Shown here: positions 1 to 64,000 of the stretch, in pieces | Layout: each line of letters starts with the position of its first letter | How positions within the stretch are numbered: position 1 is the stretch's first letter | Assembly: GCA_021734025.1 (NCBI GenBank) | Contig: JAIPJS010000007.1 | Coordinates: 28,441-92,440 of the forward strand | Source of the DNA: Fidelibacterota bacterium | GTDB lineage: Bacteria > Fidelibacterota > JAANXI01 | Direction: 5' to 3' | DNA length: 64,000 nucleotides | Translations under genes and position numbers: made by a program | Notes under the pieces: model-generated | What the model was told of the DNA's origin: nothing | The model's input: only the letters and a program-made list of their open reading frames with translations | Database searches by the model: none

Positions 1-330
1 TATAAAGGTATAGCGAGTAGCATTAATCTTAATCATCCCAGAGGGATCCCTGCGGGATAATCTTACTCTTACTCGATTCTACCTTGAAAAGCAGAAAGGA
101 AATGGGAGAAAGGAGAAAGGAACAGATTGAATATCCAACCGATGAATATCGCATGTCCAATGATGACGTGCCCGGCCTATACCCGCCTTGAAGGAAGAAT
201 GAAAAGTGCAGAAGGAAGAATGAAAAAAATCAACTAACAAAAGCGCAGCGAAAGCTGCGACAACAAACGATTACACGGTAACACGATGACACCCTAACAC
301 GTTGTTACTCGAACATTTGCAGACTTCGTA
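1..330. repeat. Mosaic intergenic repeat element, copy A (truncated by window edge). Order of modules: GGTATARG words, TAATCTTA words, near-palindrome cccagaGGGATCCCtgcggg (37-56), block TACTCTTACTCGATTCTACCTTGAAAAGC, GGAGAAAGG words, CAACTAACAA words, hairpin gcagcGAAAgctgc + GACAACAAAC (245-270), then TAACAC words.
   Basis: About 150 nt (1-150) aligns at roughly 85% identity to 23200-23360. The same module order recurs at 13046-13357. Read directly from the sequence. Confidence 0.6.
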
Positions 331-414
331 TATTTTCCCCATTGACTTTTGAAATGGACACAAGTAGACTGCTATTGTATTTAGTTTGTCGTTCGATCCT
401 TTTCGGAGGTACAC

Positions 415-1740
415 ATGGTGAAGCGATTTGTCGTTTTCGTACTAGCATTGTGTGGTGTGCTCATCTCTTCGGTAAGTTTTGCCCAGTTGGGAGAGCATCG
501 GCTCCCAGCCAACGCGGTGATCACTGGCATTGATTTTCACAATAGAAACCACGGAATCATCACAACAGCTGATTCATTGGTGTATCTCGTAAATGTTCAG
601 AACCAGGATTCCGTGAGATTCACACCGGTCAATGTACTGAATATGGCATACCCGGATTTCGCCTCTCTGATTGAAAATCCGGTTTGGTTGAATGATTCAA
701 CGGTCTTTATTACGACATACGAAGGCGTCGGTGGAGATAAGTATCTCAAAATGAGCCAGGATACGGGAAGAACGTGGCAGGAGGTTGCGTATTTCAGCGG
801 ACTGGATTATCCCGGTGAATATTATGCTGTGGGTGATAGTCTGTTGTTCTTTACTATCACGAGTGATGTCGTGGGAAGTATGGGTTTATATATCCTCGAT
901 ATATATGGTGAACAGGGCGATTGGAGGGATTTCCACGATATTTATTCCGGAGGTTTTACGCCTATCAATTCTGATACTGTTGTTTTTACAACGTTTACTG
1001 ACTCGCTAGCATTTTACTCAATTTCGAACGATAGTCTGTGGTTTGTGGAAACCGATCTGAAAAGTCCGCGAAACCGCTCTCCGCTTTTTAGACTCCTTGA
1101 ATATGCCGGCGACGATATATTAATCGGGTCAACATGGTGGCGGGATAGCCCGGACGAACCTGATTCTCTTTTTCGCAGTACCGATGGCGGTAAAACCTGG
1201 TCATTTGTCCTGGAAGGACGCCGATTTACATCGTTCAGTCAAACAAGGTATACCTGGATTGCTGATATTGGGAGTACCCTCCAGGTTTATCAATCCAGAA
1301 ACCAGGGGGGATGGTGGACTGAATTAACTTCAATTTCAGGAGGGAAAGCATTTGCGCCGTCGAGTCCGGTTTACTATTGGATTGGAGCGGATTCCGGGCG
1401 TGTCTATCAAATGTGGTATGGGCCAAATCGTGTCGAAAATTTAAAGAACAATTCATTGCCGCGATCAATTGAGATCAACGCCTATCCCAACCCGTTTAAC
1501 AGTTCGGTGACATTCCGGTTGCAGAACCTGGATCCGAACACGGATTATGACGTTCGCGTGTATAATCTATTGGGGCAACGGATACGCACCATCTTCACTG
1601 GGAATCCGGACAATGATGCGTTATCACTTCGCTGGGATGGGAAGGCCGCTGATGGAACCGCCGTCGGATCCGGTATCTATTTTATCCGGGTGCGGACGGA
1701 AGGATTCCGGATTCACCAGAAGATTTCGTTGGTTCGATAG
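415..1740 (+). CDS. Secreted BNR/Asp-box repeat protein with T9SS (Por) C-terminal sorting domain
   Basis: Signal peptide MVKRFVVFVLALCGVLISSVSFA. Asp-box motifs SQDTGRTW and STDGGKTW. C-terminal ~80 aa match the T9SS sorting-domain pattern (INAYPNPFN...YDVRVYNLLGQRI...ADGTAVGSGIYFIRV). GGAGG ribosome-binding site at 405-409. Confidence 0.7.
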   Translation: MVKRFVVFVLALCGVLISSVSFAQLGEHRLPANAVITGIDFHNRNHGIITTADSLVYLVNVQNQDSVRFTPVNVLNMAYPDFASLIENPVWLNDSTVFITTYEGVGGDKYLKMSQDTGRTWQEVAYFSGLDYPGEYYAVGDSLLFFTITSDVVGSMGLYILDIYGEQGDWRDFHDIYSGGFTPINSDTVVFTTFTDSLAFYSISNDSLWFVETDLKSPRNRSPLFRLLEYAGDDILIGSTWWRDSPDEPDSLFRSTDGGKTWSFVLEGRRFTSFSQTRYTWIADIGSTLQVYQSRNQGGWWTELTSISGGKAFAPSSPVYYWIGADSGRVYQMWYGPNRVENLKNNSLPRSIEINAYPNPFNSSVTFRLQNLDPNTDYDVRVYNLLGQRIRTIFTGNPDNDALSLRWDGKAADGTAVGSGIYFIRVRTEGFRIHQKISLVR

Positions 1741-1892
1741 GCGGGGAATTCCGGAAACGTTCTCTGCGAAAAAAACCGACTCCGCTATTTCATATCGATA
1801 AAAATTTTGTACATTAGTATGAAATTTATCACGGCTATCATATGGTATTACTTATCATTCTTTTGAACCAAAACTCGTACAGGTAGCGTTTC

Positions 1893-2588
1893 ATGTCCAG
1901 TCCGCAAAACTTTATTCCCGGTATATATAATTATTGCGACTATATCTGCGAAAAATGTGTATTTACCAATCGATGTTATCTCTACTGGTCAGAAAATGAT
2001 CCGGAAGCCGCTGATGAGGAAATTGAACTGAGCGCTACCGATCTGGAAGAGTTCATGGATGAGTTCGACGAAAATGTGTTCCGGAATCCGGATCCTGCCG
2101 ATGCTCTGGAGGATTTTGAACCGCCGGGGAGGTACCACCGGACGCACGGTGTGGTGGCGCCGGCCTATGAGATAATTGAAATTCTTGATCCGATTATGGA
2201 GAACCTGGCTGCCTCGAATCGTTATCCGGAGGAAATGACAAAAGCCATCGAATTGGTGCTGGAAAACTATCTGTTGATTTCGGTGAAATACTACCGCGCG
2301 ATCCATAACATCAGCTTTGACACCGGGGTCCATATCTCAGAGATGGAAGTATTTAAATATATGGATGCCGAAAAGATTCTGATGGCGGTAAAGGCGTTTC
2401 TCTGGAACCTTCGGAGCGGAATCGCAACACTGCGTGCCTTTATGCCGGGATACAATACCGAATTTACACAGGCGCTTCAGCTTAGCCATGAGATTGAGGA
2501 GCGCATCGACACCGATTTTCTGCCCGCCACCCGGATTATCCTGAGCCGGCACTCTCATTATTTCGACGACGAAGATCTGGAACCGTAA
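1893..2588 (+). CDS. Hypothetical acidic protein with N-terminal Cys cluster (CDYICEKCVFTNRC)
   Basis: Long ORF with a coding-like composition. No family recognised. Confidence 0.35.
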   Translation: MSSPQNFIPGIYNYCDYICEKCVFTNRCYLYWSENDPEAADEEIELSATDLEEFMDEFDENVFRNPDPADALEDFEPPGRYHRTHGVVAPAYEIIEILDPIMENLAASNRYPEEMTKAIELVLENYLLISVKYYRAIHNISFDTGVHISEMEVFKYMDAEKILMAVKAFLWNLRSGIATLRAFMPGYNTEFTQALQLSHEIEERIDTDFLPATRIILSRHSHYFDDEDLEP

Positions 2589-2953
2589 GTGTATTTCGTA
2601 CTGCGTATTGCGTAAAAGGCCTTAGTACAGCGTTTTAGAGGTATTATTGATAATATCATGAGTTTAGCGTTTTCAGCTCGTGGTCCGTGGTTAACCCTCT
2701 AATCGGCTTAACTATGGAGTAAAGGTCTTAACTATAACACTGTAACACTTTTCCAGCCTCCGGTTTCCGCACAACCTATTTACAATTCCCAGGTCGTTTG
2801 TAACCCATATCCGGTTTTTCTCTCTAATAAATAAAGCAAAGCAAATTGGTGTGGAAGTTGAATGACTCAATCGTATGGTGAATCCCATGGAAATGGTTAT
2901 ATTTATACCATAGATGAGATTGGGATAAAATATAACCAAATCGGGATACAGGG

Positions 2954-3550
2954 ATGAATGAACTATCGATTGAGGAAGAACGGGAGTTGGTTTCCCGCGC
3001 CAAAGAAGGCGACAAGAAGGCGCTGGCAAAGCTCGTGGATGCCTACCAGGAGCCGATTTATCACACGGCGCTCAAGATGACCAAAAACGAAGAAGATGCA
3101 GAGGATGTTTTACAGGAGACGTTTCTGACCATGGTGGAAAAGTTGTATCAATTTCGGGCCGATGCCCGCCTGTATACATGGCTCTACCGCATTGCGGTCA
3201 ACAATGTGTACAAGCGAACCCGGACAACCCAAAAACACGAAGCCATGGATATCGACGATCCGGACGTGCAGCAGATCCACGGTCAAAACCTGAGCGAGTG
3301 GCCGGAGACGGGCGAACTGTTAGGTGAGCGGGAATGGATTCGTGACGTGCTGGCCGATGCCCTCAACGAATTGCCGGAAAAGTACCGGACGATCTTTGTA
3401 CTCCGGGACATCCAGGGGCTCTCCATCAAAGAGACACAGAACATCCTGGACATCTCCGAGAGTAATGTGAAGGTCCGCCTGATGCGGGCCAGAAACTATC
3501 TGCGTGAACAGCTCTCCACATCATTGGAAGAGGGGGTGCATTATGAATAA
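2954..3550 (+). CDS. RNA polymerase ECF-type sigma-70 factor
   Basis: Region 2 and region 4 motifs: LVDAYQEPIYHTALKMTKNEEDAEDVLQETFL, YTWLYRIAVN, IFVLRDIQGLSIKETQNILDISESNVKVRLMRAR. Confidence 0.85.
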   Translation: MNELSIEEERELVSRAKEGDKKALAKLVDAYQEPIYHTALKMTKNEEDAEDVLQETFLTMVEKLYQFRADARLYTWLYRIAVNNVYKRTRTTQKHEAMDIDDPDVQQIHGQNLSEWPETGELLGEREWIRDVLADALNELPEKYRTIFVLRDIQGLSIKETQNILDISESNVKVRLMRARNYLREQLSTSLEEGVHYE

Positions 3551-3821
3551 ATCCCACAATCACCAACAGACGTTCCAGAAATTATGCGACGATATCAGCA
3601 CCGATATCGATGCCGAACTCTGCGATGAGGTGAAAGAACATCTGAAGGACTGTCCCGATTGTCAGGTGTATGTGGATACGCTCCGTGAGACGGTGTATCT
3701 CTACCGTGGTGCAGCAAAACAGGACGAGGATGAAGGTATCCCGGACGACGTATCGGATCGGCTGTTCAAGGTGCTGAAACTTGATAAAATCCGTGAAGAC
3801 ATAAAAGGAGACTCACTATGA
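3543..3821 (+). CDS. Anti-sigma factor, zf-HC2 type (H-x3-C-x2-C: HLKDCPDCQ)
   Basis: Its ATG overlaps the sigma-factor stop (ATGAATAA), the typical sigma/anti-sigma coupling. Small acidic protein carrying the HxxxCxxC motif. Confidence 0.6.
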   Translation: MNKSHNHQQTFQKLCDDISTDIDAELCDEVKEHLKDCPDCQVYVDTLRETVYLYRGAAKQDEDEGIPDDVSDRLFKVLKLDKIREDIKGDSL

Positions 3822-4018
3822 ATGAAAACACAACTGATCGCGTACTTCGTGTCATTATTGGACTGGTTCTTTTAGCGATTGGCATATTTGGATTACAGGG
3901 TACGCTGGCATGGATTCTTGGAATTGTCGGTGGTATCCTTGCGGTGACCGGACTCACCGGTTTTTGCCTGCTGTATAAGCTGCTCGGGATCTCTACAAAA
4001 AAGGCCACCGAAAAGTAG
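3818..4018 (+). CDS. DUF2892 (YgaP-like) small inner-membrane protein
   Basis: Two TM helices and the motif LTGLTGFCLLYKLLGIST. ATGA overlap with the stop of the upstream gene. Confidence 0.6.
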   Translation: MNENTTDRVLRVIIGLVLLAIGIFGLQGTLAWILGIVGGILAVTGLTGFCLLYKLLGISTKKATEK

Positions 4019-4099
4019 GACCGCTGAATGTTGAAGCAACTGACCAGACTGCAGGCGACGCAAAACTAACATCGACAAAGCATCGGGATTTCTGAGATA

Positions 4100-4462
4100 G
4101 TGGAAGAGACACGCTTTGCGCTAAGCACAAACGACTATAAAAATCTGTCCAATGATTCGTTTGGCCAGAGCCATTACTTTCAGGTCTATCGGATAACCGG
4201 TAACGACGAGGTGACGCTGGTCGATACCCTGGAAAATGTATTATTTATGCAGGCTTGTGACATCCAGGGGCGTGCCGAACATCTGCACGGGTTGCTCAGC
4301 GAAGTTCCCTATCTGATGGGGCACGGGTTTGAGGAGCAAATTCAACAAAAACTCACCAATTCGGGACACGTATTGATAGAAGTGAAGCCGGGGAAACTGG
4401 ATCATGTGTTGGAACAGATCAAAAACGGGGAATTGTTACCGGGTCAAACCAAAAGGAACTGA
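4100..4462 (+). CDS. NifB/NifX-family (dinitrogenase FeMo-cofactor-binding-like) small protein
   Basis: SFGQSHYFQVYRI matches the HFGxAxxFxIYE pattern of PF02579. About 120 aa. Confidence 0.5.
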   Translation: MEETRFALSTNDYKNLSNDSFGQSHYFQVYRITGNDEVTLVDTLENVLFMQACDIQGRAEHLHGLLSEVPYLMGHGFEEQIQQKLTNSGHVLIEVKPGKLDHVLEQIKNGELLPGQTKRN

Positions 4463-4467
4463 ATACA

Positions 4468-4977
4468 GTGAAATACTTGCAAAATCCATGGATTAAATTT
4501 TCCCTTGTCATTGTAGTGGCCGGATTATTCCTCTGGCAGGTAACGGGGAAAACGTCGGACGCAGCCAGCGCGGCGGATTTTACCCTGACGAACCAGCATG
4601 GCGAAGAGATTAGTCTCAGCGATTACCGGGGCGAGGTCGTCATCCTGGACTTTTGGGCAACCTGGTGTCCACCGTGTAAGGCCGAGATTCCCGGCTTTGT
4701 GGACCTGTACGAAAAATACGGAGACGAAAATCTGGAGATCATCGGGATATCTCTGGACCGGGATGGCTGGAACGCGGTTCGTCCTTTCCTGGAGGAATAC
4801 GACGTGAACTATCCGGTGGCGTTAGGCAATCAGCAATTGGTGGAGCAGTACGGGAATATTCGGAGTATACCTACAACGTTTGTCATTGGAAAAGACGGGG
4901 AAATCCGGCGGAAATATGTGGGCTTCCGGGAGGATGTAGTATTTGAGCAGGATTACCGCGAATTTGTTTCCGAATGA
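4468..4977 (+). CDS. TlpA/ResA-like thiol:disulfide oxidoreductase (thioredoxin fold, WCPPC)
   Basis: N-terminal TM/signal segment. WATWCPPCKAEIP active site. IIGISLD. Confidence 0.8.
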   Translation: MKYLQNPWIKFSLVIVVAGLFLWQVTGKTSDAASAADFTLTNQHGEEISLSDYRGEVVILDFWATWCPPCKAEIPGFVDLYEKYGDENLEIIGISLDRDGWNAVRPFLEEYDVNYPVALGNQQLVEQYGNIRSIPTTFVIGKDGEIRRKYVGFREDVVFEQDYREFVSE

Positions 4978-5033
4978 AATGTGAACGCTCTTGAGACGAT
5001 TTATATAACAATTCAACGGCAGTAAACGAACGA

Positions 5034-5078
5034 CAGGCGTAGATGTTGAAAACATTTACGCCTGTTCTCATTTTTAAT
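5034..5078 (+). terminator. Rho-independent terminator (stem acaggcgta/tacgcctgt followed by a T-run)
   Basis: Hairpin 5034-5066, then tctcattttt...ttttt. Confidence 0.5.
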
Positions 5079-5413
5079 AATAATTTTTGTCTTTTTCTCT
5101 TTGGGTATAATTAAACAGAACCCCAATCCACCGGATCGCCGGAAGGATATTTCCGGGAAATTGTTTATATTTTCAACAGCTGAGAACTGAGCACCCGTCC
5201 TAAAACGGTTTAAAGAGGAGGCTGGGCCCGGAGATAGGATTTGGATTACAATGAGATTGCTTCGGAATCAAAAAGCGTTATTTAAAAAGGGTTGGTACAA
5301 AATTTGAAGTTTTATTTACACAATTCAGACCATTTTTATTCCGGAGTCTTTATCACCGGGCCTGAAATTTTCGAGATGTAATACATTCAACGCCATGATG
5401 AAAGGAGCAAGTT

Positions 5414-6709
5414 ATGGCAAATATATTTGACAAGATGGCAGCCATCCGATCAGATATTTGCAGCGAACGAAGCCTGTTACTAACGGAAAAGGGCGATGAA
5501 CAACTGGATACCGTCACCGTGAAGCAAGCGCACGGCGGTATGCGCGGCGTAAAAGCGATGATCTGTGATACATCGCTAGTGGAGCCGGACAAGGGATTGA
5601 TAATCCGGGGCTACCCACTCCTGGAGATTAAAGATCTCTGGCCGGAAGATGTTTTTCTCCTGTTATTGACCGGGGAAAAGCCGACGGAGGAAGATCGGGC
5701 GGATCTGCTGAAGGAATATGATAAGCGCGCCGAGATACCCGATCACGTCTGGGATGTTCTGCGCGGGATGGCAAAAGACAGCCATCCGATGACCATGCTC
5801 AGCACCGGAATTATGGCACTGGAAAATGAGAGCGTGTTTGACGAGAAGTATAACGAAGGCGTGGAAAAGACCGATTACTGGAAGTACTACCTGGAAGATG
5901 CGTTGAATCTTCTGGCGAAACTACCCGGCCTGGCTGCGGGCATTTATAAAATCCGATTTGACAAAGGTGAGCCGGTTGGCTGGACAAAAGGGCTAGACTG
6001 GGGCGCCAATTATGCCAAGATGCTTGGCGTGTCGGACAAGGAAGACTTTACGGAACTTATGCGCCTCTACCTGATGTTCCACTGTGACCATGAAGGCGGT
6101 AACGTGTCGGCGAATACGTGCCACACGGTCGGATCAGCGCTGTCGAACGCGTATTACTCTGTTTCCGCAGGATTAAACGGTTTGGCTGGTTTCCTCCACG
6201 GGATGGCCAACCAGGAATGCCTGGGCTGGATACTGGAAGTCATGGATAAGTTCGACGGTACACCCAGTGAAGATCAGCTGCGCGATTTCGCCTGGGAAAC
6301 TCTGAAATCGGGTAAAGTAATTCCCGGATACGGACATGCCGTATTACGCGTAACCGACCCACGATTCAAGGGTTTTCTGGAATTCGGTAAAGAACATCTG
6401 CCCGAAGATCCGGTATTTAAAACAGTGCATCACGTCTATAACGTGGTGCCTGATGTGCTTAAGGAATTCTCCGAAGAGCGCGTGAAAGCCGGCAAAAATC
6501 CGATCGGTAATCCATGGCCAAACGTGGACGCCGGATCCGGATCACTGCTCTATCATTACGGATTAACGGAATTCTCGTACTACACCGTACTGTTCGGGAT
6601 CAGCCGGGCCATGGGGATGCTCTCGCAGCTCGTGCTAAACCGTGCACTCGGGGTTCCGATTACCCGTCCGAAATCGGTTGGGACAAATTACATCAAGAAT
6701 AACGTCTGA
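5414..6709 (+). CDS. gltA: Citrate synthase
   Basis: GGMRG, HCDHEGGNVS, LHGMANQ and the catalytic His/Asp context. 431 aa. Confidence 0.9.
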   Translation: MANIFDKMAAIRSDICSERSLLLTEKGDEQLDTVTVKQAHGGMRGVKAMICDTSLVEPDKGLIIRGYPLLEIKDLWPEDVFLLLLTGEKPTEEDRADLLKEYDKRAEIPDHVWDVLRGMAKDSHPMTMLSTGIMALENESVFDEKYNEGVEKTDYWKYYLEDALNLLAKLPGLAAGIYKIRFDKGEPVGWTKGLDWGANYAKMLGVSDKEDFTELMRLYLMFHCDHEGGNVSANTCHTVGSALSNAYYSVSAGLNGLAGFLHGMANQECLGWILEVMDKFDGTPSEDQLRDFAWETLKSGKVIPGYGHAVLRVTDPRFKGFLEFGKEHLPEDPVFKTVHHVYNVVPDVLKEFSEERVKAGKNPIGNPWPNVDAGSGSLLYHYGLTEFSYYTVLFGISRAMGMLSQLVLNRALGVPITRPKSVGTNYIKNNV

Positions 6710-6733
6710 CCGAAATCGAAATACGCTGGTACG

Positions 6734-6766
6734 AAAAAAGGCCGTCGCAAGGCGGCCTTTTTTTTA
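6734..6766 (+). terminator. Rho-independent terminator (ggccgtcgcaaggcggcc + T8)
   Basis: Perfect GC hairpin followed by tttttttt, immediately after the gltA stop. Confidence 0.7.
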
Positions 6767-6872
6767 TGTTTGCGGGGCAGGATTTATAGAAAATCCATCC
6801 TTCTGTTTTATTTCATGAAAATTAAATCCTAACTTCTATACGTTTTCAATGAAACTGGGATAACAGAATTAT

Positions 6873-7832
6873 GTGCTCTGTGCCAAAGCTCATATATGGT
6901 TTAAAATGAACAGGAATTCCTTTCTTACCAGCCTCCGGCAGCCTGCCGAAAAACTCAGCCTCTGGTTCCGACACCAGTTGTTCCCGGCATTCGGCTATGC
7001 GTTGAAAGATTTTTTCATCACCGACCGGGTGCCGAACCTGGCTGCCAGTCTGGCGTTTTTTACGCTGCTCTCGTTTATCCCGCTTGTCGTACTGATAACC
7101 GCAAGTTTCGGGTATGTGATGGAGAGCTCTGAAGTGGCATATCAACAGGTGTTGGACCTGTTGACCCAAATCGCACCGCATTCCGTCTCCAGTACCTTTC
7201 CAATGATTAACGAACTCATCTCCCTCCGGTTTACGGCCGGGTGGATTGGTGCATTGGTGTTGCTCTGGGCCGGCAGCCGGGTGTTTGATATCCTGGAATC
7301 TTCGCTGAACCGGGTCTGGACCCTGAGAGAAGATCGTCCGTTCCTGAAGAAGACCGGCTTAGCCCTGGTGCTCGTGCCGGGGATGGCGCTGTTCCTTGGG
7401 GCATCACTGGGATTATCCACGCTTTACAGTATTTCGCAAAAATTTGAGATCCCATGGCTGGATGTTCGGCTGGAAGATATTCCGGTGTTCTGGAATTTAA
7501 TCGGCAATCTTATTCCGATTATCGTGAGTGTGATGGGATTTTATATCGTATACCGGTTGATTGCCGCGGCAAAAGTGCATCCCAAAGATGCCCTCATCGG
7601 AGCGCTGACGGCTGGGCTTCTCTGGGAAATCATTAAGCGCGGTTACGACTATTGGGTTTCCAATATCTGGCAAGTCAGCGCGATTTTTGGTGGACTGGGG
7701 ACTCTGGCAGTGTTTGTCATCTGGGTGTACCTGTCGTGCATGATCCTCCTCTTCGGCGCCGAAGTGGCGTACAACTGGCAGCTGGTTGAGGAAGGCCGGG
7801 AGGACGATTACGGCTATTTTGATCCAGAGTGA
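6873..7832 (+). CDS. YihY/BrkB family membrane protein (alternative start at 6906)
   Basis: LAASLAFFTLLSFIPLVVLI. Multiple TM helices. C-terminal FGAEVAYNW. Confidence 0.7.
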   Translation: MLCAKAHIWFKMNRNSFLTSLRQPAEKLSLWFRHQLFPAFGYALKDFFITDRVPNLAASLAFFTLLSFIPLVVLITASFGYVMESSEVAYQQVLDLLTQIAPHSVSSTFPMINELISLRFTAGWIGALVLLWAGSRVFDILESSLNRVWTLREDRPFLKKTGLALVLVPGMALFLGASLGLSTLYSISQKFEIPWLDVRLEDIPVFWNLIGNLIPIIVSVMGFYIVYRLIAAAKVHPKDALIGALTAGLLWEIIKRGYDYWVSNIWQVSAIFGGLGTLAVFVIWVYLSCMILLFGAEVAYNWQLVEEGREDDYGYFDPE

Positions 7833-8098
7833 GTGTGGTGATACATTCCTATATGGTCACGGGACGCTTTCATAGGGATTAAAAATTTGATCGTGATGTT
7901 CAGTTAAAGCAGAGAAAGGAGAAGGGAGAAAGCAGAATGGAGCTATCCTGTATGTAATCGTTCATGGCTCTTTCCGGTCTCCTGTCTCCGATCTCCCCTA
8001 TATACCCTTATACCCAAATTCCTGGTTTTTTCCGATGTCAATCTGGAAACGTTTTTATATATTGCATGAAAAGAGGAGAACCCGGGAGGAGAACGACC
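7833..8098. repeat. Partial mosaic intergenic repeat: GAGAAAGGAGAAGGGAGAAAG words plus reverse-orientation cccctatatacccttataccc, which is the reverse complement of the GGTATAAGG words
   Basis: Word arrays match the modules of the elements at 1-330, 13046-13357 and 23171-23550. Confidence 0.4.
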
Positions 8099-8464
8099 AT
8101 GTACGGATTTTGTCATATCGAGATTCCTACCACAAATGTCGAAAAGTCAAAACAGTTTTATGAGCAGGTCTTCGGGTGGGATACCGAAAGCATACCGGAT
8201 ATGAATTATACGACGTTTACGCCTGAGGATGGGCCGGCCGGCGGATTTCGGACTGTCGACTCCATTGATGACTCCAAGGGTGTGCTGGTGTATATCCAGG
8301 TGGAAGAAATAGAGGAAATGTTGGATAAAATCGCTCAGCATGGTGGAGAAATTCTCAAGGAGAAGGATGCCGTCGCTGATATGGGATGGGAGGCGCACTT
8401 TGCCGATCCGTCCGGTGTCGTCATGGGTATTTGGGAGGCAAAGGAAGAGGCCGATTCCGAATAA
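8099..8464 (+). CDS. VOC (glyoxalase/bleomycin-resistance) family protein
   Basis: HIEIPTTNVEKSKQFYEQVFGW...GGEI. A ribosome-binding site (GGGAGGAG) precedes the ATG at 8099. Confidence 0.65.
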   Translation: MYGFCHIEIPTTNVEKSKQFYEQVFGWDTESIPDMNYTTFTPEDGPAGGFRTVDSIDDSKGVLVYIQVEEIEEMLDKIAQHGGEILKEKDAVADMGWEAHFADPSGVVMGIWEAKEEADSE

Positions 8465-8497
8465 ATCTTCCGGGCATGTGTAATTTGTAGCGATCGT

Positions 8498-8545
8498 ATC
8501 CCGCCAATCACTCGAATCCGGTTGGCGGGATTTTTATTGATTTTT
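8498..8545 (+). terminator. Rho-independent terminator (atcccgccaa...ttggcgggat + T-run)
   Basis: 10-bp stem followed by tttttattgatttttt. Confidence 0.55.
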
Positions 8546-8548
8546 TAC

Positions 8549-8568
8549 TTGACCGACCAGTCAGTCAA
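8549..8568 (+). promoter_or_regulatory. Candidate TetR operator: imperfect palindrome TTGACCGAC-cag-TCAGTCAA, 19 nt upstream of the tetR-like gene
   Basis: Inverted repeat read directly in the sequence. Its position suits autoregulation. Confidence 0.4.
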
Positions 8569-8586
8569 ATTTATATTGCTATCGTT

Positions 8587-9216
8587 ATGGTGCCCAAACG
8601 AGTCGATAAAGAAGCCCGAAGACGTACTATCCTCAACGCGGCTATGGAGATTTTCTCAAAGAAAGGGCTTGCGGGTACAACTATCCAGGAAATTGCTGAG
8701 CAGGCCGAGATAGGCAAGGGAACCGTCTACGAATACTTCGACAGTAAGGATGCTATCCTCGCTGGCGCCTTCGATTATCTTATGGAGGAAATGAGTTCAT
8801 TTTTTGTTCGGGAAATCCGGGGCGATATGTCACCGGAAGAAAAGCTCCGGAGTTTTTTCCAGGGTATGACACAATTTATGGGAAGCACCCACGGTGATGT
8901 CGCTGAAATGCTGCTTGTCTTCTGGGCTGAGGGTATTCTGGAAAGTCCGGTGAATAACGCAGGGGCGGTACCCGGGAGTTTTGATCTGGAATCGATATAC
9001 ACCGAGTACAGTGCCATTCTAACGGACATTATCAAAGAGGGAAAACGAACCGGCGATTTCCGGTCTGACGTTAACAGCGAACATCTGGCGGCCGCTATTA
9101 TCGGTTCGCTGGATGGGTTAATGCTGCAGTGGGTGATCTACCAGAAGGATTTTCCGTTGGAAAATATTGCTGAATCGTACGTGGATATGGTGTTGAAGGG
9201 GGTACAAGCGCAATGA
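8587..9216 (+). CDS. TetR/AcrR family transcriptional regulator
   Basis: Helix-turn-helix ILNAAMEIFSKKGLAGTTIQEIAEQAEIGKGTVYEYF. Confidence 0.85.
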   Translation: MVPKRVDKEARRRTILNAAMEIFSKKGLAGTTIQEIAEQAEIGKGTVYEYFDSKDAILAGAFDYLMEEMSSFFVREIRGDMSPEEKLRSFFQGMTQFMGSTHGDVAEMLLVFWAEGILESPVNNAGAVPGSFDLESIYTEYSAILTDIIKEGKRTGDFRSDVNSEHLAAAIIGSLDGLMLQWVIYQKDFPLENIAESYVDMVLKGVQAQ

Positions 9217-9287
9217 GGGATTTCCAGAGATTCGATGGGCTTCCCATCGCTGGGAGAAAATGTAATTTTTGGAACTGGAGTTCGATT

Positions 9288-10034
9288 ATGCAACGAGTTT
9301 TGTTGGGAATTGTGGTAACACTGGTTATGGTGGCAACGGTGACCGCCCAGCAGCCGGATGCCCGGGAGATTGTCCGGAAAATAGATCGGCTGTACCGGAG
9401 CGAGTCCAGTTATGCGGAGATGGAGATGCATATCGTCACGCCGCACTGGGAACGGACGCTGCGGATGAAAACCTGGACCCAGGGAACGGAGAAGACGTTT
9501 ATCCGGATTACCGCACCGAAAAAGGAAGCGGGTACGGCGACACTACGCATCGGGAACGAGATGTGGAATTTCTTGCCGAACACGAACAAGGTGATGAAAA
9601 TTCCGCCGTCGATGATGATGGGCTCCTGGATGGGATCGGATTTTACCAATGATGACCTGGTGAAGGAGTTTTCGTTGCTGGAAGATTATACCTTCGAACT
9701 TATTGACCCTGAAGATGCGGAAGACGGGTACCTCTACATTCAGGCCGAACCGAAGGACGGTACCCCCATCATCTGGGGCAAACAGATAATCAAAATCCGG
9801 GCGGAAGATTATATCCCGGTTCGGGAGGAATATTACGACGAGGGCGGCACTTTGATGCGGGTGATGAACTTTAAGGATATTACTACTTTCGACGGGAGGC
9901 AAATTCCGGCAGTGATGGAACTAATTCCGCAGGAGGAAGAAGGCAAAAGAACCGAGCTGCGGTATCTGGACGCCGAGTTCAACACCGACATCGATGACAA
10001 TATTTTTACCCTCCGCAACCTGCGCTCCTACTAA
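9288..10034 (+). CDS. LolA-like outer-membrane lipoprotein-sorting / DUF-type periplasmic protein associated with MacB-type ABC exporters
   Basis: Signal peptide MQRVLLGIVVTLVMVATVTAQQ. The motif block RITAPKKEAGTATLRIGNEMWNFLPNTNKVMKIP...GSDFTNDDL is typical of LolA_like proteins (PF17131). Sits in an operon with FtsX permeases. Confidence 0.6.
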   Translation: MQRVLLGIVVTLVMVATVTAQQPDAREIVRKIDRLYRSESSYAEMEMHIVTPHWERTLRMKTWTQGTEKTFIRITAPKKEAGTATLRIGNEMWNFLPNTNKVMKIPPSMMMGSWMGSDFTNDDLVKEFSLLEDYTFELIDPEDAEDGYLYIQAEPKDGTPIIWGKQIIKIRAEDYIPVREEYYDEGGTLMRVMNFKDITTFDGRQIPAVMELIPQEEEGKRTELRYLDAEFNTDIDDNIFTLRNLRSY

Positions 10035-10057
10035 TTGATAGAATACGGATAAATAAT

Positions 10058-10579
10058 GATTAAACACCGAAGTCACTGAAAAAAAATTAAACACTGAGAG
10101 ACACCGAGAAAACCACCGAAAAGCACTGAATATGACTGAATTGCTCTATCAGGATTTAACGAAGAAAATTCGGCAGGCGGCGTACGACGTCCACTCATAT
10201 TTTGGCGCCGGTTTTCTGGAAAAGGTGTACGAAAATGCATTGGTTTACGAGTTGAAAAAGTCGGGAGTATCCTGCATATCTCAGAGAAAGATAGACGTAT
10301 ATTACGAGGACAAAATCGTCGGAGAATATTATGCCGATATTTTAGTCGAGCGCAAAATTATAATCGAATTAAAGACGGTTGCAGATATCCAAAAAATCCA
10401 TTTGGCGCAATTGAAGAACTATTTGAAGGCTACGCAGTTCAAACTGGGATTATTGATCAATTTCGGTAGCAGTAAGTTACAGTTCAAACGAGTGGTCTTA
10501 TGAATCGGGCGGTTTTTACAAAGTTTTATTGTTTGTTTTGTGCTTTTCTCAGTGTTTTCGGTGTATTTCGGTGTTTAAT
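10058..10579. mobile_element. GxxExxY gene cassette flanked by inverted arrays of a degenerate approximately 10-bp repeat (AMCACYGARA). Left array 10058-10126 and right array 10540-10579.
   Basis: Left ATTAAACACCGAA...AACACTGAGA...AAAGCAC matches the reverse complement of the right gtgcttttctcagtgttttcggtgtatttcggtgtttaat. The enclosed gene is visibly AT-richer than its neighbours and interrupts the LolA-like/FtsX operon. Confidence 0.4.
10132..10503 (+). CDS. GxxExxY family protein (PD-(D/E)xK-like, TIGR04256-type)
   Basis: GEYYADILVERKIIIELK plus the overall about-123-aa pattern of the family. Confidence 0.75.
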   Translation: MTELLYQDLTKKIRQAAYDVHSYFGAGFLEKVYENALVYELKKSGVSCISQRKIDVYYEDKIVGEYYADILVERKIIIELKTVADIQKIHLAQLKNYLKATQFKLGLLINFGSSKLQFKRVVL

Positions 10580-10596
10580 ATGAGGGTACTCTAAAC

Positions 10597-11808
10597 ATGT
10601 TTAAAATTGCCTTCAGAAATATTTTCCGGCAGAAGCGCCGCACGATTCTGACCATGTTGACCATGTTCGGTGGTTTTGTGCTGTCGGCGTTTTCTATCGG
10701 ATATGCCGACGGGACCTATTCCTATATCATCGATCTGTTTACCCGGAATCAGATGGGACACGTCCAGATTCATCAGGGCAATTACCTGGACCGGCCTTCC
10801 CTGTATAAAACCATCGAAGATTACGTAAACGTAGGCGATACTGTTCAGGCCGTTGATCGGGTGCAGGAATGGGCGCCGCGACTCTATTCCTCGGGGCTGG
10901 CGTCAGTCGGAGATAAAACCGCCGGTGTACGCGCGATCGGCGTTGATCCGCAGCTGGAGCATGCGGCCACGGATTTCCGGGATAAGGTCAAACAGGGGCG
11001 CTACCTCTCGGACGAACCCTCCCACGAGGTGATGTTGGGTACAGGTCTCGCGGATATACTAAACGCTGAAGTCGGCGATACCACAGTCATCGTATCCCAG
11101 GGAGCTGACGGTTCCATCGCCAACGATCTGTACCACGTTGTGGGCATTGTCGACCGGGGCGACCAGATGGAAAATCGGACGGGCTATTTTCTCCATTTGA
11201 AGGATGCGCAGGAGCTGTTTGTCCTGCCGAACCAGGTACATGAGATCATCGTAGTCGCCAACAGTATCCATGGCGTCCGGGAGATAGCCAGAACCATCGA
11301 CGGCGCACTCAACAACGAAAACCTGCAGGTCAAACCGTGGATGGAGATCGCCAGAACCTTTTATAAAACCATGATGGCCGACCAGCAGGGGATGTGGATT
11401 ATGCTCTTCGTTATCATCCTCATCGTGGCCATTGGTGTATTGAATACGGTACTGATGTCCGTACTGGAACGGACCCGTGAGTACGGCGTGCTAAAAGCCA
11501 TGGGCACCCGGCCCAATGAGGTATTCAGAATGGTCCTGTACGAAGTGTCCATAATGGCCGTGTTTAGTGTGATACTCGGCGCATTGCTGGCTATAGGACT
11601 GAACTCCTATTTCTCCATTCACGGCATCCCGCTGCCCACGCCGCTGGACTGGGGTGGCATCCAGATCAATTGGATGTATACGGAGAACAGTCTGCGAAGT
11701 ATTACGCTACCGACAATCACCGTGATCATCACTGCGCTGATCGTCAGCGTTTTTCCCGCAATTAAGGCGGCGAGAATTGCACCGGCGCAAGCCATGAGAA
11801 TGCACTAG
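10597..11808 (+). CDS. ABC transporter permease, FtsX/MacB-like
   Basis: N-terminal FRNIFRQKRRTILTMLTM, a large periplasmic loop, and C-terminal FtsX helices. Confidence 0.85.
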   Translation: MFKIAFRNIFRQKRRTILTMLTMFGGFVLSAFSIGYADGTYSYIIDLFTRNQMGHVQIHQGNYLDRPSLYKTIEDYVNVGDTVQAVDRVQEWAPRLYSSGLASVGDKTAGVRAIGVDPQLEHAATDFRDKVKQGRYLSDEPSHEVMLGTGLADILNAEVGDTTVIVSQGADGSIANDLYHVVGIVDRGDQMENRTGYFLHLKDAQELFVLPNQVHEIIVVANSIHGVREIARTIDGALNNENLQVKPWMEIARTFYKTMMADQQGMWIMLFVIILIVAIGVLNTVLMSVLERTREYGVLKAMGTRPNEVFRMVLYEVSIMAVFSVILGALLAIGLNSYFSIHGIPLPTPLDWGGIQINWMYTENSLRSITLPTITVIITALIVSVFPAIKAARIAPAQAMRMH

Positions 11809-11818
11809 GGAATCGGAT

Positions 11819-13045
11819 ATGGGCATATTTATCAAACTGGCGTGGCGTAATCTCTTTCGGAATAGTCGCCGGACCATCCTGGCGAGTCTGGCCATCGGGG
11901 TGGGACTGGCGGCGCTAATCTTCACCGATGCGCTGGTCAAAGGCATGGAAGACAATATGATCCAGTCCGCCACTGCATCGTTTCTCGGCGAGGGACAAAT
12001 CCACCGGGAAGGCTACCGCAAAACCCAGGAAGTGGAAATGACCATCGCCAACCTGGACACGGTCATCCGGCAGCTGGACAATTCGGATATCGTGGCAGAA
12101 TACACCAGGCGAATGATGTCTTTCGGTATGGCGACCTCGCCGTCCAATGTGCAGGCTGTCAACATTGTGGGGGTGGATCCTGCGCAGGAACAGCCCCTCT
12201 CACAAATTGATGAAGCTGTTGTGGAGGGTAATTATTTTATAGGAAATAATTCCAGAGATATCCTGATCGGTAAAGAGCTGGCGGAAATTCTGAAGGTTGA
12301 GCTGGGCAAGCGCCTGGTGGTAACCCTGGCGGAGGCGGAAACCGGTGACCTGGTCCAGGAGATGTTTCGCATTTCCGGGATCTTCCGGTTCGGCATCGAT
12401 GAAATGGACCGTGGGATGGCGTTTATCCGTCTGCCCAAGGCGCAATCAATGTTGGGACTCCAGGGTGAAGCACACGAAATTGCTATTAAATTTTCGCAGC
12501 AGGGTATCGGGCAGGATCAGGATAATCCGTTCTGGAGGCAGTTCTCGAAATACGGCAACGAAGCCCTTGGATGGATCGAACTGCAGCCGCAACTGGCATC
12601 CATGATGGAATATTCCCGGTTCAGTACGTTCTTCGTTGGAATAATCCTGTTCGGCGTGGTGGTGCTCGGCATCATCAATACGCTGTTTATGTCGCTCCAT
12701 GAACGGATGTTTGAGTTTGGCGTTCTCAGGGCTGTTGGCACCAAACCGGTCGAAATGGGAAAACTTATCGTGTACGAGGCGGCGGCGCTCTCGGTGGTAA
12801 GTATTATAGTCGGTATAGTACTTGGTTATCTTATTACGTGGATTACCATGGTAAACGGCATCGACTATACCGGAATCCAGTTTGCCGGCGTCACCTTCCG
12901 GAAGATGCTCTATCCGGTGATGACTTGGCGCCAGTTCGTGGAATACCCGGTTTACGTATTCCTGTTCACGTCAATAACCGGACTCTATCCGGCTTGGTAT
13001 GCTGCCCGGATGCAGCCGGCGGAGGCGATGCGGAAAAGCTTCTGA
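11819..13045 (+). CDS. ABC transporter permease, FtsX/MacB-like (second copy)
   Basis: WRNLFRNSRRTILASLAIGVG. Same architecture as the first copy. Confidence 0.85.
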   Translation: MGIFIKLAWRNLFRNSRRTILASLAIGVGLAALIFTDALVKGMEDNMIQSATASFLGEGQIHREGYRKTQEVEMTIANLDTVIRQLDNSDIVAEYTRRMMSFGMATSPSNVQAVNIVGVDPAQEQPLSQIDEAVVEGNYFIGNNSRDILIGKELAEILKVELGKRLVVTLAEAETGDLVQEMFRISGIFRFGIDEMDRGMAFIRLPKAQSMLGLQGEAHEIAIKFSQQGIGQDQDNPFWRQFSKYGNEALGWIELQPQLASMMEYSRFSTFFVGIILFGVVVLGIINTLFMSLHERMFEFGVLRAVGTKPVEMGKLIVYEAAALSVVSIIVGIVLGYLITWITMVNGIDYTGIQFAGVTFRKMLYPVMTWRQFVEYPVYVFLFTSITGLYPAWYAARMQPAEAMRKSF

Positions 13046-13357
13046 AAAACGGGTATAAGGGTATATGGTATAGGATTATGTCGATTCCTAATCCTAATCT
13101 TAATCATAATCTTACTCTTAATCAGAATTGTTTAAGAGGGAAAGGCAGTATGTAGAAGGGGAAACTTGTTTGTTGTTTGTAGTCGGTTGTTGGTTGTAGG
13201 AAAAAATAGCAGTGCTTTGAAAGGAAATTGAATGCTTATTAATGATTTGCCTCAAAACAACTAACAACTAACAAAAAGCGGCTGAAGCCGCGACTACCAA
13301 CACTAAAACTATAACAACCCTTGAGCACTTTGACACTAAGTAAAGGATGTAAGGCTC
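13046..13357. repeat. Mosaic intergenic repeat element, copy C, inserted between the permease and ATPase genes. Contains GGTATAAGG words, TAATCCTAATCTTAATCATAATCTTACTCTTA, GGTTGTTGGTTG words, CAACTAACAACTAACAA, hairpin gcggcTGAAgccgc + GACTACCAAC, and CTATAACAA words.
   Basis: Same module order as copies A and B. Confidence 0.55.
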
Positions 13358-14062
13358 ATGACCTCATCACAAACCGACAACGTCATCGTCACAGATGGCG
13401 TGGAGAAGACCTACGAAGATAACGGCGTGGCTGTTCACGCTGTACGGGGGATCGATCTGACTATAAAAAAGGGCGAATTCACCGCCATCGTCGGTCCATC
13501 CGGTTCCGGGAAGACCACTTTTTTGAATGTCGTCTCCGGTCTGGATACCGCTTCGAAGGGCAAAATCTGGCTGGACGGGAATCTGGTTTCAGAGATGAGC
13601 GGGAAAGAGCTCTCCGACTTCCGCCGGGATCACATCGGGTTTATCTTCCAGGCGTACAATCTGATTCCGGTCCTCTCTGTGGAGGAGAACGTCGAGTATA
13701 TCATGTTGCTTCAGGGCGTGCCCAAGGAGAAACGCCATCACCGGGTCCTGGATATCCTCGGCCAGGTCGGGCTGTCCGGCTTCGAAGATCGACTCCCCAC
13801 AAAACTCTCCGGTGGACAGCAACAGCGCGTGGCAGTAGCCCGGGCGATGGTGGCGCAGCCCTCCATGATTCTCGCTGACGAGCCGACCGCCAACCTGGAT
13901 AGCGAGACAGGCTCCGAACTGCTGGACATGATGCGTGACCTGAACGAACAGACCGGCATGACCTTCGTCTTTTCAACCCACGACGAACTCATTATGGAGC
14001 GGGCCCGGCGGCTGGTCAGGCTCAAGGATGGCCAGGTGGACAGTGATGAAGTCCGGAGTTAA
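13358..14062 (+). CDS. ABC transporter ATP-binding protein (MacB/LolD-like)
   Basis: Walker A GPSGSGKTT. Signature LSGGQQQRVAVARA. Walker B ILADEPT. Confidence 0.9.
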   Translation: MTSSQTDNVIVTDGVEKTYEDNGVAVHAVRGIDLTIKKGEFTAIVGPSGSGKTTFLNVVSGLDTASKGKIWLDGNLVSEMSGKELSDFRRDHIGFIFQAYNLIPVLSVEENVEYIMLLQGVPKEKRHHRVLDILGQVGLSGFEDRLPTKLSGGQQQRVAVARAMVAQPSMILADEPTANLDSETGSELLDMMRDLNEQTGMTFVFSTHDELIMERARRLVRLKDGQVDSDEVRS

Positions 14063-14066
14063 AACT

Positions 14067-15320
14067 ATGATGCGCAGACCGCTCCTTCTGCTGCTAACAA
14101 TTCTTTTCCCAGCGATGGGAGGAGCTGTCGATGGCCTGGAGTTCAGCGGATACTATAAAAATTTTTTCGTGATTTTCAATCCGCCTGAGTACTACAGTGC
14201 TCCACCAGGGGTTCCGGAGCAAAAAGTCCGGGGCATGGTGACCAACCGGGTACGGTTGAAATTGTCGTATCAGTTCACCGACGGTGTCGGATTTCATGGC
14301 GCGTACAATTTCGTCCCCCGGGTTCAGGATCCGGGACTCTTCAATCAGTCAATGTTACTCTCCTCTAACGTGAATCCGGAACAGTATCGCGCGTTCGATT
14401 TGAACCGGAAGGTCTATCCGCACCGGGGGCAATCGCAAAGCGTCGGCCTGTATCAGAACCTGGATCGGGTATTCGTGAGCGTCGCGCTGGAGAACGCCGA
14501 CGTCTACATCGGACGCCAGGCCATTGCCTGGGGCAGCGCACGGGTGATTAATCCCACCGATATTATTGCACCGTTTACCTACGAGGAATTAGACACCGAG
14601 GAACGCACTGGTGTGGATGCCATCCGGGTTCGGATTCCCATCGGGTTCATGGGAGAATTTGACTTCGGGTATGTTGCCGGCGAAGATTTTGCCTTCGACG
14701 AAAGTGCCCTGTTTGCCAGGACGAAATTTTATGCCATGGAGACTGATGTCTCTCTGCTCCTGCTGGAGTTTCAGGAACATCTCCTGCTCGGCACGGATTT
14801 CGCCAGATCGCTGGGCGATGCCGGTTTCTGGTTAGAAGCGGCGTATGTGCTGAACAGCCCTTTCGATGATCTCACCTTTCAGAATGTGGATAACTATTTT
14901 CGCGGTTCCATGGGATTGGATTACAGCTTTACCGGGAAATCCTACGGCTTTATCGAATACCATTACAGCGAAGCCGGTATTAACGCTGAGCAGAATTACC
15001 TGGATCTCTTCTCAACTCCTGCGTATCGGGATGGCGCAGTTTATCTCCTGGGGAAAAGTTATATAGCGCCGGGTTTCACCTATCAATACACACCACTTAT
15101 CTCACTAACGGGCCAGGCACTGTACAACACCGGTGATCGCTCTGTTTTTCTGGCACCATCTCTGGAATATAATATTTCACAGAATGTCTACCTCGGCGCC
15201 GGCGCCTTCTTTGGCCTTGGTCGCCGACCTGAAATTTCCACAGAACGCATACCTCTTCTCCGCTCCGAATTCGGCGCCTACCCGGATATGTATTATACGT
15301 CGTTTCGGGTGTATTTCTGA
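14067..15320 (+). CDS. Outer-membrane beta-barrel protein (likely OM component of the ABC exporter; C-terminal F)
   Basis: Signal peptide MMRRPLLLLLTILFPAMGGAVDG. Alternating amphipathic strands. Terminal ...FRVYF. Confidence 0.5.
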   Translation: MMRRPLLLLLTILFPAMGGAVDGLEFSGYYKNFFVIFNPPEYYSAPPGVPEQKVRGMVTNRVRLKLSYQFTDGVGFHGAYNFVPRVQDPGLFNQSMLLSSNVNPEQYRAFDLNRKVYPHRGQSQSVGLYQNLDRVFVSVALENADVYIGRQAIAWGSARVINPTDIIAPFTYEELDTEERTGVDAIRVRIPIGFMGEFDFGYVAGEDFAFDESALFARTKFYAMETDVSLLLLEFQEHLLLGTDFARSLGDAGFWLEAAYVLNSPFDDLTFQNVDNYFRGSMGLDYSFTGKSYGFIEYHYSEAGINAEQNYLDLFSTPAYRDGAVYLLGKSYIAPGFTYQYTPLISLTGQALYNTGDRSVFLAPSLEYNISQNVYLGAGAFFGLGRRPEISTERIPLLRSEFGAYPDMYYTSFRVYF

Positions 15321-15529
15321 CTTCAGTGCTAGAGTGTTCAAGTGTTTTGGTGTTCGAGTTATTTCTTGATCTTACCCGTAATTTTAACTCTGTGGTCATC
15401 CGTTGTTTCTGCGTTCACCGACTTGTCGGGGACTGCGTGCTATTTTGCCGTTTTCACCTTGCCATTTTCCCGGATTTTCCCTATTTCTGTTTCCTGAATT
15501 TTCCACGCATTTAACAACTGAGAGAGACT
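15321..15529. repeat. Intergenic word-repeat spacer: GTGCTAGA-GTGTTCAA-GTGTTTTG-GTGTTCGA array, conserved motif CTGCGTTCA...TGTCGGGGACTGCGTGCTATTTT, and ATTTTCC word array
   Basis: Shares the GTGTTNAA octamer family with 37633-37769. The 23-nt motif recurs at 25174-25196. Confidence 0.4.
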
Positions 15530-18127
15530 ATGGCCTGCAATTATTCCAAGTACGATCAGCACCTAGAGCAAATGCTGTCGGAGATGCTAAATGACCAAAA
15601 TAGCTCCGGGCGGCAGCCCTTCGAACTGCCCGGGACACCAAGGCAGTATGCGCCGGACCGGGAGGTGGATGTTACCCACATTAAACTCACTCTGTCCTTT
15701 GAAATCAACAACCAAATCATGTTCGGCGAATGCGAAACACAATTTACCGCCATCCGGGACGATTTGTCGCGGTTAACGCTCGACGCGGCGGAAATGGAAA
15801 TCCGGTCGGTCCGCGATTCCGCCGGAACATCTCTGGAATTTGAGCACACCGGATCCAAACTTATTATTAATCTGCCAGAGAAGTTAGAGGCCGGAGGCGA
15901 GTCCACAGTTCTCGTCGAATACAAAGTGGTTGAACCCCGGCTGGGACTCTATTTCGTCCTCCCGGATGATGATTATCCGGACAAGCCGGTGCAGGTCTGG
16001 ACCCAGGGTCAGGATGAAGACTCCAAGTACTGGTTCCCGTGCTTCGATTATCCCAATGAAAAGGCCTCCAGCGAAATCATTGTCACCGTGGACGAAAAAT
16101 ATTTCGCGCTCTCCAACGGAAAACTCCTGGAGACGACTCATAATAAGGAATCCGGCGAGAAAACCTATCACTGGAAGCAGGAAATTCCTCACGTGTCATA
16201 CCTCATCAGTCTGGTGGTGGGCGAGTACGTGGAACACACCGATTATTACGAGGATATTCCTGTTTCTTATTATGTGGCACCCGGCATGGAAGAAGAGGGT
16301 GCACGCTCGTTCGGGAAGACGCCGGATATGGTCAAATTTTTCTCGGAGAAGCTGAATTTTAAATATCCGTACGAAAAATATGCCCAGATCGCTGTGGAAG
16401 ACTTTGTTTTCGGCGGGATGGAAAACACCACGGCGACCACCCAGACCGCGCTGACGCTCCATGACGAGCGGGCACACCTGGATTTTGAGAGTGAGCCGCT
16501 TGTAGCGCACGAACTGGCGCATCAGTGGTTCGGCGACCTGCTCACCTGTAAAGAATGGAACCATGCCTGGCTAAATGAGGGTTTTGCTACCTATTTCGAG
16601 GCGCTCTATCGAGAGCACGATAAGGGCGATGATGAGTTTCGGTACGCCCTGCATGAGAACGCCACCCGGTATTTTGGTGAGGATTCCAAAAAATATCGCC
16701 GGCCAATTGTGGTTGATAAATACCGGGAACCCATCGATGTGTTTGATCGGCATCTCTATGAAAAAGGTTCGCTGGTGCTTCACATGCTTCGATGCGAACT
16801 GGGTGACGAGACCTTTTGGGATGTAATGCACCATTACGTTACAAAGCACCAACAGCAGAATGTGGAGACCATTGATCTCATCCGGGCGATTGAGGATGTA
16901 ACCGGCCGTAATATGAAGAAATTTTTCGACCAGTGGGTATTCGGCGCCGGCTATCCTGAGCTGGAGGTGAATTACACCTGGAATCCGGATGAAAATGGCG
17001 ATTCGGGGACGGCAAAGGTCATTGTGAAACAGACACATGAAATCGAGGATGACACCCCGCTATTCGACTTTCCGGTGGAGATACGGTTTGTGCTGCCAAA
17101 GGATGAAGTCTCCGAGTCTCTCAGGATCAATGAAAAAGAACAGGTTTTCTATTTTAATCTTGAGCAGAAGCCGGAGCAGTTTCTGTTCGATCCGGAGTAC
17201 TGGATACTTAAGCAGACAAAACTCCAGGTGCCGCAGGAACTGCTGCTTTCCCAGTTGATGAACGCCACCGATGTAATGGCCCGGATAGATGCAGCGCAGG
17301 CGTTGAAAAAGGATCCGTCGGCAAAGGTCGTGGATGCGTTGGGGAAGGCATTGCAGGAGGAAGAATTTTGGGGGGTGCAGGCGGAAATCGCCAAGGTTCT
17401 GGGAGGAGTAAAAACGACCAGAGCACGAGACCATCTCATCTCCGCCTTAGATCTCGAGCACCCTAAGACCCGTCGGGCGGTAGTTCAGGCGCTGGGGAAT
17501 TACCATGATGCAGAGACGGCAGAGGCCTTGAGTCCGCTGGCGAAATCCGATCCCAGTTATTTCGTCGAATCGTCGGCCAATACATCACTGGGAAAAACCA
17601 GAGCGGATGGCGTGTATGAAATACTGAAGTCATCCCTTGGAAAAGAATCTTTTAATGAAGTTATTCGCTCCGGCGTCTTCAATGGGTTCGCCGAACTCAA
17701 AAATGATGAGGCGATCGGCGAATTAGTATCCTTCACTCAGCGAGGTAAATCTCCACTCGCCCGCGCAGCCGCTGCAGTTACTCTGGGAAAAATGGGCGAG
17801 GACGACGACACGGCAAAGCGGCGCCTGTTGGACCTGTTGACACCCGAAGAGCACTTCAGGGTGAAAATGAGTGTCCTGGCTGGATTACAGCATTTAAGTG
17901 ATCTTGGAACCGTAACCAAACTGAAGGATTACGCCGAACAGGAGGGTAACGGGATGCTGAAGCGGACGGCATTGTTAGCCGCCCGGACCATTCAAAAGGG
18001 CCAACAACAGAGCAAAGCCGTTAAGGAGCTTCAGGATGAGGTGGAGAAATTGCGGACGGAACGGATGTCACTGGTTGATCGGCTGGAAAAAATTGAATCA
18101 CAATTAAACAATGAAAAGGAGAAATAG
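15530..18127 (+). CDS. pepN: M1-family aminopeptidase N with C-terminal HEAT-repeat region and coiled coil
   Basis: GGMEN (FGGMENTTATT). HELAHQWFGD zinc motif with a downstream E (NEGFATY). The C-terminus has repeated ...ALG...A..AL.. HEAT-like units. Confidence 0.85.
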   Translation: MACNYSKYDQHLEQMLSEMLNDQNSSGRQPFELPGTPRQYAPDREVDVTHIKLTLSFEINNQIMFGECETQFTAIRDDLSRLTLDAAEMEIRSVRDSAGTSLEFEHTGSKLIINLPEKLEAGGESTVLVEYKVVEPRLGLYFVLPDDDYPDKPVQVWTQGQDEDSKYWFPCFDYPNEKASSEIIVTVDEKYFALSNGKLLETTHNKESGEKTYHWKQEIPHVSYLISLVVGEYVEHTDYYEDIPVSYYVAPGMEEEGARSFGKTPDMVKFFSEKLNFKYPYEKYAQIAVEDFVFGGMENTTATTQTALTLHDERAHLDFESEPLVAHELAHQWFGDLLTCKEWNHAWLNEGFATYFEALYREHDKGDDEFRYALHENATRYFGEDSKKYRRPIVVDKYREPIDVFDRHLYEKGSLVLHMLRCELGDETFWDVMHHYVTKHQQQNVETIDLIRAIEDVTGRNMKKFFDQWVFGAGYPELEVNYTWNPDENGDSGTAKVIVKQTHEIEDDTPLFDFPVEIRFVLPKDEVSESLRINEKEQVFYFNLEQKPEQFLFDPEYWILKQTKLQVPQELLLSQLMNATDVMARIDAAQALKKDPSAKVVDALGKALQEEEFWGVQAEIAKVLGGVKTTRARDHLISALDLEHPKTRRAVVQALGNYHDAETAEALSPLAKSDPSYFVESSANTSLGKTRADGVYEILKSSLGKESFNEVIRSGVFNGFAELKNDEAIGELVSFTQRGKSPLARAAAAVTLGKMGEDDDTAKRRLLDLLTPEEHFRVKMSVLAGLQHLSDLGTVTKLKDYAEQEGNGMLKRTALLAARTIQKGQQQSKAVKELQDEVEKLRTERMSLVDRLEKIESQLNNEKEK

Positions 18128-18130
18128 TTT

Positions 18131-18364
18131 ATGCGCATCAGCATCGAATATTGTAACGAGTGAAACTATCTCCCAAAAGCCGCCGGTCTGGCGGAAAACA
18201 TATTACAAACCTTCGGCACCCGGATTCAGGAACTGACCTTGCTGCCTTCCGGGGGAGGCGTCTTCGAAATCGAATTGAACGGAAGCCTGGAATATTCCAA
18301 GAAACAGACCGGATCGTTCCCAGGAGAAGATGCAATCATTGATATGATCCGCCAGCGGTTGTAA
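18131..18364 (+). CDS. selW: SelW/Rdx-family selenoprotein. The in-frame TGA at 18161-18163 is read as Sec (CxxU motif CNEU). Missed by the ORF track.
   Basis: Read-through translation gives MRISIEYCNEUNYLPKAAGLAENILQTFG...GGGVFEIELNGSLEYSKKQTGSFPGEDAIIDMIRQRL. bSECIS-like hairpin ccgcc-GGUCU-ggcgg at 18180-18194. Starts 3 nt after the pepN stop. Confidence 0.75.
18164..18200 (+). promoter_or_regulatory. Bacterial SECIS element (stem ccgcc/ggcgg, loop GGUCU) directing Sec insertion at UGA 18161
   Basis: The loop is identical to the apical loop of the E. coli fdhF SECIS (GGUCU, with the conserved G and U). The hairpin begins 17 nt after the UGA. Confidence 0.6.
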
Positions 18365-18702
18365 CTGATCGGAATCCGAAAAAAGTGAGTATACAATGCA
18401 TGGTACAGAGAGATAAAGGGTATGGGTATAGTCTTCCGCTTAAAGGCCGCGAAGCGGGTTTAAGCGGAAGATTATCGAAGATTCACCGGAGTAATCCGGT
18501 TCAAGATGGAACTCATAATTCCTGTTGAACCCGCTGTTCAGGGGGGATAGCACTCTATATTATTTTGTCCCGAATAATTCATCGCAATAAAAACCTGTTT
18601 CCTCCCCAGGCAGAAAAAAGCTGTTCACTCCAACCTCACGACGCATTATATTCTGGAGCCGAGGGGACACTTTTCTAAATTCTTACCGATCAATACTATT
18701 TC

Positions 18703-21700
18703 ATGGATCAACAACAGTTAGAACAGTTCCAGCGTAAAGATGTCCGCATACTATTTGTGGCTGTCGCCATAGCTCTGGTTTCCATTGTGGTCACCTGGGT
18801 CTATTTCGACGACGCATTTCCTGAGGCAAGTATCCGATTTGAGGTCGATAAAGAGGCGTCGGAGACTATCGGGCAGCAATTTCTCGAAACGCTGGGCTTT
18901 ACAATATCTCCCTATAAACATGCTTCGATTTTCGATTACGATAACCAGGCCAAAATCTATTTGGAGCGTACCCAGGGACTGGAAGAGACCAACGACTTGC
19001 TTTCCGGGTCTATACGAATCTGGCGGTGGAATCATCGCTGGTATCAGTCCAAAGAAAAGGAAGAATTTCAGGTTGCCGTCAGCCCGCGGGGTGCGATTAT
19101 ACGGTACGACCATGTGTTACCGGAAGATGCCGGAGACGCGCATCTGAGTGAGCGGGAGGCCCGTGCACTGGCTGAAGAGACGATGACCTCAACGCTGAGC
19201 AGATCGCTGACGAATTTGACCTTTTTGGAGCACGCCTCCGAAAAACTGCCGAACCGAACGGATCATACCTTTACCTGGCGACGTACCGATCTCATTTCTG
19301 GTGACTCAAATGCCGATTACCGATACGAAGTCACCATCAAGGGAGATGAATTCGGGGGATACCGGGAGTACCTGAAAGTCCCGGAGGCATGGTCGAGAGA
19401 ATACCAGCAGCTTCGATCGGCAAATAACACCACCGGACAGGTGGCGTCGTTCTTTTTATTATTGACCGTCCTCGTAATGCTCGTGGTCTTAATCCAGAAG
19501 TCCCGCCTTGGCGACATCAAATGGAAAACCGGCCTGAAATTCGGCGTGGTGGCGTTTGTGCTCATGCTGGCCAGCCAGCTGAATTCCCTGCCGATCACGC
19601 TATACAATTATTCCACAACCGATGCATACGGTGATTTTCTCACACAGGAGATCCTGCTCAGTCTGTTACAGGCACTTTTGGCTGGCGGTGGGATATTCTT
19701 CCTGACTGCGGCGGCCGAACCACTCTACCGGGAGCGCTACGGTGATAAACTCTCTGTAAGCAAGGCCTTCACCCTTCGCGGTATCAAAACGAAAAAATTC
19801 TTCATCGCTATCGTCGTCGGACTGGTGCTGACCTGTTTCTTTATGGCGTACCAGACGGTATTCTACCTCATATCTGCAAATCTCGGCGCCTGGTCACCGG
19901 CAGATATTCCGTATTCGGAGCTGTTGAACACGGCAATCCCCTGGATCTTTGTCCTGCTGATGGGATTTTTTCCCGCTGTATCAGAAGAATTTATCTCCCG
20001 GATGTTTTCCATCCCATTTCTGGAAAAATATTTAAAGGTCCGCTGGCTGGCGGTGCTTATTCCGGCGCTCATCTGGGGGTTCGGACACGCCGCTTACCCG
20101 AATCAGCCATTTTATATCCGCGGGCTGGAGGTCGGTGTGGCCGGCGTCATTATCGGATATGTAATGCTCCGATTCGGTATTGTCGCTGCGCTCATCTGGC
20201 ACTATACCGTCGATGCCCTTTATACGGCATTCCTCCTGTTCAGAAGCGGCGATCCGTACTTTATCGCCTCTGGCGCCATCTCCACCGGGATCTTCCTGAT
20301 TCCGTTGGTCATAGCAGGAATTTTTTATCTTCGTAACGGCGGATTCCTGCCGTCACAATCGCTGACAAACCAGGACGAAGGATCGGCCCCACCCAGACCA
20401 CCCAGTGAGCCAAAACAATTCGAAATACGGTATAACAAACTCTCGTATCGCAAAATCGGCATCGGAATTGTCGCCGGGTTAATTCTGTTTTCCGGTATTT
20501 TTCTGTCCAGCAAGAGCCCCACCGATTTCGTGAACGTAAAAATCAGCAAACAGGAAATTATCGAGGACGGACACCAGTGGCTCAAGTCCCGTACCGATTC
20601 GGCTGAGGCCTTCCGGCGAGCCGTAACCATGTCCTCAGGAAATCGCGCCCAGGTGTTGAAGTATCTTCTGGAGAATACCACCGTCGATTCTGCACAGATG
20701 GTGCTGGAGGATCTCCTCTATCCCGAGTACTGGCGGATTCGTTATTTCCACCCGCTGGAAAAGGAAGAGTACCGGCTGCATTACCACCCGGATACCGGCG
20801 AGTTGCTGGCGTTTCAGCACATTGTCTCAGAATCGACACCGGGCGATTCGCTTACGGAACTGGAGGCGCGGGATCGGGCATTTGCCTGGCTTGTTTCCAA
20901 TGATGTGGATACGAGTATGTACACGATCCGTAGCGTGGAGCAAAACGCCCGGCCAAATCGGCTGGACTACGAAATAACCTTCGAGGGGCGCGATTCGTTT
21001 TGGGCCAATATCGGGCAGGGAAAAGCACTCTTACGGATGTCCGTCACCGGCGGTGAAGTCGGTAAATTTATCCGGGATTATAAACTGCCGGAAGAGTGGC
21101 TCCGAACCCGGACAGCGCAAACACTGGGGCGGACGTTCCATAACATCGGCCGGATCGTGGTGCTGATACTTTTTGGCATCAGCGGCATTGTACTGCTCAT
21201 TGTCAAACTCAGAAATACGGACTCTTTTCAGTGGCGGCCAACAATTGTTATCGGAATTATCGTCGCTCTCCTGGTGGTGCTGACTCAGCTGAACCGCTGG
21301 AGCGTACTGGTGAGTGAATATACCACGACTATACCGTGGTCTCAGTTTCAGATCGGACTGGTTATTTCGCTGATTCTGGCAGGGATCGTGTACGGGGGGA
21401 TAATTCTGCTTGGTACGGCCCTGGCCCGTTTGTACTACCCCGGGAGCCTCCTGGCGTGGAAGGCGCCGGAACGGTATGTGTTTGCCAGAGATTCCCTGTT
21501 CACGGTGCTGATCGCGCTTTTGGGATTTGTTGGGTTGACCGAAATTCAATCCTGGATAAAACTCCAGTTTCCGGCACTGGCACTTTTTTCGACGGACACT
21601 ATTCCGACGTTTCTGAGCTCAACGATACCGGCATTCGGTGCCATTGGCAGCGCATTCACCCAGGGGTTATTGTATGCAGTAGGACTTGGACTATTCACCA

Positions 21701-22056
21701 TCATCTGGAATAAATATTTTAACCACGGATTGCTACGTTTCCTGTTGGTGGTGTTGGTTTTCCTCGCACTGGTGCCACCCCGGATGTTGACGTGGAGCGA
21801 ATGGGGGCTACAAGCACTGTTAACGCTGCTCCCACTTCTGTGGAGTGGCGCAATCTGGTGGTATTATATGCGCGATAATTACCTCTCCTATCTCATGATT
21901 CCCCTCTATTTGCTGGGACTAAGATTCGGATATGAACTCTACATGCAGAATGGTTCGGCCTATATCATTCATGGAATAGTGGTGTTTGCGATATTTTCGA
22001 TACTGTGGTTCTGGACACTTGCTGACGCCCTCAGGCACCGGGATGAAAACGGGTAG
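18703..22056 (+). CDS. Large internally duplicated membrane protein with CPBP (CAAX protease/Abi) intramembrane glutamic endopeptidase domain
   Basis: CPBP motifs EEFISR (EExxxR) and WGFGHAAY (FxxxH). Two repeats of [TM anchor - soluble PepSY-like segment (…LSEREARALAEE… / …LTELEARDRAFAW…) - polytopic TM block]. Confidence 0.6.
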   Translation: MDQQQLEQFQRKDVRILFVAVAIALVSIVVTWVYFDDAFPEASIRFEVDKEASETIGQQFLETLGFTISPYKHASIFDYDNQAKIYLERTQGLEETNDLLSGSIRIWRWNHRWYQSKEKEEFQVAVSPRGAIIRYDHVLPEDAGDAHLSEREARALAEETMTSTLSRSLTNLTFLEHASEKLPNRTDHTFTWRRTDLISGDSNADYRYEVTIKGDEFGGYREYLKVPEAWSREYQQLRSANNTTGQVASFFLLLTVLVMLVVLIQKSRLGDIKWKTGLKFGVVAFVLMLASQLNSLPITLYNYSTTDAYGDFLTQEILLSLLQALLAGGGIFFLTAAAEPLYRERYGDKLSVSKAFTLRGIKTKKFFIAIVVGLVLTCFFMAYQTVFYLISANLGAWSPADIPYSELLNTAIPWIFVLLMGFFPAVSEEFISRMFSIPFLEKYLKVRWLAVLIPALIWGFGHAAYPNQPFYIRGLEVGVAGVIIGYVMLRFGIVAALIWHYTVDALYTAFLLFRSGDPYFIASGAISTGIFLIPLVIAGIFYLRNGGFLPSQSLTNQDEGSAPPRPPSEPKQFEIRYNKLSYRKIGIGIVAGLILFSGIFLSSKSPTDFVNVKISKQEIIEDGHQWLKSRTDSAEAFRRAVTMSSGNRAQVLKYLLENTTVDSAQMVLEDLLYPEYWRIRYFHPLEKEEYRLHYHPDTGELLAFQHIVSESTPGDSLTELEARDRAFAWLVSNDVDTSMYTIRSVEQNARPNRLDYEITFEGRDSFWANIGQGKALLRMSVTGGEVGKFIRDYKLPEEWLRTRTAQTLGRTFHNIGRIVVLILFGISGIVLLIVKLRNTDSFQWRPTIVIGIIVALLVVLTQLNRWSVLVSEYTTTIPWSQFQIGLVISLILAGIVYGGIILLGTALARLYYPGSLLAWKAPERYVFARDSLFTVLIALLGFVGLTEIQSWIKLQFPALALFSTDTIPTFLSSTIPAFGAIGSAFTQGLLYAVGLGLFTIIWNKYFNHGLLRFLLVVLVFLALVPPRMLTWSEWGLQALLTLLPLLWSGAIWWYYMRDNYLSYLMIPLYLLGLRFGYELYMQNGSAYIIHGIVVFAIFSILWFWTLADALRHRDENG

Positions 22057-22270
22057 TCCAATCATCATGCAAAGAACGATTTTGCCAGAGATGGGAAACC
22101 TCGAGGGGCTTTTAATTTTTCTATACATATTTTTCCCGATATAACTAGTTAATTTTCTTAGATTTTCATATCTGAAATGATATGTTCCCAAGCGGGAATA
22201 AAAGTTGCACTCAGATTTCCAAAGAAGTTTATGACATCGTGAATGTCCAAATCCCCCCGGAGGTGCACCT

Positions 22271-23170
22271 GTGAATTGGTTGAATAAACTGATTGTTGGT
22301 ATGATGCCCCTGGCGCCGAATTTCCTGATAGGCCAGGTGGCAAAACGCTATATGGCCGGAGAGACGCTGGAGGATGGAATCCAGCAGGTCTATGATCTGA
22401 ATAATCGCGGTTTTCTCGGAACAATGGATGTACTCGGTGAGAGCATCACGAATAAAGCGGAGACCGAAAAACCGTTGCGACTATACAAGGAGTTAATCCG
22501 GGAGTTGGGGCAGCACCCGGAGATCCGCACCGGGATTTCGGTGAAACTGACCCAGCTGGGATTGAGTATCGATCCGGAGTTCTGCTGGGAAAATTTTCAT
22601 CAGATTATGGAGCTGGGCCGGGAGAGCGATCTCTTCATCCGAATAGATATGGAAGATTCCAGCGTCACCGAGGATACGCTACAAATCGTGGAACGGGCGC
22701 ATGCGGAATACAAAAAAATCGGAGCCGTCATTCAGGCCTATCTTCACCGCTCAGCGGAAGACATGCATCGGCTGCTGGAGCAGGATATCAACGTCCGGCT
22801 CTGCAAGGGGATTTATAAGGAACCCCCGTCAATCGCATTCCAGGGAAAAGAAGAGGTTCGACAAAACTTCATTAAACTCGGGAAGATCTATCTGGACAAT
22901 GGTGGATATATCGGGCTTGCCACCCATGATGAGTTTTTGATCGATCATTTCCGGACCTATATCGATAATAAAGATATTTCTGAGGATAAATACGAATACC
23001 AGGCATTGTTAGGAGTGCCGGTCGAGCATATCCTCGAGCCGCTGGTGGATGAAGGGAAAACCGTTCGGATTTACGTACCGTTCGGCGAGGATTGGTACGC
23101 ATACAGTTCCCGCCGCCTAAAGGAAAATCCCGACATTGCCGGATACGTGGTGAAGGACTTTTTTAAGTGA
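22271..23170 (+). CDS. Proline dehydrogenase (PRODH family)
   Basis: About 300 aa with conserved blocks MDVLGE, IRIDMEDS, VRLCKGIYKE, GLATHDE, LLGV. GTG start. Confidence 0.8.
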   Translation: MNWLNKLIVGMMPLAPNFLIGQVAKRYMAGETLEDGIQQVYDLNNRGFLGTMDVLGESITNKAETEKPLRLYKELIRELGQHPEIRTGISVKLTQLGLSIDPEFCWENFHQIMELGRESDLFIRIDMEDSSVTEDTLQIVERAHAEYKKIGAVIQAYLHRSAEDMHRLLEQDINVRLCKGIYKEPPSIAFQGKEEVRQNFIKLGKIYLDNGGYIGLATHDEFLIDHFRTYIDNKDISEDKYEYQALLGVPVEHILEPLVDEGKTVRIYVPFGEDWYAYSSRRLKENPDIAGYVVKDFFK

Positions 23171-23550
23171 TGAAACCGGTAACGGGGTATAAGGTATAGG
23201 GGTATAAGGGTATAGAGAGTAGGGTTTTTCTTAATCTTCCCATAGGGATCCCTTTGGGATAATCATAATCTTACTCTTACTCGATTCTACCTTGAAAAGC
23301 TGAATGGAAATGGGAGAAAGGTGCAGGGAGAAGGGAGAACGGAACAGATTGAATATCCAATTTTCTAGTTCACAACACAATAGGAGAAAGTTGTTGGTAG
23401 TAACCGCTTCAGCGGTTTTTCGTTTTGAATGAAGAGCATAGAATGAAAACAACGAACAAAAGCGCGGCTAAACCAGTCGTGAGCTTGGTCGAACGAGCCG
23501 CGACTACCAACGATAATACCATAACTTAAACTCTATAACACCGGAGTAAC
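23171..23550. repeat. Mosaic intergenic repeat element, copy B (complete): GGTATAAGG array, TTAATCTT, palindrome cccataGGGATCCCtttggg, TACTCTTACTCGATTCTACCTTGAAAAGC, GGAGAAGGG words, hairpin aaccgcTTCAgcggtt, hairpin cgcggct...agccgcg + GACTACCAAC, TAACAC words
   Basis: Approximately 85% identical over about 150 nt to 1-150. Shares modules with 13046-13357. Confidence 0.6.
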
Positions 23551-24807
23551 ATGCGTGATCCCATCCTAACCCCCACATTTTTCGAACGCAATCGAGAGAA
23601 GTTCATCGCCAGGATGGAAGAGCAGAGCATTGCTGTCTTCCATGCAGCGACGCCGGTCGTAAACAGCGTGGACCAGTTCCATCAATTCCGGCAGTCCAGC
23701 GACTTCTTTTATTTTACCGGACTGGAAAAGCCGGGTTGTATCCTGATGATGCATCCGGAGGATGCCAAAGGAAAGACGACAACATTGTTTATTCCGCAAC
23801 CGGACCCGTCCAAAGAGGTCTGGGAAGGCACCATGCTGGACAAGGAGACCGCCGAAGAAATCAGTGGTATCGACGCCAAATACATCCAATGGGAAAAAAG
23901 TTTTGAAGATACGTTCATCCACGCTCAGCGGGACAGGGAGGTACTCTACGCGGATTACGATGACCTGGGGTTCAAATATGGGACGTCAAAAAATGTCGCC
24001 TTTGTCGGGAAAGTCCGCAAATCTCTCCCGGCGCTGGATATCGTAAAGGTGGGTAAAATCACTCACGATCTCCGTCGGATTAAGCAGCCGGAAGAGATCC
24101 AGCTGATCGAGCAGGCCATAGAAATCACTGGGAAGGCGCTGGAAGCTATCTGGAAACGGTTATCTCCGGGAGTCATGGAATATGAGCTGGAAGCGGAACT
24201 AGCCTATCATTGCATCGCAAACAACGCCCGCCGGTATGCGTACGAGCCGATTATCGCGTCAGGGATTAACGCGGCTACACTCCACTACATCGACAACTCC
24301 AAACAGGTAAATGATGGCGAACTGCTCCTGACTGACGTAGGAGCAGAGTACTCCCACTACTGTGCAGATATCACGAGAACAGTTCCGGTGAACGGTACTT
24401 TTACCGATCGGCAACGGGAGATCTATGAAGCCGTATTATCGGTTGAAAAGACAATCATTGAATCGGTGAAGCCTGGCGTGAAGATGAAGGAACTAAACGC
24501 GGAGGCCAAAGATATGCTTGGCGATCGGTTAATGGATTTGGAACTCATCGGTGATAAGGAGGAGACCGGGAAATATTATATGCACTCCATTGGCCATTTC
24601 CTGGGCTTGGATACTCATGACGTAGGCAGCACCAAGCCACCGCTGGAGCCGGGCAATATACTCACTATTGAGCCGGGGATTTATGTCCAGGAAGAACAAC
24701 TCGGTGTTCGTATCGAGGACGACGTACTTGTTACCGAAGACGGTTGCCGTGTACTGTCTGAAGACATCCCCAAAGATGTGGAGGCGGTTGAGTCACAGGC
24801 AGGATAA
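23551..24807 (+). CDS. pepP: Xaa-Pro aminopeptidase (M24B)
   Basis: Metal ligands in the context DVGAEYSHYCADITRT, HSIGHFLGLDTHD, ILTIEPGIY and VRIEDDVLVT. Confidence 0.85.
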   Translation: MRDPILTPTFFERNREKFIARMEEQSIAVFHAATPVVNSVDQFHQFRQSSDFFYFTGLEKPGCILMMHPEDAKGKTTTLFIPQPDPSKEVWEGTMLDKETAEEISGIDAKYIQWEKSFEDTFIHAQRDREVLYADYDDLGFKYGTSKNVAFVGKVRKSLPALDIVKVGKITHDLRRIKQPEEIQLIEQAIEITGKALEAIWKRLSPGVMEYELEAELAYHCIANNARRYAYEPIIASGINAATLHYIDNSKQVNDGELLLTDVGAEYSHYCADITRTVPVNGTFTDRQREIYEAVLSVEKTIIESVKPGVKMKELNAEAKDMLGDRLMDLELIGDKEETGKYYMHSIGHFLGLDTHDVGSTKPPLEPGNILTIEPGIYVQEEQLGVRIEDDVLVTEDGCRVLSEDIPKDVEAVESQAG

Positions 24808-25203
24808 AAGAATAGCACGCAGATACACGCTGAAAAAACGGATTATCACAGATAAAACTAAGTTTTCTGATAAGAATAAACCTGAACAGATGAAGTTGGT
24901 TTTGGCATTATTCTTTTTACTTGCAAATTCCCGGGGCGAGCGCCTGGAATTCCGGCAATCTCTATAGCGGGTTTGTGACAAAAAAAGTATGTACAACAGG
25001 ATATCCACCTGCAACAGCATATCCTGAACAGTCTGGTGTCAATAAATATGAGTAGCCCCGCCATTCATGGCGGGGAATGGAATGCCGTTTCTATTTGGGG
25101 GCTTCAGCCCCCAATGTTGCTTAGTGATCGCAGAATCACTCTGCGTTCATCCGTTTTTTCGCGAACTCCGGCCTGTCGGGGGCTGCGTGCTATTCTTTAG
25201 AGG

Positions 25204-25725
25204 TTATTCTTCACCCTCGCCGGCAGCCGGAGCGCCCTGACGTTGTCCAAGTTCCTTGTCCAGCATGTACAAGCCGCTTTTGTCATCACCGATGATGTTC
25301 AGTTTGTCAAGAATGCCCTTAAACAATGTTTCCTCTTCCACCTGCTCGTCCAGATACCAATGCATAAAGTTATAGGTGCTGTAGTCCTTCTCTTCCAGGG
25401 AGACATCCACAATTTCGTGAATAGCTTTGGTGTTTTGCCTTTCCTGCTCCAGGGCATTCTCAAAAGTCGAGCCGAACGATTCAAATTTCACCGGCGGCTT
25501 TTCAATCTCAGGCGCAACGGCATGTCCGTCCATGTCGTTCACGTAGTGGAAAATCCGCATGCCGTGTTCCCGCTCTTCATTGGACTGTGCGACAAAGAAG
25601 TGGGCAGCGCCTTCGTAGCCCTGGGTATCGCACCAGGACGCCAGCGCGAGATAATAATGCGAAGCATAAAATTCCTTTGCGATTTGATCATTGAGCAACG
25701 CTTCAATTTTATCAGAAATCATCAA
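25204..25725 (-). CDS. ftn: Ferritin (non-haem, Ftn-type)
   Basis: Ferroxidase-centre residues in FYASHYYLALASW, SNEEREHGMRIF and EQE. Confidence 0.8.
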   Translation of the reverse strand: MMISDKIEALLNDQIAKEFYASHYYLALASWCDTQGYEGAAHFFVAQSNEEREHGMRIFHYVNDMDGHAVAPEIEKPPVKFESFGSTFENALEQERQNTKAIHEIVDVSLEEKDYSTYNFMHWYLDEQVEEETLFKGILDKLNIIGDDKSGLYMLDKELGQRQGAPAAGEGEE

Positions 25726-25830
25726 TTTCCTCCTCTTGGTAAAGATTATCTTCCAACGGTCTTAATATAATTAACAGAAATTTGAATATCAGTTGAAAGG
25801 TGGAGTAAGATTACCCCAGGGAGATGGAGA

Positions 25831-28800
25831 TCAGCCATTCTCTCCGGCGAGCCGTGCCATCTGCAGCAAATAAAACCGGAGCAGTGTCTGTTCCTCCTGG
25901 TCCAGCGCCTGCTCTTCAATTTTGACCAGGCGCTCCACGTCCCGGAGCGCGCGGATTACATCCACCGGTACCTCGGAAACGTTTTCCGGGATCTGGGTGA
26001 GATATTGCACCACGGTGTGTAAAAATTGTCGCATGGAGTCGTCCTGCACATTTTTCAGCAGATCGGTCACCTGTGAGCCCAGACGGACCGCTTGAGTGGG
26101 ATCGCTGGTAAACCGGGATCCACCGGCGTCCTCGTGCTGGGTCAGTGTCTGGATGGCATGTGCCAGCTCCACAAATCGTTCCACCTGCTCGCGGATCGGT
26201 TCGCCAACCAGGTTCCATGTTTTCGCGCGCCATTCCCTGATACGGCCTGGCATCCGGAGCAGGTCTTCCATGTGAACCTGCCACTTTCCGTTGGAGCGCC
26301 CGGCTGATTTCCTCTTTGGAATAAGTGATTCCAGAGAAGTGTTGAACAGGTCAGGCTGGAGAAGTACGGCGAGATCCGGGCGGAAGAACTGGAGGAGTTC
26401 CAGATTAAAGCCGTTCCCGGTGAAAAATTCATCCGGATCGAGTCCCTGACGCCGTAACAACTCTTTTTGCAGCGGTCTGATATACTGCTGCATGGCCGCG
26501 TAATCCTCATGCAGAGCGGAGAATGCCGAATTGCTGGCCGGAAAGAGTGGCTCCATCTGGCCGATGTATTTGAGTTCGGTATCCTGATAAATTCGGAGCG
26601 TGTGAAGAATATCGTACACCGGCAGTTGCGGGAGGATATGTTTCCGGATTTGCGCCAGTCCCTCGTTGTCACTTGTGCGGGAGTCCTGGAATTCCCGGAG
26701 TGCCCGGAAGAGTCCGGTAGTCAGCTGATTAATGCCCAGTACCATAGTCTGGGAACGATTGTGCCCGATAGCACGGAGCAGGCTGCCGTGTTGCGAAAGC
26801 GGGAGGGTTTGAGCAATCTTTTGAACGATCTGCTGTCCCACGTTTTCGTCGCTGTCACGGCTGGGACGAACCACCGGGCGATCCCTGAGTGAGGGCGTGG
26901 TTCGCGCGATGAAATAGGAGATTACGTGAATGCCGACCACATCTTCCGGCCGTCCGTACAGGATCTGCCGGAAGTTATTGGTCATGAGATCCGTTAATTC
27001 CTCGTACACCGGATTCTGGTGGCCCCGCGTCAGCATCTCCAGATCCTGGGCGCCGCGTTCTTTGAATTCCAGGCGGGTATTGACGAGTGGCTCGGAGGCA
27101 CGCGCCAGTTTTTCTTCGTATGACTGCTGGGATTTCGTCACGTGGTGAAAGAGCTCGATTCGCTGGTTATTGGTCAGTGACCGCAGCCGTTCAAATACAT
27201 TACTTTGGAACGTCCGAAACTCGCCACCGGCCCAGACACCCCGGAGTGGACTCCGCGCATACGCGAGACTCCGGCGCCCGGCTTCCGAGAGGTTGCGTTT
27301 GAGCTGTAGCGCATCCGGGCGCGATATCTCAGTTGATGGCAATCCGGCATTGCCGTCGAAATAGCCACCCTGGCGTTGCATCGGTTCGCCGCTGCCCAGT
27401 TTCATCCGGATGTTCCCGACCAGGCCGTGGTTTGTAAGCCAGCGCATGGCGCGGTGCTTGGCCTCCTTGTACAGCTCGGCTCCGGCCAATTGGCTCATCT
27501 GCTGGCTCAGATCCGACCCGGCCACGAACAGCTCGCAGACCATCTCGCTGAATCGCTGAATTTGAGACTGGTCGAGCTTCCGGCTGTGTCCGGCGTAATC
27601 CCACACGCTGTCCAGATACGACTCCAGATTGTGCACTGTATCCACATCCTCGAAAAGCGGCACCACCTTAATTCGCGGAAGGTCGAGTCCGGGATTGTCC
27701 CGCAGGACTTCATCGCGACGGGACCGGAGCTTTCGTTCCAAAGATATGAACGCCTCCGGTTCGTCGGACATGCTGATCTGCAACGCCATCACCAGGCCGG
27801 GATGCCCGTACTTCCCGGCGATCTCGTTGATTTCGGTGATGTTGTGCACCGTGGCATCGATGGCAAACTGGTCCTGTGCCAGGATCATTTTTTGGTGAAT
27901 GCGCGGGGTTAACACGAAGCGTTTCAGGATATCCCGGTATGTACCGGCCTTAAGAGCCACCGCCGGATCCTCGAGGTGTTGCTCCAATACGTCGAGATTT
28001 TTCCGTAGCGTCTTCCGCAATCGCTGGTTCAGCGCAAAATAGTATTCCAGGTTTTCCCGGCGCTGATCCCGGAGTTTACGCATCTTGCGCTCTAACCGAT
28101 CATTATGTTGCCAGAGCGCCCTGACCGGATCCCTGGCCAGCCGGAGTCGCATTCCGAGTTTCCGGAGTTTGCCCGGTTGCACGCCGAACGGTAACACCTG
28201 CTGGTAGCGCTTTTCCAACTGATTGGTCAGCGATGTGATTTCATTCAGCAGGTCCCAGAATTCGCGCTTACTGGCATCCAGCCTCCGGATGTCATCCAGG
28301 AGTTCTGTGGAAATTTCTATGGTTTTATCCCGTTCCGAAAGAGATTGTAATATCCCCGAAAGTTGGGAAACGTTCTCCAGCAGGGCGGCCGCCGCCAGAC
28401 GGTGTCCCTGTCCCGATGGCCGGGTACTGCCGTCCCAGTCACCCCAGAAGGAGAGCAACAGCGGCATATCCAGGTTATACCGGAGCCGGGCATACTCCTC
28501 AGTGCCGACCATCATGCGCAGATCGTTCACCAGTTCGCTCATCTCCTCCCTGGAAAGCAGCGGCACATTTGTGCCCAGATATTCTTCGATGAGTTCGTCC
28601 GAAATTTCGTCCGGTCGGTGCTCAGGAATCCGCTCCCCGTTGAGTAGACTTTGAAACAGTTTGTTCGCCAGTATATCCACCTTCAGCGAGTTCATCTGCG
28701 TGGGATGGACGGTCCGGTCGAACATCCGATTCCTGAAATTTTCTTCTTTGGAATCCAGAGATGTCGGGATTAACTCACGTTCGAGTTGTTTGAGAACGGA

Positions 28801-31461
28801 TTCCTTATTCCGACTGGTTGTTTGTGACACCAGCGATTGGGCCATCTCCATTCTGTCTTTGAATTGTGTCGTCAGCGTTTCAAGTCGCTCCGGGAGATGA
28901 GACCGGGAAAAAATAGCCGCGTACCGCTCGGTATCGATTTCTCTGGAAAATTTCCGAAGCTCTCCGGCTATTTTTTCTTTGGAAAGCGTGGCGAGTCTCG
29001 CGGATAGTTCATTCCAGCGGTTTGCAGCATGATCGAAATGATTGGAACCGGGAGATTTCCGAACCGGCGGCGGAAGCGGTTCCCTGCTATAATTGGCGGC
29101 TTCTTCGCTGATAAGCCGGTTGAGGTCGATCAGTACCCGCCGGGCTTTATGCCGGAGTTCTTCCGCAGGATCAGCGCCGCCCAGGGTGAGGCGGAAGCTC
29201 TTGCGCGCCAGATCGAACCCTTCGGATGTTCTCGCAAAAGTGGTGAGCGGAACCAGGCCGATACCGCGGGTGGCCAGACCGATACCCAGCCAGTCCAGCG
29301 AGATGCCCGCGGGCAATTCGTCGATGGTGAGGTGCGGGTACATGGCGCCCTGCGGTGCACGGATACGAATGCCAAACGGATTCCGTTCTTCCGGCAGCGC
29401 TTCATGAGCATCCAACAGCGCCTGGAGGCGATCGTGTAAAATAGTATTCCTCATTTGCCAGAATTGACGTATATCTTCCTCGTGATTCCGGTAAAACAGG
29501 GAAGCGATGAGCACGGCAAATGTGTTCGGTACGATGCCGGCATTCATTGTGCTAAACCGCGCGAGAATCTCTTTGTCAGGGATATGTGCTACGGCCAACC
29601 GCGCACCGGCAAAGCAGTCGGTTTTGGAAAGGGAGTGAACGGTTATCAGGTTCCGGAGCTGGCTCGCCCGGATATGACCGCTCCGTTTAAGATCCTTCGC
29701 CAGGGCACGCATCGTTGGCGGACCGTTGAGAGATTCCATCGGGCCAAGATTTTCGTAAGCCAGGTCGTCAATCACGGTGATATCGTGGCTGAGTAGCCAC
29801 CGGAGCAGAAGTTTGACTTCTGAGGATTCGAATACCCTGCCGCTGGCGTTATGCGGATTGTTAAGGACAAATGCGCCGTACTCCCGCCATTCCGGATCAG
29901 CTTCCAGTTTTCCTCTGATATGATCGATGATGGCGCGGGCATCCAATGTCAGATTTTCACCCAGAGATACCGCCTCCACAGAGGGGAAGCAGTGCTCGTA
30001 CGTCCAGCTCAGGTCCGGTACCACGGCTTCACGAATTCCGCAGTGGAATCCCAGGAGACTCAACGCTGTCCTCGCAGAGCCGCTGACGACAGCGGCTGAT
30101 TCGGATTCGTATTCCGGATGATGCCGTAAGAACTGACTCAGCAGACTTTCGGTGATCTCTCCGGCGCTGAAACCGGGGTTACCGTGAACATATTTTTCAA
30201 CGATTTCATGTCGATCCATTCCCATGAGCGGATCGGAAATACCTGCATCCTCCGGGAGTACGGAGCGTCCCAAACGATCGCTGGTATCAGCCAGCCGCTC
30301 AACAAGCGATTCCGCCTTTGCCGCTCGACTTTCTACTATGTCTTGAATCCTGCTACCAAATCGTTCTGCCACTTCTGCTGTATATTCAAATTCTGTGATC
30401 GATGACGGATCAGCGACTTGCTTTTGACTATTTTCCTCTGATTCAGGTCCTCCGGAATCTCCTGAAAAAGCTCGTTCAATCTGTGTGGTGAGGAGGACGA
30501 TTTCCGCTCCGGAGGGCGTGCCCTTGAGCTGGAAGTGAATGGTCTCGAACAGTTTCACAAATTCCGCGTAGCCGGCGACGATGTTGAGAGAATCCGCGGT
30601 TATGGAAGAATGAATGGCAGATGGAGAGATGAACCGCAGCACCTGGTTCAGCATACCCGCTTCTCTGGCCAAAGAATGATGATTCAGCGCATCGTTCATC
30701 TCGATGAAAAACAGAGGATAGTCGAGGCTCATCCGGCGAAGTTCCCGGCGGACGCTTTCGCTATGAATCCTGAATAGCACCAGAAAGTGCGGTGATTCCG
30801 GAAGTGAGTTAAAGTGTGCAGAGAGAGTATCGAGGAGTTTTAACTCATCCGCTGGCGTTTGCGGGAATACCAGATTATCAAAGCTTGTCAGATGTTTCGG
30901 TATGGTATTGCCATGGGCAAATATGTACGCTGGCGTCTGGATGAGTGTGCGCGAAAGCGCATGAAACAGCACCCGCATATTTTCCTGTTGCCCACCGGCG
31001 CTGAATACGATTTCCCGGGGTTCGGATTCTCCGCCCAGACCGTAATCCAGTCCTTCTCGCTGGTGGTCCTCAAGCCAGCCCCGGACCAGTTCGGCGAGCC
31101 GGTTGGGTTTTTTTCCGGAGTAGCCACCTCTGGGGATATATTGGACGCTCTGTTCCATCGCCTCATACAGAAGCCGGAGTGTGGATTCATCGGTCTCTTC
31201 CCACAGAGTATTTTCTAGTGATCCCCTGAGCGCATCACCGTTCTGATGCCGGACATTTTTCGGTAAACCGGACACCAATGAGGCATATATATCCAGAAGT
31301 CGGCTGTCGTATACCGGATGACCGATATGGAAATTGACCTTTTTCTCCGCCGGGACGGGCGCGTTTGCTGTGGTCTCACTGATATCCGAGACCTTGACGG
31401 CCTTGAGCGGCCGAAGGCGAAAATATTCCAACGAACCGGGTGTAGTGGATGGTTGGTTCAT
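25831..31461 (-). CDS. Giant 1876-aa multidomain protein: unknown N-terminal region, PLP-dependent aminotransferase (fold type I)-like domain, and C-terminal divergent PEP-carboxylase-like region
   Basis: Aminotransferase motifs NNPHNASG (NPxNPTG-like), IDDLAYENL (DxAY), HSLSKTDCFAGARLA (SxSKxxxxxGxRxG with Lys). PEPC-like blocks ISMSDEP (ISMA/T), KVVPLFEDVD (VPLFET), EMVCELFVAGSDLSQQ...LAGAELYKEA (MVMIGYSDSxKDxG...W.LYKAQ), HGLVGNIRMKLGSGEPMQRQGG (G-rich loop), GVWAGGEFRTFQSN (GGLRVTEQGE). Continuous ORF with no frameshift. Confidence 0.6.
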   Translation of the reverse strand: MNQPSTTPGSLEYFRLRPLKAVKVSDISETTANAPVPAEKKVNFHIGHPVYDSRLLDIYASLVSGLPKNVRHQNGDALRGSLENTLWEETDESTLRLLYEAMEQSVQYIPRGGYSGKKPNRLAELVRGWLEDHQREGLDYGLGGESEPREIVFSAGGQQENMRVLFHALSRTLIQTPAYIFAHGNTIPKHLTSFDNLVFPQTPADELKLLDTLSAHFNSLPESPHFLVLFRIHSESVRRELRRMSLDYPLFFIEMNDALNHHSLAREAGMLNQVLRFISPSAIHSSITADSLNIVAGYAEFVKLFETIHFQLKGTPSGAEIVLLTTQIERAFSGDSGGPESEENSQKQVADPSSITEFEYTAEVAERFGSRIQDIVESRAAKAESLVERLADTSDRLGRSVLPEDAGISDPLMGMDRHEIVEKYVHGNPGFSAGEITESLLSQFLRHHPEYESESAAVVSGSARTALSLLGFHCGIREAVVPDLSWTYEHCFPSVEAVSLGENLTLDARAIIDHIRGKLEADPEWREYGAFVLNNPHNASGRVFESSEVKLLLRWLLSHDITVIDDLAYENLGPMESLNGPPTMRALAKDLKRSGHIRASQLRNLITVHSLSKTDCFAGARLAVAHIPDKEILARFSTMNAGIVPNTFAVLIASLFYRNHEEDIRQFWQMRNTILHDRLQALLDAHEALPEERNPFGIRIRAPQGAMYPHLTIDELPAGISLDWLGIGLATRGIGLVPLTTFARTSEGFDLARKSFRLTLGGADPAEELRHKARRVLIDLNRLISEEAANYSREPLPPPVRKSPGSNHFDHAANRWNELSARLATLSKEKIAGELRKFSREIDTERYAAIFSRSHLPERLETLTTQFKDRMEMAQSLVSQTTSRNKESVLKQLERELIPTSLDSKEENFRNRMFDRTVHPTQMNSLKVDILANKLFQSLLNGERIPEHRPDEISDELIEEYLGTNVPLLSREEMSELVNDLRMMVGTEEYARLRYNLDMPLLLSFWGDWDGSTRPSGQGHRLAAAALLENVSQLSGILQSLSERDKTIEISTELLDDIRRLDASKREFWDLLNEITSLTNQLEKRYQQVLPFGVQPGKLRKLGMRLRLARDPVRALWQHNDRLERKMRKLRDQRRENLEYYFALNQRLRKTLRKNLDVLEQHLEDPAVALKAGTYRDILKRFVLTPRIHQKMILAQDQFAIDATVHNITEINEIAGKYGHPGLVMALQISMSDEPEAFISLERKLRSRRDEVLRDNPGLDLPRIKVVPLFEDVDTVHNLESYLDSVWDYAGHSRKLDQSQIQRFSEMVCELFVAGSDLSQQMSQLAGAELYKEAKHRAMRWLTNHGLVGNIRMKLGSGEPMQRQGGYFDGNAGLPSTEISRPDALQLKRNLSEAGRRSLAYARSPLRGVWAGGEFRTFQSNVFERLRSLTNNQRIELFHHVTKSQQSYEEKLARASEPLVNTRLEFKERGAQDLEMLTRGHQNPVYEELTDLMTNNFRQILYGRPEDVVGIHVISYFIARTTPSLRDRPVVRPSRDSDENVGQQIVQKIAQTLPLSQHGSLLRAIGHNRSQTMVLGINQLTTGLFRALREFQDSRTSDNEGLAQIRKHILPQLPVYDILHTLRIYQDTELKYIGQMEPLFPASNSAFSALHEDYAAMQQYIRPLQKELLRRQGLDPDEFFTGNGFNLELLQFFRPDLAVLLQPDLFNTSLESLIPKRKSAGRSNGKWQVHMEDLLRMPGRIREWRAKTWNLVGEPIREQVERFVELAHAIQTLTQHEDAGGSRFTSDPTQAVRLGSQVTDLLKNVQDDSMRQFLHTVVQYLTQIPENVSEVPVDVIRALRDVERLVKIEEQALDQEEQTLLRFYLLQMARLAGENG

Positions 31462-31510
31462 CTGACTTTACTAAGTAATTTGGTTTAAAGAGGTTCAGAC
31501 CGAGCCGACA

Positions 31511-32491
31511 TTATTCGGCCGTATCGGAAGTTTTGTCCTTTCCCACGGATTGCCCGAGATTCTGCATGAGATTCCGCAGGGTTTGCATGAGCGGTGTCTC
31601 TTCGTCAAAATCCTTGGAGGAGAGCGAAACCACGGTTTTGGCGTTCTTTAGGTTCTGGCTGGCTTCCGCGAGCCGGGCGATTTGCGGCGTCAGCATCAGC
31701 AGCTCCGGATTCTCCCTGAACAGTTCAACTTCCTTCGCGTCCAGCTCGAACTGCATCTTCCGGCGCTCGATGTCTTCCTTCACGCGCTTGGTCTCCAGCG
31801 CCGATTCCCGATCTTCCTTCTGCTCCTGCAAGTCGAGTTTTTCCATGGAAAGTTTGTGCTCCGAACGGGCAATTTCCTCGTCCGCTTTGATCCGCGACTG
31901 GGCGGCGGTGATACGCGCTTCCTGTTCCGTAACTTCGGTCTGTTCCTTGATGCGGGCGGACTCGCGCTGACGCATGGCCGTGGCTATCTCCTCATCGACC
32001 GGTTCAATGGCCTGCACGGTGACGGAGATCACCTCCAGCCCCAGTTCTTCGACCCGGTCTCCAATCTGTTCATCCAGATAGCGGAACAGTTTTTCCGTGG
32101 TAAGCTCTTCGATTTCGTGGTTCTCGGTAAATGCCCGCACTTTGGACTGCAAGAGCAATTCGAACTCACCCGCCGCCTGGGACACGGCATCTTCCTGCCA
32201 TCCGCCGGCACGCACCAGCGCCGGCAGGTGATCCTGGTCGGCAGCTACCGAGGCAGATAACTTGACAAACACCGCCAGTTTTCCGGTGGCTTCGGCTTCA
32301 ATCTCCAGAACGGATGAGTGGACATGCGTTGGTAGTGCAAGCGAAAAGTGCCGTGGATAAATCGGCATACGGCGACGACTTATGTCACCGTCGGATTCCC
32401 CGAGCACAATTTGATCCGGACGACGAATCCGGTATTCGAACAGCACCACAATAAGGATAATCGCAACAACTATCGCAATGCTCAATTCCAT
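31511..32491 (-). CDS. SPFH/band-7 (flotillin-like) membrane protein with long coiled coil
   Basis: N-terminal TM helix. PHB-domain-like segment. Extended E/K/R-rich heptad region. Confidence 0.7.
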   Translation of the reverse strand: MELSIAIVVAIILIVVLFEYRIRRPDQIVLGESDGDISRRRMPIYPRHFSLALPTHVHSSVLEIEAEATGKLAVFVKLSASVAADQDHLPALVRAGGWQEDAVSQAAGEFELLLQSKVRAFTENHEIEELTTEKLFRYLDEQIGDRVEELGLEVISVTVQAIEPVDEEIATAMRQRESARIKEQTEVTEQEARITAAQSRIKADEEIARSEHKLSMEKLDLQEQKEDRESALETKRVKEDIERRKMQFELDAKEVELFRENPELLMLTPQIARLAEASQNLKNAKTVVSLSSKDFDEETPLMQTLRNLMQNLGQSVGKDKTSDTAE

Positions 32492-32707
32492 GGAAAATTC
32501 TCCTCACCATTAAACATGCTTCAAAAATAATTACGCAAAATCAAAATCCGCTTGAAACTACCGATATTTCTGTTATTTGTACACAGTTTTTCCACCGATT
32601 TTTGCGGAAGTTTCCAAAGATTCCGGAGATATTAGGAGTTGATTGTCTCCTCCACGACGGATAACGTTTTTTCTAGTGAAAAGTCAAGATAGAAACAAAT
32701 CCAACCG

Positions 32708-33247
32708 ATGCGCGAAAAATTAAGTATTCCGAGATTTGTACCGGACCGAAATCTACCTGAATATACCTTTATACCGGGAGAGGCTCCCCACCCCATAAAT
32801 GATCCTGAAGGACATTCCTATGGGAAGCCGGAACCCTCACCGGCATCACTTGATCCCGGAAATTGGAAACAATCCGGTTCTTATCTCTTTGGGATCGATC
32901 TGTTCAACCATGGCTTTTACTGGGAAGCACACGAGGAGTGGGAGGGATTGTGGCATGCGACAGGGCATACCACCGGCGCCGGGGATTTCCTGAAGGGACT
33001 CATTAAACTCGCAGCGGCCGGTGTAAAGATGCGCCAGCGGAATGAACATGGCAAAACGAAGCATTCCGGTGATGCGGGTGAAATTTTCAGGAATTTCCAG
33101 GAGAGGGGCATCGAAAAGTACGTCGGACTTTCACTGCAAACATTAGTGGAGTTTGCCAGAGATATTGGCGGACATCCGGACCTTGACAGCCAGCCGGATC
33201 CCTGGGAGCCGAAACCAATCTTTACAGAGCGATTGCTCCCGCAATGA
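32708..33247 (+). CDS. DUF309 domain protein
   Basis: GIDLFNHGFYWEAHEEWEGLWH is the DUF309 signature. Confidence 0.6.
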   Translation: MREKLSIPRFVPDRNLPEYTFIPGEAPHPINDPEGHSYGKPEPSPASLDPGNWKQSGSYLFGIDLFNHGFYWEAHEEWEGLWHATGHTTGAGDFLKGLIKLAAAGVKMRQRNEHGKTKHSGDAGEIFRNFQERGIEKYVGLSLQTLVEFARDIGGHPDLDSQPDPWEPKPIFTERLLPQ

Positions 33248-33348
33248 GTTTTCCGGAATACAATTCCGGACTGTTTCCTTGATTGCAATGCGAAATGATG
33301 TCTACTTTGTTTCATTAATTGATCGAAAGTGAAGATGAAGGAGGATTT

Positions 33349-34323
33349 ATGGAGTACACTTATTTAGGTCGTACCGGATTGCAGGTCAGCCGACTCTGTC
33401 TTGGCACAATGAATTTTGGACCACATACCAGCGAAGAAGACAGCTTTGCCATTATGAACCGGGCGCGGGAACTGGGAATCAACTTTTTCGATACCGCTAA
33501 TGTTTACGGCTGGAGCAAAGGGAAAGGCACCACGGAAAGGATTATTGGTAAATGGTTGGCGGAAGATTCTTCCCGACGTGATGAAATTGTGCTCGCTTCC
33601 AAGGTATACGGATCCATGGCGGACGGCGGCCCCAACGATGGGGGACTTTCCGCATATCATATCAAAAAAGCATGCGAGGACAGTCTCCGGCGGCTCCGGA
33701 CGGACCACCTGGATTTGTACCAGATGCACCACATCGATCGAAACACGCCGTGGGAGGAGATCTGGCAGGCCATGGAACAGTTGGTACGGGAAGGCAAGGT
33801 GTTGTACGTTGGCAGCAGCAATTTCCCGGGATGGAACATCGCCAAAGCACAGGAACTGGCATCCAAACGCAATTTTATGGGATTGGTGTCTGAGCAGAGT
33901 ATTTACAACCTGGGAAATCGGAACATCGAACTGGAAGTGATTCCCGCCTGTCAGGAATACGGATTGGGACTCATCCCGTGGAGCCCATTGAACAGCGGTA
34001 TGCTCGCCGGAGGAATGTCGGAAGTCTCTGAAGGCCGCCGTACCACCGATCGCGCGAAAAATTGGTTTGAGCCGCATAAAGAGGCACTGAAAGAGTACGA
34101 GACCTTTTGCGCAGAACTCGGAGAACATCCGGCGGTAGTTGCGCTGGCATGGCTCCAGGATCGGCCTGCCGTGACCGCACCGATTGTCGGTCCACGGACA
34201 TTAGAACAGTTGGAGTCGTCCGCCAGGGCGCTGGATTTTAAATTCAACGACGATATCCGCGAAAAACTGGACGAGATCTGGCCGGGACCCGGAGGCACTG
34301 CACCGGAAGCGTATGCGTGGTAA
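33349..34323 (+). CDS. Aldo/keto reductase
   Basis: MEYTYLGRTGLQVSRLCLGTMNFG, FFDTANVYG, the Lys/His context, and GAAGGAGGA ribosome-binding site. Confidence 0.85.
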   Translation: MEYTYLGRTGLQVSRLCLGTMNFGPHTSEEDSFAIMNRARELGINFFDTANVYGWSKGKGTTERIIGKWLAEDSSRRDEIVLASKVYGSMADGGPNDGGLSAYHIKKACEDSLRRLRTDHLDLYQMHHIDRNTPWEEIWQAMEQLVREGKVLYVGSSNFPGWNIAKAQELASKRNFMGLVSEQSIYNLGNRNIELEVIPACQEYGLGLIPWSPLNSGMLAGGMSEVSEGRRTTDRAKNWFEPHKEALKEYETFCAELGEHPAVVALAWLQDRPAVTAPIVGPRTLEQLESSARALDFKFNDDIREKLDEIWPGPGGTAPEAYAW

Positions 34324-34417
34324 CGACAAAGACAGCGGATGGCCGCTTGAAGCGCTATTCTCGGAATTTATGTTAACATGCTATATAATGAATAGCCCCG
34401 GGCTTCAGCCCGGGGTA

Positions 34418-35380
34418 TTATATGCGCCGCTCCGCATATTCCCTATATCGTTCAAACACCTCTTCCGATGACTCACTCAACTCGTCCTCCGGCGTATATT
34501 CCGTTCCATTAACTCCTGCCACCATCGCTTCGATACATTCGACAACGTCAGAGTGATAACCGCCTTCAAGCAGACCAAACAGTTCGTTTCCCAGCGACGC
34601 GATCCGCTTTCCGAATTCATGGTAACCCGATTGTGAATAATTGAGATTCAGCAGCGAATCTTGATGGTAGCCATCGAATCCGGCTGAGATGCCGATGACA
34701 TCCGGATCGAACGATTCAATTACCGGCAGCATCCGGTCGGTAAAATCCAGCAAAACGTCGTCCCCGCTGTTCTCAGGGACTGGCATATTGTAATGAAGGC
34801 CTTCGGCAGTGTTTTCACCCCGATGGTCCACTGTCACGTCGTATCCGGCGGCGGGATCGTGTCCGAGGTAAAAATACGGATAGGCGAATTCCTGATGGAT
34901 TGAGATGAACAGGATTTCGCCGGCATTGAAAAAGATGTGATCAGTGCCGTCGCCCTGGTGTCCGTCGATATCGAAAATACAGACCCGCTTACCATCATTG
35001 GACAGCATACGGGAGACGATTGCGATGTTGTTGAGAAAGCAGAATCCCTTGGCAGTGTCTTCAGTGGCATGGTGTCCCGGCGGCCGGGTACACGCGAAGT
35101 GCCCCTCACGAGCGGCTTTGGCGGCCAGCATCACAGACTTGAGCGCCGCCGGATAGGTAACGCTGTCGGTGAAGACTTCCGCAAGCATCCGGTTGTGCTT
35201 TCCAGCCGACTCAATCTTTTCCAGGTGATCCGAAGAATGCACTAATTTTGCCAAAGATTCGGCATCCAATTCAGGAACGACTTTCCGTCCAATTCGACGA
35301 ACGCCCTCGAGCCGATATGGGCCCTCAGGGACTTCGTTGCCCTTGTATTCTCTGGAGGATTTAGTATATATGACGTCCAT
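34418..35380 (-). CDS. Histone deacetylase-family (acetoin-utilisation AcuC / acetylpolyamine amidohydrolase-like) protein
   Basis: PGHHA, FCFLNN, IFDIDGHQGDGT. Start chosen at MDVIYTK (35380); a longer ORF extends to 35485. Confidence 0.8.
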   Translation of the reverse strand: MDVIYTKSSREYKGNEVPEGPYRLEGVRRIGRKVVPELDAESLAKLVHSSDHLEKIESAGKHNRMLAEVFTDSVTYPAALKSVMLAAKAAREGHFACTRPPGHHATEDTAKGFCFLNNIAIVSRMLSNDGKRVCIFDIDGHQGDGTDHIFFNAGEILFISIHQEFAYPYFYLGHDPAAGYDVTVDHRGENTAEGLHYNMPVPENSGDDVLLDFTDRMLPVIESFDPDVIGISAGFDGYHQDSLLNLNYSQSGYHEFGKRIASLGNELFGLLEGGYHSDVVECIEAMVAGVNGTEYTPEDELSESSEEVFERYREYAERRI

Positions 35381-35505
35381 ATTTTCCTGTTTTTGGTGCA
35401 ATGTAGATGTTAGCGCGGTTTCCCGCAACTTTGACACAGTGATTTCCCAGTGAAAGAAACCTGCTCTCTTTTGTATATTCTCCAAATTCCAGTTGGGAGA
35501 AAAGT

Positions 35506-35967
35506 ATGACCGATCTGAAAAAGTTAATTCACGATTTAGGCGACCAGCCGCATACCAGCGAGCAGTGGCACGACTGGTACAATCAGTTCCGTTCGAAGAC
35601 GGCGCTTGAACCGCACGATGTGACCCTGGAGGAGATCAGCGCCGACCGAATAGTCCTGCGCATGGAAATCGGGGACCACGCGCTACAGCCGTACGGTCTG
35701 CTCCACGGGGGCATGAGTATGATGCTGGCAGAATCGGCGGCAAGCATCCACGCCTGCTGGGATGTGGACCTCCGGAAACGGGTACCCGTTGGCATCGAGA
35801 TCAACGGTTCGCATCTGCGGCCGGCTACCGAAGGCGCTGTCCGGGTGGTGGGAGAGGTTATCAGGAAGAGCCGGACGCTGGTACATCATCACGTAGAAAT
35901 TATTCACGAGGAGACGGGGAAGGTCCTGTCGACGGTGCGGATGACGAATTTGTATAAGAAGATGTAA
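35506..35967 (+). CDS. PaaI/4HBT hotdog-fold thioesterase
   Basis: LHGGMSMMLAESAASIHA core motif. About 150 aa. Confidence 0.7.
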   Translation: MTDLKKLIHDLGDQPHTSEQWHDWYNQFRSKTALEPHDVTLEEISADRIVLRMEIGDHALQPYGLLHGGMSMMLAESAASIHACWDVDLRKRVPVGIEINGSHLRPATEGAVRVVGEVIRKSRTLVHHHVEIIHEETGKVLSTVRMTNLYKKM

Positions 35968-35995
35968 TAGAACACAGAATTTCACAAAAACGACG

Positions 35996-36152
35996 GACTA
36001 GAATACCAGTCATTCCGACAGGATACAAGTCGTTTAGGGAGGAAAGGGATGGCTCTATTACCCGGGTAAAACTAGTCATTCCGACCGAGCGTCAGTGAGC
36101 GGAGGAATCTGGTAATTCACCCTCTATGAATTCTTAATACGACTGGTATTCT
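35996..36152. mobile_element. MITE-like element (~157 bp) bounded by 13-14-bp terminal inverted repeats TAGAATACCAGTC / GACTGGTATTCTA, containing two direct copies of TAGTCATTCCGAC
   Basis: Inverted repeats read directly. Non-coding. Lies in a convergent intergenic spacer. Confidence 0.35.
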
Positions 36153-36219
36153 AATCTATGGGAAACAAAACCGTCGGCGACCCTGCTACGGCGGGGATCA
36201 CCGACGGGAGATTAGTTTT

Positions 36220-36282
36220 GCCTCGCAATGAGATTGCGAGGCTTAAATATTTATCTCATAGCCTTGGAATCTTATTCCAAGG
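36220..36282. terminator. Pair of perfect hairpins in the convergent spacer (gcctcgcaat-gag-attgcgaggc at 36220-36242; ccttggaat-ctt-attccaagg at 36262-36282), likely bidirectional terminators for the thioesterase gene (+) and sucB (-)
   Basis: 10-bp and 9-bp perfect stems flanked by A/T-rich tracts. Confidence 0.4.
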
Positions 36283-36327
36283 CGGGTATTATTTACGCAG
36301 TACGTAATATGCAATACTCAATACGTG

Positions 36328-37632
36328 TCACACGTCCAGCAGCATCCTCGACGGAGCCTCGATGAGTTCCTTCACCCGCACCAGGAATTGCACGGAGTCC
36401 TTGCCGTCGATCAGGCGGTGATCATAGGACATCGCCACATACATCATCGGGCGGACAACCACTTCACCGTCGATGGCTACCGGACGATCTTCGATCTTAT
36501 GGAGGCCAAGGATGGCCGACTGCGGTGCGTTGATAATCGGTGTAGACATGAGTGATCCGAAGACGCCGCCGTTGGAAATGGTGAACGTACCGCCGCGCAT
36601 CTCTTCGATGTCCAATTTGTTGTTGCGCGCCCGATCCGCCAACTCGTTGACCTTCTGCTCAATCTGAGCAAACGAGAGTTTGTCTGCATTCCTTATGACC
36701 GGCACTACTAACCCACGATCAGTGGAGACGGCCATGGCGATGTCGGCGTATTTGTGGTAGACGATTTCGTTGCCGTCGATTTTGGCGTTCACCACCGGGA
36801 ACTCCTGCAGTGCCAGAGCGCACGCCCTGGTAAAAAACGACATAAAGCCGAGTCGCACGCCGTGTTTCTCCTCGAATTGCTCCTTGTGCTCGGCGCGCAC
36901 CTGTTTTACCGCCGACATGTCAACTTCATTGAAGGTCGTGAGCATGGCCGCGTCATTCTGGGCATTGACCAGGCGATCAGCGATAGTGCGGCGCAGCGTG
37001 GACATCCGCTTACGTTCCACTTCCCGCTCACCGGTGAACTGTTCAGGCCGGACAGCCTTTGATGCTGTTTCTTTGGCGGGCTTCGATTTCTTCTGAGTCT
37101 CTTTTTCCTCTGAAGGTTGTGCCTTTTCCGAATCTTTTACTGCGCGCTGTGCATCGGCCTTGGTAATTTTCCCGCCGATACCGGTACCCTTCACGCCGCT
37201 GGGATCGATCCCGGCCTCTTTCAGAACATTGGAGGCAACGGGTGAAACGCGGACTCCTTCAGAGGTCGGTTCTTCTGTCTCTTCCTCAGCTTCCTGTGGT
37301 TCCTCCTCAGGCTCTTTCGGTGATTCTTCTTCCGCCTCTTGAGGCTCCTCGGTTTTTTCTGGCTCAGGTTCTTCTTCGGCGGTGTCTTCGCCTTCTCCCT
37401 CCGTATCTATGACGGCGAGGACATCCCCGACTGAGACGGTGTCATCGGTCTGCGCCTTGATTTGGAGCGTACCCGCTTTATCCGAAGGGACCTCGAACGA
37501 GGCTTTGTCGGACTCGATCTCGCAGATCACATCGTCCACGTCTACATATTCGCCATCTTGCTTCAGCCACTCGGCTACTACGACTTCGCTGATGGATTCG
37601 CCAACTTCCGGTACCGTAATCTCGTGTTTCAT
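36328..37632 (-). CDS. sucB: Dihydrolipoyllysine-residue succinyltransferase (2-oxoglutarate dehydrogenase E2)
   Basis: Lipoyl domain ([14 protein letters not shown]). Acidic P/E-rich linker. Catalytic domain with DHRLIDG. Adjacent to sucA. Confidence 0.9.
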
Positions 37633-37769
37633 TCTTTACCAGTGTTTAAGTGTTGAAGTGTTAGAGTGTTCAAGTAGTTGCGTGTCATGTGCTCATAATT
37701 CTCATTCGATATTAAAGAGGTCCTGCATACTTTAACACCTGAACACTATAACACTCTAGCACTGTTTTA
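37633..37769. repeat. Inverted arrays of degenerate octamers between sucA and sucB: GTGTTTAA-GTGTTGAA-GTGTTAGA-GTGTTCAA ... TTAACAC-CTGAACAC-TATAACAC-TCTAGCAC
   Basis: The two arrays are reverse complements of each other around a ~60-nt unique core. Confidence 0.5.
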
Positions 37770-40559
37770 TTATGTTTTCTCCGCCACAACTTTCCCGTTG
37801 CCGTTCCCGGGGGCTTTCACCCCTTCGTTTTCGGTGTTGAACGCCCGGTTGATGATGCTCTCCTGTTCCTTTGCATGCTGCTTGTGAAATCCTGTGGCAG
37901 GGGAGGCGCTGTTCCGCCGGGCCACCAGGCCGAGCTCCACCAGATCAAACTTTCGACAAAGATAGGCCCACGCGCCCATATTTTCCGGCTCCTCCTGGAC
38001 CCAGATGTAGCGTTCGACATTCTTGTATTTGTCAAAGATTTTGGTGAGCTGCTTCTCCGGCAACGGATAGAGTTGCTCCATCCGGATTATTGCCACGTCG
38101 TTCCGGCTTTCTTCTTCCTGACGCTCCAGGAGATCGTAATAGACCTTACCCGAGCAGAGGAGCAGCGATTTTACTTCACTGGGATCGGCGAATTTGTCGT
38201 CGATGACTTCCTTGAAGCCGCCGGTTGTGAGGTCTTCCAATGGACTGATGCATTTCGGATGCCTCAGCAAACTTTTCGGGGTATACACAACAAGCGGAAT
38301 CCGGAAGGGATATGCCATATGTCGGCGGAGCATGTGGAACAGGTTCGCTGGCGTCGTGGGGTTAATTACCTGCCAATTGTTGTTCGCCGATAGTTCCAGG
38401 AAGCGCTCGATTCTCGCTGAAGAATGTTCGGGGCCCTGCCCCTCATATCCGTGGGGGAGATACAGTACCAAGCCGTTGGAGCGATTCCACTTGGCTTCCG
38501 AGGCGCTGATATATTGATCAACGATAATTTGTGCGCCGTTATAAAAGTCGCCGAACTGTGCCTCCCAGATAGTGAGCCCTTCAGGTGTGGCGCAGGCATA
38601 TCCGTATTCGAATCCCATAACGCCATACTCGTTGAGTGGCGAGTTATGAATCCGGAACGGCGCCTGGTCATCCGACAGGTTATTCAGCGGGACATAGCGT
38701 TCTTCGGCGTCCCGGCTCAACAATACGGCGTGACGATGTGAAAAGGTGCCACGCTCGGCATCCTGGCCGGTCAGCCGGATGGGGACATTTTCAGTTAACA
38801 ATGATGCATATGCCAATTGTTCAGCCAACGCCCAGTCGAGGGTTTTCTTCTCAGTCAGTCGTTCTTTTGCGGAGCCGTACAGTCGTTTAATTTTCCGGAA
38901 GAGATCCATGTCCTCCGGTACGGTAAAGATCTTTTCTCCCAGCGATAGAAGGGTAGACTCATCCACACCTGTCTCGGGGGAAGAAGTCAGTGACTTCTCC
39001 TGGGGACGCCGCTGATCTTCACAAGAGGAGAGTGCATCGTCCGTGAAGGGTGGACCAATCTGCTTGTCCTCTTTGGCCTCACTCAGATGCTCTTCCAGCA
39101 TCTGACGGAATTCCTCTTCCATCTCCTCGGCGATACCCTTCTCCACAGTACCGGCTTCCAGCAGCTTGTTGTTGTAGATTTCTCTGGGATCGGGATGCTG
39201 CTCTATGATTTCGTAGAGTTTCGGCTGGGTAAACCGGGGCTCGTCGGCTTCGTTGTGTCCGTATTTCCGGTAGCCCAGCAGATCGATAAATACATCCGTG
39301 TTGAACTTCTGGCGATATTCCATGGCCATCTGGATGGCGAACACTACGGCTTCGGCGTCATCGGCGTTCACGTGAAAGACCGGCGACAGTGTTACCTTAG
39401 CCACGTCCGTGCAATAGGTGCTGGAGCGGCCCTGGAGATAATTAGTGGTGAAGCCGACCTGGTTGTTAATTACCAGATGGATGGTGCCGCCAGTGCGGTA
39501 GCCGTCCAACAACGACATCTGGATGACTTCGTACACCACACCTTGTCCGGCGATGGCGGCGTCACCGTGAATGAGAATCGGGACTACTTTGTCGATATCA
39601 TCGTTAAACAGATTGTCAATCTTGGAGCGGGACATGCCTTCTACCACGGGATCAACGGATTCAAGGTGCGACGGATTCGGCGCCAGATTAATCCGGACTT
39701 CTTTGCCGGATTGCGTTGTGACATCGCTGGTATATCCCAGATGATATTTGACATCGCCCTCGAACACCGAATCCTGATAGGCTGCGCCTTCGAATTCGCT
39801 GAAGATCTCCTCGTACGATTTGTCCATGATATTAGCGAGCACGTTGAGCCGGCCGCGATGTGCCATTCCGAGGACAACCTCCTCCACGCCGAGTTCGGCG
39901 CCTTTTTCCAGCACCGCATCCAGCCCGGGAATCAGCGTTTCGCCACCGGACAGGGCAAATCGTTTTTGTCCCACATATTTGGTGTGGAGAAAGTTTTCGA
40001 AGACCACCGCCTGATTCAATTTGTGGAGAATCCGGCGTTTTTCTTCCGGTGCGAAGTCCGGCAGATTTCGGCTGGACTCCATCTTATCCTGGAGCCACTG
40101 GACTTTCTCCGGCTCCCGGATGAAGCGATACTCCGCGCCGATGGAACGGCAATAGGTGGTTTTGAGATGGTCGATGATTTCCCGGAGCGTGGCCGGGCCA
40201 ATGCCAATTTCGTGGCCGGCCTGAAAGGTGGTATCCAGATCCTCTTCGGTGAGGCCGAAATTTTCGATATCCAGGGTCGGGGAGTATTTCCGCCGCTCCC
40301 GGACCGGATTGGTCTTGGTGAACAGATGGCCCCGTCGACGGTAGCCGCTGATCAGGTTGAGCACCAGGCGTTCTTTTTCCGCCGCTTCCGGTATGTCGAG
40401 CTGCGTTTCGCCGCTCTGCTGGGCGAATTCATATCCGGCAAAGAAGTCCCGCCACTCCTCCCTGACCGAGTCGGGATCTTCCCGGTAATCGTCATAGAGC
40501 CCTTCGATATAGTCGGGATGGGCGTTATGCAAAAATGAAAAATCTTCTATATCACTCAT
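37770..40559 (-). CDS. sucA: 2-oxoglutarate dehydrogenase E1 component
   Basis: 929 aa. Signature LGYRKYGHNEADEP plus a TPP-binding region. Confidence 0.9.
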   Translation of the reverse strand: MSDIEDFSFLHNAHPDYIEGLYDDYREDPDSVREEWRDFFAGYEFAQQSGETQLDIPEAAEKERLVLNLISGYRRRGHLFTKTNPVRERRKYSPTLDIENFGLTEEDLDTTFQAGHEIGIGPATLREIIDHLKTTYCRSIGAEYRFIREPEKVQWLQDKMESSRNLPDFAPEEKRRILHKLNQAVVFENFLHTKYVGQKRFALSGGETLIPGLDAVLEKGAELGVEEVVLGMAHRGRLNVLANIMDKSYEEIFSEFEGAAYQDSVFEGDVKYHLGYTSDVTTQSGKEVRINLAPNPSHLESVDPVVEGMSRSKIDNLFNDDIDKVVPILIHGDAAIAGQGVVYEVIQMSLLDGYRTGGTIHLVINNQVGFTTNYLQGRSSTYCTDVAKVTLSPVFHVNADDAEAVVFAIQMAMEYRQKFNTDVFIDLLGYRKYGHNEADEPRFTQPKLYEIIEQHPDPREIYNNKLLEAGTVEKGIAEEMEEEFRQMLEEHLSEAKEDKQIGPPFTDDALSSCEDQRRPQEKSLTSSPETGVDESTLLSLGEKIFTVPEDMDLFRKIKRLYGSAKERLTEKKTLDWALAEQLAYASLLTENVPIRLTGQDAERGTFSHRHAVLLSRDAEERYVPLNNLSDDQAPFRIHNSPLNEYGVMGFEYGYACATPEGLTIWEAQFGDFYNGAQIIVDQYISASEAKWNRSNGLVLYLPHGYEGQGPEHSSARIERFLELSANNNWQVINPTTPANLFHMLRRHMAYPFRIPLVVYTPKSLLRHPKCISPLEDLTTGGFKEVIDDKFADPSEVKSLLLCSGKVYYDLLERQEEESRNDVAIIRMEQLYPLPEKQLTKIFDKYKNVERYIWVQEEPENMGAWAYLCRKFDLVELGLVARRNSASPATGFHKQHAKEQESIINRAFNTENEGVKAPGNGNGKVVAEKT

Positions 40560-40904
40560 GTGGTTTGTCCGATACCGTTTATGATAAGTATTGGGCTGCA
40601 GTGGGTATGGATTCGACTGAAACCGGGAAATTGGAACGGCTGATACCGGTGAATAGGGTGAATAATTGTTGCAGCCATCGATCTGGTTGTAAGTTCATTT
40701 AATCTGTCTTTATTATTGTTGCTGATGAAGCTAACTCTCCGGATCAATAAAGTCAATTCCTGAAGCCTATTGTTGCAGGGAAATGAGGCTCCCTATTGTT
40801 AATGGTCGCACCTGGGAAGGAGCTCCCGAGTCCACCTTAGCTTCGCAACCTCATTGCGAGGTGAACCCTTTGCGCCGGTCCACTTATTTCGTATAATCAA
40901 AAGG

Positions 40905-41642
40905 ATGAATACAACTACCGAACAAACCTTTTCTTCCAAAGATGCCGCCCGCCAGCACGTCTGGGATACACTGGAGAATGAGAAAGCCGCGCGATTTCCG
41001 TTCCCGCCACACGACCGGATTCCGAATTTTGCCGGCGCCAAAGAAGCGGCACAACGGCTGATGAATTCTCCGGCGATGGAAGATATCGAGAGCATAAAAA
41101 TCAATCCGGATGCTCCCCAGCGATATGTGCGGGAGATGGCCCTCCGTCGCGGCATTACAGTGTATATGCCAACGCCGAGGCTCCGGGCCGGATTCAAGCG
41201 GTTTGATCCGAACGCGATCCCCGAAGATAAATATTCCGAGGCTGCCAGCTTGAGCAAAGGGGAACAATACGCCGAATCAATCAGCCTGGAACGCTTACCG
41301 CAGATGGATTTGATCGTTGCTGGTTCGGTGGCGGTGACTGCCGATGGGAAACGCTGCGGCAAGGGGCACGGTTACAGCGATCTGGAATATGCTATTTTAC
41401 TTGAACTGGGCCACAAGCCGGTTCCGGTGGTGACCACAGTGCATCCGATTCAGATTGCGGAAGATTTCCCCACCGAGGCTCACGATATCCCGCTCTCCCT
41501 GCTAGTTACTCCTGAGGAAATAATTGAGGTTCCGAATCCACCGGGAGCGCCAGCAAGGCTCGAATGGTCTTCCCTGACTGAGCAGGATTTGGAGGAGATG
41601 CCGGTACTGCGTGAGTTAAAGGATCAGGCCTACAATGGCTGA
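40905..41642 (+). CDS. 5-formyltetrahydrofolate cyclo-ligase family protein
   Basis: GSVAVTADGKRCGKGHGYSD/LE and the overall MTHFS-like layout. Stop overlaps the next gene. Confidence 0.7.
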   Translation: MNTTTEQTFSSKDAARQHVWDTLENEKAARFPFPPHDRIPNFAGAKEAAQRLMNSPAMEDIESIKINPDAPQRYVREMALRRGITVYMPTPRLRAGFKRFDPNAIPEDKYSEAASLSKGEQYAESISLERLPQMDLIVAGSVAVTADGKRCGKGHGYSDLEYAILLELGHKPVPVVTTVHPIQIAEDFPTEAHDIPLSLLVTPEEIIEVPNPPGAPARLEWSSLTEQDLEEMPVLRELKDQAYNG

Positions 41643-42486
41643 CAAATCCAAACGGTTGTTTCTGAATTTTCCCGGCGAATTTTTTGTGGATTCCACCTGT
41701 ATAAACTGTGATGCATGTCGTCAAATAGCGCCTGAGACCTTTGCCGAGGCGGAAGACTATGCGTATGTAAAAGCACAGCCTTCTACCGATGAGGAGGAAA
41801 GGCGCGCACTCCGGGCGTTGATTTCCTGTCCCACCGGCTCCATCGGGACTGTGCAGCCTAATAATGCCGCGGAAGTTATTAGCGATTTTCCGTTGCGGCT
41901 GGACGAGGGCGTGCACTATTGTGGCTTTAACTCCAGGGAGAGTGCTGGCGGGAATAGCTATTTCATCGAGCATGCCGGCGGCAACTGGCTGGTGGATGCA
42001 CCGCGTTTCCACCGGCATCTGGTGGGGGAATTCGCAAAACGCGGCGGGGTCGATTTTATCTTTTTATCCAGCTGGGATTTTTCTGAAACGGCGGCGCAAT
42101 ATGCCAGGGAGTTTGACGCGCAACGCATCGCATATGCAGGGGACGACCCGGATGTACCGGATGCTGAGGTGATAATCAGAGGAAAGGAGCCGGTCGAATT
42201 CCTCCCGGATTTCCGTATTATACCATCTTCCGGCAATCGTCAAATGCTGCTCCTGGAGAATCGATATCTGTTCACCGGAGACCTGTTCTGGTGGGTGCCG
42301 TATCGGGAAAAATTGAAAGTGCCTGAGCATATTCTACAATCAGGAGATGAACAGCTTCTCACATCGCTGGGACAGTTGGCTTCGTTGGCGTTTGAATATG
42401 TGTTACCGGCGCACGGCCATCGGGTGAAACGATCGGCGGAGGAAATGGAGGACAGGCTCCAATCCCTTATCCATCGAATCTCGTGA
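41635..42486 (+). CDS. Ferredoxin-domain (Cx2Cx2C...CP) protein fused to an MBL-fold-like domain
   Basis: CINCDACRQIAPETF...CPTGSI. C-terminal LPAHGH. Confidence 0.45.
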   Translation: MADKSKRLFLNFPGEFFVDSTCINCDACRQIAPETFAEAEDYAYVKAQPSTDEEERRALRALISCPTGSIGTVQPNNAAEVISDFPLRLDEGVHYCGFNSRESAGGNSYFIEHAGGNWLVDAPRFHRHLVGEFAKRGGVDFIFLSSWDFSETAAQYAREFDAQRIAYAGDDPDVPDAEVIIRGKEPVEFLPDFRIIPSSGNRQMLLLENRYLFTGDLFWWVPYREKLKVPEHILQSGDEQLLTSLGQLASLAFEYVLPAHGHRVKRSAEEMEDRLQSLIHRIS

Positions 42487-42831
42487 AGTTGTAAACGGCT
42501 TGCACCATCGCTGGGAGGATAAATCGCGGCGCAGCATTTAAAAAGTAGCCTAAAAATACAAGAAATACTTAATTTTATATTTAATAATTGCGTAATTCAC
42601 CGAAACTGATCCAACAAAATTTACATCCGTAAAGTTTTTTCAATTTGTATTTGAATTTCTAGGGGTACCGCCGTTATATTCGAAAACCTGACGAACCTGA
42701 TGGGTGCAAGACTGATCGATTACATATCGATTTCATAGGCACCCCGCCCTGAAAATTTGGCGGAAACACTATATTACATAGTGCGCCTCCCCGGGAGGCG
42801 GTGCTATATAGATGGAGAATTGATTGTGTCT

Positions 42832-45800
42832 ATGAAATTTGGAAATGGTAAAACCAGTATCTCCAAGCCTTTATACGAGATGCCGTTCGAGCGCTCCAAT
42901 TGTGGTGTCGGCGTCCTTGTCAACCTCAAAGGCGAAAAAACTCACCAACTGATCCAAGATGGATTTACCCTTTTAGAGAACCTTGACCACCGTGGCGCGC
43001 GGGGTGCGGAAGAGAAAACAGGCGACGGTGCCGGTATCCTGTTGCAGAAGCCGCACGAATTTTTTCAGTCCGAAGTGGATGGACTGGGTGACTTCGACTC
43101 CTACGGCGTGGGTATGGTCTTTTTACCCAGAGATCCGCATCTGAACTCGGAAATCCGGCTGTTAATCGAGGATTGTATCAGAGATGAAAACCTCCGCCTT
43201 ATATCCTGGCGGGAGGTGCCCACGGATAATGCGGATCTCGGTAAAAGTGCGCTGGATACTGAACCGCACGTGGTACAATTTTTCGTGGAACCAAAAGAAG
43301 ACCTGTCGCCCGGAGAATTGGATTCGCGGCTGTATGTCTTGCGCCGGGTCATCGAAAATGCGGCGGTGGAGCGCAAGCCCCGTAGTAGCGAACATTTTTA
43401 TATCTGTTCGCTGGATCGTCGAAAGATCGTATATAAAGGATTATTAACGGTCAGCCAGCTGTCACAGTACTATCCCGAACTTTCGGACGAAAAAATGAAG
43501 TCCAAATTAGTACTGGTGCATTCCAGGTTCAGTACCAATACGCTGGGCTCATGGAAGCTGGCCCATCCATATCGTGCCATCTTGCATAACGGGGAAATCA
43601 ACACTGTGCGCGGCAACATTAACTGGATGCGGGCCCGGGAGCACGCGCTGAGTAATCCGACGTTCGGCGACGACATCGAAAAGATTAAGCCAATTACCAC
43701 AGACAAACAGAGCGATACTGCGGTCCTGGATAATGTGTTAGAGCTCCTGGTTGAGAGCGGCCGAAGCCTGCCGCACGCGTTACGTCTGTTAGTGCCCGAG
43801 GCCTGGAGCAAGGATCCGCTGATGGATGAGAGCCGGAAGGCGTGGTACGATTATCACTCTACGATGATGGAACCGTGGGACGGCCCGGCGCTTGTGGCGT
43901 TCACCGACGGGAATCTGGTCGGTTCAATTCTGGATCGAAACGGGCTGCGTCCGGCGCGGTATTACATCACCACTGACGATCAGTTTATTATGGCAAGCGA
44001 AGCCGGCGTGCTGGATACGCCGCCGGAGAAGATCGCCGAAACCGGCCGGCTGAAGCCGGGACAGATGCTTCTGGTTGATCCGGACAAGGGTGGGATTATC
44101 CCGGACGAAGAGGTGTTCGCCAACCTCACTGACGATAAATACATTCAATGGCTAAATGAGAACCGGGTGAAACTCCACAACCTGATGGAGGAATCGGAGG
44201 TTCCCACCCCCGAATTCGACTTTAATCGACTGACTGAGTATCAGCGGGTATTCGGCTATACCGAAGAGGATCTCCACCGGTTTATCATCCCAATGGCTCA
44301 GGATGGAAAGGATCCCGTGGGGGCGATGGGGAACGACACGCCACTCAGCGTGCTCTCCAACAGGAACAAGACGATCTTTTCGTATTTTAAGCAGCTCTTC
44401 GCCCAGGTATCGAATCCGCCTATCGATTATATCCGGGAAAACCTGGTTACTTCCATTGAGAGTCATATCGGGAAAAAGGGCAACCTCCTGGACGAAAGTC
44501 CGGATCACTGTCGGCAGCTGCATCTGAACTCGCCGATTCTGACAGATAAGGCGCTCGATACCATCCGGAATATGAATACCAATGGGATTAAATCGCACAC
44601 CATCGATTGTTCCTATCCCAATGGGATGACTCTGGGTGAAGGAATTCGTCATATTCGCGAGGAGGCGGTCCAGGCCATCAGGGACGGATACGAAATTCTC
44701 ATCCTCTCGGATAAGCAAATTAATAAGGACAGAATTCCGGTACCGAGTCTGCTTCTCATCGGCGGGATTCACCATTATCTGATCCGCAAGAGCCTGCGGT
44801 CGGAGGTCGGGTTGGTGCTCGAAACCGGTGATCCTACCGATGTGCATCACTTCTGTACGCTCATCGGATACGGCGCAGACGCCATTAATCCGTATCTGGC
44901 CTACGCCAGTATCCGGCAGATCATTCATGATGAGACTTTCGATATGACCGGCGAACTGGCGCTGAACCAGTATCGCAAAGCGGTGGAGGACGGCATCCAG
45001 AAAGTGATGTCCAAGATGGGGATCTCCACGCTGGAAAGCTACAAGGGCGCACAAATTTTCGAGATTGTCGGAATTAATAACTACGTGGTGGACGAATATT
45101 TTGAAGGCACGGTTTCCCGTATCGAGGGTATGGGCTTCAAGGAAATCGAGCGCGATATCCAGGAACGCCACGACATGGCTTATCACAGCCGGATGGCTGG
45201 CAGCACTGACCTGGATCAGGAGGGCGAATACTACTGGCGGCGGGACGGTGAGTACCACCAGTGGAATCCCATGACGCTGGGCCGGTTACAGCATTCTGCG
45301 CGCTCCAACAATTATAATGTATATAAACAATTCGCCAGAGAAATCAACGAGCAGGAGAACCAGCTCCAGACGCTCCGCGGTATGCTGCGATTTGATCCGG
45401 ATAAAATGCAGTCCATTCCGCTGGAAGAAGTGGAGCCGGTGGAGTCGATTTTCCCCAGGTTCTTCAGCAGTTCCATGTCCTTCGGTTCATTGAGCAAAGA
45501 GGTGCATGAGACGCTGGCTATTGCCATGAACCGGATCGGCGGTCGCGCCGGATCCGGGGAGGGCGGTGAAGAGGTCGAGCGATTCGATACCGAGAGAGAG
45601 TGCCGGATTAAGCAGGTAGCCAGCGGCCGGTTTGGCGTAACTATCGATTATCTGCAACACGGTACGGACATCGAAATCAAGATGGCGCAGGGTTCCAAGC
45701 CTGGCGAAGGCGGTCAGCTGCCAGGGCGGAAGGTGAACGAAGTGATCGCCAGGGTGCGGTATACCACACCTGGCGTCGGGCTTATCTCACCGCCGCCGCA

Positions 45801-47418
45801 TCACGACATTTATTCCATAGAAGATTTGGCGCAGCTGATTCACGATCTGAAGTGCGCCAATCCGGATGCCAATATTCATGTGAAACTGGTGGCCGGGGCC
45901 GGTGTCGGTACCATCGCCGCGGGTGTGGCCAAGGCGAAAGCCGATGCCATCCTGATCAGCGGTCAGTCCGGCGGAACGGGCGCCTCGGCCAAGACGTCGA
46001 TTAAGTCCGCCGGTGTTCCGTGGGAACTGGGTTTGTCCGAAGCACACCAGATGTTGATGAGCACCAACCTCCGGTCCCGCGTCAGACTCCGTGTCGACGG
46101 CGGACTCAAAACCGGTCGGGACATTGCCATCGCAGCTATGCTGGGTGCGGAAGAATACGGATTCGGAACGGCTTCACTGGTCGTAACCGGGTGTGTGATG
46201 CTCAGGAAATGCCATACTAACACGTGTTCGGTTGGGGTTGCAACGCAGAATCCGGAACTCCGGAAACGCTTCCCCGGCAAACCGGAACACGTCATCAACT
46301 ATATGACGTTTATGGCGCAGGAAGTCCGCGAGATCCTGGCATCGCTTGGTTTGAGAACCATGGATGAACTGATTGGGCGGTCAGATATGCTGATGCAGCG
46401 GGAAACCGACCACCCCAGGGCGAGAAAACTGGATCTCTCCCCGGTTATGAATCAACCCGAGTCGACCGATACCCCCAGGAAGGTGCGCGAGCAGGAGCAT
46501 CATCTGGAACGGCAGCTGGATAACGAATTCTTTGAGCAGGTTCAGCCGGCCATCGAGCACGGTGAACCGGTGACTATTGAATCCAGGATAACCAACCGTC
46601 ACCGGACGGTCGGGTCCATGCTTAGTTCGAGGATCGCCAAGAAATACGGTCTCGACGGGCTGCCGGACGATACTATTAGTATCCGACTGACCGGATCGGC
46701 TGGCCAGAGCTTTGGGGCATTTTTATCGCATGGTGTCACAATGCACCTGGAGGGTGATGCCAACGATTACGTGGGTAAAGGCCTCTCAGGCGGAAAATTG
46801 GTTGTCAGTACGTCGCCGAACGTTCCGTATCGCGGTTACAAAAATATTATCATTGGAAATGTGGCGCTCTACGGTGCTATCCGCGGCGAGGCGTATTTCA
46901 ACGGGACAGCCGGTGAGCGGTTTGGCGTCAGGAACTCGGGTGTGAAAGCCGTGGTTGAAGGCGTTGGCGACCATGCTTGCGAATACATGACAGGTGGAGT
47001 TGTTGTAATACTGAGCGATACGGGACGGAACTTTGGTGCCGGAATGAGTGGGGGAGAAGCATTTGTGCTGGACGAGTCCGGAGTCTTCGATAAGAAATTG
47101 AACACCGAAATGGTACATACTACGCCCGTGACGGAAGAACGGGATATCACACTCCTGAGGCGGATGATCGAAAATCATTTAATCTATACCAACAGTCTCC
47201 GGGCCAAAGAGATCCTGGACGACTGGGACAATTTTCTCGGGAAATTCATCAAGGTAATTCCGGATGCGTATGAAGCTGTGGTCCGGGATGAACTCCGGAA
47301 GGGGAACGATATTCGGGTGACGCCGCCGCCGCTTCCGCAGGCCTCCCGGATGACCAAGCGGGATGTTTCCGACGATCAGTTCGAAGAGATGAAGCTGGCG
47401 GATGAGGTTGTGGAGTGA
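42832..47418 (+). CDS. gltB: Glutamate synthase large subunit
   Basis: N-terminal amidotransferase Cys (CGVGVL). FMN and GXGXG-domain motifs. About 1530 aa. Confidence 0.9.
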   Translation: MKFGNGKTSISKPLYEMPFERSNCGVGVLVNLKGEKTHQLIQDGFTLLENLDHRGARGAEEKTGDGAGILLQKPHEFFQSEVDGLGDFDSYGVGMVFLPRDPHLNSEIRLLIEDCIRDENLRLISWREVPTDNADLGKSALDTEPHVVQFFVEPKEDLSPGELDSRLYVLRRVIENAAVERKPRSSEHFYICSLDRRKIVYKGLLTVSQLSQYYPELSDEKMKSKLVLVHSRFSTNTLGSWKLAHPYRAILHNGEINTVRGNINWMRAREHALSNPTFGDDIEKIKPITTDKQSDTAVLDNVLELLVESGRSLPHALRLLVPEAWSKDPLMDESRKAWYDYHSTMMEPWDGPALVAFTDGNLVGSILDRNGLRPARYYITTDDQFIMASEAGVLDTPPEKIAETGRLKPGQMLLVDPDKGGIIPDEEVFANLTDDKYIQWLNENRVKLHNLMEESEVPTPEFDFNRLTEYQRVFGYTEEDLHRFIIPMAQDGKDPVGAMGNDTPLSVLSNRNKTIFSYFKQLFAQVSNPPIDYIRENLVTSIESHIGKKGNLLDESPDHCRQLHLNSPILTDKALDTIRNMNTNGIKSHTIDCSYPNGMTLGEGIRHIREEAVQAIRDGYEILILSDKQINKDRIPVPSLLLIGGIHHYLIRKSLRSEVGLVLETGDPTDVHHFCTLIGYGADAINPYLAYASIRQIIHDETFDMTGELALNQYRKAVEDGIQKVMSKMGISTLESYKGAQIFEIVGINNYVVDEYFEGTVSRIEGMGFKEIERDIQERHDMAYHSRMAGSTDLDQEGEYYWRRDGEYHQWNPMTLGRLQHSARSNNYNVYKQFAREINEQENQLQTLRGMLRFDPDKMQSIPLEEVEPVESIFPRFFSSSMSFGSLSKEVHETLAIAMNRIGGRAGSGEGGEEVERFDTERECRIKQVASGRFGVTIDYLQHGTDIEIKMAQGSKPGEGGQLPGRKVNEVIARVRYTTPGVGLISPPPHHDIYSIEDLAQLIHDLKCANPDANIHVKLVAGAGVGTIAAGVAKAKADAILISGQSGGTGASAKTSIKSAGVPWELGLSEAHQMLMSTNLRSRVRLRVDGGLKTGRDIAIAAMLGAEEYGFGTASLVVTGCVMLRKCHTNTCSVGVATQNPELRKRFPGKPEHVINYMTFMAQEVREILASLGLRTMDELIGRSDMLMQRETDHPRARKLDLSPVMNQPESTDTPRKVREQEHHLERQLDNEFFEQVQPAIEHGEPVTIESRITNRHRTVGSMLSSRIAKKYGLDGLPDDTISIRLTGSAGQSFGAFLSHGVTMHLEGDANDYVGKGLSGGKLVVSTSPNVPYRGYKNIIIGNVALYGAIRGEAYFNGTAGERFGVRNSGVKAVVEGVGDHACEYMTGGVVVILSDTGRNFGAGMSGGEAFVLDESGVFDKKLNTEMVHTTPVTEERDITLLRRMIENHLIYTNSLRAKEILDDWDNFLGKFIKVIPDAYEAVVRDELRKGNDIRVTPPPLPQASRMTKRDVSDDQFEEMKLADEVVE

Positions 47419-47633
47419 AAAATGAGATATGAGGTATAGGGTATAAGGAGTAAAATGATTGGAGACCGGAGCCGGAAACCGGAGGCAGGAAACTTGATAC
47501 TTGAAACTGGTAACTTAGGAACAGAGGACACAGGCCACTCGACATTTGACGACTTTTACCTAAACACTTGAACACATGAACACTTTAATACTAAAGTATT
47601 TGAAAAAATTGAGAGACGGACGGAACAACTGAT
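47419..47633. repeat. Mosaic word-repeat spacer between gltB and gltD (GAGGTATAGGGTATAAGGAG; AAACACTTGAACACATGAACACTTTAATAC)
   Basis: Same word families as the other mosaic elements. Confidence 0.45.
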
Positions 47634-49121
47634 ATGAGCGAAAAACACCCGGATGGATATCTGAAGCATCCGCGGATCAAGATAAAAAAGCGGGACCCCG
47701 AAGAGCGGAAACAGGATTACTCCCACATTTGGGCTCCCGACTGGGATGAACAGCAGCTGCGGGATCAGGGGGAGCGCTGCATGGATTGCGGTGTGCCGAC
47801 CTGTATGGGCGGGTGTCCTATTGGAAACCTGATCCCCGACTGGAACGATCTGGTTTACCGGAGTGACTGGAAACAGGCGCTGAAGATGCTCCATGCCACG
47901 AATAATTTTCCGGAATTTACCGGTTATACGTGTCCGGCGCCGTGCGAGGACAGCTGTGTTCTTGCCATCAACGACGATCCGGTCACCATTAAAAATATTG
48001 AGCGGGCTATCTATGATCGTGGCTGGGAGGAAGGCTGGATTAAACCGCAGCCGCCGAAGACCCGGACCGGGAAACACGTGGCCGTCATAGGCAGCGGGCC
48101 GGCTGGCCTTGCCGCGGCTCAGCAGTTGAACCGAGCCGGCCATCATGTGACGGTCTACGAACGGGATGATGTGATCGGTGGATTGATGAGTTACGGGATC
48201 CCCGACTTTAAGTTTGCCAAAGAACTCGTGGCGCGCCGGGTAAATATCCTTATCGAAGAGGGGATCGAGTTCAAGATCAATACAGAAGTCGGCGTGGATC
48301 TACCCACAGAGGATGTTTTCAACGAGTACGACGCCACATGCATCGCCATCGGCGCCCAACGGCAACGGGATGTCCGGATCCCCGGCCGGGAGCTGGACGG
48401 TATCCATTTCGCCATGGAGTATCTCATTGAAGAGAACCGCCGCCAAAACGGCAAGGCCGTTGATAAGGACATCTCTGCCAAAGATATGAACGTGGTCGTA
48501 CTCGGCGGCGGTGATACCGGCGCCGACTGTGTGGCGACTGCTCATCGCCAGGGCGCGAAACAGGTGGTACAGATCAGTATTAATCCGCGGCGGCCGCTGG
48601 ATCGCTCCGTGGATACGCCGTGGCCGTTTCAGCCGCTGATTTACCGGAAAACGTATGCCCAGGAAGAGGGCGGCAAGGAAGAATTCAGTTTGAATACGCT
48701 CGGATTCACCGATATCGATAACGACGGCCGGGTGGATCACCTCCACGCCGAAAAGGTCGAATGGACCTACGATGAAAACCGGCGCCGTATCGATAAAACC
48801 ACATTGGAGCCAAATCTCCATATACCTGCGGACCTGGTTCTGGTTGCTATAGGATTTTCGGGACCGCAGTCCGGCCCGTTTGCGGAGAGCGGGTTCGAAT
48901 TCAATGATAACGGCACCTTCACTACCGACGACAATATGATGACCTCGGTGGAGGGCGTATTTTCTGCTGGTGATGCCCATCTCGGACAATCGCTGGTCGT
49001 GTGGGCAATCGGGGAAGGCCGGGATGCCGCCAGAAATATCGACAAATATTTGATGGGCGAGACTCATCTGCCGAGTAGTCTGCGGACGGCCAACCCGCCG
49101 GTGAACCGGCAATTTCGGTAA
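47634..49121 (+). CDS. gltD: Glutamate synthase small subunit (NADPH)
   Basis: N-terminal Fe-S Cys cluster CMDCGVPTC. FAD/NAD GxGxxG motifs (VIGSGPAGL, VVVLGGGDTGADC). Confidence 0.9.
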   Translation: MSEKHPDGYLKHPRIKIKKRDPEERKQDYSHIWAPDWDEQQLRDQGERCMDCGVPTCMGGCPIGNLIPDWNDLVYRSDWKQALKMLHATNNFPEFTGYTCPAPCEDSCVLAINDDPVTIKNIERAIYDRGWEEGWIKPQPPKTRTGKHVAVIGSGPAGLAAAQQLNRAGHHVTVYERDDVIGGLMSYGIPDFKFAKELVARRVNILIEEGIEFKINTEVGVDLPTEDVFNEYDATCIAIGAQRQRDVRIPGRELDGIHFAMEYLIEENRRQNGKAVDKDISAKDMNVVVLGGGDTGADCVATAHRQGAKQVVQISINPRRPLDRSVDTPWPFQPLIYRKTYAQEEGGKEEFSLNTLGFTDIDNDGRVDHLHAEKVEWTYDENRRRIDKTTLEPNLHIPADLVLVAIGFSGPQSGPFAESGFEFNDNGTFTTDDNMMTSVEGVFSAGDAHLGQSLVVWAIGEGRDAARNIDKYLMGETHLPSSLRTANPPVNRQFR

Positions 49122-49239
49122 ACCCAAATTGTGAAAACCTACCTGATACACCTCAAGGTGTGACTTTTATCATTGGATTTCTCTTTGGATAGGCGATAAA
49201 ATATCTTTGATGTAGTAAACCCGTAAATCAGGCACAGCC

Positions 49240-50325
49240 ATGAAGAACTTTATCTGTTTTGTCATATGTGTTGCTATTGCTACGCAGTGTTTTGGCGCGG
49301 AGACCAACATTGCTGTTATGGAATTCGATGCGAAGGGAGTACCGGCAACCGAGGCAAGTGCCCTCTCAGATCGATTGCGAACCGAGTTGTTCCTCACCGG
49401 CGAATTCAAGGTGGTAGAGCGCGGTATGATGGAGACCATTTTCCAGGAACAGAATTTTCAACTGTCCGGCTGTACTTCAACCGAATGCCTGGTAGAGGTC
49501 GGTCGCGTGTTGGGCGTGGAGAAGATGGTTGGCGGAAGTGTTAGCCGGGTTGGGAATACGTTTTCGATTGCCGCACGATTTGTCAACGTGGAATCGGCTG
49601 AAATTACCGGGGTGGCGACCTACGATTATGAAGGCCAGATCGACGGATTGCTCCGAAACGGGATGAAAGCCGTCGCGCATGAACTTGCCGGCCAGACATT
49701 TGTGGAGCCACCCCAACCGGAACCCATACCGGAGCCGATTCCGACGGCAACGCCCCAAAAATCCAGTTCACTCCCGCATTATCCGTGGCAAACGTTGGTG
49801 ATGCTGGAAACGGATAAAAATCTGGAAGAAAATATAACCGAGCCGTCCGGCGAAAACCTGATTTATACCACCCGATACCTCTCCCGATTTTTTGGTTTGG
49901 GATCATTTACAGTCCGCCCGGCTGTGACACTCGGCTATTTTCGACAACAGGTAGACCACACTAATGAATACTTCGGGTTTAATAGCTACGAACAGGATGT
50001 ATATATGGGCTTGGCCGAATTGCAGGTCAGGTTCGAAGAACCCGATTTTAGTTTTGGAGTATTCGGGGGGATCGGCCCGGGCTATTATAAATATACGACC
50101 TTTCAATACGGTGATTTCGCAATGGAAGATGAAAATGTCGGGCCGACCTATACCTCCGGATTTGAGGCCTCGGTCAATATCCTCTTTATTCAATTGGTCG
50201 GACAAGTACGATATCTATATACCCCCGGGATTGAACATGAAATGCTTTTTCCTTCCATCGGATTTCAAACCCGGAGTGCTTTTCTCAGTTTCCTCCCATG
50301 GGTCCCGTTGTTGAGAAATTTGTAG
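49240..50325 (+). CDS. Lipoprotein with CsgG-like N-terminal domain and C-terminal beta-rich domain
   Basis: IAVMEFDAKG...FKVVERGMMETIFQEQNFQLSG...GVEKMVGGSV...ARFVNVESAEI matches the CsgG/HfaB-fold pattern. Signal peptide with Cys. Confidence 0.4.
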   Translation: MKNFICFVICVAIATQCFGAETNIAVMEFDAKGVPATEASALSDRLRTELFLTGEFKVVERGMMETIFQEQNFQLSGCTSTECLVEVGRVLGVEKMVGGSVSRVGNTFSIAARFVNVESAEITGVATYDYEGQIDGLLRNGMKAVAHELAGQTFVEPPQPEPIPEPIPTATPQKSSSLPHYPWQTLVMLETDKNLEENITEPSGENLIYTTRYLSRFFGLGSFTVRPAVTLGYFRQQVDHTNEYFGFNSYEQDVYMGLAELQVRFEEPDFSFGVFGGIGPGYYKYTTFQYGDFAMEDENVGPTYTSGFEASVNILFIQLVGQVRYLYTPGIEHEMLFPSIGFQTRSAFLSFLPWVPLLRNL

Positions 50326-50464
50326 CACCCTTCTCCGGGTAAACAATCTTTTTTGTTATGATTCCAGGGATGTGATTTTGCATATCACCCGTTATATTTT
50401 GTTTTGAAATGGGTTGGAATGGTTTTTAACACAATAATGAATTCAATAAAAACAGAGGAAAATC

Positions 50465-51397
50465 ATGGCACGGTTGTATCAGGATAACAGTTTAAGCATC
50501 GGACACACGCCACTGGTTCGTATCAACAGATTGGCAGATGGAGTGGACGCAAAAATTTATGGCAAGGTGGAAGGCCGGAATCCCGCCTATTCCGTGAAGT
50601 GTCGTATAGCCGCCAACATGATTTGGGATGCTGAAGAACGCGGACTTATTACTGATAAAACGACTGTGATTGAACCAACCAGCGGGAATACCGGGATTGG
50701 GCTGGCATACGTTTGCGCCGCAAGAGGAATTCCGCTGATTCTGACCATGCCGGAAACTTTGAATGAAGAGCGCCGGAAAATGATGCATGCGTTTGGCGCG
50801 GAGCTGATTTTAACGGACGGCGATCAAGGTATGCGTGGGTCAATTGATAAAGCGGAAGAGATTCTGAATTCCGATCCGGATAAATATTTTATGCCGAATC
50901 AGTTCGAAAATCCTGCCAACCCGGACATTCACCAAAAAACCACCGGGCCGGAAATCTGGGAAGACACGGACGGAGAAATCGATATACTGATAGCGGGTGT
51001 TGGGACCGGCGGCACCATCACCGGAATCAGCCGATTCATCAAACACGACCAGGGAAAACAGATCCAGTCCGTCGCGGTGGAGCCGGCCGGATCGCCGGTA
51101 TTGTCCGGCGGGGAACCCGGGTCCCATAAGATTCCGGGCATTGGCGCTGGATTCAAGCCGGAGATTCTGGACGTGGATGTCGTTGATGAAGTCGTGACTA
51201 TTGATGACGAAACGGCCTGGAGCACTGCCAGAGATCTTGCTCAGAAGGAAGGAATTATCGTCGGGATTTCCAGCGGCGCCGCTATGGCTGCAGCGCTAAA
51301 CGTGGCTGCCAGAGAAGGAAATGCCGGCAAAACCATTGTCACAATTCTCCCCGATTCGGGCGAACGCTATCTTTCTACACCGCTGTTCGACAAATAG
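50465..51397 (+). CDS. cysK: Cysteine synthase A (O-acetylserine sulfhydrylase)
   Basis: PLP-Lys in [29 protein letters not shown]. Confidence 0.9.
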
Positions 51398-51535
51398 GTT
51401 TTCACCGGTAGTATTCACTATATTTTGCGTGGTATTGCCTTTATGGCTGGCGGATAAAGAATACTCTGCATCCCTCTCCACCTAAAAAACGATTTGATGA
51501 AAACGCCAGCGCGACGGTACCGTCTGGATTCCGCA

Positions 51536-52699
51536 TTATCTGTCCCAGGAAGAGAAAAGTTGTTCCCATCTGGGGGCCATCCGGGTCCAGTCGAATTCTC
51601 CCGCAATATCTCTGAAGTGAATATTCCGGGTGCCCTCGAGCCTGGTAAGCGCAAATTTCAACTTGCGATATAAGTCACGATCAGAGGTGTACAGGTTTTG
51701 GCCTTGACGGGCTTCCGGTACGTATTCCGGATAGACGAGCCGCTTTGGAAACAGCGGATAGCACCGGCAGTAAAGTGCCTCTAAAGCCGCAATGCCGAAA
51801 AATTCATGCTGTGCAGTACTAAGAACAATATCGGCGTGATGGAGCAGTTCGGCGTACCGTGCCCATTCTTCGGCGTATCCCCAGTGAAGGATATGGCCGG
51901 AGAGACGCTCCCTGGCGGTATCAAAAATTGCCGGATAATCTTCGAATCGTTCTCCGCAAACAATCAAATTAAACGGGATCTCGTCCTCAGCCAGCTGAAA
52001 GAGACTCCTGAAAAACAGCTCTGGATTTTTGTCGTGCTCCCACCGTTGATTCCAGAGAATGGTACCGGCATCGGATTCATTGGATGGAGGTGATACGGAA
52101 TCAAAGCGTTGCAGGTCAAGGCCGAGCGGCATCACAATCGATTTTGACCGGATTCGCTGGACGAGCTCCCGCGGTTTATAATCCACGAATCGCTGGTAGA
52201 ACTCCGGAATGGCTTCCAGGAAATCCCGGAGGTGAAATGCGGAATTGAAGTAAACCCGATCCGCCGCCATCGCCGACTGAATATTCATATGGGCAAAAGT
52301 GAGATCCCGCTCCCTCTTATCCCGGAACGGATAGGTTAGTTGGTTTTCATGGAAGTAAAGCAGCCAGGTCCATTGTGACGGAGAATCCATCAAACCCCGG
52401 AGCGCTGACAGATGAGTGAAATCAGAGGCGAAGATAATCCCCGGCTCCAGCTGCTCCTTCCGGATAACATCCGCGTAGTATTGCGCTGACCTGTGCATCC
52501 GCCATTTCCAGTGGTGAGGGGACATGGGAAGGATCCGGAAGGGCCAATCCAGGTGATTTTTCAACCCCTGGAGAAACTCCTTGTGGGAGCCACCGAAAAA
52601 CGGTTCGAGTCCATAGATGGGCCGGGACACTTTCTGCTCCTGAAATTTCGTTGCGAGTGAAATCTCTGGAACCTTACTATTTTCCGGAGTATTATTCAA
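51536..52699 (-). CDS. DUF3524 + glycosyltransferase family 1 protein (GTDC1 / tRNA-queuosine mannosyltransferase-like)
   Basis: N-terminal LEPFFGGSHKEFL resembles the GTDC1 EAFYGGSHKQL block. C-terminal GT1 fold. Confidence 0.55.
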   Translation of the reverse strand: MNNTPENSKVPEISLATKFQEQKVSRPIYGLEPFFGGSHKEFLQGLKNHLDWPFRILPMSPHHWKWRMHRSAQYYADVIRKEQLEPGIIFASDFTHLSALRGLMDSPSQWTWLLYFHENQLTYPFRDKRERDLTFAHMNIQSAMAADRVYFNSAFHLRDFLEAIPEFYQRFVDYKPRELVQRIRSKSIVMPLGLDLQRFDSVSPPSNESDAGTILWNQRWEHDKNPELFFRSLFQLAEDEIPFNLIVCGERFEDYPAIFDTARERLSGHILHWGYAEEWARYAELLHHADIVLSTAQHEFFGIAALEALYCRCYPLFPKRLVYPEYVPEARQGQNLYTSDRDLYRKLKFALTRLEGTRNIHFRDIAGEFDWTRMAPRWEQLFSSWDR

Positions 52700-53115
52700 A
52701 CCTTTCCTGCGGGAAGAGGGAATAGGGGTATAAGGGTATATGGTATGAGAACAGGAGTGTTAAAGTGTTACTTGTGTTATCGTTAAAAAGAACATGCATC
52801 GAGCGTACTCAATCCTATATCCAAAATGTATCGTCTGTTGGTGGTTCCCTCTTTAGAGGGGTGATCGGGAAAAACGAAAAATTTAGAATGAAAAAGGTGG
52901 TCGTTGGTTGTTGTGGGAAACTTTCCTTCCCGGGATTGCATCAGTATTATAAATATTAAGGATTCGCAATAAATCTCAACAACAAACAAAAGGGATTAAA
53001 AGGGAGATTAGGATTAAGAAGGTGTACAACGATAACACTGTAGCACTATAACACCTTAACACCCTAACACGGTCTTTTCGCATTACGTACTACTTACCAA
53101 TAAAACATTAAATAC
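52700..53115. repeat. Mosaic intergenic repeat region carrying modules in both orientations (GGGGTATAAGGGTATATGGTATGAG; GTGTTAAAGTGTTACTTGTGTTATCG; reverse complement of the TAATCTTA array; GATAACACTGTAGCACTATAACACCTTAACACCCTAACAC)
   Basis: Word arrays match copies A, B and C. Lies between divergent genes. Confidence 0.5.
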
Positions 53116-54204
53116 ATGCTCATGATTTTCATAATGCTACTGCTCAATCTTACGATTAACGGAATTTCCATGGATAGCACTGTACACTCGACATCACCGG
53201 CCCATCACACTGAGAACGGCTTCCGGAATCCGTATTCTACCTGGGAAGACCATGGATTCCGGGATATGCTCAAATGGAGTTTCAGCGATAAGCCAGAGAT
53301 TCCGGAAACCTATACGCTCCCGTGGGTTGAAAATAATCTTTCCTTCCTTGGAGAAAACAGTAGTCCGTCCTATACCTGGATAGGCCACGCTACATTCCTC
53401 ATCGAAATCGATGGTAAGACGATATTGACCGATCCGTTTTTCTCCGACCGTGCGAGTCCGGTGCAATGGGCCGGCCCAAAGCGAATGGTGCCGCCTGCTT
53501 TACCACTCGAGGACCTGCCGCCAATCGATTTTGTAGTGATTTCCCATAACCACTATGATCACCTGGATTATCACACTGTCAAATATTTAGCAGACCGGGG
53601 CAGCCACTTTATCGTGCCACTGGAAATGGATAAATGGTTCCGGGGCCACGGGATGCCGAATGTTACTGCTCTGGACTGGTGGCAGCGTTTTTCCAATGAT
53701 GGTCTTACATTTCATGCGACTCCGGCACAGCATTTTTGTGCCCGAACGCCGTTCGACCGGAATGACGTTCTCTGGGCCAGTTGGGTGATCGAATCGACTG
53801 ATCATGTCTGCTACTTCGCCGGGGATACCGGTTATTTTCCAGGATTCAAAGAAATCGCAAATCGTTTCCCCGCGATTGATGTCGCGCTCCTCCCAATCGG
53901 CGCCTATGCGCCCCGGTGGTTTATGGGGCCAGTGCATCTTGATCCGTCGCAGGCTGTGCAGGTTTTTACCGACCTGGGGGCAGAATATGCGATTGCCATG
54001 CACTGGGGCACGATTAAACTGACAGACGAAGCCATGGACGAACCACCAATCCTGCTGAAAGAATCCTTGAAATCTGCGGGGATCCCTTCTGAGCGATTTC
54101 CCGTGTTTGCCCACGGTGAAACCAGGAGGATGATGGAAGAAGGATGGCGTATACTGCAGGGTACTGAGGCGCAGAAAACTCTCAGGAATTTTTCCCTCCC
54201 CTAA
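53116..54204 (+). CDS. MBL-fold metallo-hydrolase (NAPE-PLD-like)
   Basis: VVISHNHYDHLD (HxHxDH). Downstream His/Asp ligands. Confidence 0.75.
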   Translation: MLMIFIMLLLNLTINGISMDSTVHSTSPAHHTENGFRNPYSTWEDHGFRDMLKWSFSDKPEIPETYTLPWVENNLSFLGENSSPSYTWIGHATFLIEIDGKTILTDPFFSDRASPVQWAGPKRMVPPALPLEDLPPIDFVVISHNHYDHLDYHTVKYLADRGSHFIVPLEMDKWFRGHGMPNVTALDWWQRFSNDGLTFHATPAQHFCARTPFDRNDVLWASWVIESTDHVCYFAGDTGYFPGFKEIANRFPAIDVALLPIGAYAPRWFMGPVHLDPSQAVQVFTDLGAEYAIAMHWGTIKLTDEAMDEPPILLKESLKSAGIPSERFPVFAHGETRRMMEEGWRILQGTEAQKTLRNFSLP

Positions 54205-54470
54205 AGGTTACAGGCGTTTTCAAAACCGGTAATACACCACGATAATCTCTCTTAATTATGAGAAATGAGAGCGTTGTTCTCATCTTATTTTATGAATGAG
54301 AGCCGAAGTCACATTTTGATATAATGCCCATATATCAGTAGTTGTAAAATATTTCAACACTCCTGGCATCAAATTTGTAAAATAATTAAACGACCTTCTT
54401 TTTTTATCGCCGGTTTTGATACTTATCCCGGCAGTCTCTGTTAAAGCATACAAGTGAAAATGAGGATTCA

Positions 54471-54908
54471 ATGAGCCAGGATTTCAAGCGTCGGACTATA
54501 GTAAACTGGTTGCTCGGAGGGGGAGTAATTGCGTGGCTGAGCGCAATATTTTTCCCGGTATTAAAATACCTCCAACCGCCGAGTATTCCGGAAGCGGTGG
54601 TTTCTTCGGTCAAGGCTGCAACTGTTAATGAACTAGCAAATAACTCCAGTAAAATATTCAAATTCGGAAATAAACCGGGCCTCTTGATCAAGACGCCTGC
54701 AGGAGAGTGGCGTGCTTTTACGGCCATCTGTACCCATTTGGATTGCATTGTCCAATATCGGGACGACCTGGAGCATATCTGGTGTGCCTGTCATAACGGC
54801 CATTACGATCTGCAGGGGCGTAATATCTCCGGACCGCCACCCAGACCGCTGGAAGAATACGACGTTAATATTCAGGGAAAAGACGTCTACGTATCGAAAA
54901 GGACGTAA
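54471..54908 (+). CDS. Rieske [2Fe-2S] protein of a bc/b6f-type complex
   Basis: CTHLDC and CACHNGHY boxes. N-terminal TM helix. Confidence 0.85.
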
Positions 54909-54916
54909 ATATATTA

Positions 54917-55980
54917 TGAAAGAGTCAATTCTAAGTTGGTTAAAAAACAGATATCCCGTTGATTCCGTCACGGAATTTGCCCAAAAGAAAAAGGTGCCTC
55001 TGTTTCAGGGGACTATCTGGTATTACTTCGGCGGAATCACCCTCTTTTTGTTCCTGATTCAGGTTGCGACCGGCATTTTACTCCTGTTTTACTACCGGAC
55101 CGGTGCCGACCAGGCGTATGAGAGTGTGAAGTTTTTAATGACAAAAGTCCATTTCGGCTGGTTGATCCGCTCTATTCACAGCTGGGCGGCGAATTTGATG
55201 GTGCTCTCTGCCTTTATCCATATGTTCAGCGTCTTTTTTACGCGGGCGTATCGTAAACCACGGGAACTGACCTGGATAACGGGGATGGTGTTATTCCTGC
55301 TGGCTATGGCATTTGGATTTAGTGGCTACCTGCTCCCATGGAATGAGTTAGCTTTTTTCGCGACTAAAGTCGGGACCGATATCGTCGGCGCTGTGCCGTT
55401 CGTAGGAGATTTTCTGCTCACCCTGTTACGCGGCGGGAGCGACGTGACCGGGGCTACGCTTTCACGCTTTTTCGGATTTCATGTAGCGCTGTTTCCGGGA
55501 ATTTTTACTCTCTTCCTAGTTATACATCTTGCGTTTGTCCAGGTCCAGGGTATGAGTAAGCCCATCGGTGCCAAAGAGGAAGAGCTGAAAACGATGCCGT
55601 TTTTTCCGAATTTTGTTTTGCGGGATCTTCTTATCTGGCTCATCGTGCTCAACGTACTGGCCATCCTGGCCGTCTTCTTTCCCTGGGAGCTCGGAGCAAA
55701 GGCTGATCCCTTCGTTCCAGCGCCAGCGGGCATCCGCCCGGAATGGTATTTTATGTTTATGTTCCAAACGCTCAAGATGTTGCCCGCACACATCGCTGGG
55801 CTCGAAGGAGAAACCGTTGGCGTCATGGCGTTTGCTATCGCAGGTATTTTTTGGATTTTGATTCCGTTTTTCGATCGCTCCTCCCAGCGGGGACATAAAT
55901 CGAAACTGTTAACGTACATAGGAATAATTGTCGTCATCTTCATTCTCGTCATGACAATTTTAGGATATACGCTCTCATGA
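54917..55980 (+). CDS. Cytochrome b (fused b6 / subunit IV type)
   Basis: Haem-ligand His pairs in polytopic helices. PEWY-like region [11 protein letters not shown]. Confidence 0.8.
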
Positions 55981-57233
55981 AACGAATACTCATTGTCACT
56001 GTATTGAGCCTGTTATTTGTATCAATCGCTTCCGGTCAACAGGAGGAAGAAATAAATACCTGCGCTGACTGTCATGAGATGATGGGGGCGCCCTACGATA
56101 GTATCGTCCATGCGCAATCCCAGGATATCCATGCCCAGAAGGATGTGACCTGTGCCGATTGTCATGGCGGGGATCCGACTACGATGGATTTTGAGGCAGC
56201 GAAGGCGCCGGAAACAAGATTTCGCGGGAAACCCGATCCCGCGGAAATTCCGGATCTTTGTGGATCGTGTCATGCTGATCCGGAATATATGCGCCAGTTT
56301 GATCCGGGATTGGCGGTCGACCAGCTCGCGAAATACTGGACGAGTCGTCACGGAGAGAAACTCCGGGAGGGGGATGCGAAAGTTGCTGAGTGCGCGAGCT
56401 GTCACGGTGCCCATGGTGTGCTGCCGGTAGACGATCCCCGCTCGCCGGTATATCCAACACGGGTCCCGGAAACATGCAACACCTGCCACGGCAATTCACA
56501 GTACATGGCTGAATACAATATTCCAACGGACCAGTACGAAGAATTCGCCGGGAGTGTGCACGGGCAAGCACTTCTCGAGAACAAGGATATCGGTGCGCCG
56601 GCATGTAATGACTGTCACGGAAATCACGGCGCTACTCCTCCGGGGATAGTTTCCATATCCCGGGTGTGCGGAACATGCCATATCAATAATATGGATCTGT
56701 TTCAGGAAAGTAAGCATGAGCCGATCTTCGACATGATGGATCTGCCTGAGTGCGAAACGTGCCATGGAAATCACGGGGTCCAACATCCCACCGATGCGAT
56801 GATTGGCACCGGGGAGGAATCTGTCTGCCTGAATTGTCACGGCGAAGGAGACAGCGGCTATAAAATGGCGGCAGCCATGTCTGAGTCTATCGACTCCCTG
56901 AAAATGGTCTACGATTCGGCTGAAGTCATGATTCAGCGAGCTGAAGAGAAAGATATGGGGGTCAGCGATCTGGAGTATTCCCTGCGGGAAGTTCGCCAGT
57001 CATTGATTCAAACCCGTACAATGATCCACAGTTTTGACGTATCCAGGGTTGAGGAGATAGAAAATGAAGGGCTGTCCGTGGGACAAGAAATTATCCGTTC
57101 AGCCAGGGAGCTTATTGATGAATTTTACTACCGACGAAAAGGGTTGGGGATTTTTACTCTGGTCATCACACTCGTTGTGATTGCACTTTATCTGAAGATA
57201 CGACATATGGAACAGCAAAAACCTTCCGATTAA
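55977..57233 (+). CDS. Multihaem c-type cytochrome (9 CxxCH) with C-terminal TM anchor
   Basis: Nine CxxCH motifs were counted. Signal peptide. C-terminal hydrophobic helix. Stop/start overlap with cytochrome b. Confidence 0.8.
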
Positions 57234-57326
57234 TTTTAAATAGACCCGGGATTCCGGGACTCGCATTGTTCTGCATTTCTAAAATGCCGGCTCAAGAGCC
57301 GAACCGGCAATAACAATGAAGGAAAC

Positions 57327-58976
57327 ATGGGCGACGACGCACCGGATTATCAGGATCTGGCTCGTGAACTCTCCACCCTCCGTACGATGGTGGAAAAGGT
57401 GCATGAGCGCGTCCGCCGGCTTGAACGAGCCGCAGGATTCAGGCCAGGGCAGATAACAACTCCTGAACAACCGAGATCAACGGAAGCGGAGGCTTTGGCC
57501 GGGACGCCTTCCGCCCCTAAAATTAGTCTTGAACAGCGTATCGGAGAATATTGGTTTGCCCAGGCCGGGATCGTAATCTTCATATTAGGACTTATTTTTC
57601 TGATCAGCTATACGTTTACCGAGTTCCGTCCATTTTGGCAAGCAGTCACAGGTTACGGGATCACGTTTTTGATCTTTGGCCTTTCCCGGCTGATGCAAAA
57701 GCGGTTCACCTTTTTGTCGGAGATCCTTTTTCCGGGCAGTTTGCTCTTATTGTACTATGTGACCCTGCGACTCCATTTTTTCCATGCGGAGCCAATTATA
57801 TCGAATAAGGCGATCGCCCTTACGCTCTTGTTAATCATTCTTGGCATCCAGCTCCGGATTACCTGGCAAAAGGATTCACAGTTATTAGCGTTTATGCCGG
57901 TACTTCTTGGCTTCTTAACGGCATTGTTGAGTGATACTCATCATTTTGCACTTATCCTGATTGTGGCAACAGCTGTTGTGGCAGCACTACTCTTTTCGAT
58001 CAAACATTGGCAGATATTTGGAATTGCTAGCATAGGTTTTACCTATGTATCATTCTTGATATATCTCTTAAATAACCCCATTCTCGGAAAAGAGATTCAA
58101 TTACTCCCCCGGCATGACTGGATGCTAGTGTACCTCGTGGCTACACTGATTGTTTTCACCTTGGTCAGTTTCCGTCCCCGGGTCAATGAGTATCTAACCC
58201 GTGTAACCCGGATTGCCCTTACTACCGTAAATTCCAGTGGATTTTATCTCGTGGCGCTGCTAGTGACCTTTCACTTTTTTCATCAGAATTTAGCGTTCTG
58301 GAATTTTGTTTTTGCTGGAGTGCTGTTTGCTATCGCCACAGCTCACTGGACAATCCGACAGAGTAAGTATTCGACCTCTTTCTATGCGAGCTTTAGTTAC
58401 ATTGCGTTAACTATCGGTATACTATCCGCAGCCGAAGCTCCCGATATTTTCCTGTATTTAGTATGGCAAAGTGCGATTGTTATCGGGACAGCGATTTGGT
58501 TCAAATCCGGTATAATCATCTGGGCGAATATGGGAATTTATTTGATTGTTCTCCTTGCCTATCTGTTCGTACCGGCGGAATCAGGGATGGTGAATGTCCA
58601 TTTTGCCATTGTTGCATTTTTCAGCGAACGCTTGCTGACTGTAGGAACGGTGCGGATTAAAAAGACCCCGGTTTTCTTCCATTACATATACGTGTTTACG
58701 GGATATGCTATGCTTGTTTACGGTTTAGCCCTCCTTTTACCGCCAGGTTACGTGAGTATGTTTTGGTTTATTGTGTCCGCCGGTATCATGGCCGTGGGAT
58801 ATGTATTGGATCTGCGATATTATAAGTGGATTGGTTTCAGCAGCATCGTTGCACCTGTATTCCGGATCTTTATTATTGATTTGGCCGCACTTGAGCCGAT
58901 TTATCGGGTTTTCTCCTTTGTGGCCATCGGAGCCGGCCTGATGGCTATCGCGATATTTTATACGCGAAAAGGGTGA
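57327..58976 (+). CDS. Polytopic integral membrane protein (DUF2339-like) with N-terminal cytoplasmic coiled coil
   Basis: About 14 hydrophobic helices following a charged N-terminus. No catalytic motif recognised. Confidence 0.45.
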   Translation: MGDDAPDYQDLARELSTLRTMVEKVHERVRRLERAAGFRPGQITTPEQPRSTEAEALAGTPSAPKISLEQRIGEYWFAQAGIVIFILGLIFLISYTFTEFRPFWQAVTGYGITFLIFGLSRLMQKRFTFLSEILFPGSLLLLYYVTLRLHFFHAEPIISNKAIALTLLLIILGIQLRITWQKDSQLLAFMPVLLGFLTALLSDTHHFALILIVATAVVAALLFSIKHWQIFGIASIGFTYVSFLIYLLNNPILGKEIQLLPRHDWMLVYLVATLIVFTLVSFRPRVNEYLTRVTRIALTTVNSSGFYLVALLVTFHFFHQNLAFWNFVFAGVLFAIATAHWTIRQSKYSTSFYASFSYIALTIGILSAAEAPDIFLYLVWQSAIVIGTAIWFKSGIIIWANMGIYLIVLLAYLFVPAESGMVNVHFAIVAFFSERLLTVGTVRIKKTPVFFHYIYVFTGYAMLVYGLALLLPPGYVSMFWFIVSAGIMAVGYVLDLRYYKWIGFSSIVAPVFRIFIIDLAALEPIYRVFSFVAIGAGLMAIAIFYTRKG

Positions 58977-59391
58977 CTTTCCCGGAAATGAGCATCAATC
59001 GGATTTCGTTGAAAAAATTTACTTTCCCTGTTGTGATGTCACGGATTTTCGTTGAATTAGTCAACGTAGGGGAAAGAAGTCCAATTATTGAGAAAAGTTT
59101 GAAACCGATTTCCTATTTGTAAAAAATAGTGTTGATATTTTCAACAATTCTGCCTAAAAAGATAAGAACCCACAGGGGTTCTGCGAATTCTGCCCTTGGC
59201 ACATTATTTGAAACATTATATTGCGTAATGAGAAGACAACAGTACAGTCAAATATTGGATTGTTGGCGGCAGACTTGCTGTTGCTCTCGAAGAATGCAAC
59301 CAATTTTTGCCGGAGATCGGTTCTGACCATTGATGTTTGGAATCCGATTTCTGGCAATTTTGTATCTTTTCAATTTGAAGGGGGATTTTTA

Positions 59392-61149
59392 ATGAAAAGG
59401 TTGCCTCTAATTTTAATTCTCGCACTCGGTTTTGTGGTTGCAGGTCTGGTCAGCTGTGAAAAAGAGAAGATCGTTGAAGCTGAACCGGCCATCAAAGTCA
59501 CCGAAGTTGTTGCGTCTGATACCATGGTTACCCAGGGTAAGACGGTAACGCTGACAGCAACACTCGAAACCGATGAAGAAGTCGACGCGGCATCCATTGA
59601 ACTGAAATGGTTTGCGGCGAACGGCGAATTCGTAGGACACGTCAGTGAAGGTGATACCGTGACCTGGAAAGCGCCGGCGGAAGATGGCGTTTATCGGGTG
59701 ACTGTCCACGCCACCGACGGAGAAAATATCGCCATCGGTATGCGGGATCTGGGTGTAAACGAATATGCACCTTCCGCAGATGTCTACTATGTCGGCGATG
59801 AAGCTTGTGGCCAGTGTCATGGCGATACGCACACGGATTGGGCTGAAACGGGCCATGCCGATGCGTGGGCCAGCCTGCAGAGCAGTGGGCATCCCGCACC
59901 GTATTGCGAACCGTGCCATACAGTTAATCAGGTGGATACCGACGGCAATTCCGGCTACGATGAAGTACCGACAGCGAAGTTCGTTGATGTGCAGTGTGAA
60001 AGCTGTCACGGACCCGGTAGTGACCACATTAGCGGTCCATCCGCTGATAACATCACAAGCCAGGAAGCAATTTTAGCTGAAGAAACCTGTGCGGTCTGTC
60101 ATGAAGGCGGGCACCATCCGTATCATGAACAGTGGACAGAATCGGCTCACAACTTTGATCCGGCTACCGCTGCTCATGGAGCTGGTGCACGTTCGTACTG
60201 CCAGCCGTGCCATAGCGGAACCGGTTTTGTCGAAGCGTTTGACGATGAATACACCGATCTGTATGCAAACGCCGAAAACAAGATGGGCATCACGTGTGGT
60301 GTTTGCCATGATTCACACAATAGCGACAATGTCGGACAGTTGAGAACGGTTGCGTCGTACGAATTCCTCGGCGGTGAAGTTGCCGATGAAGGCGGCGCAG
60401 GTCAGCTCTGTGTTCAGTGTCACCATGCACGTCATGATGGCGAAGAACAGATTCCGGCAGGCGACGAACACTTTGGGCCGCACGGTTCGACCCAGGGTGA
60501 TGTTGTTTACGGAACCACTGGTTATGAAGAAGTTGCACCTGATTTTCAGTTCGCCAGCACCGGTCACGGTCTGGTGGAAGACGCTTGTGCAGCATGTCAC
60601 GTCTACATGACCGAATATGATGAGACGACGGACTTCGCCAATGTGGGACATACATTTGAACCGCGTGTCGAATCCTGTAGCCAGTGTCACGGATCGGATA
60701 TCACCGATTCCTTCAGAGATATTCAGGCCAAGAACGATTTCGATAACGACAATTCCATCGAACCCGTTCAGGATGAAGTGGAAGGTCTGATCCATCTGCT
60801 GGCCGTCAAACTGGTGGAATATGACAACGCGAATAACGGCGGGAAATATCTTGACAATCCTGACCCGAACGCTGACGGTTTCCTGACCACGGTTATGGAT
60901 TCCATTAACAATACCTACACAGACAGTACCGAGTCTGGTGCCGTTGAACTTCGTAAAGGGGGTTTCAACCTCTTCTATGCGTATGACGACGGAAGCACGG
61001 GTATCCATAATCCGGCGTATGTCATTCAGTTGCTGCAGCAGAGTGTGCTGTATTACGATCCAAACGCATTTGATGATGGCGGATTGCTGGTTGGAGGAAA
61101 AGCCACCACTCTTGGTGCAGCCGACCGGATTACCACAGCGATGCAATAG
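59392..61149 (+). CDS. Multihaem c-type cytochrome lipoprotein (9 CxxCH)
   Basis: Lipoprotein signal ...GLVSC. Nine CxxCH motifs. Ribosome-binding site GAAGGGGGA. Confidence 0.8.
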   Translation: MKRLPLILILALGFVVAGLVSCEKEKIVEAEPAIKVTEVVASDTMVTQGKTVTLTATLETDEEVDAASIELKWFAANGEFVGHVSEGDTVTWKAPAEDGVYRVTVHATDGENIAIGMRDLGVNEYAPSADVYYVGDEACGQCHGDTHTDWAETGHADAWASLQSSGHPAPYCEPCHTVNQVDTDGNSGYDEVPTAKFVDVQCESCHGPGSDHISGPSADNITSQEAILAEETCAVCHEGGHHPYHEQWTESAHNFDPATAAHGAGARSYCQPCHSGTGFVEAFDDEYTDLYANAENKMGITCGVCHDSHNSDNVGQLRTVASYEFLGGEVADEGGAGQLCVQCHHARHDGEEQIPAGDEHFGPHGSTQGDVVYGTTGYEEVAPDFQFASTGHGLVEDACAACHVYMTEYDETTDFANVGHTFEPRVESCSQCHGSDITDSFRDIQAKNDFDNDNSIEPVQDEVEGLIHLLAVKLVEYDNANNGGKYLDNPDPNADGFLTTVMDSINNTYTDSTESGAVELRKGGFNLFYAYDDGSTGIHNPAYVIQLLQQSVLYYDPNAFDDGGLLVGGKATTLGAADRITTAMQ

Positions 61150-61290
61150 CGGCATACTGTAGTTTCTGAGTGAACGAGAAATAAGAATTTTAGGGGGGCA
61201 GCACTTTTAAGAGCCCCCCTAAAATTTAATTTGGATGACGAATAACAAATTCCATGGCAGGATAAGTAAACAGGAATCCGGGACTACGAT

Positions 61291-62499
61291 TTGAGGACAA
61301 TTATGAGAAAGAACGGACTTGTATTCGTGTTGGCGCTGCTGGTGTTGCTGCCTATAATCGGGCAGGCCCAATCCGGGTTTTCCGGTGCGTATATCGGAAA
61401 GTTTACAACCCAGGAACGGGGGGCCGATGACGGGGCAACAGAACAGCAAATGCGTCTGTATAATCGTATCCTGTTACAGTATGAACCATCAGAAAATTTT
61501 GCATTAAAAACAGCACTGAGACGCGCAGACTATTTTCAGGAAAGTATCGGGAATACGCATCTGTACTATGCGTATGCCGACTGGGCTGTCACCCAAAATA
61601 TTGGAGTGATGGTTGGCCGGCAATATCCCTATAACAAGATGATCCGGCGGGCAATTGATGGACTCAGCCTGGATTGGCAGGTGATGCCGCACTGGTCGAT
61701 TGAAGGCATTTGGGGACTGTACACTCCGTACGATCGGGCCGGTTTAATCGAGAACCCGGAAGATGAGCACGGATATTACATGGGACTACGGTACACCGGG
61801 AATGAGAACTCCACGCTTCGGGCGTCCGGATATCAGCAGGTGAGCCAGGGACGGATTTTAAATTTCGCTGGAATGGACGGACGCTATGCCGATCTCTGGG
61901 GAATAAATTTGTACGGATTTTTTAAATATAATATCACACAAAATTTTGTACAGGAGGCAGAGGGACAGCTCCGGCGTCAGTTCGGTGAAAATTTCTCGGT
62001 TTCCGCCGCATATAAATACCGGGATCCGAATTTCGACCTGCCGGAATGGTACTGGCAGTTTGCCGTCGAGCCTTATACGAATGTCAGGGCGGGATTTGAT
62101 TGGTTTCTGACTCGTACCGGAAGTCTTTCTCTGGAATATTTTACCCGGATGATGACGGATGAAACCATCCGGCGATACAAATTGGGATGGGTTGCCTCCG
62201 ACTGGACAGCCGGAGTAGTCTATGCGGCCAACGAGGATGGCACATCAGAAGAATGGAACGCTTACGGCAGCATCCAGCATCGCTTCGGAAAAAGTCTGTT
62301 AGTGGGCGCTGGCGTTGATTACTTTGATTATGTCTTTAACGAAACGTATGAAGAACCGCTCAATGCGTTCGGTTCCAATGTTTTTGCACGGTATCGGTTT
62401 GGGAATGCCTTAACAACGGGCCTGCGGCTGTATTATTTAACCAATCCGCAATATTCCAATGACGTCCGGCTGTTGGGTGAACTCAGTTACCAGTTCTAG
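61291..62499 (+). CDS. Outer-membrane beta-barrel protein (porin-like, terminal F) embedded in the cytochrome cluster
   Basis: Signal peptide. Aromatic-rich alternating strands. C-terminal ...LSYQF. Confidence 0.55.
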   Translation: MRTIMRKNGLVFVLALLVLLPIIGQAQSGFSGAYIGKFTTQERGADDGATEQQMRLYNRILLQYEPSENFALKTALRRADYFQESIGNTHLYYAYADWAVTQNIGVMVGRQYPYNKMIRRAIDGLSLDWQVMPHWSIEGIWGLYTPYDRAGLIENPEDEHGYYMGLRYTGNENSTLRASGYQQVSQGRILNFAGMDGRYADLWGINLYGFFKYNITQNFVQEAEGQLRRQFGENFSVSAAYKYRDPNFDLPEWYWQFAVEPYTNVRAGFDWFLTRTGSLSLEYFTRMMTDETIRRYKLGWVASDWTAGVVYAANEDGTSEEWNAYGSIQHRFGKSLLVGAGVDYFDYVFNETYEEPLNAFGSNVFARYRFGNALTTGLRLYYLTNPQYSNDVRLLGELSYQF

Positions 62500-62515
62500 G
62501 AAGGTGAAAGCGCAT

Positions 62516-63391
62516 ATGAAAATTCTTGTACAGGTTTGCTTGCTGGTACTTTTCCCGTTGACGCTTGTCTTCGGCGCCTCCGATGGCGATACAACGAATT
62601 TTGAATTTTCGCATAAGTACCATAACGAAATGGGACTCGGCGACTGCTCTACATGTCATATGAGTGCCACCGAAAGCACCACCGGCACTGATGATTTACT
62701 CCCCAACGCAGAAACCTGCACCATGTGCCATGGCGATGCGGTGACTCCACCGACAAATCTCAAGCGTATCACAGATTATCAGACAATTTTTTCGCACAAG
62801 CGCCACGCGGTAGATGAGGAAATTGAGTGCAGTTCATGCCATGAAGGTATTCTCGAGGATGAGGCAATTACAGCTGATCATCTGCCAACGATGAACGACT
62901 GCTATTCCTGCCATATGGAGGATGTGAAGCAGGTGCCGGAAGATTGTGGAATGTGCCACGGTCCGGAAGAGCGGTTAACGCCGAAAACCCATACCGCGAC
63001 CTGGGAAAATTATCACGGTATGAAGGTGAGCAGTACCGGAAACCGGGGAGAGTGCGCTACCTGTCACGTAGAGGAATCGTTCTGCCAGGATTGCCATTTT
63101 GGCGATAATGTGGTGCAGCAGACCCATCCCACGAACTGGGAGTATACGCACGGGATTGAAGCACGCCGGCAATCCACGGATTGTAGCACATGCCACGAGA
63201 GCAAACAATTTTGTGCGGATTGCCATCAGGCCAATCTGGTGATGCCGATTACACACTCGGTACCGAGTTGGGCAACGAAAGCAGGCGGAGGCCGTCACGC
63301 GGAGGAAGCCACCATGGATATAGATAATTGCGCATCATGCCACACGAATCCGGCAGACGATCCTACCTGCCTGGAATGCCATAGTAATTAG
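62516..63391 (+). CDS. Multihaem c-type cytochrome (11 CxxCH)
   Basis: Signal peptide. Eleven CxxCH motifs. Confidence 0.8.
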   Translation: MKILVQVCLLVLFPLTLVFGASDGDTTNFEFSHKYHNEMGLGDCSTCHMSATESTTGTDDLLPNAETCTMCHGDAVTPPTNLKRITDYQTIFSHKRHAVDEEIECSSCHEGILEDEAITADHLPTMNDCYSCHMEDVKQVPEDCGMCHGPEERLTPKTHTATWENYHGMKVSSTGNRGECATCHVEESFCQDCHFGDNVVQQTHPTNWEYTHGIEARRQSTDCSTCHESKQFCADCHQANLVMPITHSVPSWATKAGGGRHAEEATMDIDNCASCHTNPADDPTCLECHSN

Positions 63392-63407
63392 AATGAGAGG
63401 GCTCTTC

Positions 63408-64000
63408 ATGAAGATTTTTCGGTTTCTTAGGATTGCGATTGCGGGGATCCTCTGTGTGGCTGTGGTATTATCCTGCAGCGAAGAGAAATCTCCCACCGAT
63501 ATTGCAACGCATCCCCAGGGATGGAATGACGTAAACTCAGAGGTGTTTCACGGCGAGAAAGTTGCCGCGAATCACGGTATAGATAACTGTATGACCTGCC
63601 ACGGTGAAACTCTGGATGAAGGGGGCGAAAGCGGCGTGGCCTGTACTGATTGTCACAATTCCGGTCAGGTAGAGCAGAAAGCGACGCATAATGTTCGTGT
63701 TCAGCAACTAGGCTGGGAAATTGAAACCTGTACGTATTGCCACGGATCGGATTACACTGGCAACGAGATAACGGAAGATTGCACCACCTGCCATACTCGG
63801 GAGGCAGGACCTGAAGCCTGTAATACCTGCCACGGTGATTTTGACGCCGAGGGCGAGCTGACCAAGCAGGACATCGCACCGCCGCCGGCACTCCGCGGCG
63901 AAACCGGACCGGTGTATGCAGGCGTCGGTCTGCATCAATTCCATTTGGATAAAGGCTTAACCTGTATCGGGTGCCATGCCGATGATGTAGATCATTTTGA
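63408..64000 (+). CDS. Multihaem c-type cytochrome lipoprotein (partial, runs off window; at least 6 CxxCH)
   Basis: ATG at 63408. Signal ...VLSCS. CMTCH, CTDCH, CTYCH, CTTCH, CNTCH, CIGCH. Confidence 0.7.
   Translation, partial: MKIFRFLRIAIAGILCVAVVLSCSEEKSPTDIATHPQGWNDVNSEVFHGEKVAANHGIDNCMTCHGETLDEGGESGVACTDCHNSGQVEQKATHNVRVQQLGWEIETCTYCHGSDYTGNEITEDCTTCHTREAGPEACNTCHGDFDAEGELTKQDIAPPPALRGETGPVYAGVGLHQFHLDKGLTCIGCHADDVDHF

What the first reader, a model, noticed from the sequence alone, without database searches (positions are those of the whole stretch)
1..330. Family of mosaic intergenic elements built from ordered arrays of short degenerate word repeats; copies at 1-330 and 23171-23550 are about 85% identical over ~150 bp
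Copy A and copy B share a nearly identical core: TTAATCTT...ccca-GGGATCCC-ggg palindrome (37-56 and 23239-23258), then TACTCTTACTCGATTCTACCTTGAAAAGC, GAAATGGGAGAAAGG, GGAACAGATTGAATATCCAA. The flanks are arrays of 7-9-nt words: GGTATAAGG, TAATCTTA, GGAGAAAGG, CAACTAA, TAACAC. The same modules in the same order reappear at 13046-13357. Subsets appear at 7833-8098, 15321-15529, 37633-37769, 47419-47633, 52700-53115 and near 18400. The GGTATAAGG arrays sit immediately after stop codons of + strand genes. The TAACAC arrays sit just upstream of the next start. The architecture resembles enterobacterial BIMEs (REP mosaics), but the word-array composition is unlike any element family I recognise. Such elements occupy a large fraction of the intergenic space here.
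Basis: seen in the sequence. Interest (0 to 1): 0.7.

Follow-up and report, generated by a model that had tools for sequence, protein, structure and literature searches.

The report
Mosaic word-array repeats between genes
A Marinimicrobia genome has had many of its short gene-to-gene gaps filled by copies of a previously undescribed, non-coding repeat family built from chains of 6-8-base "words", and these insertions sit even inside operons without breaking them.

Summary
Copy A (1-138) and copy B (23203-23360) are 90.6% identical, and their two indels are whole word units. Copy C (13046-13357) has the same modules in the same order. Short-period arrays are about 17-19 times denser between genes than within them.

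The window comes from an uncultured Marinimicrobia genome. Three independent assemblies agree, so this is not an artefact. The elements are insertions. The sucA-sucB gap is 18-20 nt in three relatives but 137 nt here. The proline dehydrogenase-aminopeptidase gap is 37-70 nt in relatives but 380 nt here.

Element ends are imperfect inverted arrays: GT-rich words (GTGTT or GGTATA, period 8) on the 5' side and AACAC words on the 3' side. In the AACAC arrays the five-base word is nearly invariant, while the three bases between words are random. This points to recognition by a sequence-specific factor, not to recent slippage or base-pairing.

No Rfam family matches, no window protein has a transposase domain, and three literature searches found no description of this family.

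Best reading: a new, lineage-specific family of mobile or recombining intergenic elements, similar in kind to MITEs and BIMEs. The mechanism of spread and any RNA-level role are inferred, not shown. AACAC arrays with the same phase also occur in unrelated metagenomic bacteria.

The parts
1..330 (+). Copy A, cut on the left by the window edge. Modules in order: GGTATA-word remnant 1-21; AATCTT words 22-36; hairpin 37-56; AATCTT/ACTCTT words 57-74; GGAGAAAGG array 88-121; direct repeat GAAGGAAGAATGAAAA at 190-205 and 211-226; CAACTAA words 231-244; hairpin 243-259; AACAC array 267-301.
57..138 (+). Best-conserved core shared by A and B (B: 23265-23360). 96% identical apart from one 14-nt word-unit indel.
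23171..23550 (+). Copy B. It fills the proline dehydrogenase-aminopeptidase spacer, which is 37 nt in L007 and 70 nt in L022. Modules: GGTATA array 23184-23222; hairpin 23239-23258; core 23259-23360, including the GGAGAA array 23312-23343; internal inverted repeat 23393-23408 / 23496-23511; terminator-like hairpin 23402-23417; ATAAC/AACAC array 23512-23545. ACCGGT and ACCGG lie at the two extremes.
13046..13357 (+). Copy C, between the FtsX permease gene and the ABC ATPase gene. Modules: GGTATA array 13051-13075; AATCTT array (period 6) 13089-13128; TTGTTGG array (period 7) 13166-13197, complementary to the CAACTAA array 13256-13274; hairpin 13278-13291; AC-rich array 13292-13340.
37633..37769 (.). 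Minimal element in the sucA-sucB spacer, which is 18-20 nt in three relatives. The GTGTT array 37640-37676 and the AACAC array 37728-37764 form 37-nt inverted arms that are 76% complementary.
52700..53115 (.). Element in a divergent spacer. GGTATA array 52717-52746 (a 21-mer identical to C); GTGTT array 52756-52780; AACAC array 53024-53076. The inner ends are GTGTTATCG and CGATAACAC.
47419..47633 (+). Element between gltB and gltD. GGTATA words 47428-47447; CCGGAG-type array 47461-47493; GAAACTT array (period 7) 47489-47516; AACAC array 47556-47591.
15321..15529 (+). Partial element. GTGTT array 15325-15358 lies directly after a stop codon. A CTGCGTGCTATT module at 15406-15444 is 79% identical to 25156-25194. 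The orthologous spacer in L022 also starts with a GTGTT/GTATT array.
7833..8098 (+). Partial or rearranged element. GAGAAAG array 7912-7942; its CT-rich complement 7967-7997; reverse-complement GGTATA array (TATACCC) 7996-8016 upstream of the glyoxalase-family gene.
2591..2614 (+). GTATTGC array (period 7) directly after a stop codon. The same word type bounds the spacer downstream of sucB (36290-36327, reverse strand) and the orthologous spacer in L146.
10035..10131 (+). CACYGA(R)A word array upstream of the GxxExxY (PDDEXK_3) gene 10132-10503. Related word, possibly a separate unit.
10504..10596 (+). Inverted TYTCRGTG array downstream of the same gene. The same flanking pair is found in Marinimicrobia L151 and L152, Cloacimonetes L155 and the unrelated L073.

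Best explanation
These are copies of a lineage-specific family of non-coding repetitive elements that have been inserted into gene-to-gene spacers that were originally short. The host is an uncultured Marinimicrobia bacterium.

Each element is a chain of short tandem arrays of 6-8-nt words. The two ends are imperfect inverted arrays: a GT-rich word (GTGTT or GGTATA, period 8) at the 5' end and AACAC or ATAAC at the 3' end, when read on either strand. In kind they resemble miniature inverted-repeat elements and mosaic extragenic repeats such as BIMEs and BOX elements.

Shown here:
- Repetition and shared ancestry of the copies.
- Insertion relative to related genomes, including inside the sucA-sucB pair, and location between the gltB-gltD and permease-ATPase pairs. 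These pairs are inferred to be operons from gene identity and adjacency, so the elements would be co-transcribed with their neighbours.
- Gain and loss of whole word units between copies.
- Strict 8-nt phasing, with a conserved five-base word and random gaps between words.

Inferred:
- The phased words are binding sites for a sequence-specific protein, most likely the one that moves or copies the elements.
- Arrays change length by slippage.
- Elements survive where their polarity places the G-poor AACAC arm, not the GTG/TTG-rich arm, in front of the next start codon.
- In the transcript, the GU-rich arm next to the upstream stop can pair loosely with the AC-rich arm next to the downstream start. 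A terminating ribosome would open that pairing, which would explain why operons tolerate the insertions.
For: Repetition and shared ancestry:
- A and B are 90.6% identical over 138 nt, and their indels are whole word units.
- B, C and the 52700 element share exact 19-21-mers in the same order.
- Unitigs from one Logan run end at window 63, 13121 and 23271. Each end lies inside the shared ATAATCTTACTCTTA word of A, C and B.

Insertion:
- The sucA stop and sucB start align exactly with three relatives at 66-74% amino-acid identity. Their spacer is 18-20 nt, against 137 nt here.
- The proline dehydrogenase-aminopeptidase spacer is 37 nt in L007, 70 nt in L022 and 380 nt here.
- The spacer downstream of sucB is 8-19 nt in two relatives. 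It is 360 nt here and 572 nt in L146, and both long versions are bounded by GTATTGC-type arrays.

Inverted ends:
- 37-nt arms, 76% complementary, in the sucA-sucB element.
- The 52700 element has GTGTTATCG and CGATAACAC as inner ends.

Relatives carry the same words and their own subfamily. In L023, two copies share 105 of 133 positions. Array density falls with phylogenetic distance: 2.06, 1.3, 1.2, 0 and 0 arrays per kb.

Word constraint:
- Information content is 1.4-2.0 bits at the five AACAC positions and about 0 at the first two gap positions.
- Adjacent units are no more alike in their gaps than units from different arrays.

Polarity: in all 5 strict arrays in the window and in the one in L022, the 3' end of the AACAC strand lies 5-45 nt from a gene boundary, against 75-334 nt on the other side.

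No known RNA family matches.
Against: - No transposase or RAYT domain was found in any window protein, so no autonomous partner is known.
- Target-site duplications are not convincing. The only candidates are TAAA at the sucA-sucB element and CCGG(AG)TAAC at B.
- Identity between A and B is very uneven: 96% in the core and about 74% with many gaps in the right half. This fits recombination, gene conversion or selection on the core better than a single recent cut-and-paste event.
- The relatives used to infer insertion are distant (66-74% amino-acid identity). Deletion in those lineages, or gradual spacer expansion here, is not formally excluded.
- Some arrays stand alone without a partner (15325-15358).
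- Arrays at orthologous positions in 70-74% relatives keep the word. This hints at host-level constraint rather than selfish spread.
- Genome-wide copy number could not be measured.
Confidence: 0.5

Rival explanations
1. Host cis-acting arrays. The 8-nt-phased AACAC/GTGTT words, and perhaps the other words, are cooperative binding sites for a host protein that marks or insulates gene boundaries. Candidates are a ribbon-helix-helix-type DNA binder or another oligomerising DNA- or RNA-binding protein. On this view the mosaic elements are just the DNA carrying these sites.
For: - The word is conserved at strict phase while the gaps are random, and adjacent units are no more similar than distant ones.
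- Arrays persist at orthologous spacers in relatives at 70-74% identity.
- AACAC arrays with the same phase lie a median of 17 nt from a gene boundary in unrelated metagenomic bacteria, including a Cyclobacteriaceae RuvB locus. The genes downstream are varied housekeeping genes.
- The gaps between words in inverted arrays are not complementary (L118), so base-pairing is not what is conserved.
- From my own knowledge, 7-8-bp phased arrays in direct and inverted order are how MetJ, omega and ParG bind DNA.
Against: - At least five different word types occur in a fixed order, which would need several proteins.
- No candidate protein was identified.
- The arrays are absent from orthologous spacers of several relatives that have intact operons, so they are dispensable.
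- The metagenome hits were selected by the search pattern itself, and many are plain microsatellites or telomere-like repeats.
Confidence: 0.2
2. Structured intercistronic RNA. The elements matter mainly as RNA. The GU-rich 5' arrays pair with the AC- or CU-rich 3' arrays, using G-U pairs, to form long imperfect hairpins. These would act like REP sequences in mRNA stability, RNase III processing or translational coupling.
For: - B folds with z = -4.2, or -2.95 on the sense strand against -1.0 on the antisense strand.
- C gives z = -2.1 to -2.95, and the sucA-sucB element gives z = -3.2 to -4.5.
- Complementary arrays are nested: TTGTTGG with CAACTAA, GAGAAAG with its CT-rich complement, and GTTGGTAGT with ACTACCAAC.
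- Three elements lie between gene pairs that normally form operons.
Against: - Several array-bearing spacers show no excess structure: 47419 z about 0, 15321 z > 0, 7833 z about -0.2.
- Gaps between words do not co-vary to pair.
- There are too few copies to test covariation.
- There is no consistent advantage of sense over antisense once composition is controlled.
Confidence: 0.15
3. Neutral by-product. The arrays are cryptic simple sequence produced by replication slippage in spacers under weak selection. Word sharing would then reflect base composition and mutational bias only.
For: - The indels between A and B are whole word units.
- L109 carries long, near-perfect (GGTATAAG)n and (CAACACNT)n runs.
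- Heptameric intergenic repeats that vary in length between relatives are known in Xanthomonas and Nostoc, and have been attributed to polymerase slippage (PMC4692102).
Against: - Slippage followed by neutral decay would degrade words and gaps equally. Here the word is nearly invariant and the gaps are random.
- The same word types recur in the same order at many loci and in relatives.
- Long exact matches between loci require copying between sites.
Confidence: 0.1
4. Assembly or synthetic artefact.
For: None beyond the unusual appearance of the sequence.
Against: The sequence is 100% identical in NCBI MAG contig JAIPHM010000023.1 and in unitigs from Logan run SRR12088347. Related elements occur in independent metagenomes.
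Confidence: 0.01

Closest known systems
BIMEs / REP sequences of enterobacteria (from my own knowledge)
   Same: Dispersed, non-coding and strictly intergenic, including inside operons. They are mosaics of short motifs in alternating orientation, are co-transcribed, and can form hairpins.
   Different: There is no 20-40-nt palindromic REP unit shared by all copies and no conserved GTAG head. The building blocks here are tandem arrays of 6-8-nt words. No RAYT transposase was found in the window, and the host phylum is different.
MITEs, especially BrickBuilt of Porphyromonas gingivalis (PMC4596501)
   Same: Small non-coding elements with inverted ends, always intergenic, present in multiple copies, with a tandem repeat inside. 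The host also belongs to the FCB group.
   Different: BrickBuilt has a single 23-nt minisatellite between a leader and a tail. Here several different 6-8-nt word arrays are chained in a fixed order, and the inverted ends are themselves word arrays. No clear target-site duplication or parent insertion sequence was found.
Heptameric intergenic repeats: GGGAATC in Xanthomonas, GGGGA(T/C)T in Nostoc, and the tandem heptanucleotides of Calothrix (PMC4692102)
   Same: Tandem arrays with a 7-nt unit that are over-represented between genes. They occur inside operons (pecE-pecF), sometimes as inverted pairs, at the same spacers in relatives but with length and sequence variation.
   Different: Those arrays use one G-rich motif that can form quadruplexes and are near-perfect repeats. 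Here there are many word types, units are degenerate with a conserved core, module order is fixed, and non-repeat segments are also copied between loci.
BOX elements of Streptococcus pneumoniae (from my own knowledge)
   Same: Modular order (boxA, a variable number of boxB, boxC), intergenic location, and transcripts that can fold.
   Different: The modules are 45-60 nt, not 6-8-nt words. The sequence and host are unrelated.
Operator and centromere arrays of ribbon-helix-helix proteins: MetJ 8-bp met boxes, omega heptads WATCACW, ParG ACTC boxes with 4-bp spacers (from my own knowledge)
   Same: A 4-5-bp conserved core at 7-8-bp phase, arranged in direct and inverted runs. This is an analogy for how the arrays might be read.
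   Different: Those arrays regulate specific operons or plasmid partition loci and have a known binding protein. Here there are dozens of sites at unrelated genes and no known protein.

Membership tests
REP / BIME | A 20-40-nt imperfect palindromic unit shared by all copies, with a conserved 5' GTAG | tested here: not met
   The only shared palindrome-containing hairpin (CCCNNAGGGATCCCTNNGGG) occurs in A and B only. The other copies have tandem word arrays instead.
REP / BIME | An associated RAYT (Y1 transposase) gene flanked by REPs | tested here: inconclusive
   No Y1_Tnp or other transposase domain was found in any window protein. The rest of the genome could not be read.
MITE | Terminal inverted repeats | tested here: met
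   The sucA-sucB element has 37-nt arms that are 76% complementary. The 52700 element has 14-16-nt arms at 86-93%. B has ACCGGT and ACCGG at its extremes plus GGTATA and TATAAC arrays. In A, B and C the two ends use different words, so the match there is loose.
MITE | Target-site duplication | tested here: inconclusive
   Candidates only: TAAA at the sucA-sucB element and CCGG(AG)TAAC at B. The empty sites in relatives are too diverged to confirm either.
MITE | Small, non-coding, multi-copy | tested here: met
   The elements are 137-416 nt. Eight or more array-bearing spacers lie within 64 kb. Assemblies break at the shared word.
MITE | Presence/absence polymorphism at orthologous sites | tested here: met
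   Three spacers are short in relatives and long here. The comparison is with relatives at 66-74% identity only, not with strains of the same species.
MITE | A parent insertion sequence with the same ends | not testable with these tools
   This needs the complete genome. None is present in the window.
Heptameric intergenic SSR / STRR | Near-perfect tandem repeats of one 7-nt motif in intergenic DNA | tested here: not met
   Periods are 6, 7 and 8, with several words per spacer. TRF matches are only 70-94%, with a conserved core and random gaps.
Any Rfam RNA family | A covariance-model match at or near the gathering score | tested here: not met
   There were no hits at gathering thresholds. The two hits at E < 1 lie outside the elements.

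The most novel reading that the evidence does not exclude
The 8-nt-phased AACAC/GTGTT arrays are a widespread gene-boundary signal, present in the FCB group and possibly beyond. They would be read by an unidentified oligomerising protein, and the AC-rich strand would always point into the adjacent gene. The Marinimicrobia mosaic elements would be vehicles that spread this signal. The small GxxExxY (PD-(D/E)XK) genes are flanked across phyla by inverted arrays of the related word CACYGA.
Probability: 0.12. Interest if true: 0.8.

Novelty: new variant of a known kind. Interest (0 to 1): 0.55.

Why it matters
The family adds a distinct architecture to the catalogue of bacterial intergenic repeats: chains of different short word arrays in fixed order, with inverted word arrays as ends. 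It comes from Marinimicrobia, a poorly studied phylum.

It shows that 120-340-nt insertions can sit between the stop and start codons of tightly linked genes such as sucA and sucB. This raises a testable question about how translational coupling and operon expression survive.

The invariant word, random gaps and strict phase are a clear sign of a trans-acting reader that could be searched for.

In practice, these elements break short-read assemblies and inflate the intergenic fraction of this lineage (12.9% of the window here, against 6-9% of the fetched loci in relatives).

Tried and rejected
- **Known RNA families.** Rfam at gathering and at E <= 1 gave nothing on the elements. There are no tRNA or tmRNA genes.
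- **Viral origin.** The A/B core and a GGTATA-to-AACAC composite pattern have no match in IMG/VR.
- **Arrays as three-frame stop-codon insulators.** 36 of 44 AACAC units do overlap TAA, TAG or TGA. However, stop codons and longest open runs in eight elements do not differ from dinucleotide shuffles. Rejected.
- **Uniform RNA structure.** Fold z-scores are strong for some elements and absent for others. Structure is not a defining property.
- **General GT-to-AC composition gradient across all spacers.** It is weak overall (mean +0.04 against -0.06, p = 0.05) and is driven by the array-bearing spacers.
- **Neighbourhood link between AACAC arrays and GxxExxY genes.** Only one such gene (L073) occurs in 677 kb of array-bearing metagenome loci.
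- **Recovering the missing left end of A and more of the genome.** The look-ups returned only Logan contigs that start inside the element, and one protein was not on record.
- **Literature.** Searches for Marinimicrobia repeats, STRR and GxxExxY found no description of these elements.
- **The metagenome scan.** It does not give a clean census.

Full report
**Source and authenticity**

The window is identical to contig JAIPHM010000023.1 of the MAG GCA_021735205.1, which is named Candidatus Marinimicrobia bacterium. It is also identical to unitigs from the Logan run SRR12088347. The nearest available relatives share only 66-75% amino-acid identity.

The Logan unitigs end at window positions 63, 13121 and 23271. 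Each end lies inside the word ATAATCTTACTCTTA that copies A, C and B share. This is what a real multi-copy repeat does to a k-mer assembler. The artefact explanation is therefore excluded.

**The observation**

- A 1-138 and B 23203-23360 are identical at 125 of 138 aligned positions. The only two indels are one ATAATC unit and two GGAGAA units.
- The right halves of A and B align poorly (about 74%, with many gaps) but keep the same module order.
- C shares exact 20-21-mers with B and with the element at 52700, in the same order, plus an 87%-identical 30-mer near the right end.

Tandem Repeats Finder lists about 26 short-period arrays in 7.9 kb of intergenic DNA, against 11 in 56 kb of coding DNA. 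In a uniform re-run restricted to periods 5-9, the density was:

| Source | Arrays per kb |
|---|---|
| Window, intergenic | 2.06 |
| Window, coding | 0.11 |
| Two relatives at ~70% identity, intergenic | 1.2-1.3 |
| Relatives at 66% and 74% identity, intergenic | 0 |
| Unrelated control loci, intergenic | 0.31 |

. The strict pattern ARCAC-N3 repeated four times hits five arrays in the window, where shuffles give none.

**The elements are insertions**

- *sucA-sucB.* The sucA stop codon and the sucB start codon align exactly with three relatives. The spacer between them is 18-20 nt in the relatives and 137 nt here.
- *Proline dehydrogenase-aminopeptidase.* The spacer is 37 nt in L007, 70 nt in L022 and 380 nt here. 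The extra sequence is copy B.
- *Downstream of sucB.* The spacer is 8-19 nt in two relatives. It is 360 nt here and 572 nt in L146, and in both long versions it is bounded by GTATTGC/ACGTA word arrays.

Three elements lie between gene pairs that normally form operons: sucA-sucB, gltB-gltD, and an FtsX permease with its ABC ATPase.

Relatives carry the same word types at other sites, and they have their own subfamilies. In L023, two copies that flank the aminopeptidase gene share 105 of 133 positions. Both run GGTATA array, then CT-rich words, then a core, then an AACAC array.

An unrelated metagenomic contig (L109, 53% G+C) has a long (GGTATAAG)n array directly followed by an AACAC array and then a gene start. 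This is the same module order.

**Anatomy**

Read on either strand, an element begins with a GT-rich array (GTGTTNNN or GGTATARG, period 8) and ends with an AC-rich array (NNTAACAC or ATAAC).

- In the sucA-sucB element the two ends are 37-nt inverted arms, 76% complementary in several registers.
- In A, B and C the interior holds further arrays, several of which are mutually complementary: AATCTT/ACTCTT (period 6), GGAGAAAGG (period 7), and TTGTTGG with CAACTAA (period 7).
- The interior also has one or two GC-rich hairpins. One looks like a + strand terminator in B, and one looks like a - strand terminator in C.

**Polarity**

In all five strict AACAC arrays in the window, and in the one in L022, the 3' end of the AACAC strand lies 5-45 nt from a gene boundary. 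The boundary on the other side is 75-334 nt away. This holds whether the near boundary is a start codon (sense) or a stop codon (antisense).

By eye, 8 of 9 weaker arrays in relatives follow the same rule. L147 451-551 is the exception.

Among 19 degenerate arrays from metagenomes, the downstream boundary was the nearer one in 14, with medians of 17 nt against 120 nt. My ORF calling there was crude. However, 9 of 10 predicted proteins matched called genes exactly.

**What is conserved**

Across 44 AACAC units, the five word positions carry 1.4-2.0 bits of information. The base before the word carries 0.7 bits and is mostly T. The first two gap positions carry about none.

Adjacent units differ in their gaps as much as units from different arrays do: 1.87 against 1.96 mismatches out of 3. 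The arrays are therefore not fresh slippage products decaying neutrally. Something constrains the word and the 8-nt phase.

That constraint is not base-pairing, because the gaps in inverted arrays are not complementary (L118). RNA fold z-scores are also uneven. They are strong for B, C and the sucA-sucB element, and absent for the elements at 47419, 15321 and 7833.

It is not stop-codon content either. The most economical reading is a sequence-specific reader acting at 8-nt steps.

**Interpretation**

I rank first a new, lineage-specific family of mobile or recombining mosaic intergenic elements, similar in kind to MITEs and BIMEs. On this reading the phased terminal words are the recognition sites of whatever protein moves or copies them. 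Slippage adds and removes word units.

The main weaknesses are:

- No transposase is known.
- There is no firm target-site duplication.
- Identity between A and B is uneven, which suggests conversion or selection on the core.
- The relatives used to infer insertion are distant.
- The word persists at some orthologous spacers, which points towards a host function.

The rivals are host protein-binding arrays, structured intercistronic RNA and neutral slippage. They are set out separately with the evidence for and against each. The first two are compatible with the main reading.

**Comparison with known families**

The elements fail the REP/BIME definition, because there is no common palindromic unit and no RAYT gene was seen. 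They meet most MITE criteria but lack a confirmed target-site duplication and a parent element.

They differ from the heptameric intergenic repeats of Xanthomonas and Nostoc (PMC4692102). They also differ from the BrickBuilt MITE of P. gingivalis (PMC4596501). The differences are several word types in a fixed order, degenerate units with a conserved core, and word arrays as the inverted ends.

Rfam has nothing similar. I therefore class this as a new variant of a known kind.

**Wider distribution**

A capped metagenome scan returned 120 loci carrying phased ARCAC arrays. Many are ordinary microsatellites or telomere-like repeats. A subset looks like the window:

- The gaps between words are degenerate.
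- An inverted GTGYT partner array is often present.
- The array lies directly upstream of varied housekeeping genes. These include genes for ribosomal protein S7, LpxB, GcvT, isocitrate dehydrogenase, NrdA, TruA, RsmE, CdsA and a Cyclobacteriaceae RuvB.
- The contigs range from 39% to 67% G+C.

This supports the more novel reading that the arrays are a general signal. The sample is biased by the search pattern, so I give that reading low probability.

Noticed in passing
window 10035-10596; L151 2420-2935; L152 2398-3322; L155 2292-2950; L073 10950-11900: The small GxxExxY (PDDEXK_3) nuclease-fold gene is flanked by inverted arrays of CACYGA(R)A upstream and TYTCRGTG downstream. This holds in this genome, in two other Marinimicrobia, in a Cloacimonetes contig and in an unrelated contig (where the word is CACAAAG / CTTTGTG). 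In L152 a degenerate second gene copy sits between two such arrays. Many homologues lie on very short contigs, as expected for repeat-flanked genes.
   Followed up: partly
window 24807-25198: A ~390-nt spacer between convergent genes is bounded by a perfect 16-nt inverted repeat, AAAGAATAGCACGCAG / CTGCGTGCTATTCTTT. It folds very strongly (z = -7.5). The motif ATAGCACGCAGAT also follows stop codons three times in relative L023, occurs inverted at 15406-15444, and occurs next to an AGCAC array in the unrelated L085.
   Followed up: partly
window 18131-18364: A small ORF has an in-frame TGA within a C-N-E-U motif: MRISIEYCNE*NYLPKAAGLAENIL... This looks like an Rdx/SelW-type selenoprotein. A similar ORF with TGA at the same place is visible in L007, starting near position 2510.
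   Followed up: partly
window 35968-36327: This strongly structured spacer (z about -6.5 on both strands) has two copies of GTCATTCCGAC (36009 and 36075) within hairpin-rich sequence. The orthologous 572-nt spacer in L146 holds similar GTCATCC(C/T)GAGCG...GGATCTC motifs.
   Followed up: no
window 54471-63391: A cluster encodes a Rieske protein, a cytochrome b and several multihaem c-type cytochromes (Cytochrome_C7, Paired_CXXCH and MtrC-like domains). It suggests a respiratory or extracellular electron-transfer module.
   Followed up: no
L030, L091, L092, L137 (contig ends): Perfect (CCCTAACA)n runs lie at the extreme ends of four metagenomic contigs. They look like 8-nt telomeric repeats of an unidentified eukaryote.
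   Followed up: no
window 25831-31461 (- strand): A very large ORF (1876 aa) has only an aminotransferase class I/II domain annotated. It is conserved in synteny in all relatives examined.
   Followed up: no

Follow-up and report, generated by a model that had tools for sequence, protein, structure and literature searches.

The locus studied here raises the question of why a short nuclease-like gene, bracketed by inverted arrays of a degenerate repeat, lies inside an operon built around LolA-like and FtsX genes. In the window, by which we mean the whole 64-kb (64,000-nucleotide) stretch of DNA analyzed, a LolA_like gene (9213-10034), with a TetR gene further upstream, is followed after a spacer by two FtsX/MacB_PCD permease genes (10597-11808 and 11819-13045) and then by an ABC ATPase gene. 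The spacer between the LolA-like gene and the first permease gene (FtsX1) contains the 123-codon GxxExxY gene (10132-10503, forward strand), and with its repeat arrays the whole cassette extends over 521 bp (10059-10579). The profile matches described below and the identity of the neighboring genes thus bear out the original prediction that a GxxExxY gene splits a TetR/LolA-like/FtsX/FtsX/ATPase operon. The answer that we favor, with somewhat better than even confidence, is that the locus represents a widespread family of self-contained elements, selfish or semi-domesticated nuclease cassettes in which the arrays are predicted to serve as phased binding sites for the encoded protein.

The left, sense-oriented array (10059-10131, forward strand) opens with the outer terminus ATTAAACACCGAA, carries six CACYGA cores (at 10065, 10074, 10092, 10102, 10114 and 10124) and stops 2 nt short of the start codon. 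The right array (10540-10579, reverse strand) is made of reverse-complement units: a degenerate GTGC at 10540 is followed by three TCRGTG cores (10549, 10558 and 10568), and TTCGGTGTTTAAT is the outer terminus. A left tandem array facing a right reverse-complement array had been proposed for this site, and the cores fall as proposed. The description of the repeat as a degenerate decamer holds for the presence of the units but not for their regularity, the spacing in the left array being 9, 18, 10, 12 and 10 nt, looser than the strict 10 nt of the wider family. The cassette ends form a perfect 13-nt inverted repeat (10059-10071 and 10567-10579), and the flanks also contain a 28-nt arm pair that is 82% complementary, in agreement with the imperfect terminal inverted repeat expected. 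Exact copies of the terminal 13-mer occur at the two cassette ends alone, with 0.08 occurrences expected within one mismatch, and the pattern CRCNGA-N4-CRCNGA has five matches against 0.63 expected, three of which flank the GxxExxY gene. The calculated energy of the flank-flank duplex is -59 kcal/mol compared with -38 kcal/mol in shuffled sequences (z = -5.5), and folding of the whole region pairs 10059-10081 with 10557-10579.

The encoded protein matches the profiles PF13366 (PDDEXK_3; E 6e-40, 136.6 bits where the cut-off is 22, over all 117 profile positions) and TIGR04256 (GxxExxY; E 6e-42, 142.6 bits where the cut-off is 35, over all 116 profile positions). These full-length scores above the curated cut-offs, together with the motif and catalytic residues G27-x-x-E30-x-x-Y33, D69, E79-x-K81 and Q93-x-x-x-Y97, identify it as a member of the GxxExxY/PDDEXK_3 family. 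Across an alignment of 37 sequences G27, E30, Y33, D69, K81, Q93 and Y97 are invariant and E79 nearly so. The family is large (15,029 clusters at 50% identity, in many phyla), and its function is entered as unknown in a survey of the superfamily (PMC3424549). A search of the PDB by sequence returned nothing significant. An AF2 model (pLDDT 94, pTM 0.86) compared by Foldseek has as its top matches Cas4 SSO0001, LHK-Exo, Hjc and splicing endonucleases, with Cas4 (4ic1, E 5e-4) the best structural match and 3syy and 2eo0 also found. The model contains the alpha-beta-beta-beta-alpha-beta core of the PD-(D/E)xK fold, superposing on solved nucleases, and the protein is on this basis predicted to be a minimal Cas4/RecB-like PD-(D/E)xK nuclease with intact catalytic residues. 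It shares with Cas4, RecB and lambda-exonuclease domains both the fold and the motif set E, D, ExK and QxxxY, but at about 123 residues it amounts to the catalytic core alone, without Fe-S cluster cysteines, and its gene is without helicase or CRISPR partners, no cas genes lying nearby. Orthologous GxxExxY genes have dN/dS values of 0.05-0.09, similar to the neighboring FtsX1 gene, which indicates that the protein at the LolA-like/FtsX site is under purifying selection. Selection of this strength is equally compatible with a host-beneficial function. PADLOC gives a weak match (E 1e-5) to the candidate defence protein PDC-M36A.

As expected, the gene is AT-richer than its surroundings, with a GC content of 0.37-0.40 over 10000-10600 compared with 0.50-0.58 on both sides; the gene itself has a GC of 0.40 and a GC3 of 0.52, the neighboring genes having GC3 values of 0.59-0.71. 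Since the biggest deficit is at codon position 2 (0.24 versus 0.37 in the neighbors), much of this AT-richness is a matter of amino-acid composition. Orthologues long resident at the same site still have GC3 values of 0.36-0.40 against 0.55-0.69 for their neighbors. Because the low GC persists in these deeply diverged genes and is partly compositional, it is not evidence of recent transfer, and we rejected recent horizontal acquisition as its cause. No promoter-like or terminator-like site was found inside the window's cassette. An Rfam search of 9000-14000 gave no rRNA or other match above threshold, and at 13 related loci the Rfam matches were all to generic hairpins, miRNA precursor families for instance, and all below threshold.

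Recurrence of the flanks at other GxxExxY loci had been set beforehand as the check on the original prediction, and our comparison of 69 metagenomic relatives of the gene and of cultured bacteria decided it in favor of the prediction. Inverted CRCNGA arrays flank the gene both in the metagenomic relatives and in cultured Bacteroides (the radA-Gxx locus of Bacteroides finegoldii), Bernardetia (ade-Gxx), Sphingomonas (fabD-Gxx-fabG) and Gemmatirosa. GxxExxY proteins of cultured carriers include WP_032839887 (Bacteroides finegoldii), WP_338790993 (Bernardetia) and WP_347090946 (Sphingomonas), and Sphingomonas parapaucimobilis is among the carrier species. In the family at large the CRCNGA core recurs with a strict 10-nt period, usually in three units per side. 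Among the 69 relatives the core is enriched five- to sixfold, at 12.4 per kb in the sense direction upstream and 15.4 per kb in the antisense direction downstream, over a background of 2.5 per kb; core-to-core spacing has a sharp peak at 10 nt, and a lag-10 peak in a motif-free autocorrelation of the flanks confirms the period. Of 47 long sense-to-antisense array pairs in the 891 kb scanned, 46 enclose a GxxExxY gene. Inverted arrays are present in 31-46 of the 69 relatives; detectable arrays are missing in about a third, and some members (Prevotella, Fusobacteria) have direct repeats or none. The core is conserved from Alphaproteobacteria to Bacteroidota, and the gene is oriented like its neighbors in 34 cases and opposite to them in 3. 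The operons that host it are unrelated to one another and otherwise conserved (LolA/FtsX, alaS, fabD-fabG, radA, ade and gatA). These comparisons show that array polarity is fixed and that the anatomy of the cassette recurs across phyla. The subtype of the array unit follows protein relatedness, the number of units per array is polymorphic, and fused two-domain forms of the protein exist. A literature search on GxxExxY/PF13366 found no description of flanking repeats or of this cassette type, which is apparently undescribed.

The arrays also occur as ORF-less miniature derivatives and in tandem and composite forms. The window contains one ORF-less member of the family at 24808-25199, between convergent aminopeptidase and ferritin-like genes, with a perfect 16-nt outer inverted repeat (AAAGAATAGCACGCAG / CTGCGTGCTATTCTTT), sense units CGCAGATA, CACGCTGA, ACGGATTA and CACAGATA, inverted units at 25140-25160 and a predicted folding energy of -148 kcal/mol; tblastn found no GxxExxY remnant within it. 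Altogether we found 23 ORF-less short array pairs, with inner lengths of 12-195 nt, some of which keep internal modules of full elements and some of which are in tandem. Such pairs, of which L084, L115 and L123 are examples, are also found away from any gene and are modest in number (3 in 520 kb of unselected loci, and the 1 in the 64-kb window). The L011 contig has two cassette copies, 77-89% identical and separated by host genes, whose similarity stops at the right-hand array. Composite forms have the order array-Gxx-array-cargo-array, and neither Pfam nor PADLOC gave a match for the cargo ORFs of two of them (L004 and L067).

The history of the insertion was reconstructed from 80 orthologous LolA-like/FtsX operons, all from other phyla, collected by a GTDB scan with the LolA-like protein. 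None of the 80 contains the GxxExxY gene, and the gap between the LolA-like and FtsX1 genes in them is mostly 12-70 nt, compared with 562 nt in the window. In four related Marinimicrobia lineages the gene occupies this very site, flanked by units of the type seen in the window (same-site cassettes in L162, L164/165 and L166/167), and the site is stable across lineages whose proteins are about 70% identical. Even orthologous cassettes with saturated synonymous sites retain the same unit type. In a fifth lineage (L168/169) a deletion has left a cassette remnant at this site with no visible effect on the operon, and in L084 an ORF-less hairpin occupies the spacer. A comparison with empty sites had been suggested; it succeeds for other phyla, but among close relatives no clean empty site was found, the closest relative having the deletion remnant in its place. 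Because the cassette is absent from the 80 operons and shared at the site by four Marinimicrobia lineages, the window copy is old and vertically inherited, and sequence comparison shows entry into the operon in an ancestor of the Marinimicrobia clade, followed by vertical inheritance and, in one lineage, decay by deletion. Identical proteins are always in one genomic context, in at least 20 samples, and recent mobility was rejected for P0051 and P0041, which are always found as alaS-Gxx-GT9. Of the proposal of a small mobile or selfish cassette, the discrete insert therefore stands but recent or active mobility does not, given the shared site, the low dN/dS and the single context. No consistent direct repeat indicative of a target-site duplication was seen at the 40 termini inspected; inverted repeats there often continue beyond the arrays, so the cassette ends are not sharply defined.

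How might such an element work? In the reading that we favor, a gene for a minimal PD-(D/E)xK nuclease of about 125 residues lies between terminal inverted arrays, and cassettes of this design sit co-directionally in the spacers of unrelated host operons, from which they would be expressed by read-through. The 10-nt period of the core is close to one turn of B-DNA, and the arrays would be phased binding sites for the cassette's own nuclease. Judging from the fused two-domain forms, this protein probably works as a dimer or a larger oligomer. Binding at both ends would define the cassette and maintain it in one of two ways. Either breakage and repair would move or copy it into new or ORF-less array sites, much as in homing or in REPIN-RAYT systems and without a target-site duplication, or the bound protein would protect the cassette from loss. 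Because a lone PD-(D/E)xK nuclease cuts DNA but cannot join it, a mobile cassette would have to rely on the repair machinery of its host. Protein and array are tied together by correlation, which common ancestry confounds. An RNA stem between the arrays would on this account be a by-product, though one that RNase III, for example, may still process.

The arrays could instead matter as RNA. They would then pair in the transcript, as in an rRNA intervening sequence, and RNase III or the encoded nuclease would cleave the stem, releasing or insulating the GxxExxY message and making the insert tolerable, with the arrays kept for the stem or for RNA binding. Duplex energies are what such a module would require: besides the window, 21 of the 69 loci have flank-flank duplexes with z below -3, some with perfect stems of 37-45 bp. 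The strong co-orientation, the missing internal promoter in the window's cassette, the resemblance to the Coxiella/Leptospira 23S intervening sequence (PMC4990558), the flanking arrays of the IVS protein family itself and the similarity of the nuclease fold to RNA-splicing endonucleases all fit as well. The pattern of substitution does not. Of 75 arm mismatches at 18 loci, 13 are of the sense type, 20 of the antisense type and 42 are transversions, giving no sense-strand G.U bias; mismatches that G.U pairing would tolerate are not in excess on the transcribed strand. At the variable N of the core, which differs between arms, identity is 0.64 for paired ranks and 0.61 for cross ranks, and there is no arm-specific complementarity. 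Because of these two results the stem is probably not what selection maintains, and selection probably acts on the array motif rather than on pairing; the lack of wobble bias is why we did not take the RNA model as primary. Moreover, a stem needs neither a strict 10-nt period nor a core conserved from one phylum to another, and a generic double-stranded RNA nuclease would not impose a period and core that differ with the encoded family. We regard the RNA module as unlikely, and the hairpin originally predicted in the operon mRNA is supported thermodynamically but not by these pairing tests.

Quite improbable, in our assessment, is an ordinary resident host gene that encodes a nuclease for housekeeping or defence and has spread by the usual horizontal transfer, with the arrays as operator or autoregulatory sites or as physiological substrate and with neither mobility nor selfishness. 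Its stable position over long divergence and many samples, its FtsX1-like dN/dS, the lack of target-site duplications and the weak PADLOC match are what one would expect of such a gene. Against this, the gene occupies unrelated conserved operons in different lineages and is missing from all 80 orthologous ones, array pairs exist away from any gene, the duplicated L011 copies lose similarity at the right-hand array, tandem and composite forms occur, and the cassette has been deleted without visible consequence for the operon. A last possibility is that an ordinary small gene is surrounded by low-complexity sequence that arose by chance, or by an artefact of assembly. A-rich intergenic low complexity is indeed common, and the units in the window's array are unevenly spaced, but the shuffle controls speak against this reading, and the agreement of an independent Logan assembly (L001, same locus and same arrays) means that the cassette is not an assembly artefact. 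The idea, to which we attach practically no weight, is refuted by the recurrence of the arrangement in finished genomes as well as in dozens of unrelated contigs.

Several known systems resemble the cassette in part. In REPIN-RAYT systems, REP-associated tyrosine transposase genes are flanked by inverted REP sequences. The cassette is similar in having a single small nucleic-acid enzyme gene between inverted cognate short repeats, ORF-less inverted doublets (hairpins) of the same repeats elsewhere (24808-25199 and L084, L115 and L123), a repeat type that co-varies with the protein lineage, and a gene that keeps to one locus, passed on vertically under purifying selection, where an insertion sequence would jump. 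It differs in that its enzyme is a PD-(D/E)xK nuclease and not an HUH/Y1 (IS200/IS605-like) transposase, its repeats are tandem arrays of 10-nt units and not a single GC-rich palindrome, its ORF-less copies are modest in number and its gene is typically within host operons. Free-standing homing endonuclease genes, such as the phage seg and mob genes, are likewise small AT-rich nuclease genes placed co-directionally between conserved genes, patchy among orthologous loci, without a recombinase of their own and leaving no target-site duplication. The patchy distribution of the cassette and the ORF-less arrays at the same spacer in L084 are compatible with homing, but the cassettes carry their own bracketing arrays and lie in many unrelated spacers, not at one conserved target. 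The ORF-less versions recall MITEs (Correia/NEMIS) in being short and intergenic, in having terminal inverted repeats that can form a hairpin, and in often sharing a transcript with the genes beside them. Terminal inverted repeats of the IS/MITE kind are present in the window and in the relatives, but the termini are phased tandem units without target-site duplication, and the full-length cassette encodes a nuclease and not a DDE transposase; this nuclease is its sole ORF, the neighbors being operon genes, and no DDE, HUH, serine or tyrosine transposase or recombinase was found. An integron gene cassette was rejected on account of the TetR, LolA-like and FtsX neighbors and of repeats on both sides of the ORF in place of a single 3' attC.

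The 23S rRNA intervening sequence of Coxiella and Leptospira has an ORF of about 120 codons, a 28-bp terminal stem cut by RNase III and a lowered GC content, and was acquired horizontally and then maintained vertically (PMC4990558). The cassette shares with it an ORF of about 120 codons and of unknown function inside an element of about 0.4-0.5 kb, complementary termini that form a long (here predicted) stem around the ORF, a GC below that of the host, a sporadic distribution followed by vertical maintenance, the ORF having decayed in some lineages, and co-transcription with the interrupted host unit, which for the cassette is a prediction (PMC4990558). It differs in lying in an mRNA operon spacer between protein-coding genes and not in a 23S rRNA helix, in encoding a PF13366 protein unrelated to S23p/PF05635, and in a substitution pattern that does not support excision by RNase III. 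Inverted short-repeat arrays nevertheless also flank genes for the four-helix-bundle IVS protein. In a PF05635 set collected with an approximate consensus query, whose matches carried PF05635, genes at non-rRNA loci are flanked by inverted heptamer arrays with the core TYRGC, and their flanks have a lag-7 peak and no lag-10 peak. Since this unrelated family has 7-nt TYRGC units where GxxExxY genes have 10-nt CRCNGA units, the arrays appear to be specific to the encoded protein. No four-helix-bundle gene was found in 40-kb annotated regions of Bernardetia and Prevotella.

More tentatively, and as a possibility that we consider doubtful, the GxxExxY and PF05635 cassettes may be two branches of one unrecognized class of prokaryotic selfish elements, in which a single gene for a small nucleic-acid-binding protein lies between inverted arrays of the phased units that this protein recognizes. 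Such elements would settle in operons or rRNA, in the direction of their surroundings, and would give rise to ORF-less hairpins; their persistence or spread would depend on host repair and not on a transposase. Classical rRNA intervening sequences would then be special cases of the class, as might heptamer short-tandem-repeat arrays in operon spacers, and the parallel architecture suggests a common principle under which rRNA intervening sequences and operon-embedded cassettes could be brought together. For the GxxExxY nucleases, phased sequence-specific arrays on both sides of the gene are the first concrete and testable candidate substrate, and they account for puzzling AT-rich interloper genes and hairpin spacers in the conserved operons of uncultured phyla. 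If the specificity of protein for array is real, the GAT, GAC, GAA and GAG subtypes would be ready-made orthogonal protein/site pairs. Different unit subtypes do occur side by side: the 64-kb window holds two, and on one contig (L038) two cassettes are of different subtypes.

The GxxExxY cassette at window 10059-10579 is centred on a 123-aa ORF (10132-10503, + strand) that matches the profiles PF13366 PDDEXK_3 (E 6e-40) and TIGR04256 GxxExxY (E 6e-42) end to end. Its upstream neighbour is a LolA_like gene (9213-10034), two FtsX/MacB_PCD permease genes lie on its 3' side, and genes for TetR and an ABC ATPase lie further upstream and downstream respectively. Six CACYGA cores precede the gene in the sense orientation (10065, 10074, 10092, 10102, 10114 and 10124) and three reverse-complement cores follow it (10549, 10558 and 10568). 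The cassette termini are perfect inverted copies of a 13-mer, ATTAAACACCGAA (10059-10071 and 10567-10579), which in exact form is found just at these two places, against 0.08 occurrences expected within one mismatch. Core pairs at 10-nt phase number five in the window against 0.63 expected, and three of the five flank the GxxExxY gene. Profiles, cores, terminal repeat and controls thus bear out the original prediction of a GxxExxY gene set between inverted arrays inside a LolA-like/FtsX operon, and an independent Logan assembly has the identical arrangement. The gene had also been judged AT-richer than its neighbours, in agreement with a GC of 0.37-0.40 over the cassette and 0.50-0.58 in its surroundings.

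In an alignment of 37 relatives, G27, E30, Y33, D69, K81, Q93 and Y97 are invariant and E79 nearly so, and together these make up the E / D / ExK / QxxxY motifs of RecB/Cas4-type PD-(D/E)xK nucleases. A search by sequence alone found no solved relative. The AlphaFold2 model is confident (pLDDT 94) and has Cas4 SSO0001 as its top solved-structure match (E 5e-4), with alkaline exonuclease, Hjc resolvase and RNA-splicing endonucleases as further top matches. A weak PADLOC match of window 10132-10500 to PDC-M36A, a candidate defence-system protein (E 1e-5, residues 63-110), probably just reflects the shared nuclease motif. The family comprises 15,029 representatives at 50% identity (E <= 1e-3). 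Many members are fusions of about 260 aa (~250-290 aa) with two tandem GxxExxY domains (e.g. proteins P0241-P0299), a hint that members with one domain work as dimers; the fusions also fit with cassettes being duplicated in tandem. Both the family and its name were known before; its function is given as unknown in a major superfamily survey (PMC3424549), and GxxExxY and PDDEXK_3/PF13366 are seldom named in the searchable literature, where the mentions examined are incidental and make no reference to repeats.

Flanking arrays of this kind are a family trait of GxxExxY genes. Eighty metagenomic loci with relatives 46-65% identical were fetched, and in 21 of the 69 usable ones the complementarity of the flanks is far above that of shuffles. 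Read individually, the loci are alike in construction, with about three units sharing a common core (for example CCACAGATAA-ACACAGATAT-ACACAGATAG, or ACACGGATGA) that run in the sense direction 5' of the gene and as reverse complements 3' of it, in hosts spanning 30% to 67% GC. Upstream flanks carry the CRCNGA core in the sense orientation at 12.4/kb and downstream flanks carry it in antisense at 15.4/kb; its density elsewhere is 2.5/kb. Core-to-core spacing is exactly 10 nt in 49 of ~85 upstream and 70 of ~110 downstream intervals; a motif-free autocorrelation of the flanks has peaks at no lags but 10 and 20. The fetched DNA, 891 kb in all, contains 47 long pairs in which a sense array is followed by an antisense array, and a GxxExxY gene lies inside 46 of them. 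The recurrence of the arrays at other GxxExxY loci, proposed as a check on the original reading, is established. Distant members in finished records add a radA-Gxx locus in Bacteroides finegoldii with CACAGAGGAC three times per side, ade-Gxx-guanylyltransferase with CACAGAGNNN units in Bernardetia, a cassette between fabD and fabG with CGCGAAGG units in Sphingomonas parapaucimobilis, an ORF-less CGCGGAT hairpin directly downstream in Gemmatirosa, and a single unit on each side in Treponema. The arrays are not universal in the family, the inverted arrangement being missing in Prevotella and Fusobacteria examples.

The LolA-like / FtsX / FtsX / ATPase operon is kept in 80 genomes from Poribacteria, Latescibacterota, Zixiibacteriota, Aminicenantes and other groups, with a LolA-FtsX1 gap of mostly 12-70 nt. 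None of these 80 orthologous operons contains a GxxExxY gene, and the cassette in the window operon is therefore a discrete insertion, as had been proposed. The insertion is old. Related Marinimicrobia (loci L162, L164/165 and L166/167; FtsX1 72-74% identical) have a GxxExxY gene 66-72% identical to that of the window at the same site, with the same unit type (ACACCGAA / ACACTGAA) and outer end (TTAAACACCGAA), and the array type is retained among these orthologues although synonymous sites are saturated. At L164/L165 3566-4000, the intact gene is followed by another left array and a truncated GxxExxY pseudogene of 37 codons. The nearest relative (L168/169; FtsX1 75% identical, same synteny) is without the gene, and its 142-nt gap (3859-4000), a remnant of decay by deletion rather than a clean empty site, still has the terminal ~19 codons (LGLLINFGSEKLQFKRIIL*) together with the right array. 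In a further lineage (L084) this spacer is occupied by an ORF-less hairpin built from related units. Elsewhere in Marinimicrobia, identical proteins with CACYGAA units as in the window always occur in an alaS-Gxx-glycosyltransferase context, in at least 20 samples. The suggestion of a small mobile cassette is not supported if recent or active mobility is meant, given the shared site and unit type and the single context of the identical proteins. Low GC as a sign of recent transfer was likewise rejected: GC3 of the same-site orthologues is 0.36-0.40 against 0.55-0.69 in neighbour genes despite long residence, and the deficit of the window gene is greatest at codon position 2. As separate observations on this operon, a SAM-dependent methyltransferase gene lies between TetR and LolA-like in L162 (2011-2733), L164 (1572-2264) and L166 (1897-2610) and is missing from the window and L168, so that operon gene content varies within the Marinimicrobia clade; and six Poribacteria genomes (6.7-kb loci L087, L096, L098, L099, L104 and L107) have a ~2.2 kb insert between LolA-like and FtsX1 at about 3715-5990, the spacer occupied by the cassette in Marinimicrobia.

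The arrays also occur in ORF-less derivatives. The same DNA set contains 23 short array pairs of this kind with inner lengths of 12-195 nt, some in tandem and some keeping internal modules of full elements (a GC-rich hairpin, a tcgcttcgcga motif). One CRCNGA-array element lies in the window itself (24808-25199), between convergent genes for an Xaa-Pro aminopeptidase-like and a ferritin-like protein; its outer inverted repeat is perfect over 16 nt, and it has internal GC hairpins and a unit subtype (CGCAGAT/CACAGAT/ACGGAT) unlike that of the GxxExxY cassette. Locus L011 carries two cassette copies, 77-89% identical and separated by two host ORFs, whose similarity ends at the right-hand array. 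Three composites (L004 2867-3568, L028 2351-3058 and L067 611-1584) begin with a left array and GxxExxY, continue with another left array and the cargo ORF(s), and end in a right array of CACGAAT units; the cargo (195 aa or 119+183 aa) has no match in Pfam or PADLOC. Unit number differs within populations (L173 and L170), and no target-site duplication was recognised at cassette ends.

The strongest hint on the role of the arrays comes from a control family, the four-helix-bundle (4HB) "23S rRNA IVS protein", retrieved with a family consensus; the retrieved proteins carry PF05635. These genes are co-directional between host genes at 13 loci (for example MFP-4HB-ABC ATPase-FtsX in L199) and are flanked by inverted heptamer arrays with the core T[CT][AG]GC (L199-L218; e.g. 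L199 1370-1990, L211 690-1290), such as ATCAGCT TTCAGCA ATTAGCA against CGCTGAA x3, or CTATCGGCTTTCGGCTATCGGCGTTCGGCC against GGCCGAACGCCGACTGCCGACAGCCGA; GGGAATT and GGAGAGT subtypes also occur. The array of L205 is one heptamer longer than that of L204. The 4HB flanks show a lag-7 autocorrelation peak (0.377 against about 0.25) and none at lag 10, the reverse of the GxxExxY flanks. Each encoded family therefore has its own array period and core, which a generic hairpin requirement would not produce.

We lean towards reading the cassette as a self-contained selfish or semi-domesticated unit in which the arrays would serve as phased sites recognised by the cassette's own nuclease. This protein would bind the arrays and recognise both cassette ends together, and host break repair may then copy the cassette or keep it in place, a model closest in logic to REPIN-RAYT systems and free-standing homing endonucleases. 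The main rival, an RNA-level module comparable to IVS processing (PMC4990558), we hold to be unlikely, and it is compatible with the selfish-unit reading rather than exclusive of it. The long hairpin of the original prediction is favoured by the flank-flank duplex energy (z = -5.5 against shuffles), but the substitution pattern carries no stem signature. Were an RNA stem the purpose, mismatches between the arms would be expected to lean towards G.U pairs on the strand that is transcribed; no such bias is seen (13 sense-type, 20 antisense-type, 42 transversions), and identity at the variable core position is 0.64 for same-rank units across arms against 0.61 for different-rank units. In part of the spacer, same-rank units do resemble each other slightly more, and alaS cassettes set CACCGA in one arm opposite CACAGA or CACTGA. 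Conservation in the arrays lies in the core and in its phase of 10 nt.

A single host factor behind the arrays is argued against because unit subtypes (CRCAGAC, CRCAGAT, CRCGGAT, CACYGAA and others) follow protein relatedness, being shared by 5% of locus pairs at 30-45% protein identity and ~60% above 65%; because L038 has two cassettes of different subtypes and divergent proteins on one contig; and because the window alone contains two subtypes. The protein is under purifying selection (dN/dS 0.09 for L164/L166 and 0.05 for L170/L180), near that of the adjacent FtsX1 gene. At 34 loci GxxExxY runs in the same direction as the genes on either side, and at three it runs against both; nothing resembling a promoter or terminator lies within the window cassette, so that expression by read-through is likely. 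A third reading, in which the gene is a normal resident nuclease gene of its host and has control sites of its own, seems to us quite improbable. As a selfish unit, the cassette falls among small selfish cassettes and MITE-like elements, and that it forms a new class is a tentative proposal. For the bracketing phased arrays, the miniatures and the IVS-protein parallel, no description was found in the searchable literature; curated family descriptions may mention some of these features. Rfam contains no matching family.

Repeats of other kinds occupy further spacers of this operon. The FtsX2-ATPase spacer of the window (13046-13357; 312 nt, GC ~0.36, no ORF) contains a hexamer/heptamer array (CTAATCC TAATCT TAATCA ...) and inverted GTTGTTR/TCGGTTG heptamer arrays around a ~55-nt loop, the heptamers resembling those beside 4HB genes. 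Orthologous spacers measure 11 nt (L164, L166) or hold repeat-rich inserts of 408 nt (L162, with the hexamer block inverted relative to the window) and 160 nt (L168). In other phyla the orthologous operon spacers often contain inverted arrays without an ORF, built from other short units repeated in tandem (AACGTATN, GGAGTGAT, GACGGTA/AGACGG, CGTAGTTT, TCAGCAG heptamers), at L136 2515-2864, L113 4660-4905, L135 3706-3866 and 5073-5221, and L153 3724-3868, and also in the FtsX1-FtsX2 spacers of L083/L088/L145, a sign that hairpins of inverted short tandem repeats form a broader class in the spacers of operons.

Follow-up and report, generated by a model that had tools for sequence, protein, structure and literature searches.

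SelW-like proteins with a CxxU motif are the most abundant selenoprotein family of marine prokaryotes (PMC1088965, PMC2398784), and in the Global Ocean Sampling (GOS) data 427 Sec forms of SelW-like proteins were counted versus 56 Cys forms (PMC2398784). The bacterial members known from the Sargasso Sea and GOS (Pfam PF10262, formerly PF05169) are ca. 75-80 amino acids long, carry the CxxU motif at the N terminus, and contain a G-rich loop and FE[IV], SKK, and FP blocks; in their genes, an in-frame UGA is followed by a hairpin within the coding sequence, with a G in the small apical loop. The locus studied here, positions 18131-18364 of a 64-kb stretch of DNA that was analysed as a whole (hereafter, the window), resembles them in each of these respects, marine origin included. 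The G-rich loop, FE(I/V), SK block, and FP, which an earlier note on this DNA had put forward as a SelW pattern, are the same blocks.

The same domain, covering residues 2-76 of the window protein, is found in bacterial Cys-form Rdx proteins of solved structure (2fa8, 3dex, 2ojl, 2p0g, 2oka, and 2obk; E-values from 1e-17 to 5e-10), but these proteins have CTQC instead of a Sec-containing motif and are ca. 25 residues longer. Mammalian SelW (2npb) and MIEN1 (2ljk) belong to the same Rdx superfamily and have CxxU or CxxC at the same position, but their sequence match is distant. Eukaryotic SelW depends on a SECIS in the 3'-UTR and on SBP2/eEFSec, while the bacterial type uses a hairpin in the coding sequence and SelB.

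In Escherichia coli fdhF, a 17-nt upper stem-loop begins 11 nt past the UGA and contains a bulged U17 and essential G23/U24 (PMC8659212). A more general bSECIS model, given in a 2026 review, specifies a loop of 3-9 nt with a G in its first two positions (N1-G-[G|U]-N-N2), an upper stem of 4-16 bp, a UGA-to-loop distance of 16-37 nt, and an MFE of -7.5 kcal/mol or lower (PMC13188914).

We conclude that the locus very probably encodes a SelW-like Rdx oxidoreductase with a CxxU selenocysteine, specified by a UGA codon and a SECIS inside the coding sequence. The novelty of such a gene is low, since the SelW-like family has been catalogued as the most abundant marine one since 2005-2008 and curated HMMs exist for it; only the Neomarinimicrobiota lineage and the adjacency to an M1/HEAT peptidase gene are mildly new. 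For Sec-aware annotation, the locus makes a clean positive control.

Reading frame and protein family

Direct reading of the sequence revealed a start codon, ATG, at 18131-18133, an in-frame TGA as codon 11, and a stop codon, TAA, at 18362-18364 (Table 1). The read-through product is MRISIEYCNE-U-NYLPKAAGLAENILQTFGTRIQELTLLPSGGGVFEIELNGSLEYSKKQTGSFPGEDAIIDMIRQRL, and both the coordinates and the 77-residue translation given in the earlier note are exactly reproduced. A standard ORF listing of this interval yielded short fragments only, in line with the junk ORFs that had been noticed in a six-frame track. The expectation that gene callers would miss the gene was borne out: in the Logan gene calls for the identical contig, the interval between both flanking genes is left empty, and public versions of relatives are cut short or misread.

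Table 1. Features of the SelW-like locus, with positions in the window
Feature	Position	Strand	Basis
Upstream M1-family metallopeptidase with C-terminal HEAT repeats, 865 aa	15530..18127	+	Pfam Peptidase_M1_N, Peptidase_M1, HEAT_2
Shine-Dalgarno-like AGGAG, 9 nt 5' of the ATG, within the 3' end of the upstream gene	18117..18121	+	Read directly; function presumed
Predicted SelW-like/Rdx selenoprotein CDS, 77 aa (MRISIEYCNE-U-NYLPKAAG...RQRL)	18131..18364	+	Translation, PF10262, TIGR02174, homology to 2fa8
Putative CxxU redox motif: Cys8 (TGT, 18152-18154), Asn, Glu, Sec11 (TGA, 18161-18163)	18152..18163	+	Aligns with CTQC of Atu0228 and SAV_2001
Probable Sec-encoding UGA codon	18161..18163	+	TGA at the homologous codon in 84/84 relatives
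Candidate bacterial SECIS hairpin inside the CDS	18180..18194	+	Stem 18180-18184/18190-18194, loop GGUCU 18185-18189

At NCBI, the situation appears to be different. In three assemblies, the flanking proteins have accession numbers exactly two apart (MCF7804398/…400, MCF7828513/…511, and MCF7882064/…066). Since this leaves one accession number between the flanking proteins, PGAP, which has NCBIfam selenoprotein models, probably annotated one CDS there. The description of the gene as unannotated thus holds for the Logan calls, but the accession numbering suggests that the SelW-like gene is probably already annotated at NCBI.

When Cys was substituted at position 11, the 77-residue product matched the Pfam Rdx profile PF10262 over its whole length (profile positions 1-74 of 74, E=1.5e-22, 80 bits versus a cutoff of 22.6). 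A search with this profile had been proposed as the check on the SelW/Rdx-like assignment, and its outcome agrees with that assignment. The product also scored 62.2 bits with the NCBIfam model TIGR02174 (CXXU_selWTH; cutoff 34.2). With the equivalog model NF041051 (SelTWH_Campy), it scored 87.3 bits, 0.7 bit short of the cutoff of 88, and by its sequence the predicted protein is classed in the broader Rdx subfamily, outside this equivalog.

The best matches among solved structures were bacterial Cys-form Rdx proteins, namely Atu0228 (2fa8, E=1e-17), 3dex, 2ojl, 2p0g ('Selenoprotein W-related'), and 2obk. A thioredoxin-like fold of the 77-residue product is suggested by the E=1e-17 homology to solved Rdx structures, which extends over residues 2-74. 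In the alignments with 2fa8 and 3dex (SAV_2001), the Sec codon is aligned with the second Cys of CTQC, which places CxxU at the SelW/Rdx redox centre, as the earlier note had it. The first residue of the motif, C8, is invariant in a 16-sequence alignment (A1), and an N-terminal M[KRN][IL][ST]IEYC is common to 84 relatives of the protein. The match to MIEN1/C17orf37 (2ljk) had an E-value of 8e-9, while mouse SelW (2npb) was matched only marginally (E=0.17). We therefore consider the label 'SelW-like' right and the label 'SelW orthologue' wrong.

A hairpin downstream of the UGA codon

The hairpin ccgcc-GGUCU-ggcgg begins at the 17th nucleotide past the UGA and has a calculated dG of -8.2 kcal/mol; a possible G.U closing pair between 18185 and 18189 would leave a GUC triloop. 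With a 5-nt loop that starts 21 nt after the UGA, a 5-bp stem, and this energy, the hairpin agrees with the bSECIS model (PMC13188914) in every parameter. Taken alone, it is weak evidence, since bSECIS-like hairpins follow 84 of the 2105 TGA triplets in the window (ca. 4%) and the fold of the single 61-nt sequence is not significantly stable (z=-0.74). No Rfam family matched the hairpin (at gathering thresholds, nothing in the window was matched), and a relaxed search of it returned only noise, with RAGATH-25 at 16.7 bits versus a threshold of 49.

A different picture emerges from comparison of relatives. A gapless alignment of 62 distinct 48-nt segments, all starting from the TGA (A3), was used for this purpose. 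The helix formed by columns 21-25 and 29-33 is paired in 94.8% of alignment cells, versus 19-38% with the 3' arm shifted by 1-3 columns. Double-sided changes were found in 44 cells, versus 14.5+-2.8 in shuffled alignments, none of 500 of which reached 44, and are seen in three of the five helix pairs. The pair 21-33, formed by the wobble bases of two Ala codons, is C-G in 18 segments, A-U in 14, U-A in 10, G-C in 8, and G.U in 6. Because the hairpin lies within conserved codons (A-A-[S/G]-L-A), its conservation is partly protein-driven and only the covariation at wobble positions is independent; the changes in pair 21-33 are compensatory and occur at synonymous sites, which is beyond explanation by selection on the protein. 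De novo folding of the alignment with RNAalifold recovered three inner pairs only, with a consensus energy of about zero. We conclude that the earlier claim of a SECIS hairpin after the UGA agrees both with the bSECIS model and with a helix that covaries in 62 sequences. The locus provides a tidy example of how compensatory synonymous changes preserve an RNA signal within a coding sequence.

All segments of A3 have a G at +26 in the loop, and the next base is mostly U, in some segments G. The loops are AGUUU (19 segments), AGUAU (15), GGUCU (13), AGGAU (8), AGUCU (3), GGCCU (2), and two singletons, a set that corresponds to the loop consensus of the bSECIS model. The hairpin had been described as fdhF-type. 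Like the E. coli fdhF SECIS, it lies in the coding sequence just past the UGA and has the essential loop G-U, even the literal string GGUCU. Unlike the fdhF element, it has a perfect 5-bp stem without the bulged U, starts 16 nt past the UGA rather than at the 11-nt offset, and has its G-U at +26/+27; the GGUCU string, moreover, is not conserved in relatives, which have AGUUU, AGUAU, or AGGAU. While the loop part of the description stands, the predicted element is a generic bacterial SECIS rather than one specifically of the fdhF type.

We propose the following scheme. The SelW-like gene would most likely share a transcript with the M1 metallopeptidase gene upstream of it, and translation would start at ATG 18131, with the AGGAG at 18117-18121 as the ribosome-binding site. 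At the UGA (18161-18163), the hairpin at 18180-18194, with its loop G-U at +26/+27, would recruit SelB.GTP.Sec-tRNA(Sec), Sec would be inserted in place of termination, and translation would proceed to the TAA at 18362. In the resulting protein, Cys8-x-x-Sec11 would cycle between a selenenylsulfide and a reduced form, reducing a substrate. Both the SelB-dependent decoding and the redox role are presumed here.

Conservation of the TGA codon and other readings of it

The nearest genome in a species-level collection (L006) is a Candidatus Neomarinimicrobiota MAG, whose peptidase is 74% identical to that encoded upstream of the SelW-like gene. Downstream of this peptidase gene, an orthologue of the SelW-like gene was found (positions 2510-2743 of L006); its product shows 74% amino acid identity, and the corresponding codon is likewise TGA. 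The two genes differ at 74 nucleotides, 46 of them in third codon positions; 36 of the codon differences are synonymous and 19 non-synonymous. This pattern indicates purifying selection on the frame both before and after the TGA. An unconserved frame past the TGA had been named in the earlier note as evidence that would speak against its reading; conservation was found on both flanks.

Metagenomic relatives were collected by a scan with two peptide patterns that did not include the Sec codon, and the query used for confirmation carried Cys at that position. The scan was seeded from a 5-sequence alignment, the 16-sequence alignment A1 being too diverse as a seed. Whether relatives have TGA or TGC at the codon had been suggested as a check: TGA was present at the homologous codon in 84/84 relatives (the best 80 of at least 552 metagenomic relatives together with L001, L006, L020, and L021), and TGC or TGT in none. 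The protein match, the 84/84 TGA, and the covariation of the hairpin are far beyond chance.

An exhaustive HMMER search, in which the exact 66-residue segment following the TGA was the query, returned 275 representatives. True CxxC proteins, 39 in number, are the more distant homologues among them. Of 150 representatives, 60 are short fragments that begin just past the motif, as is typical of truncated gene calls, and 19 are full-length with Trp or Gly at the Sec position. For two relatives of the latter kind (L020 and L021), the contigs were inspected, and the residue was found to correspond to a TGA codon; the Trp arose because these contigs, 620 and 899 nt long, had been gene-called with code 4. 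The Trp or Gly thus results from the caller's choice of code, which is unconstrained on short contigs. Translation of the Sec codon as Trp or Gly (code 4 or 25) in public SelW-like genes is a systematic annotation artefact; systematic mis-annotation of selenoprotein genes is a recognised problem (PMC13326102).

Could the UGA be read through without Sec in an organism devoid of a Sec system, so that a near-cognate Trp or Cys is placed at position 11, or translation mostly yields a 10-residue peptide plus a little read-through product? Neither selA, selB, nor selD was found among the ca. 40 window ORFs scanned, tRNA genes of any kind are absent from the 64-kb window, no tRNA-Sec was detected in 56 related loci, and the conserved neighbourhoods of relatives contained no sel genes. 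Such a reading could also draw on SAR406 single-cell genomes with an 'orphan' SelD, in which SelA and SelB were not detected (PMC5029168), but these genomes are incomplete, which makes the orphan SelD weak evidence. A SelB-type hairpin that stands at a fixed distance from the UGA and is kept by compensatory synonymous changes is left unexplained if there is no SelB. The TGA, furthermore, has been kept in 84/84 relatives, though one base change to TGC or TGT would give the Cys form of the distant homologues. We therefore regard read-through without Sec as very unlikely. With Sec decoding as the preferred reading, selA, selB, selC, and selD would be expected in the genome on the evidence of the SelW-like gene itself, and the gene would point to UGA decoding as Sec in this Neomarinimicrobiota lineage. 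As the literature found on the phylum records only an 'orphan SelD' (PMC5029168), the gene would, if this is true, document the full Sec-decoding trait in Neomarinimicrobiota.

The fragments in the ORF listing and the empty Logan interval are also what one would see if a Cys-form Rdx gene had been hit by a nonsense mutation of TGC or TGT to TGA and become a pseudogene. This is highly improbable, given that the same TGA is present in the 74%-identical orthologue and in all 82 metagenomic relatives, that the third-position bias is seen on both sides of it, and that the start codon, Shine-Dalgarno sequence, and stop codon are intact. The relatives are not duplicates of one another: they comprise 62 distinct sequences, with amino acid identities of 45-64%.

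Of 34 long ORFs in the window, 13 terminate with TGA, among them a domain-complete citrate synthase gene that is followed by a strong hairpin. Since TGA is a regular stop for these ORFs, the recoding is site-specific. Two scans of the window for other TGA-interrupted genes, with and without a hairpin filter, revealed no credible selenoprotein. A genetic code that reads TGA as Trp (code 4) or Gly (code 25) would make recoding unnecessary, and public calls of relatives do show W or G at this residue. Such a code is practically excluded by the stop-codon usage, with 13 of 34 long ORFs ending in TGA; no other window gene needs read-through of it, and the calls with W or G were made on contigs of 620 and 899 nt, too short to constrain the caller's choice of code.

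The upstream gene and other features of the window

The upstream gene product is listed at NCBI as MCF7804398.1, 'M1 family metallopeptidase', from Candidatus Neomarinimicrobiota bacterium, and the other flanking protein as 'CPBP family intramembrane metalloprotease', from Candidatus Neomarinimicrobiota (Marinimicrobia) MAGs. The earlier note had called the upstream gene pepN. This name has to be given up, since the protein is an M1/HEAT metallopeptidase that scores far under the cutoffs of the PepN equivalogs TIGR02412 (190.3 versus 591.2 bits) and TIGR02414 (135.4 versus 718.2 bits). Outside Neomarinimicrobiota, the closest relatives of the M1/HEAT peptidase in the species-level genome collection (L002-L017) come mostly from archaeal MAGs (Aenigmatarchaeota, Nitrososphaerales, and Thermoplasmata) and from Planctomycetota, with 39-46% identity, a patchy distribution that suggests lateral transfer.

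The peptidase stop codon, TAG 18125-18127, is separated from the ATG of the SelW-like gene by 3 nt (ttt). Together with the AGGAG inside the 3' end of the peptidase gene, this junction fits the earlier claim of translational coupling in its geometry only; the arrangement, however, is not conserved in relatives. In L006, the SelW-like gene lies 135 nt past the peptidase stop, and in the other 80 relatives a different gene is located upstream, at a median distance of 145 nt. Tight coupling is thus peculiar to this locus and gives no grounds for claiming a functional link. No terminator was found in a scan of the 135-nt spacer of L006. In the window, the SelW-like gene is probably co-transcribed with the M1 peptidase gene.

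Adjacency of the two genes is seen in the window and in L006. One may speculate that, in this Neomarinimicrobiota lineage, the SelW-like gene was captured into an operon with the M1/HEAT peptidase gene and that both proteins cooperate; we consider this unlikely. If true, it could mean, for example, redox control of the peptidase or its substrates, and would provide the first functional handle on bacterial SelW-like proteins.

Unlike the window copy, which directly follows the M1/HEAT metallopeptidase gene of a Neomarinimicrobiota genome, most relatives stand behind a gene for a FecR-domain protein. In the metagenomic loci L022-L101 (e.g., L051:454-4003), this upstream protein, of ca. 796 residues, is present in 56 loci. 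Immediately downstream, these loci encode uncharacterised proteins of ca. 293 (51 loci) and ca. 258 residues (42 loci) without a Pfam match, and in several of them a tRNA-Ala(CGC) gene is located ca. 1.5 kb downstream. The conserved surroundings of the relatives also include genes for DNA polymerase III gamma/tau and an FAD-linked oxidase.

Several other features of the window were observed. A very stable long hairpin at 18428-18475 (within 18362-18560), ca. 65 nt past the stop codon of the SelW-like gene, consists of a 17-bp stem and an inner 4-bp stem. Its region has an MFE of -64 kcal/mol (z=-3.48; none of 200 shuffles was as stable), there is no U-tract, and Rfam returned only sub-threshold noise. 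Possible identities of this hairpin are an FCB-type factor-independent terminator and a repeat-like element.

The 54712-63391 segment encodes a cytochrome b and several multihaem c-type cytochromes, including a lipoprotein (59221-61149). The models closest to the cytochrome b, both below cutoff, were cytochrome b6 and the ExtP b-type cytochrome of a selenite/tellurite-reduction operon. The haem domain of the 59221-61149 product partially matched a 'UshA-like (seleno)protein' model; this ORF was rejected as a selenoprotein candidate, since it lacks a Sec codon and encodes a multihaem cytochrome lipoprotein with CxxCH motifs. The segment as a whole looks like an extracellular or periplasmic electron-transfer module.

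Two direct repeats were also found. A 65-nt intergenic element is repeated with 92% identity within 57-138 and 23265-23360; its copies sit upstream of + strand genes that start at 415 and 23551 and are followed by purine-rich GGGAGAAAGG tracts. A 39-nt repeat, 79% identical, occupies two other intergenic gaps, at 15406-15444 and 25156-25194. These intergenic repeats may represent 5' leader or promoter sequences that several genes have in common; alternatively, they may be mobile repeats of small size.

Follow-up and report, generated by a model that had tools for sequence, protein, structure and literature searches.

The window analysed here is a 64,000-nt stretch of a Fidelibacterota genome assembly (GCA_021734025.1, contig JAIPJS010000007.1, positions 28,441 to 92,440). 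It contains a proline dehydrogenase gene (Pro_dh; 22271–23170) followed by an aminopeptidase P gene (PepP) that starts at 23551, leaving a spacer of 380 nt, and every gene between 415 and 24807 is encoded on the + strand. The flagged site, here named c2, is a hairpin with distinctive flanks in the Pro_dh–PepP spacer, and two further copies, c1 and c3, precede the genes that start at 415 and 13358, respectively (Table 1). In c2, the word AACAAAAG (23455–23462) is followed by the stem CGCGGCT/AGCCGCG (23463–23469/23496–23502), which encloses a partly self-complementary loop of 26 nt, and by ACTACCAAC (23503–23511); the longer left flank is AACGAACAAAAG. The same left word, at 236–243, begins c1, where it is followed by the stem CGCAGC/GCTGCG (244–249/254–259) with a GAAA loop and by ACAACAAAC (260–268), so that c1 reads GTTTGTTGT-hairpin-CTTTTGTTAG on the minus strand. 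In c3, AACAAAAA (13270–13277) precedes the stem GCGGC/GCCGC (13278–13282/13287–13291), which has a TGAA loop and is separated by a single G from ACTACCAAC (13293–13301). The longer left flank of c3 is CAACTAACAAAAA, and its minus-strand reading is GTTGGTAGTC-hairpin-TTTTTGTTAG.

These three hairpins had been described in the initial annotation and all were found as described, except that c1 begins 5 nt before the start given there (241). The claim that they lie 40–150 nt upstream of + strand start codons agrees with the distances measured from the end of the right-hand 9-mer, which are 146 nt for c1 (415), 56 nt for c3 (13358) and 39 nt for c2 (23551), in each case on the coding strand. The left word, gap and right word occur together three times, compared with a mean of 0.06 and a maximum of 1 in 100 dinucleotide shuffles, and an unsupervised repeat search independently placed all three in one family, D10, in which 30 nt are 70–87% identical. 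Chance likeness among low-complexity AC-rich spacers would accord with the finding that neither flanking 10-mer, taken alone, is significantly enriched. However, the joint occurrence of the words, the identity within the family and the covariation of the stems (see below) refute that explanation, which can be dismissed, and the earlier conclusion that the copies are not a product of chance holds.

Further copies, which it had been proposed to seek with a covariance model, were looked for using fuzzy searches and a model made from the copies (A1, R1); the unit can be queried as GTTGGTNGT plus a hairpin, or with model R1. More copies were found within the window and its extension (73.4 kb). One of them, c4, lies in the same spacer as c2 and reads GTTGTTGGTAGT AACCGC TTCA GCGGTT TTTCGTTTTG on the + strand, where a consensus scan places a terminator-like call at 23402–23417, approximately 230 nt past the Pro_dh stop codon. 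At the corresponding position in the spacer that begins at 13046 (spacer 13046) there is a hairpin-less remnant, and folding predicts that it pairs with the AC-rich flanks of c3. Two degenerate copies, c5a (GTTGGTTGT TGT GGGAAA CTTTC CTTCCC on the + strand) and c5b (GTTGGTGGT T CCCTC TTTA GAGGG), lie upstream of the minus-strand gene 51536–52699, and the coding strand of that gene carries their AC-rich side. A copy that retains only the flanks has a block of GATTA words in place of the hairpin and lies upstream of a + strand gene that starts near 53116–53170.

The right edge of the window could be extended by 9.4 kb using contig L104 of a Candidatus Marinimicrobia MAG (GCA_021735205.1), which corresponds to window positions 52516–73391. 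The extension contributed c6 (CTGTTGGTAGT AACGGC TTTA GCCGTT on the + strand), located approximately 130 nt past a + strand gene, and c7 (CCTCTAAAGAGGGGAATACCAAC). In total, the 73.4 kb contain eight sites that combine a hairpin with A(C/A)NACCAAC, and all eight are intergenic, whereas intergenic DNA makes up approximately 14% of the sequence. Within the 64-kb window, 10 of the 12 occurrences of the word AC[ACT]AC[CA]AAC are likewise intergenic. Both c4 and c6 are inverted relative to c1–c3 and lie downstream of genes.

Table 1. Features of the hairpin family and its surroundings (window coordinates; scores are those of the covariance model)
Feature	Position	Strand	Details
c1	236..270	+	73.8 bits; minus-strand terminator-like call at 259-244
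c2 (flagged site)	23451..23514	+	70.9 bits
c3	13262..13302	+	80.3 bits
c4	23390..23427	- (inverted relative to c1-c3)	51.6 bits; 60 nt upstream of the flagged site
Hairpin-less GT-rich remnant, GTTTGTAGTCGGTTGTTGGTTGTAGG	13168..13197	-	occupies the c4 position in spacer 13046
c5b, degenerate	52837..52861	-	14.4 bits, E=1.9
c5a, degenerate	52903..52931	-	upstream of the minus-strand gene 51536-52699
Flanks-only copy, CAACAACAAACAAAAG ... CAACGATAACAC	52967..53047	+	24.4 bits, E=0.035
Candidate sigma-70-type promoter, TTGACT-N17-TAGACT	342..370	+	gene 415-1740; conserved in L103
Mosaic intergenic repeat with c1	1..310	+	repeat families D1 and D7
Mosaic intergenic repeat with c3	13046..13357	+	collinear with the other two, more diverged
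Mosaic intergenic repeat with c4 and c2	23171..23550	+	entire Pro_dh-PepP spacer

Stems are 5–7 bp long and loops 4 nt, except for the 26-nt loop in c2. Among the three original copies, the covariation claimed for the stems in the initial annotation is seen at just one pair (A-T vs G-C). When four copies were aligned, all 22 scorable stem cells were paired and two pairs were altered on both sides. With seven copies, the compensatory changes expected of a larger alignment were present: 93% of cells are paired, and double changes occur at four of the six pairs (12 cells). The covariation score of the seven copies was reached by none of 500 shuffles, and sliding the partner by 1–3 columns reduced pairing to 31–57%. 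The comparison of c4 with c6 is an example, as AACCGC/GCGGTT and AACGGC/GCCGTT differ by a compensatory C-G to G-C swap while the tag described below is common to both. As had been claimed, the stems change next to an unchanging 3' flank, A(C/A)NACCAAC. In view of the double changes and the shuffle and slide controls, the palindrome is maintained while its sequence drifts beside a near-invariant 9-nt word. As all standard pairs but one are Watson–Crick, the pairs indicate neither which strand is active nor whether the unit acts as DNA or RNA.

Read from the opposite strand, the unit consists of a tag, GTTGGTAGT, 0–2 unpaired bases and a GC-rich palindrome of 5–7 bp and variable sequence. The tag contains GTAG in c2, c3, c4 and c6, where it stands 1–2 nt from the stem, GTGG in c5b, GTTG in c1 and c5a, and GTAT in c7. 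Perfect hairpins tagged with GT[AG]G are approximately 5-fold enriched in intergenic DNA (6/13). In one subfamily, present in c1–c4, the palindrome is followed by a T-run (CTTTTGTT). Together, c4 and c2 form a head-to-head inverted pair, in which the tags are on the outer sides and the stems are 45 nt apart, and the remaining units are singletons. When folded (z = -4.3), the pair has a closing stem of 12 bp that encloses three hairpins. With respect to the hallmarks of a MITE, the c4–c2 unit has inverted ends that match in 10 of 12 bp, and no target-site duplication is visible. A second type of tagged palindrome, ATGA(G/A)TAGCCCCG..., is found at 25049 and 34389, between convergent genes.

The T-run raises the question of whether this is simply a family of Rho-independent terminators, the shared ancestry of which reflects only duplication of whole spacers. 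With their GC stem, 4-nt loop and T-run, c1, c3 and c4 are terminator-like by consensus scan, and TTCA loops, on the T-run strand, also occur in the hairpins at 25095 and 34400, which are positioned like terminators. The T-run of c1–c3 is, however, on the minus strand while the neighbouring genes are on the + strand, and c4 alone has the hairpin and U-run behind a gene on the same strand that define an intrinsic terminator. If they were terminators, c1–c3 would end antisense or read-in transcription on the minus strand, or form the 3' ends of short minus-strand RNAs. Extended -10-like boxes just upstream of c3 on the minus strand are consistent with this, but the region from 415 to 24807, in which all genes are on the + strand, offers no minus-strand gene upstream of c1–c3. 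Nor is the 36-codon minus-strand ORF that crosses c2 conserved in frame or length in c1 or c3, and it was rejected as coding. There is no T-run in c6, which has both tag and stem, nor in c5a, c5b or c7, and the conserved 9-nt tag, which terminators do not have as a feature, is not explained. As c4 and c6 share the tag and the palindrome and only c4 has the T-run, we conclude that the tag and palindrome are the conserved unit and not a terminator. A plain terminator family is thus unlikely, if the least unlikely of the alternatives considered here.

The motif is not an isolated element but the 3'-proximal module of a mosaic repeat of 300–400 nt. In the copy at the left edge of the window (spacer 1), the modules are arranged in the order GGTATA words, TAATC words with a GGGATCCC palindrome, GGAGAAAGG words, GAACAGATTGAATATCCAA, GAATGAAAA, c1 and TAACAC words. 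The 5' halves of the spacers 1–414 and 23171–23550, which are 23 kb apart and flank unrelated genes, are 90% identical over 136 aligned nt. Their similarity is lost where spacer 23171 has c4 and is regained from GAATGAAAA through the motif, and the three spacers that contain c1, c2 and c3 are collinear along their full length (alignment A2). The c4 module is present in spacer 23171, decayed in spacer 13046 and replaced by other sequence in spacer 1. Other partial copies of the mosaic were found at 47419 and 52700.

More generally, intergenic DNA in the window is made up of arrays of short, strand-oriented words. Words of the GGTATAAGG type come right after stop codons, followed by TAATCTTA(C/A)TC words around the GGGATCCC palindrome, then GGAGAAAGG words and then GAATGAAAA, and TAACAC words are found on the coding strand immediately before start codons. 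Twelve of 15 GGTATA words and 10 of 12 ACNACCAAC words are intergenic.

Short-read contigs from Logan also bear on the number of mosaic copies. Two contigs of the same organism begin at window positions 63 and 23271, each 30 nt before the first difference past a shared 36-nt exact repeat, which fits a k=31 graph. A third ends at window position 13121, in the TAATCTTACTCTTA (TAATC) module of spacer 13046, and its 30-mer is single-copy within the window. This end hints at further copies elsewhere, and a strain variant is also possible. As proof of extra copies the contig breaks were set aside, because two of the three are explained by the two copies in the window (k=31 arithmetic).

The nearest PepP homologues (P0002–P0004) are only 70% identical and the next approximately 60%. 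When the syntenic loci of relatives (L091, L092, L093/L094 and L103; about 80 kb) were compared with the window, neither word searches nor the covariance model found the motif anywhere in them, including upstream of the orthologues of PepP, the ABC ATPase and the T9SS-sorted protein. In place of the 380 nt found here between Pro_dh and PepP, L091 has 70 nt and L093 has 131 nt. The relatives have word arrays and repeats of their own, among them a 120-nt element that is found on both sides of pepP in L092. The style of the spacers is common to the relatives and the hairpin module is not.

Searches of wider collections returned nothing related. Rfam gave no match to the window at the gathering score, and with E<=5 only chance-level matches to two spacers. 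Scanning a genome collection, which evidently does not include the source species, with AAAAGCGN{6,36}GCGACTACCAAC produced 88 single matches spread over all phyla, none with a hairpin or AC-rich flanks, which is the level expected by chance (a rough estimate is ~130 chance matches). When metagenome contigs were scanned with GGAACAGATTGAATATCCAA, a 20-mer of the larger repeat, five unrelated matches were returned. Thus, no copies in other genomes or metagenomes were found in these two scans. Protein searches with the T9SS and GxxExxY proteins detected no recognisable paralogues in the same genome, and no RAYT or other transposase gene is encoded in the 73 kb examined.

The initial annotation suggested a structured cis-regulatory RNA or a protein-binding site. 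The genes downstream of the motif are unrelated, encoding a T9SS-sorted protein, an ABC ATPase, aminopeptidase P and a glycosyltransferase, and a structured cis-acting RNA would have to serve the leaders of many unrelated genes, either as a 5' stabilising stem-loop or by binding a protein with affinity for the RNA hairpin and the AC-rich words. Orientation is in keeping with such a role: in c1, c2, c3, the flanks-only copy at 52967, c5a and c5b, the gene that follows has the AC-rich side on its coding strand. Folding of the spacer 23171–23550 is also stronger for the + strand (z -4.2) than for the minus strand (z -1.7), the only U-G pair, in c7, can form on the AC-rich strand alone, and c2 lies downstream of the terminator-like c4 and 39 nt from a start codon. 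A weak promoter candidate at 13217–13246, upstream of c3, would put that copy in a leader. On the other hand, c1 lies upstream of the conserved candidate promoter of its gene: upstream of the orthologue in L103, the elements are ATTGACTTTT, a 17-nt gap and TA(A/G)ACT. As no fewer than 73 nt separate the end of c1 (268) from the -35 box downstream of it, c1 would lie outside the 5' UTR of gene 415; c2 and c3 could be transcribed. No sigma-70-type promoter was predicted between c4 and c2, where TAGAAT at 23439 lacks an acceptable -35 box. Inspection of the AC-rich flank revealed no consistent fit to ECF or sigma-54 promoters or to the Hfq (ARN)n pattern. The distance to the start codon ranges from 39 to ~200 nt, c4 and c6 are oppositely oriented, Rfam has no match and the motif is missing from the upstream regions of the orthologues. 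With the motif also being a module of 300–400-nt repeats and absent from the syntenic loci of relatives, a dedicated cis-regulatory RNA is not upheld, and we consider leader RNAs of the more general kind unlikely, a shade more so than plain terminators.

A protein-binding site is possible. In its non-mobile form, this would be DNA bound by a protein of the host, for example a nucleoid protein, or gyrase or IHF as at the BIMEs of E. coli. An invariant 9-nt word beside a variable palindrome is what might be seen at such a site, as is the strictly intergenic location in both orientations. However, the explanation overlaps with a REP-like one, and a site that does not move would be expected to persist in relatives, from which the motif is absent. 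We consider it very unlikely.

The best fit to these observations, and one that we favour with modest confidence, is that the motif represents the palindromic unit of a REP-like repeat family specific to this lineage, which lies within BIME-like mosaics. GTAG REPs are extragenic palindromes of 20–40 bp with an unpaired GTAG or GTRG tag and stems of 5–13 bp; subfamilies differ by complementary stem changes, and some have long self-complementary loops (PMC3733652). They form head-to-head dimers with spacers of 20–100 bp, and singletons are decayed dimers (PMC3733652). REPs and REPIN doublets are mobilised by RAYT/TnpA-REP (PMC3733652; PMC3337134). The family described here shares the extragenic palindrome, the unpaired GTAG-type tag at one end with 1–2 unpaired bases before the stem, the GC-rich stems (5–7 bp) and the division into subfamilies by complementary stem changes, and c2 has a long self-complementary loop. 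Like a REPIN, c4 and c2 are a heterodimer in head-to-head arrangement, 45 nt apart and able to fold as one larger structure, and the singletons resemble decayed dimers. The differences are that the tag is longer here (GTTGGTAGT), with GTAG or GTGG in only five of the eight units, and that a T-run together with a conserved 3' tail (CTTTTGTTAGTTG) characterises one subfamily. In addition, classical REPs between genes in the same direction sit near the 3' end of the upstream gene (PMC3733652), whereas most units here are near the start of the next gene and not just past the upstream stop codon. GTAG REPs are spread through the genome in high copy number, and the gene of their cognate RAYT, an HUH Y1 transposase, often has REPs on both sides; here no RAYT was seen in the 73 kb. 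Membership of the REP class is accordingly a best fit, drawn from eight units in 73.4 kb.

The modules of BIMEs and BOX elements follow a fixed order, and individual modules are present, absent or replaced between copies. The spacers described here resemble the BIMEs of E. coli and the BOX elements of Streptococcus pneumoniae (PMC3049150) in that palindromes lie within intergenic mosaics of a few short modules. They differ in that the modules are arrays of strand-specific words of 6–8 nt (GGTATAAGG, TAATCTTA, GGAGAAAGG and TAACAC) that fill the spacer from the stop codon to the ribosome-binding site, and there is no sequence similarity. The likeness to Rho-independent terminators extends to the GC-rich stem, the 4-nt loop and the T-run on one strand, with c4 rightly placed behind Pro_dh. 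However, of the four canonical copies three face opposite to the genes around them, several units lack the T-run, and a conserved 5' tag is foreign to terminators. STRR heptamers, known from heterocystous cyanobacteria, are short strand-oriented intergenic word arrays, the function of which is unknown. The word modules around the motif are of this kind, but the sequences and the phylum are different and, unlike STRRs, the modules here have a fixed order around a palindrome.

If the motif is a REP-like unit, the family could have spread within the genome by duplication or recombination of the larger mosaic, or through an enzyme of the HUH/RAYT type, which would recognise the tag and hairpin on single-stranded DNA. 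Since every copy is inside a larger repeat, the spread may represent duplication of the mosaic and not REP-type mobilisation. Effects on genes would then be by-products of the orientation of the unit, and the family possibly affects transcript ends. Where the tag is on the coding strand behind a gene, as in c4 and perhaps c6, the hairpin and T-run could terminate the upstream transcript or make it more stable. In the other orientation, with A-run, hairpin and ACTACCAAC in that order, sense transcription would not be stopped but antisense transcripts would be, and the unit may therefore be tolerated beside the following gene, where it may ride as a hairpin in leader or intercistronic RNA. Five of the eight units lie close to where the next gene begins, and their AC-rich side belongs to that gene's coding strand; such a bias could mean that their function is tied to the downstream gene.

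Pro_dh and PepP are only 70 nt apart in L091 and may thus be co-transcribed there, and in the window c4 would split the pair. Spacer 13046 separates permease genes (10597–13045) from an ATPase gene (13358–14062), which together may constitute a single ABC-transporter operon. Decay of the sense-terminating partner in this spacer may have the same cause as the tolerance of the other orientation, namely that sense transcription is kept.

An altogether different possibility is that the hairpin-ACTACCAAC unit and the word arrays are undescribed, strand-oriented intergenic signals found throughout this lineage of Marinimicrobia, which would set transcript boundaries or stability for many unrelated genes through dedicated DNA- or RNA-binding proteins. 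We regard this as speculative, and its likelihood as falling between those of plain terminators and leader RNAs. If true, the motif would be a functional punctuation mark recognised by proteins and not a selfish repeat.

During annotation, hairpins of this family should not be taken for riboswitch-like regulators. Such repeats break short-read assemblies, as seen in the two Logan contigs that begin where the shared 36-nt repeat ends. They also enlarge spacers, as between Pro_dh and PepP (380 vs 70 nt), and can put terminators into former operons. The ordered word arrays that surround the motif are a more unusual feature than the hairpin unit itself. A literature search found no report of REP- or BIME-type elements in Marinimicrobia. 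If the REP-like interpretation is right, the units described here would represent a REP/BIME-type family in the uncultured phylum Marinimicrobia (SAR406).

The proline dehydrogenase gene (Pro_dh) adjoins the Xaa-Pro aminopeptidase gene (pepP) in every relative read (positions 22271-24807 of the window versus 9016-11275 in the syntenic locus L091) except L092, the relative with 70% PepP identity. In L091 the two genes are only 70 nt apart and therefore probably form an operon. In the window they are separated by a 380-nt repeat that includes a terminator-like hairpin. L092 has a 120-nt repeated spacer element of its own, located on either side of pepP. Stop codons in L092 are succeeded by the word AATAGCAC(G/A)CAGAT, which is also found 3' of the pepP stop codon in the window (24808-24860).

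Several kinds of short word array were found at gene boundaries (see Table). Arrays of the GGTATAAGG type, which are also the module with which the mosaic spacers (collinear intergenic repeats of 300-400 nt) open, directly follow stop codons in the window, and in two cases an inverted array lies shortly before a gene start. TAACAC(T)N words are arrayed immediately 5' of start codons on the coding strand, and their complement, GTGTT, immediately 3' of stop codons. The spacer at 37633-37769 contains one array of each kind, oriented face to face, and these could form a hairpin of approximately 36 bp.

Another recurring, separate module of the mosaic spacers is the palindrome CCCAGAGGGATCCCTGCGGGA, centred on GGATCC or GGATCT. 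A second type of tagged palindrome combines ATGA(G/A)TAG with CCCCGCC/GGCGGGG or CCCCGGGC/GCCCGGGG and has TTCA-type loops. Convergent genes flank it at both of its sites (25049 and 34389), and it may represent a second REP-like family or simply local terminators.

Features of the window and related contigs (L104, a contig of the same MAG extending past the right edge)
Feature	Positions	Orientation
GGTATAAGG-type arrays	13046-13075, 23172-23220, 47430-47450, 52721-52746	+
GGTATAAGG-type array	7993-8023	inverted
GGTATAAGG-type array	1-20	
TAACAC(T)N arrays before start codons	274-306, 2731-2752, 23520-23545, 37729-37764, 47558-47584, 53029-53076	coding strand
GTGTT arrays after stop codons	15325-15359, 37641-37685, 10540-10580	complement
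TAACAC(T)N-type arrays	L104 20120-20200	
CCCAGAGGGATCCCTGCGGGA-form palindrome	37-57, 23239-23259	
CCCAGAGGGATCCCTGCGGGA-form palindrome, two tandem copies	L104 14590-14650	
ATGA(G/A)TAG-tagged palindrome	25049-25076, 34389-34416	
CACCGA/CACTGA arrays around GxxExxY/PDDEXK_3 gene	10035-10131, 10504-10596	inverted
L092 spacer-element and word sites	L092 9184-9368, 10815-10940, 19995-20440	
ORF of 1876 aa	25831-31461	-
Rieske/cytochrome b and multihaem cytochrome c cluster	54712-63998, L104 10893-14356	

Elsewhere in the region, synteny of the very large 1876-aa ORF, for which the sole recorded Pfam match is aminotransferase class I/II, is kept in all relatives read. The region also has a Rieske/cytochrome b gene cluster, after which come at least six genes for multihaem cytochromes c.

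The GxxExxY/PDDEXK_3 gene (10132-10503) has inverted arrays of CACCGA/CACTGA words on both sides. When its product was used to search a protein database, 7995 of the 8000 candidates scored had E values of 1e-5 or below, and most homologues were located on very short contigs. This abundance and the short contigs are what a multi-copy gene associated with repeats would be expected to show.
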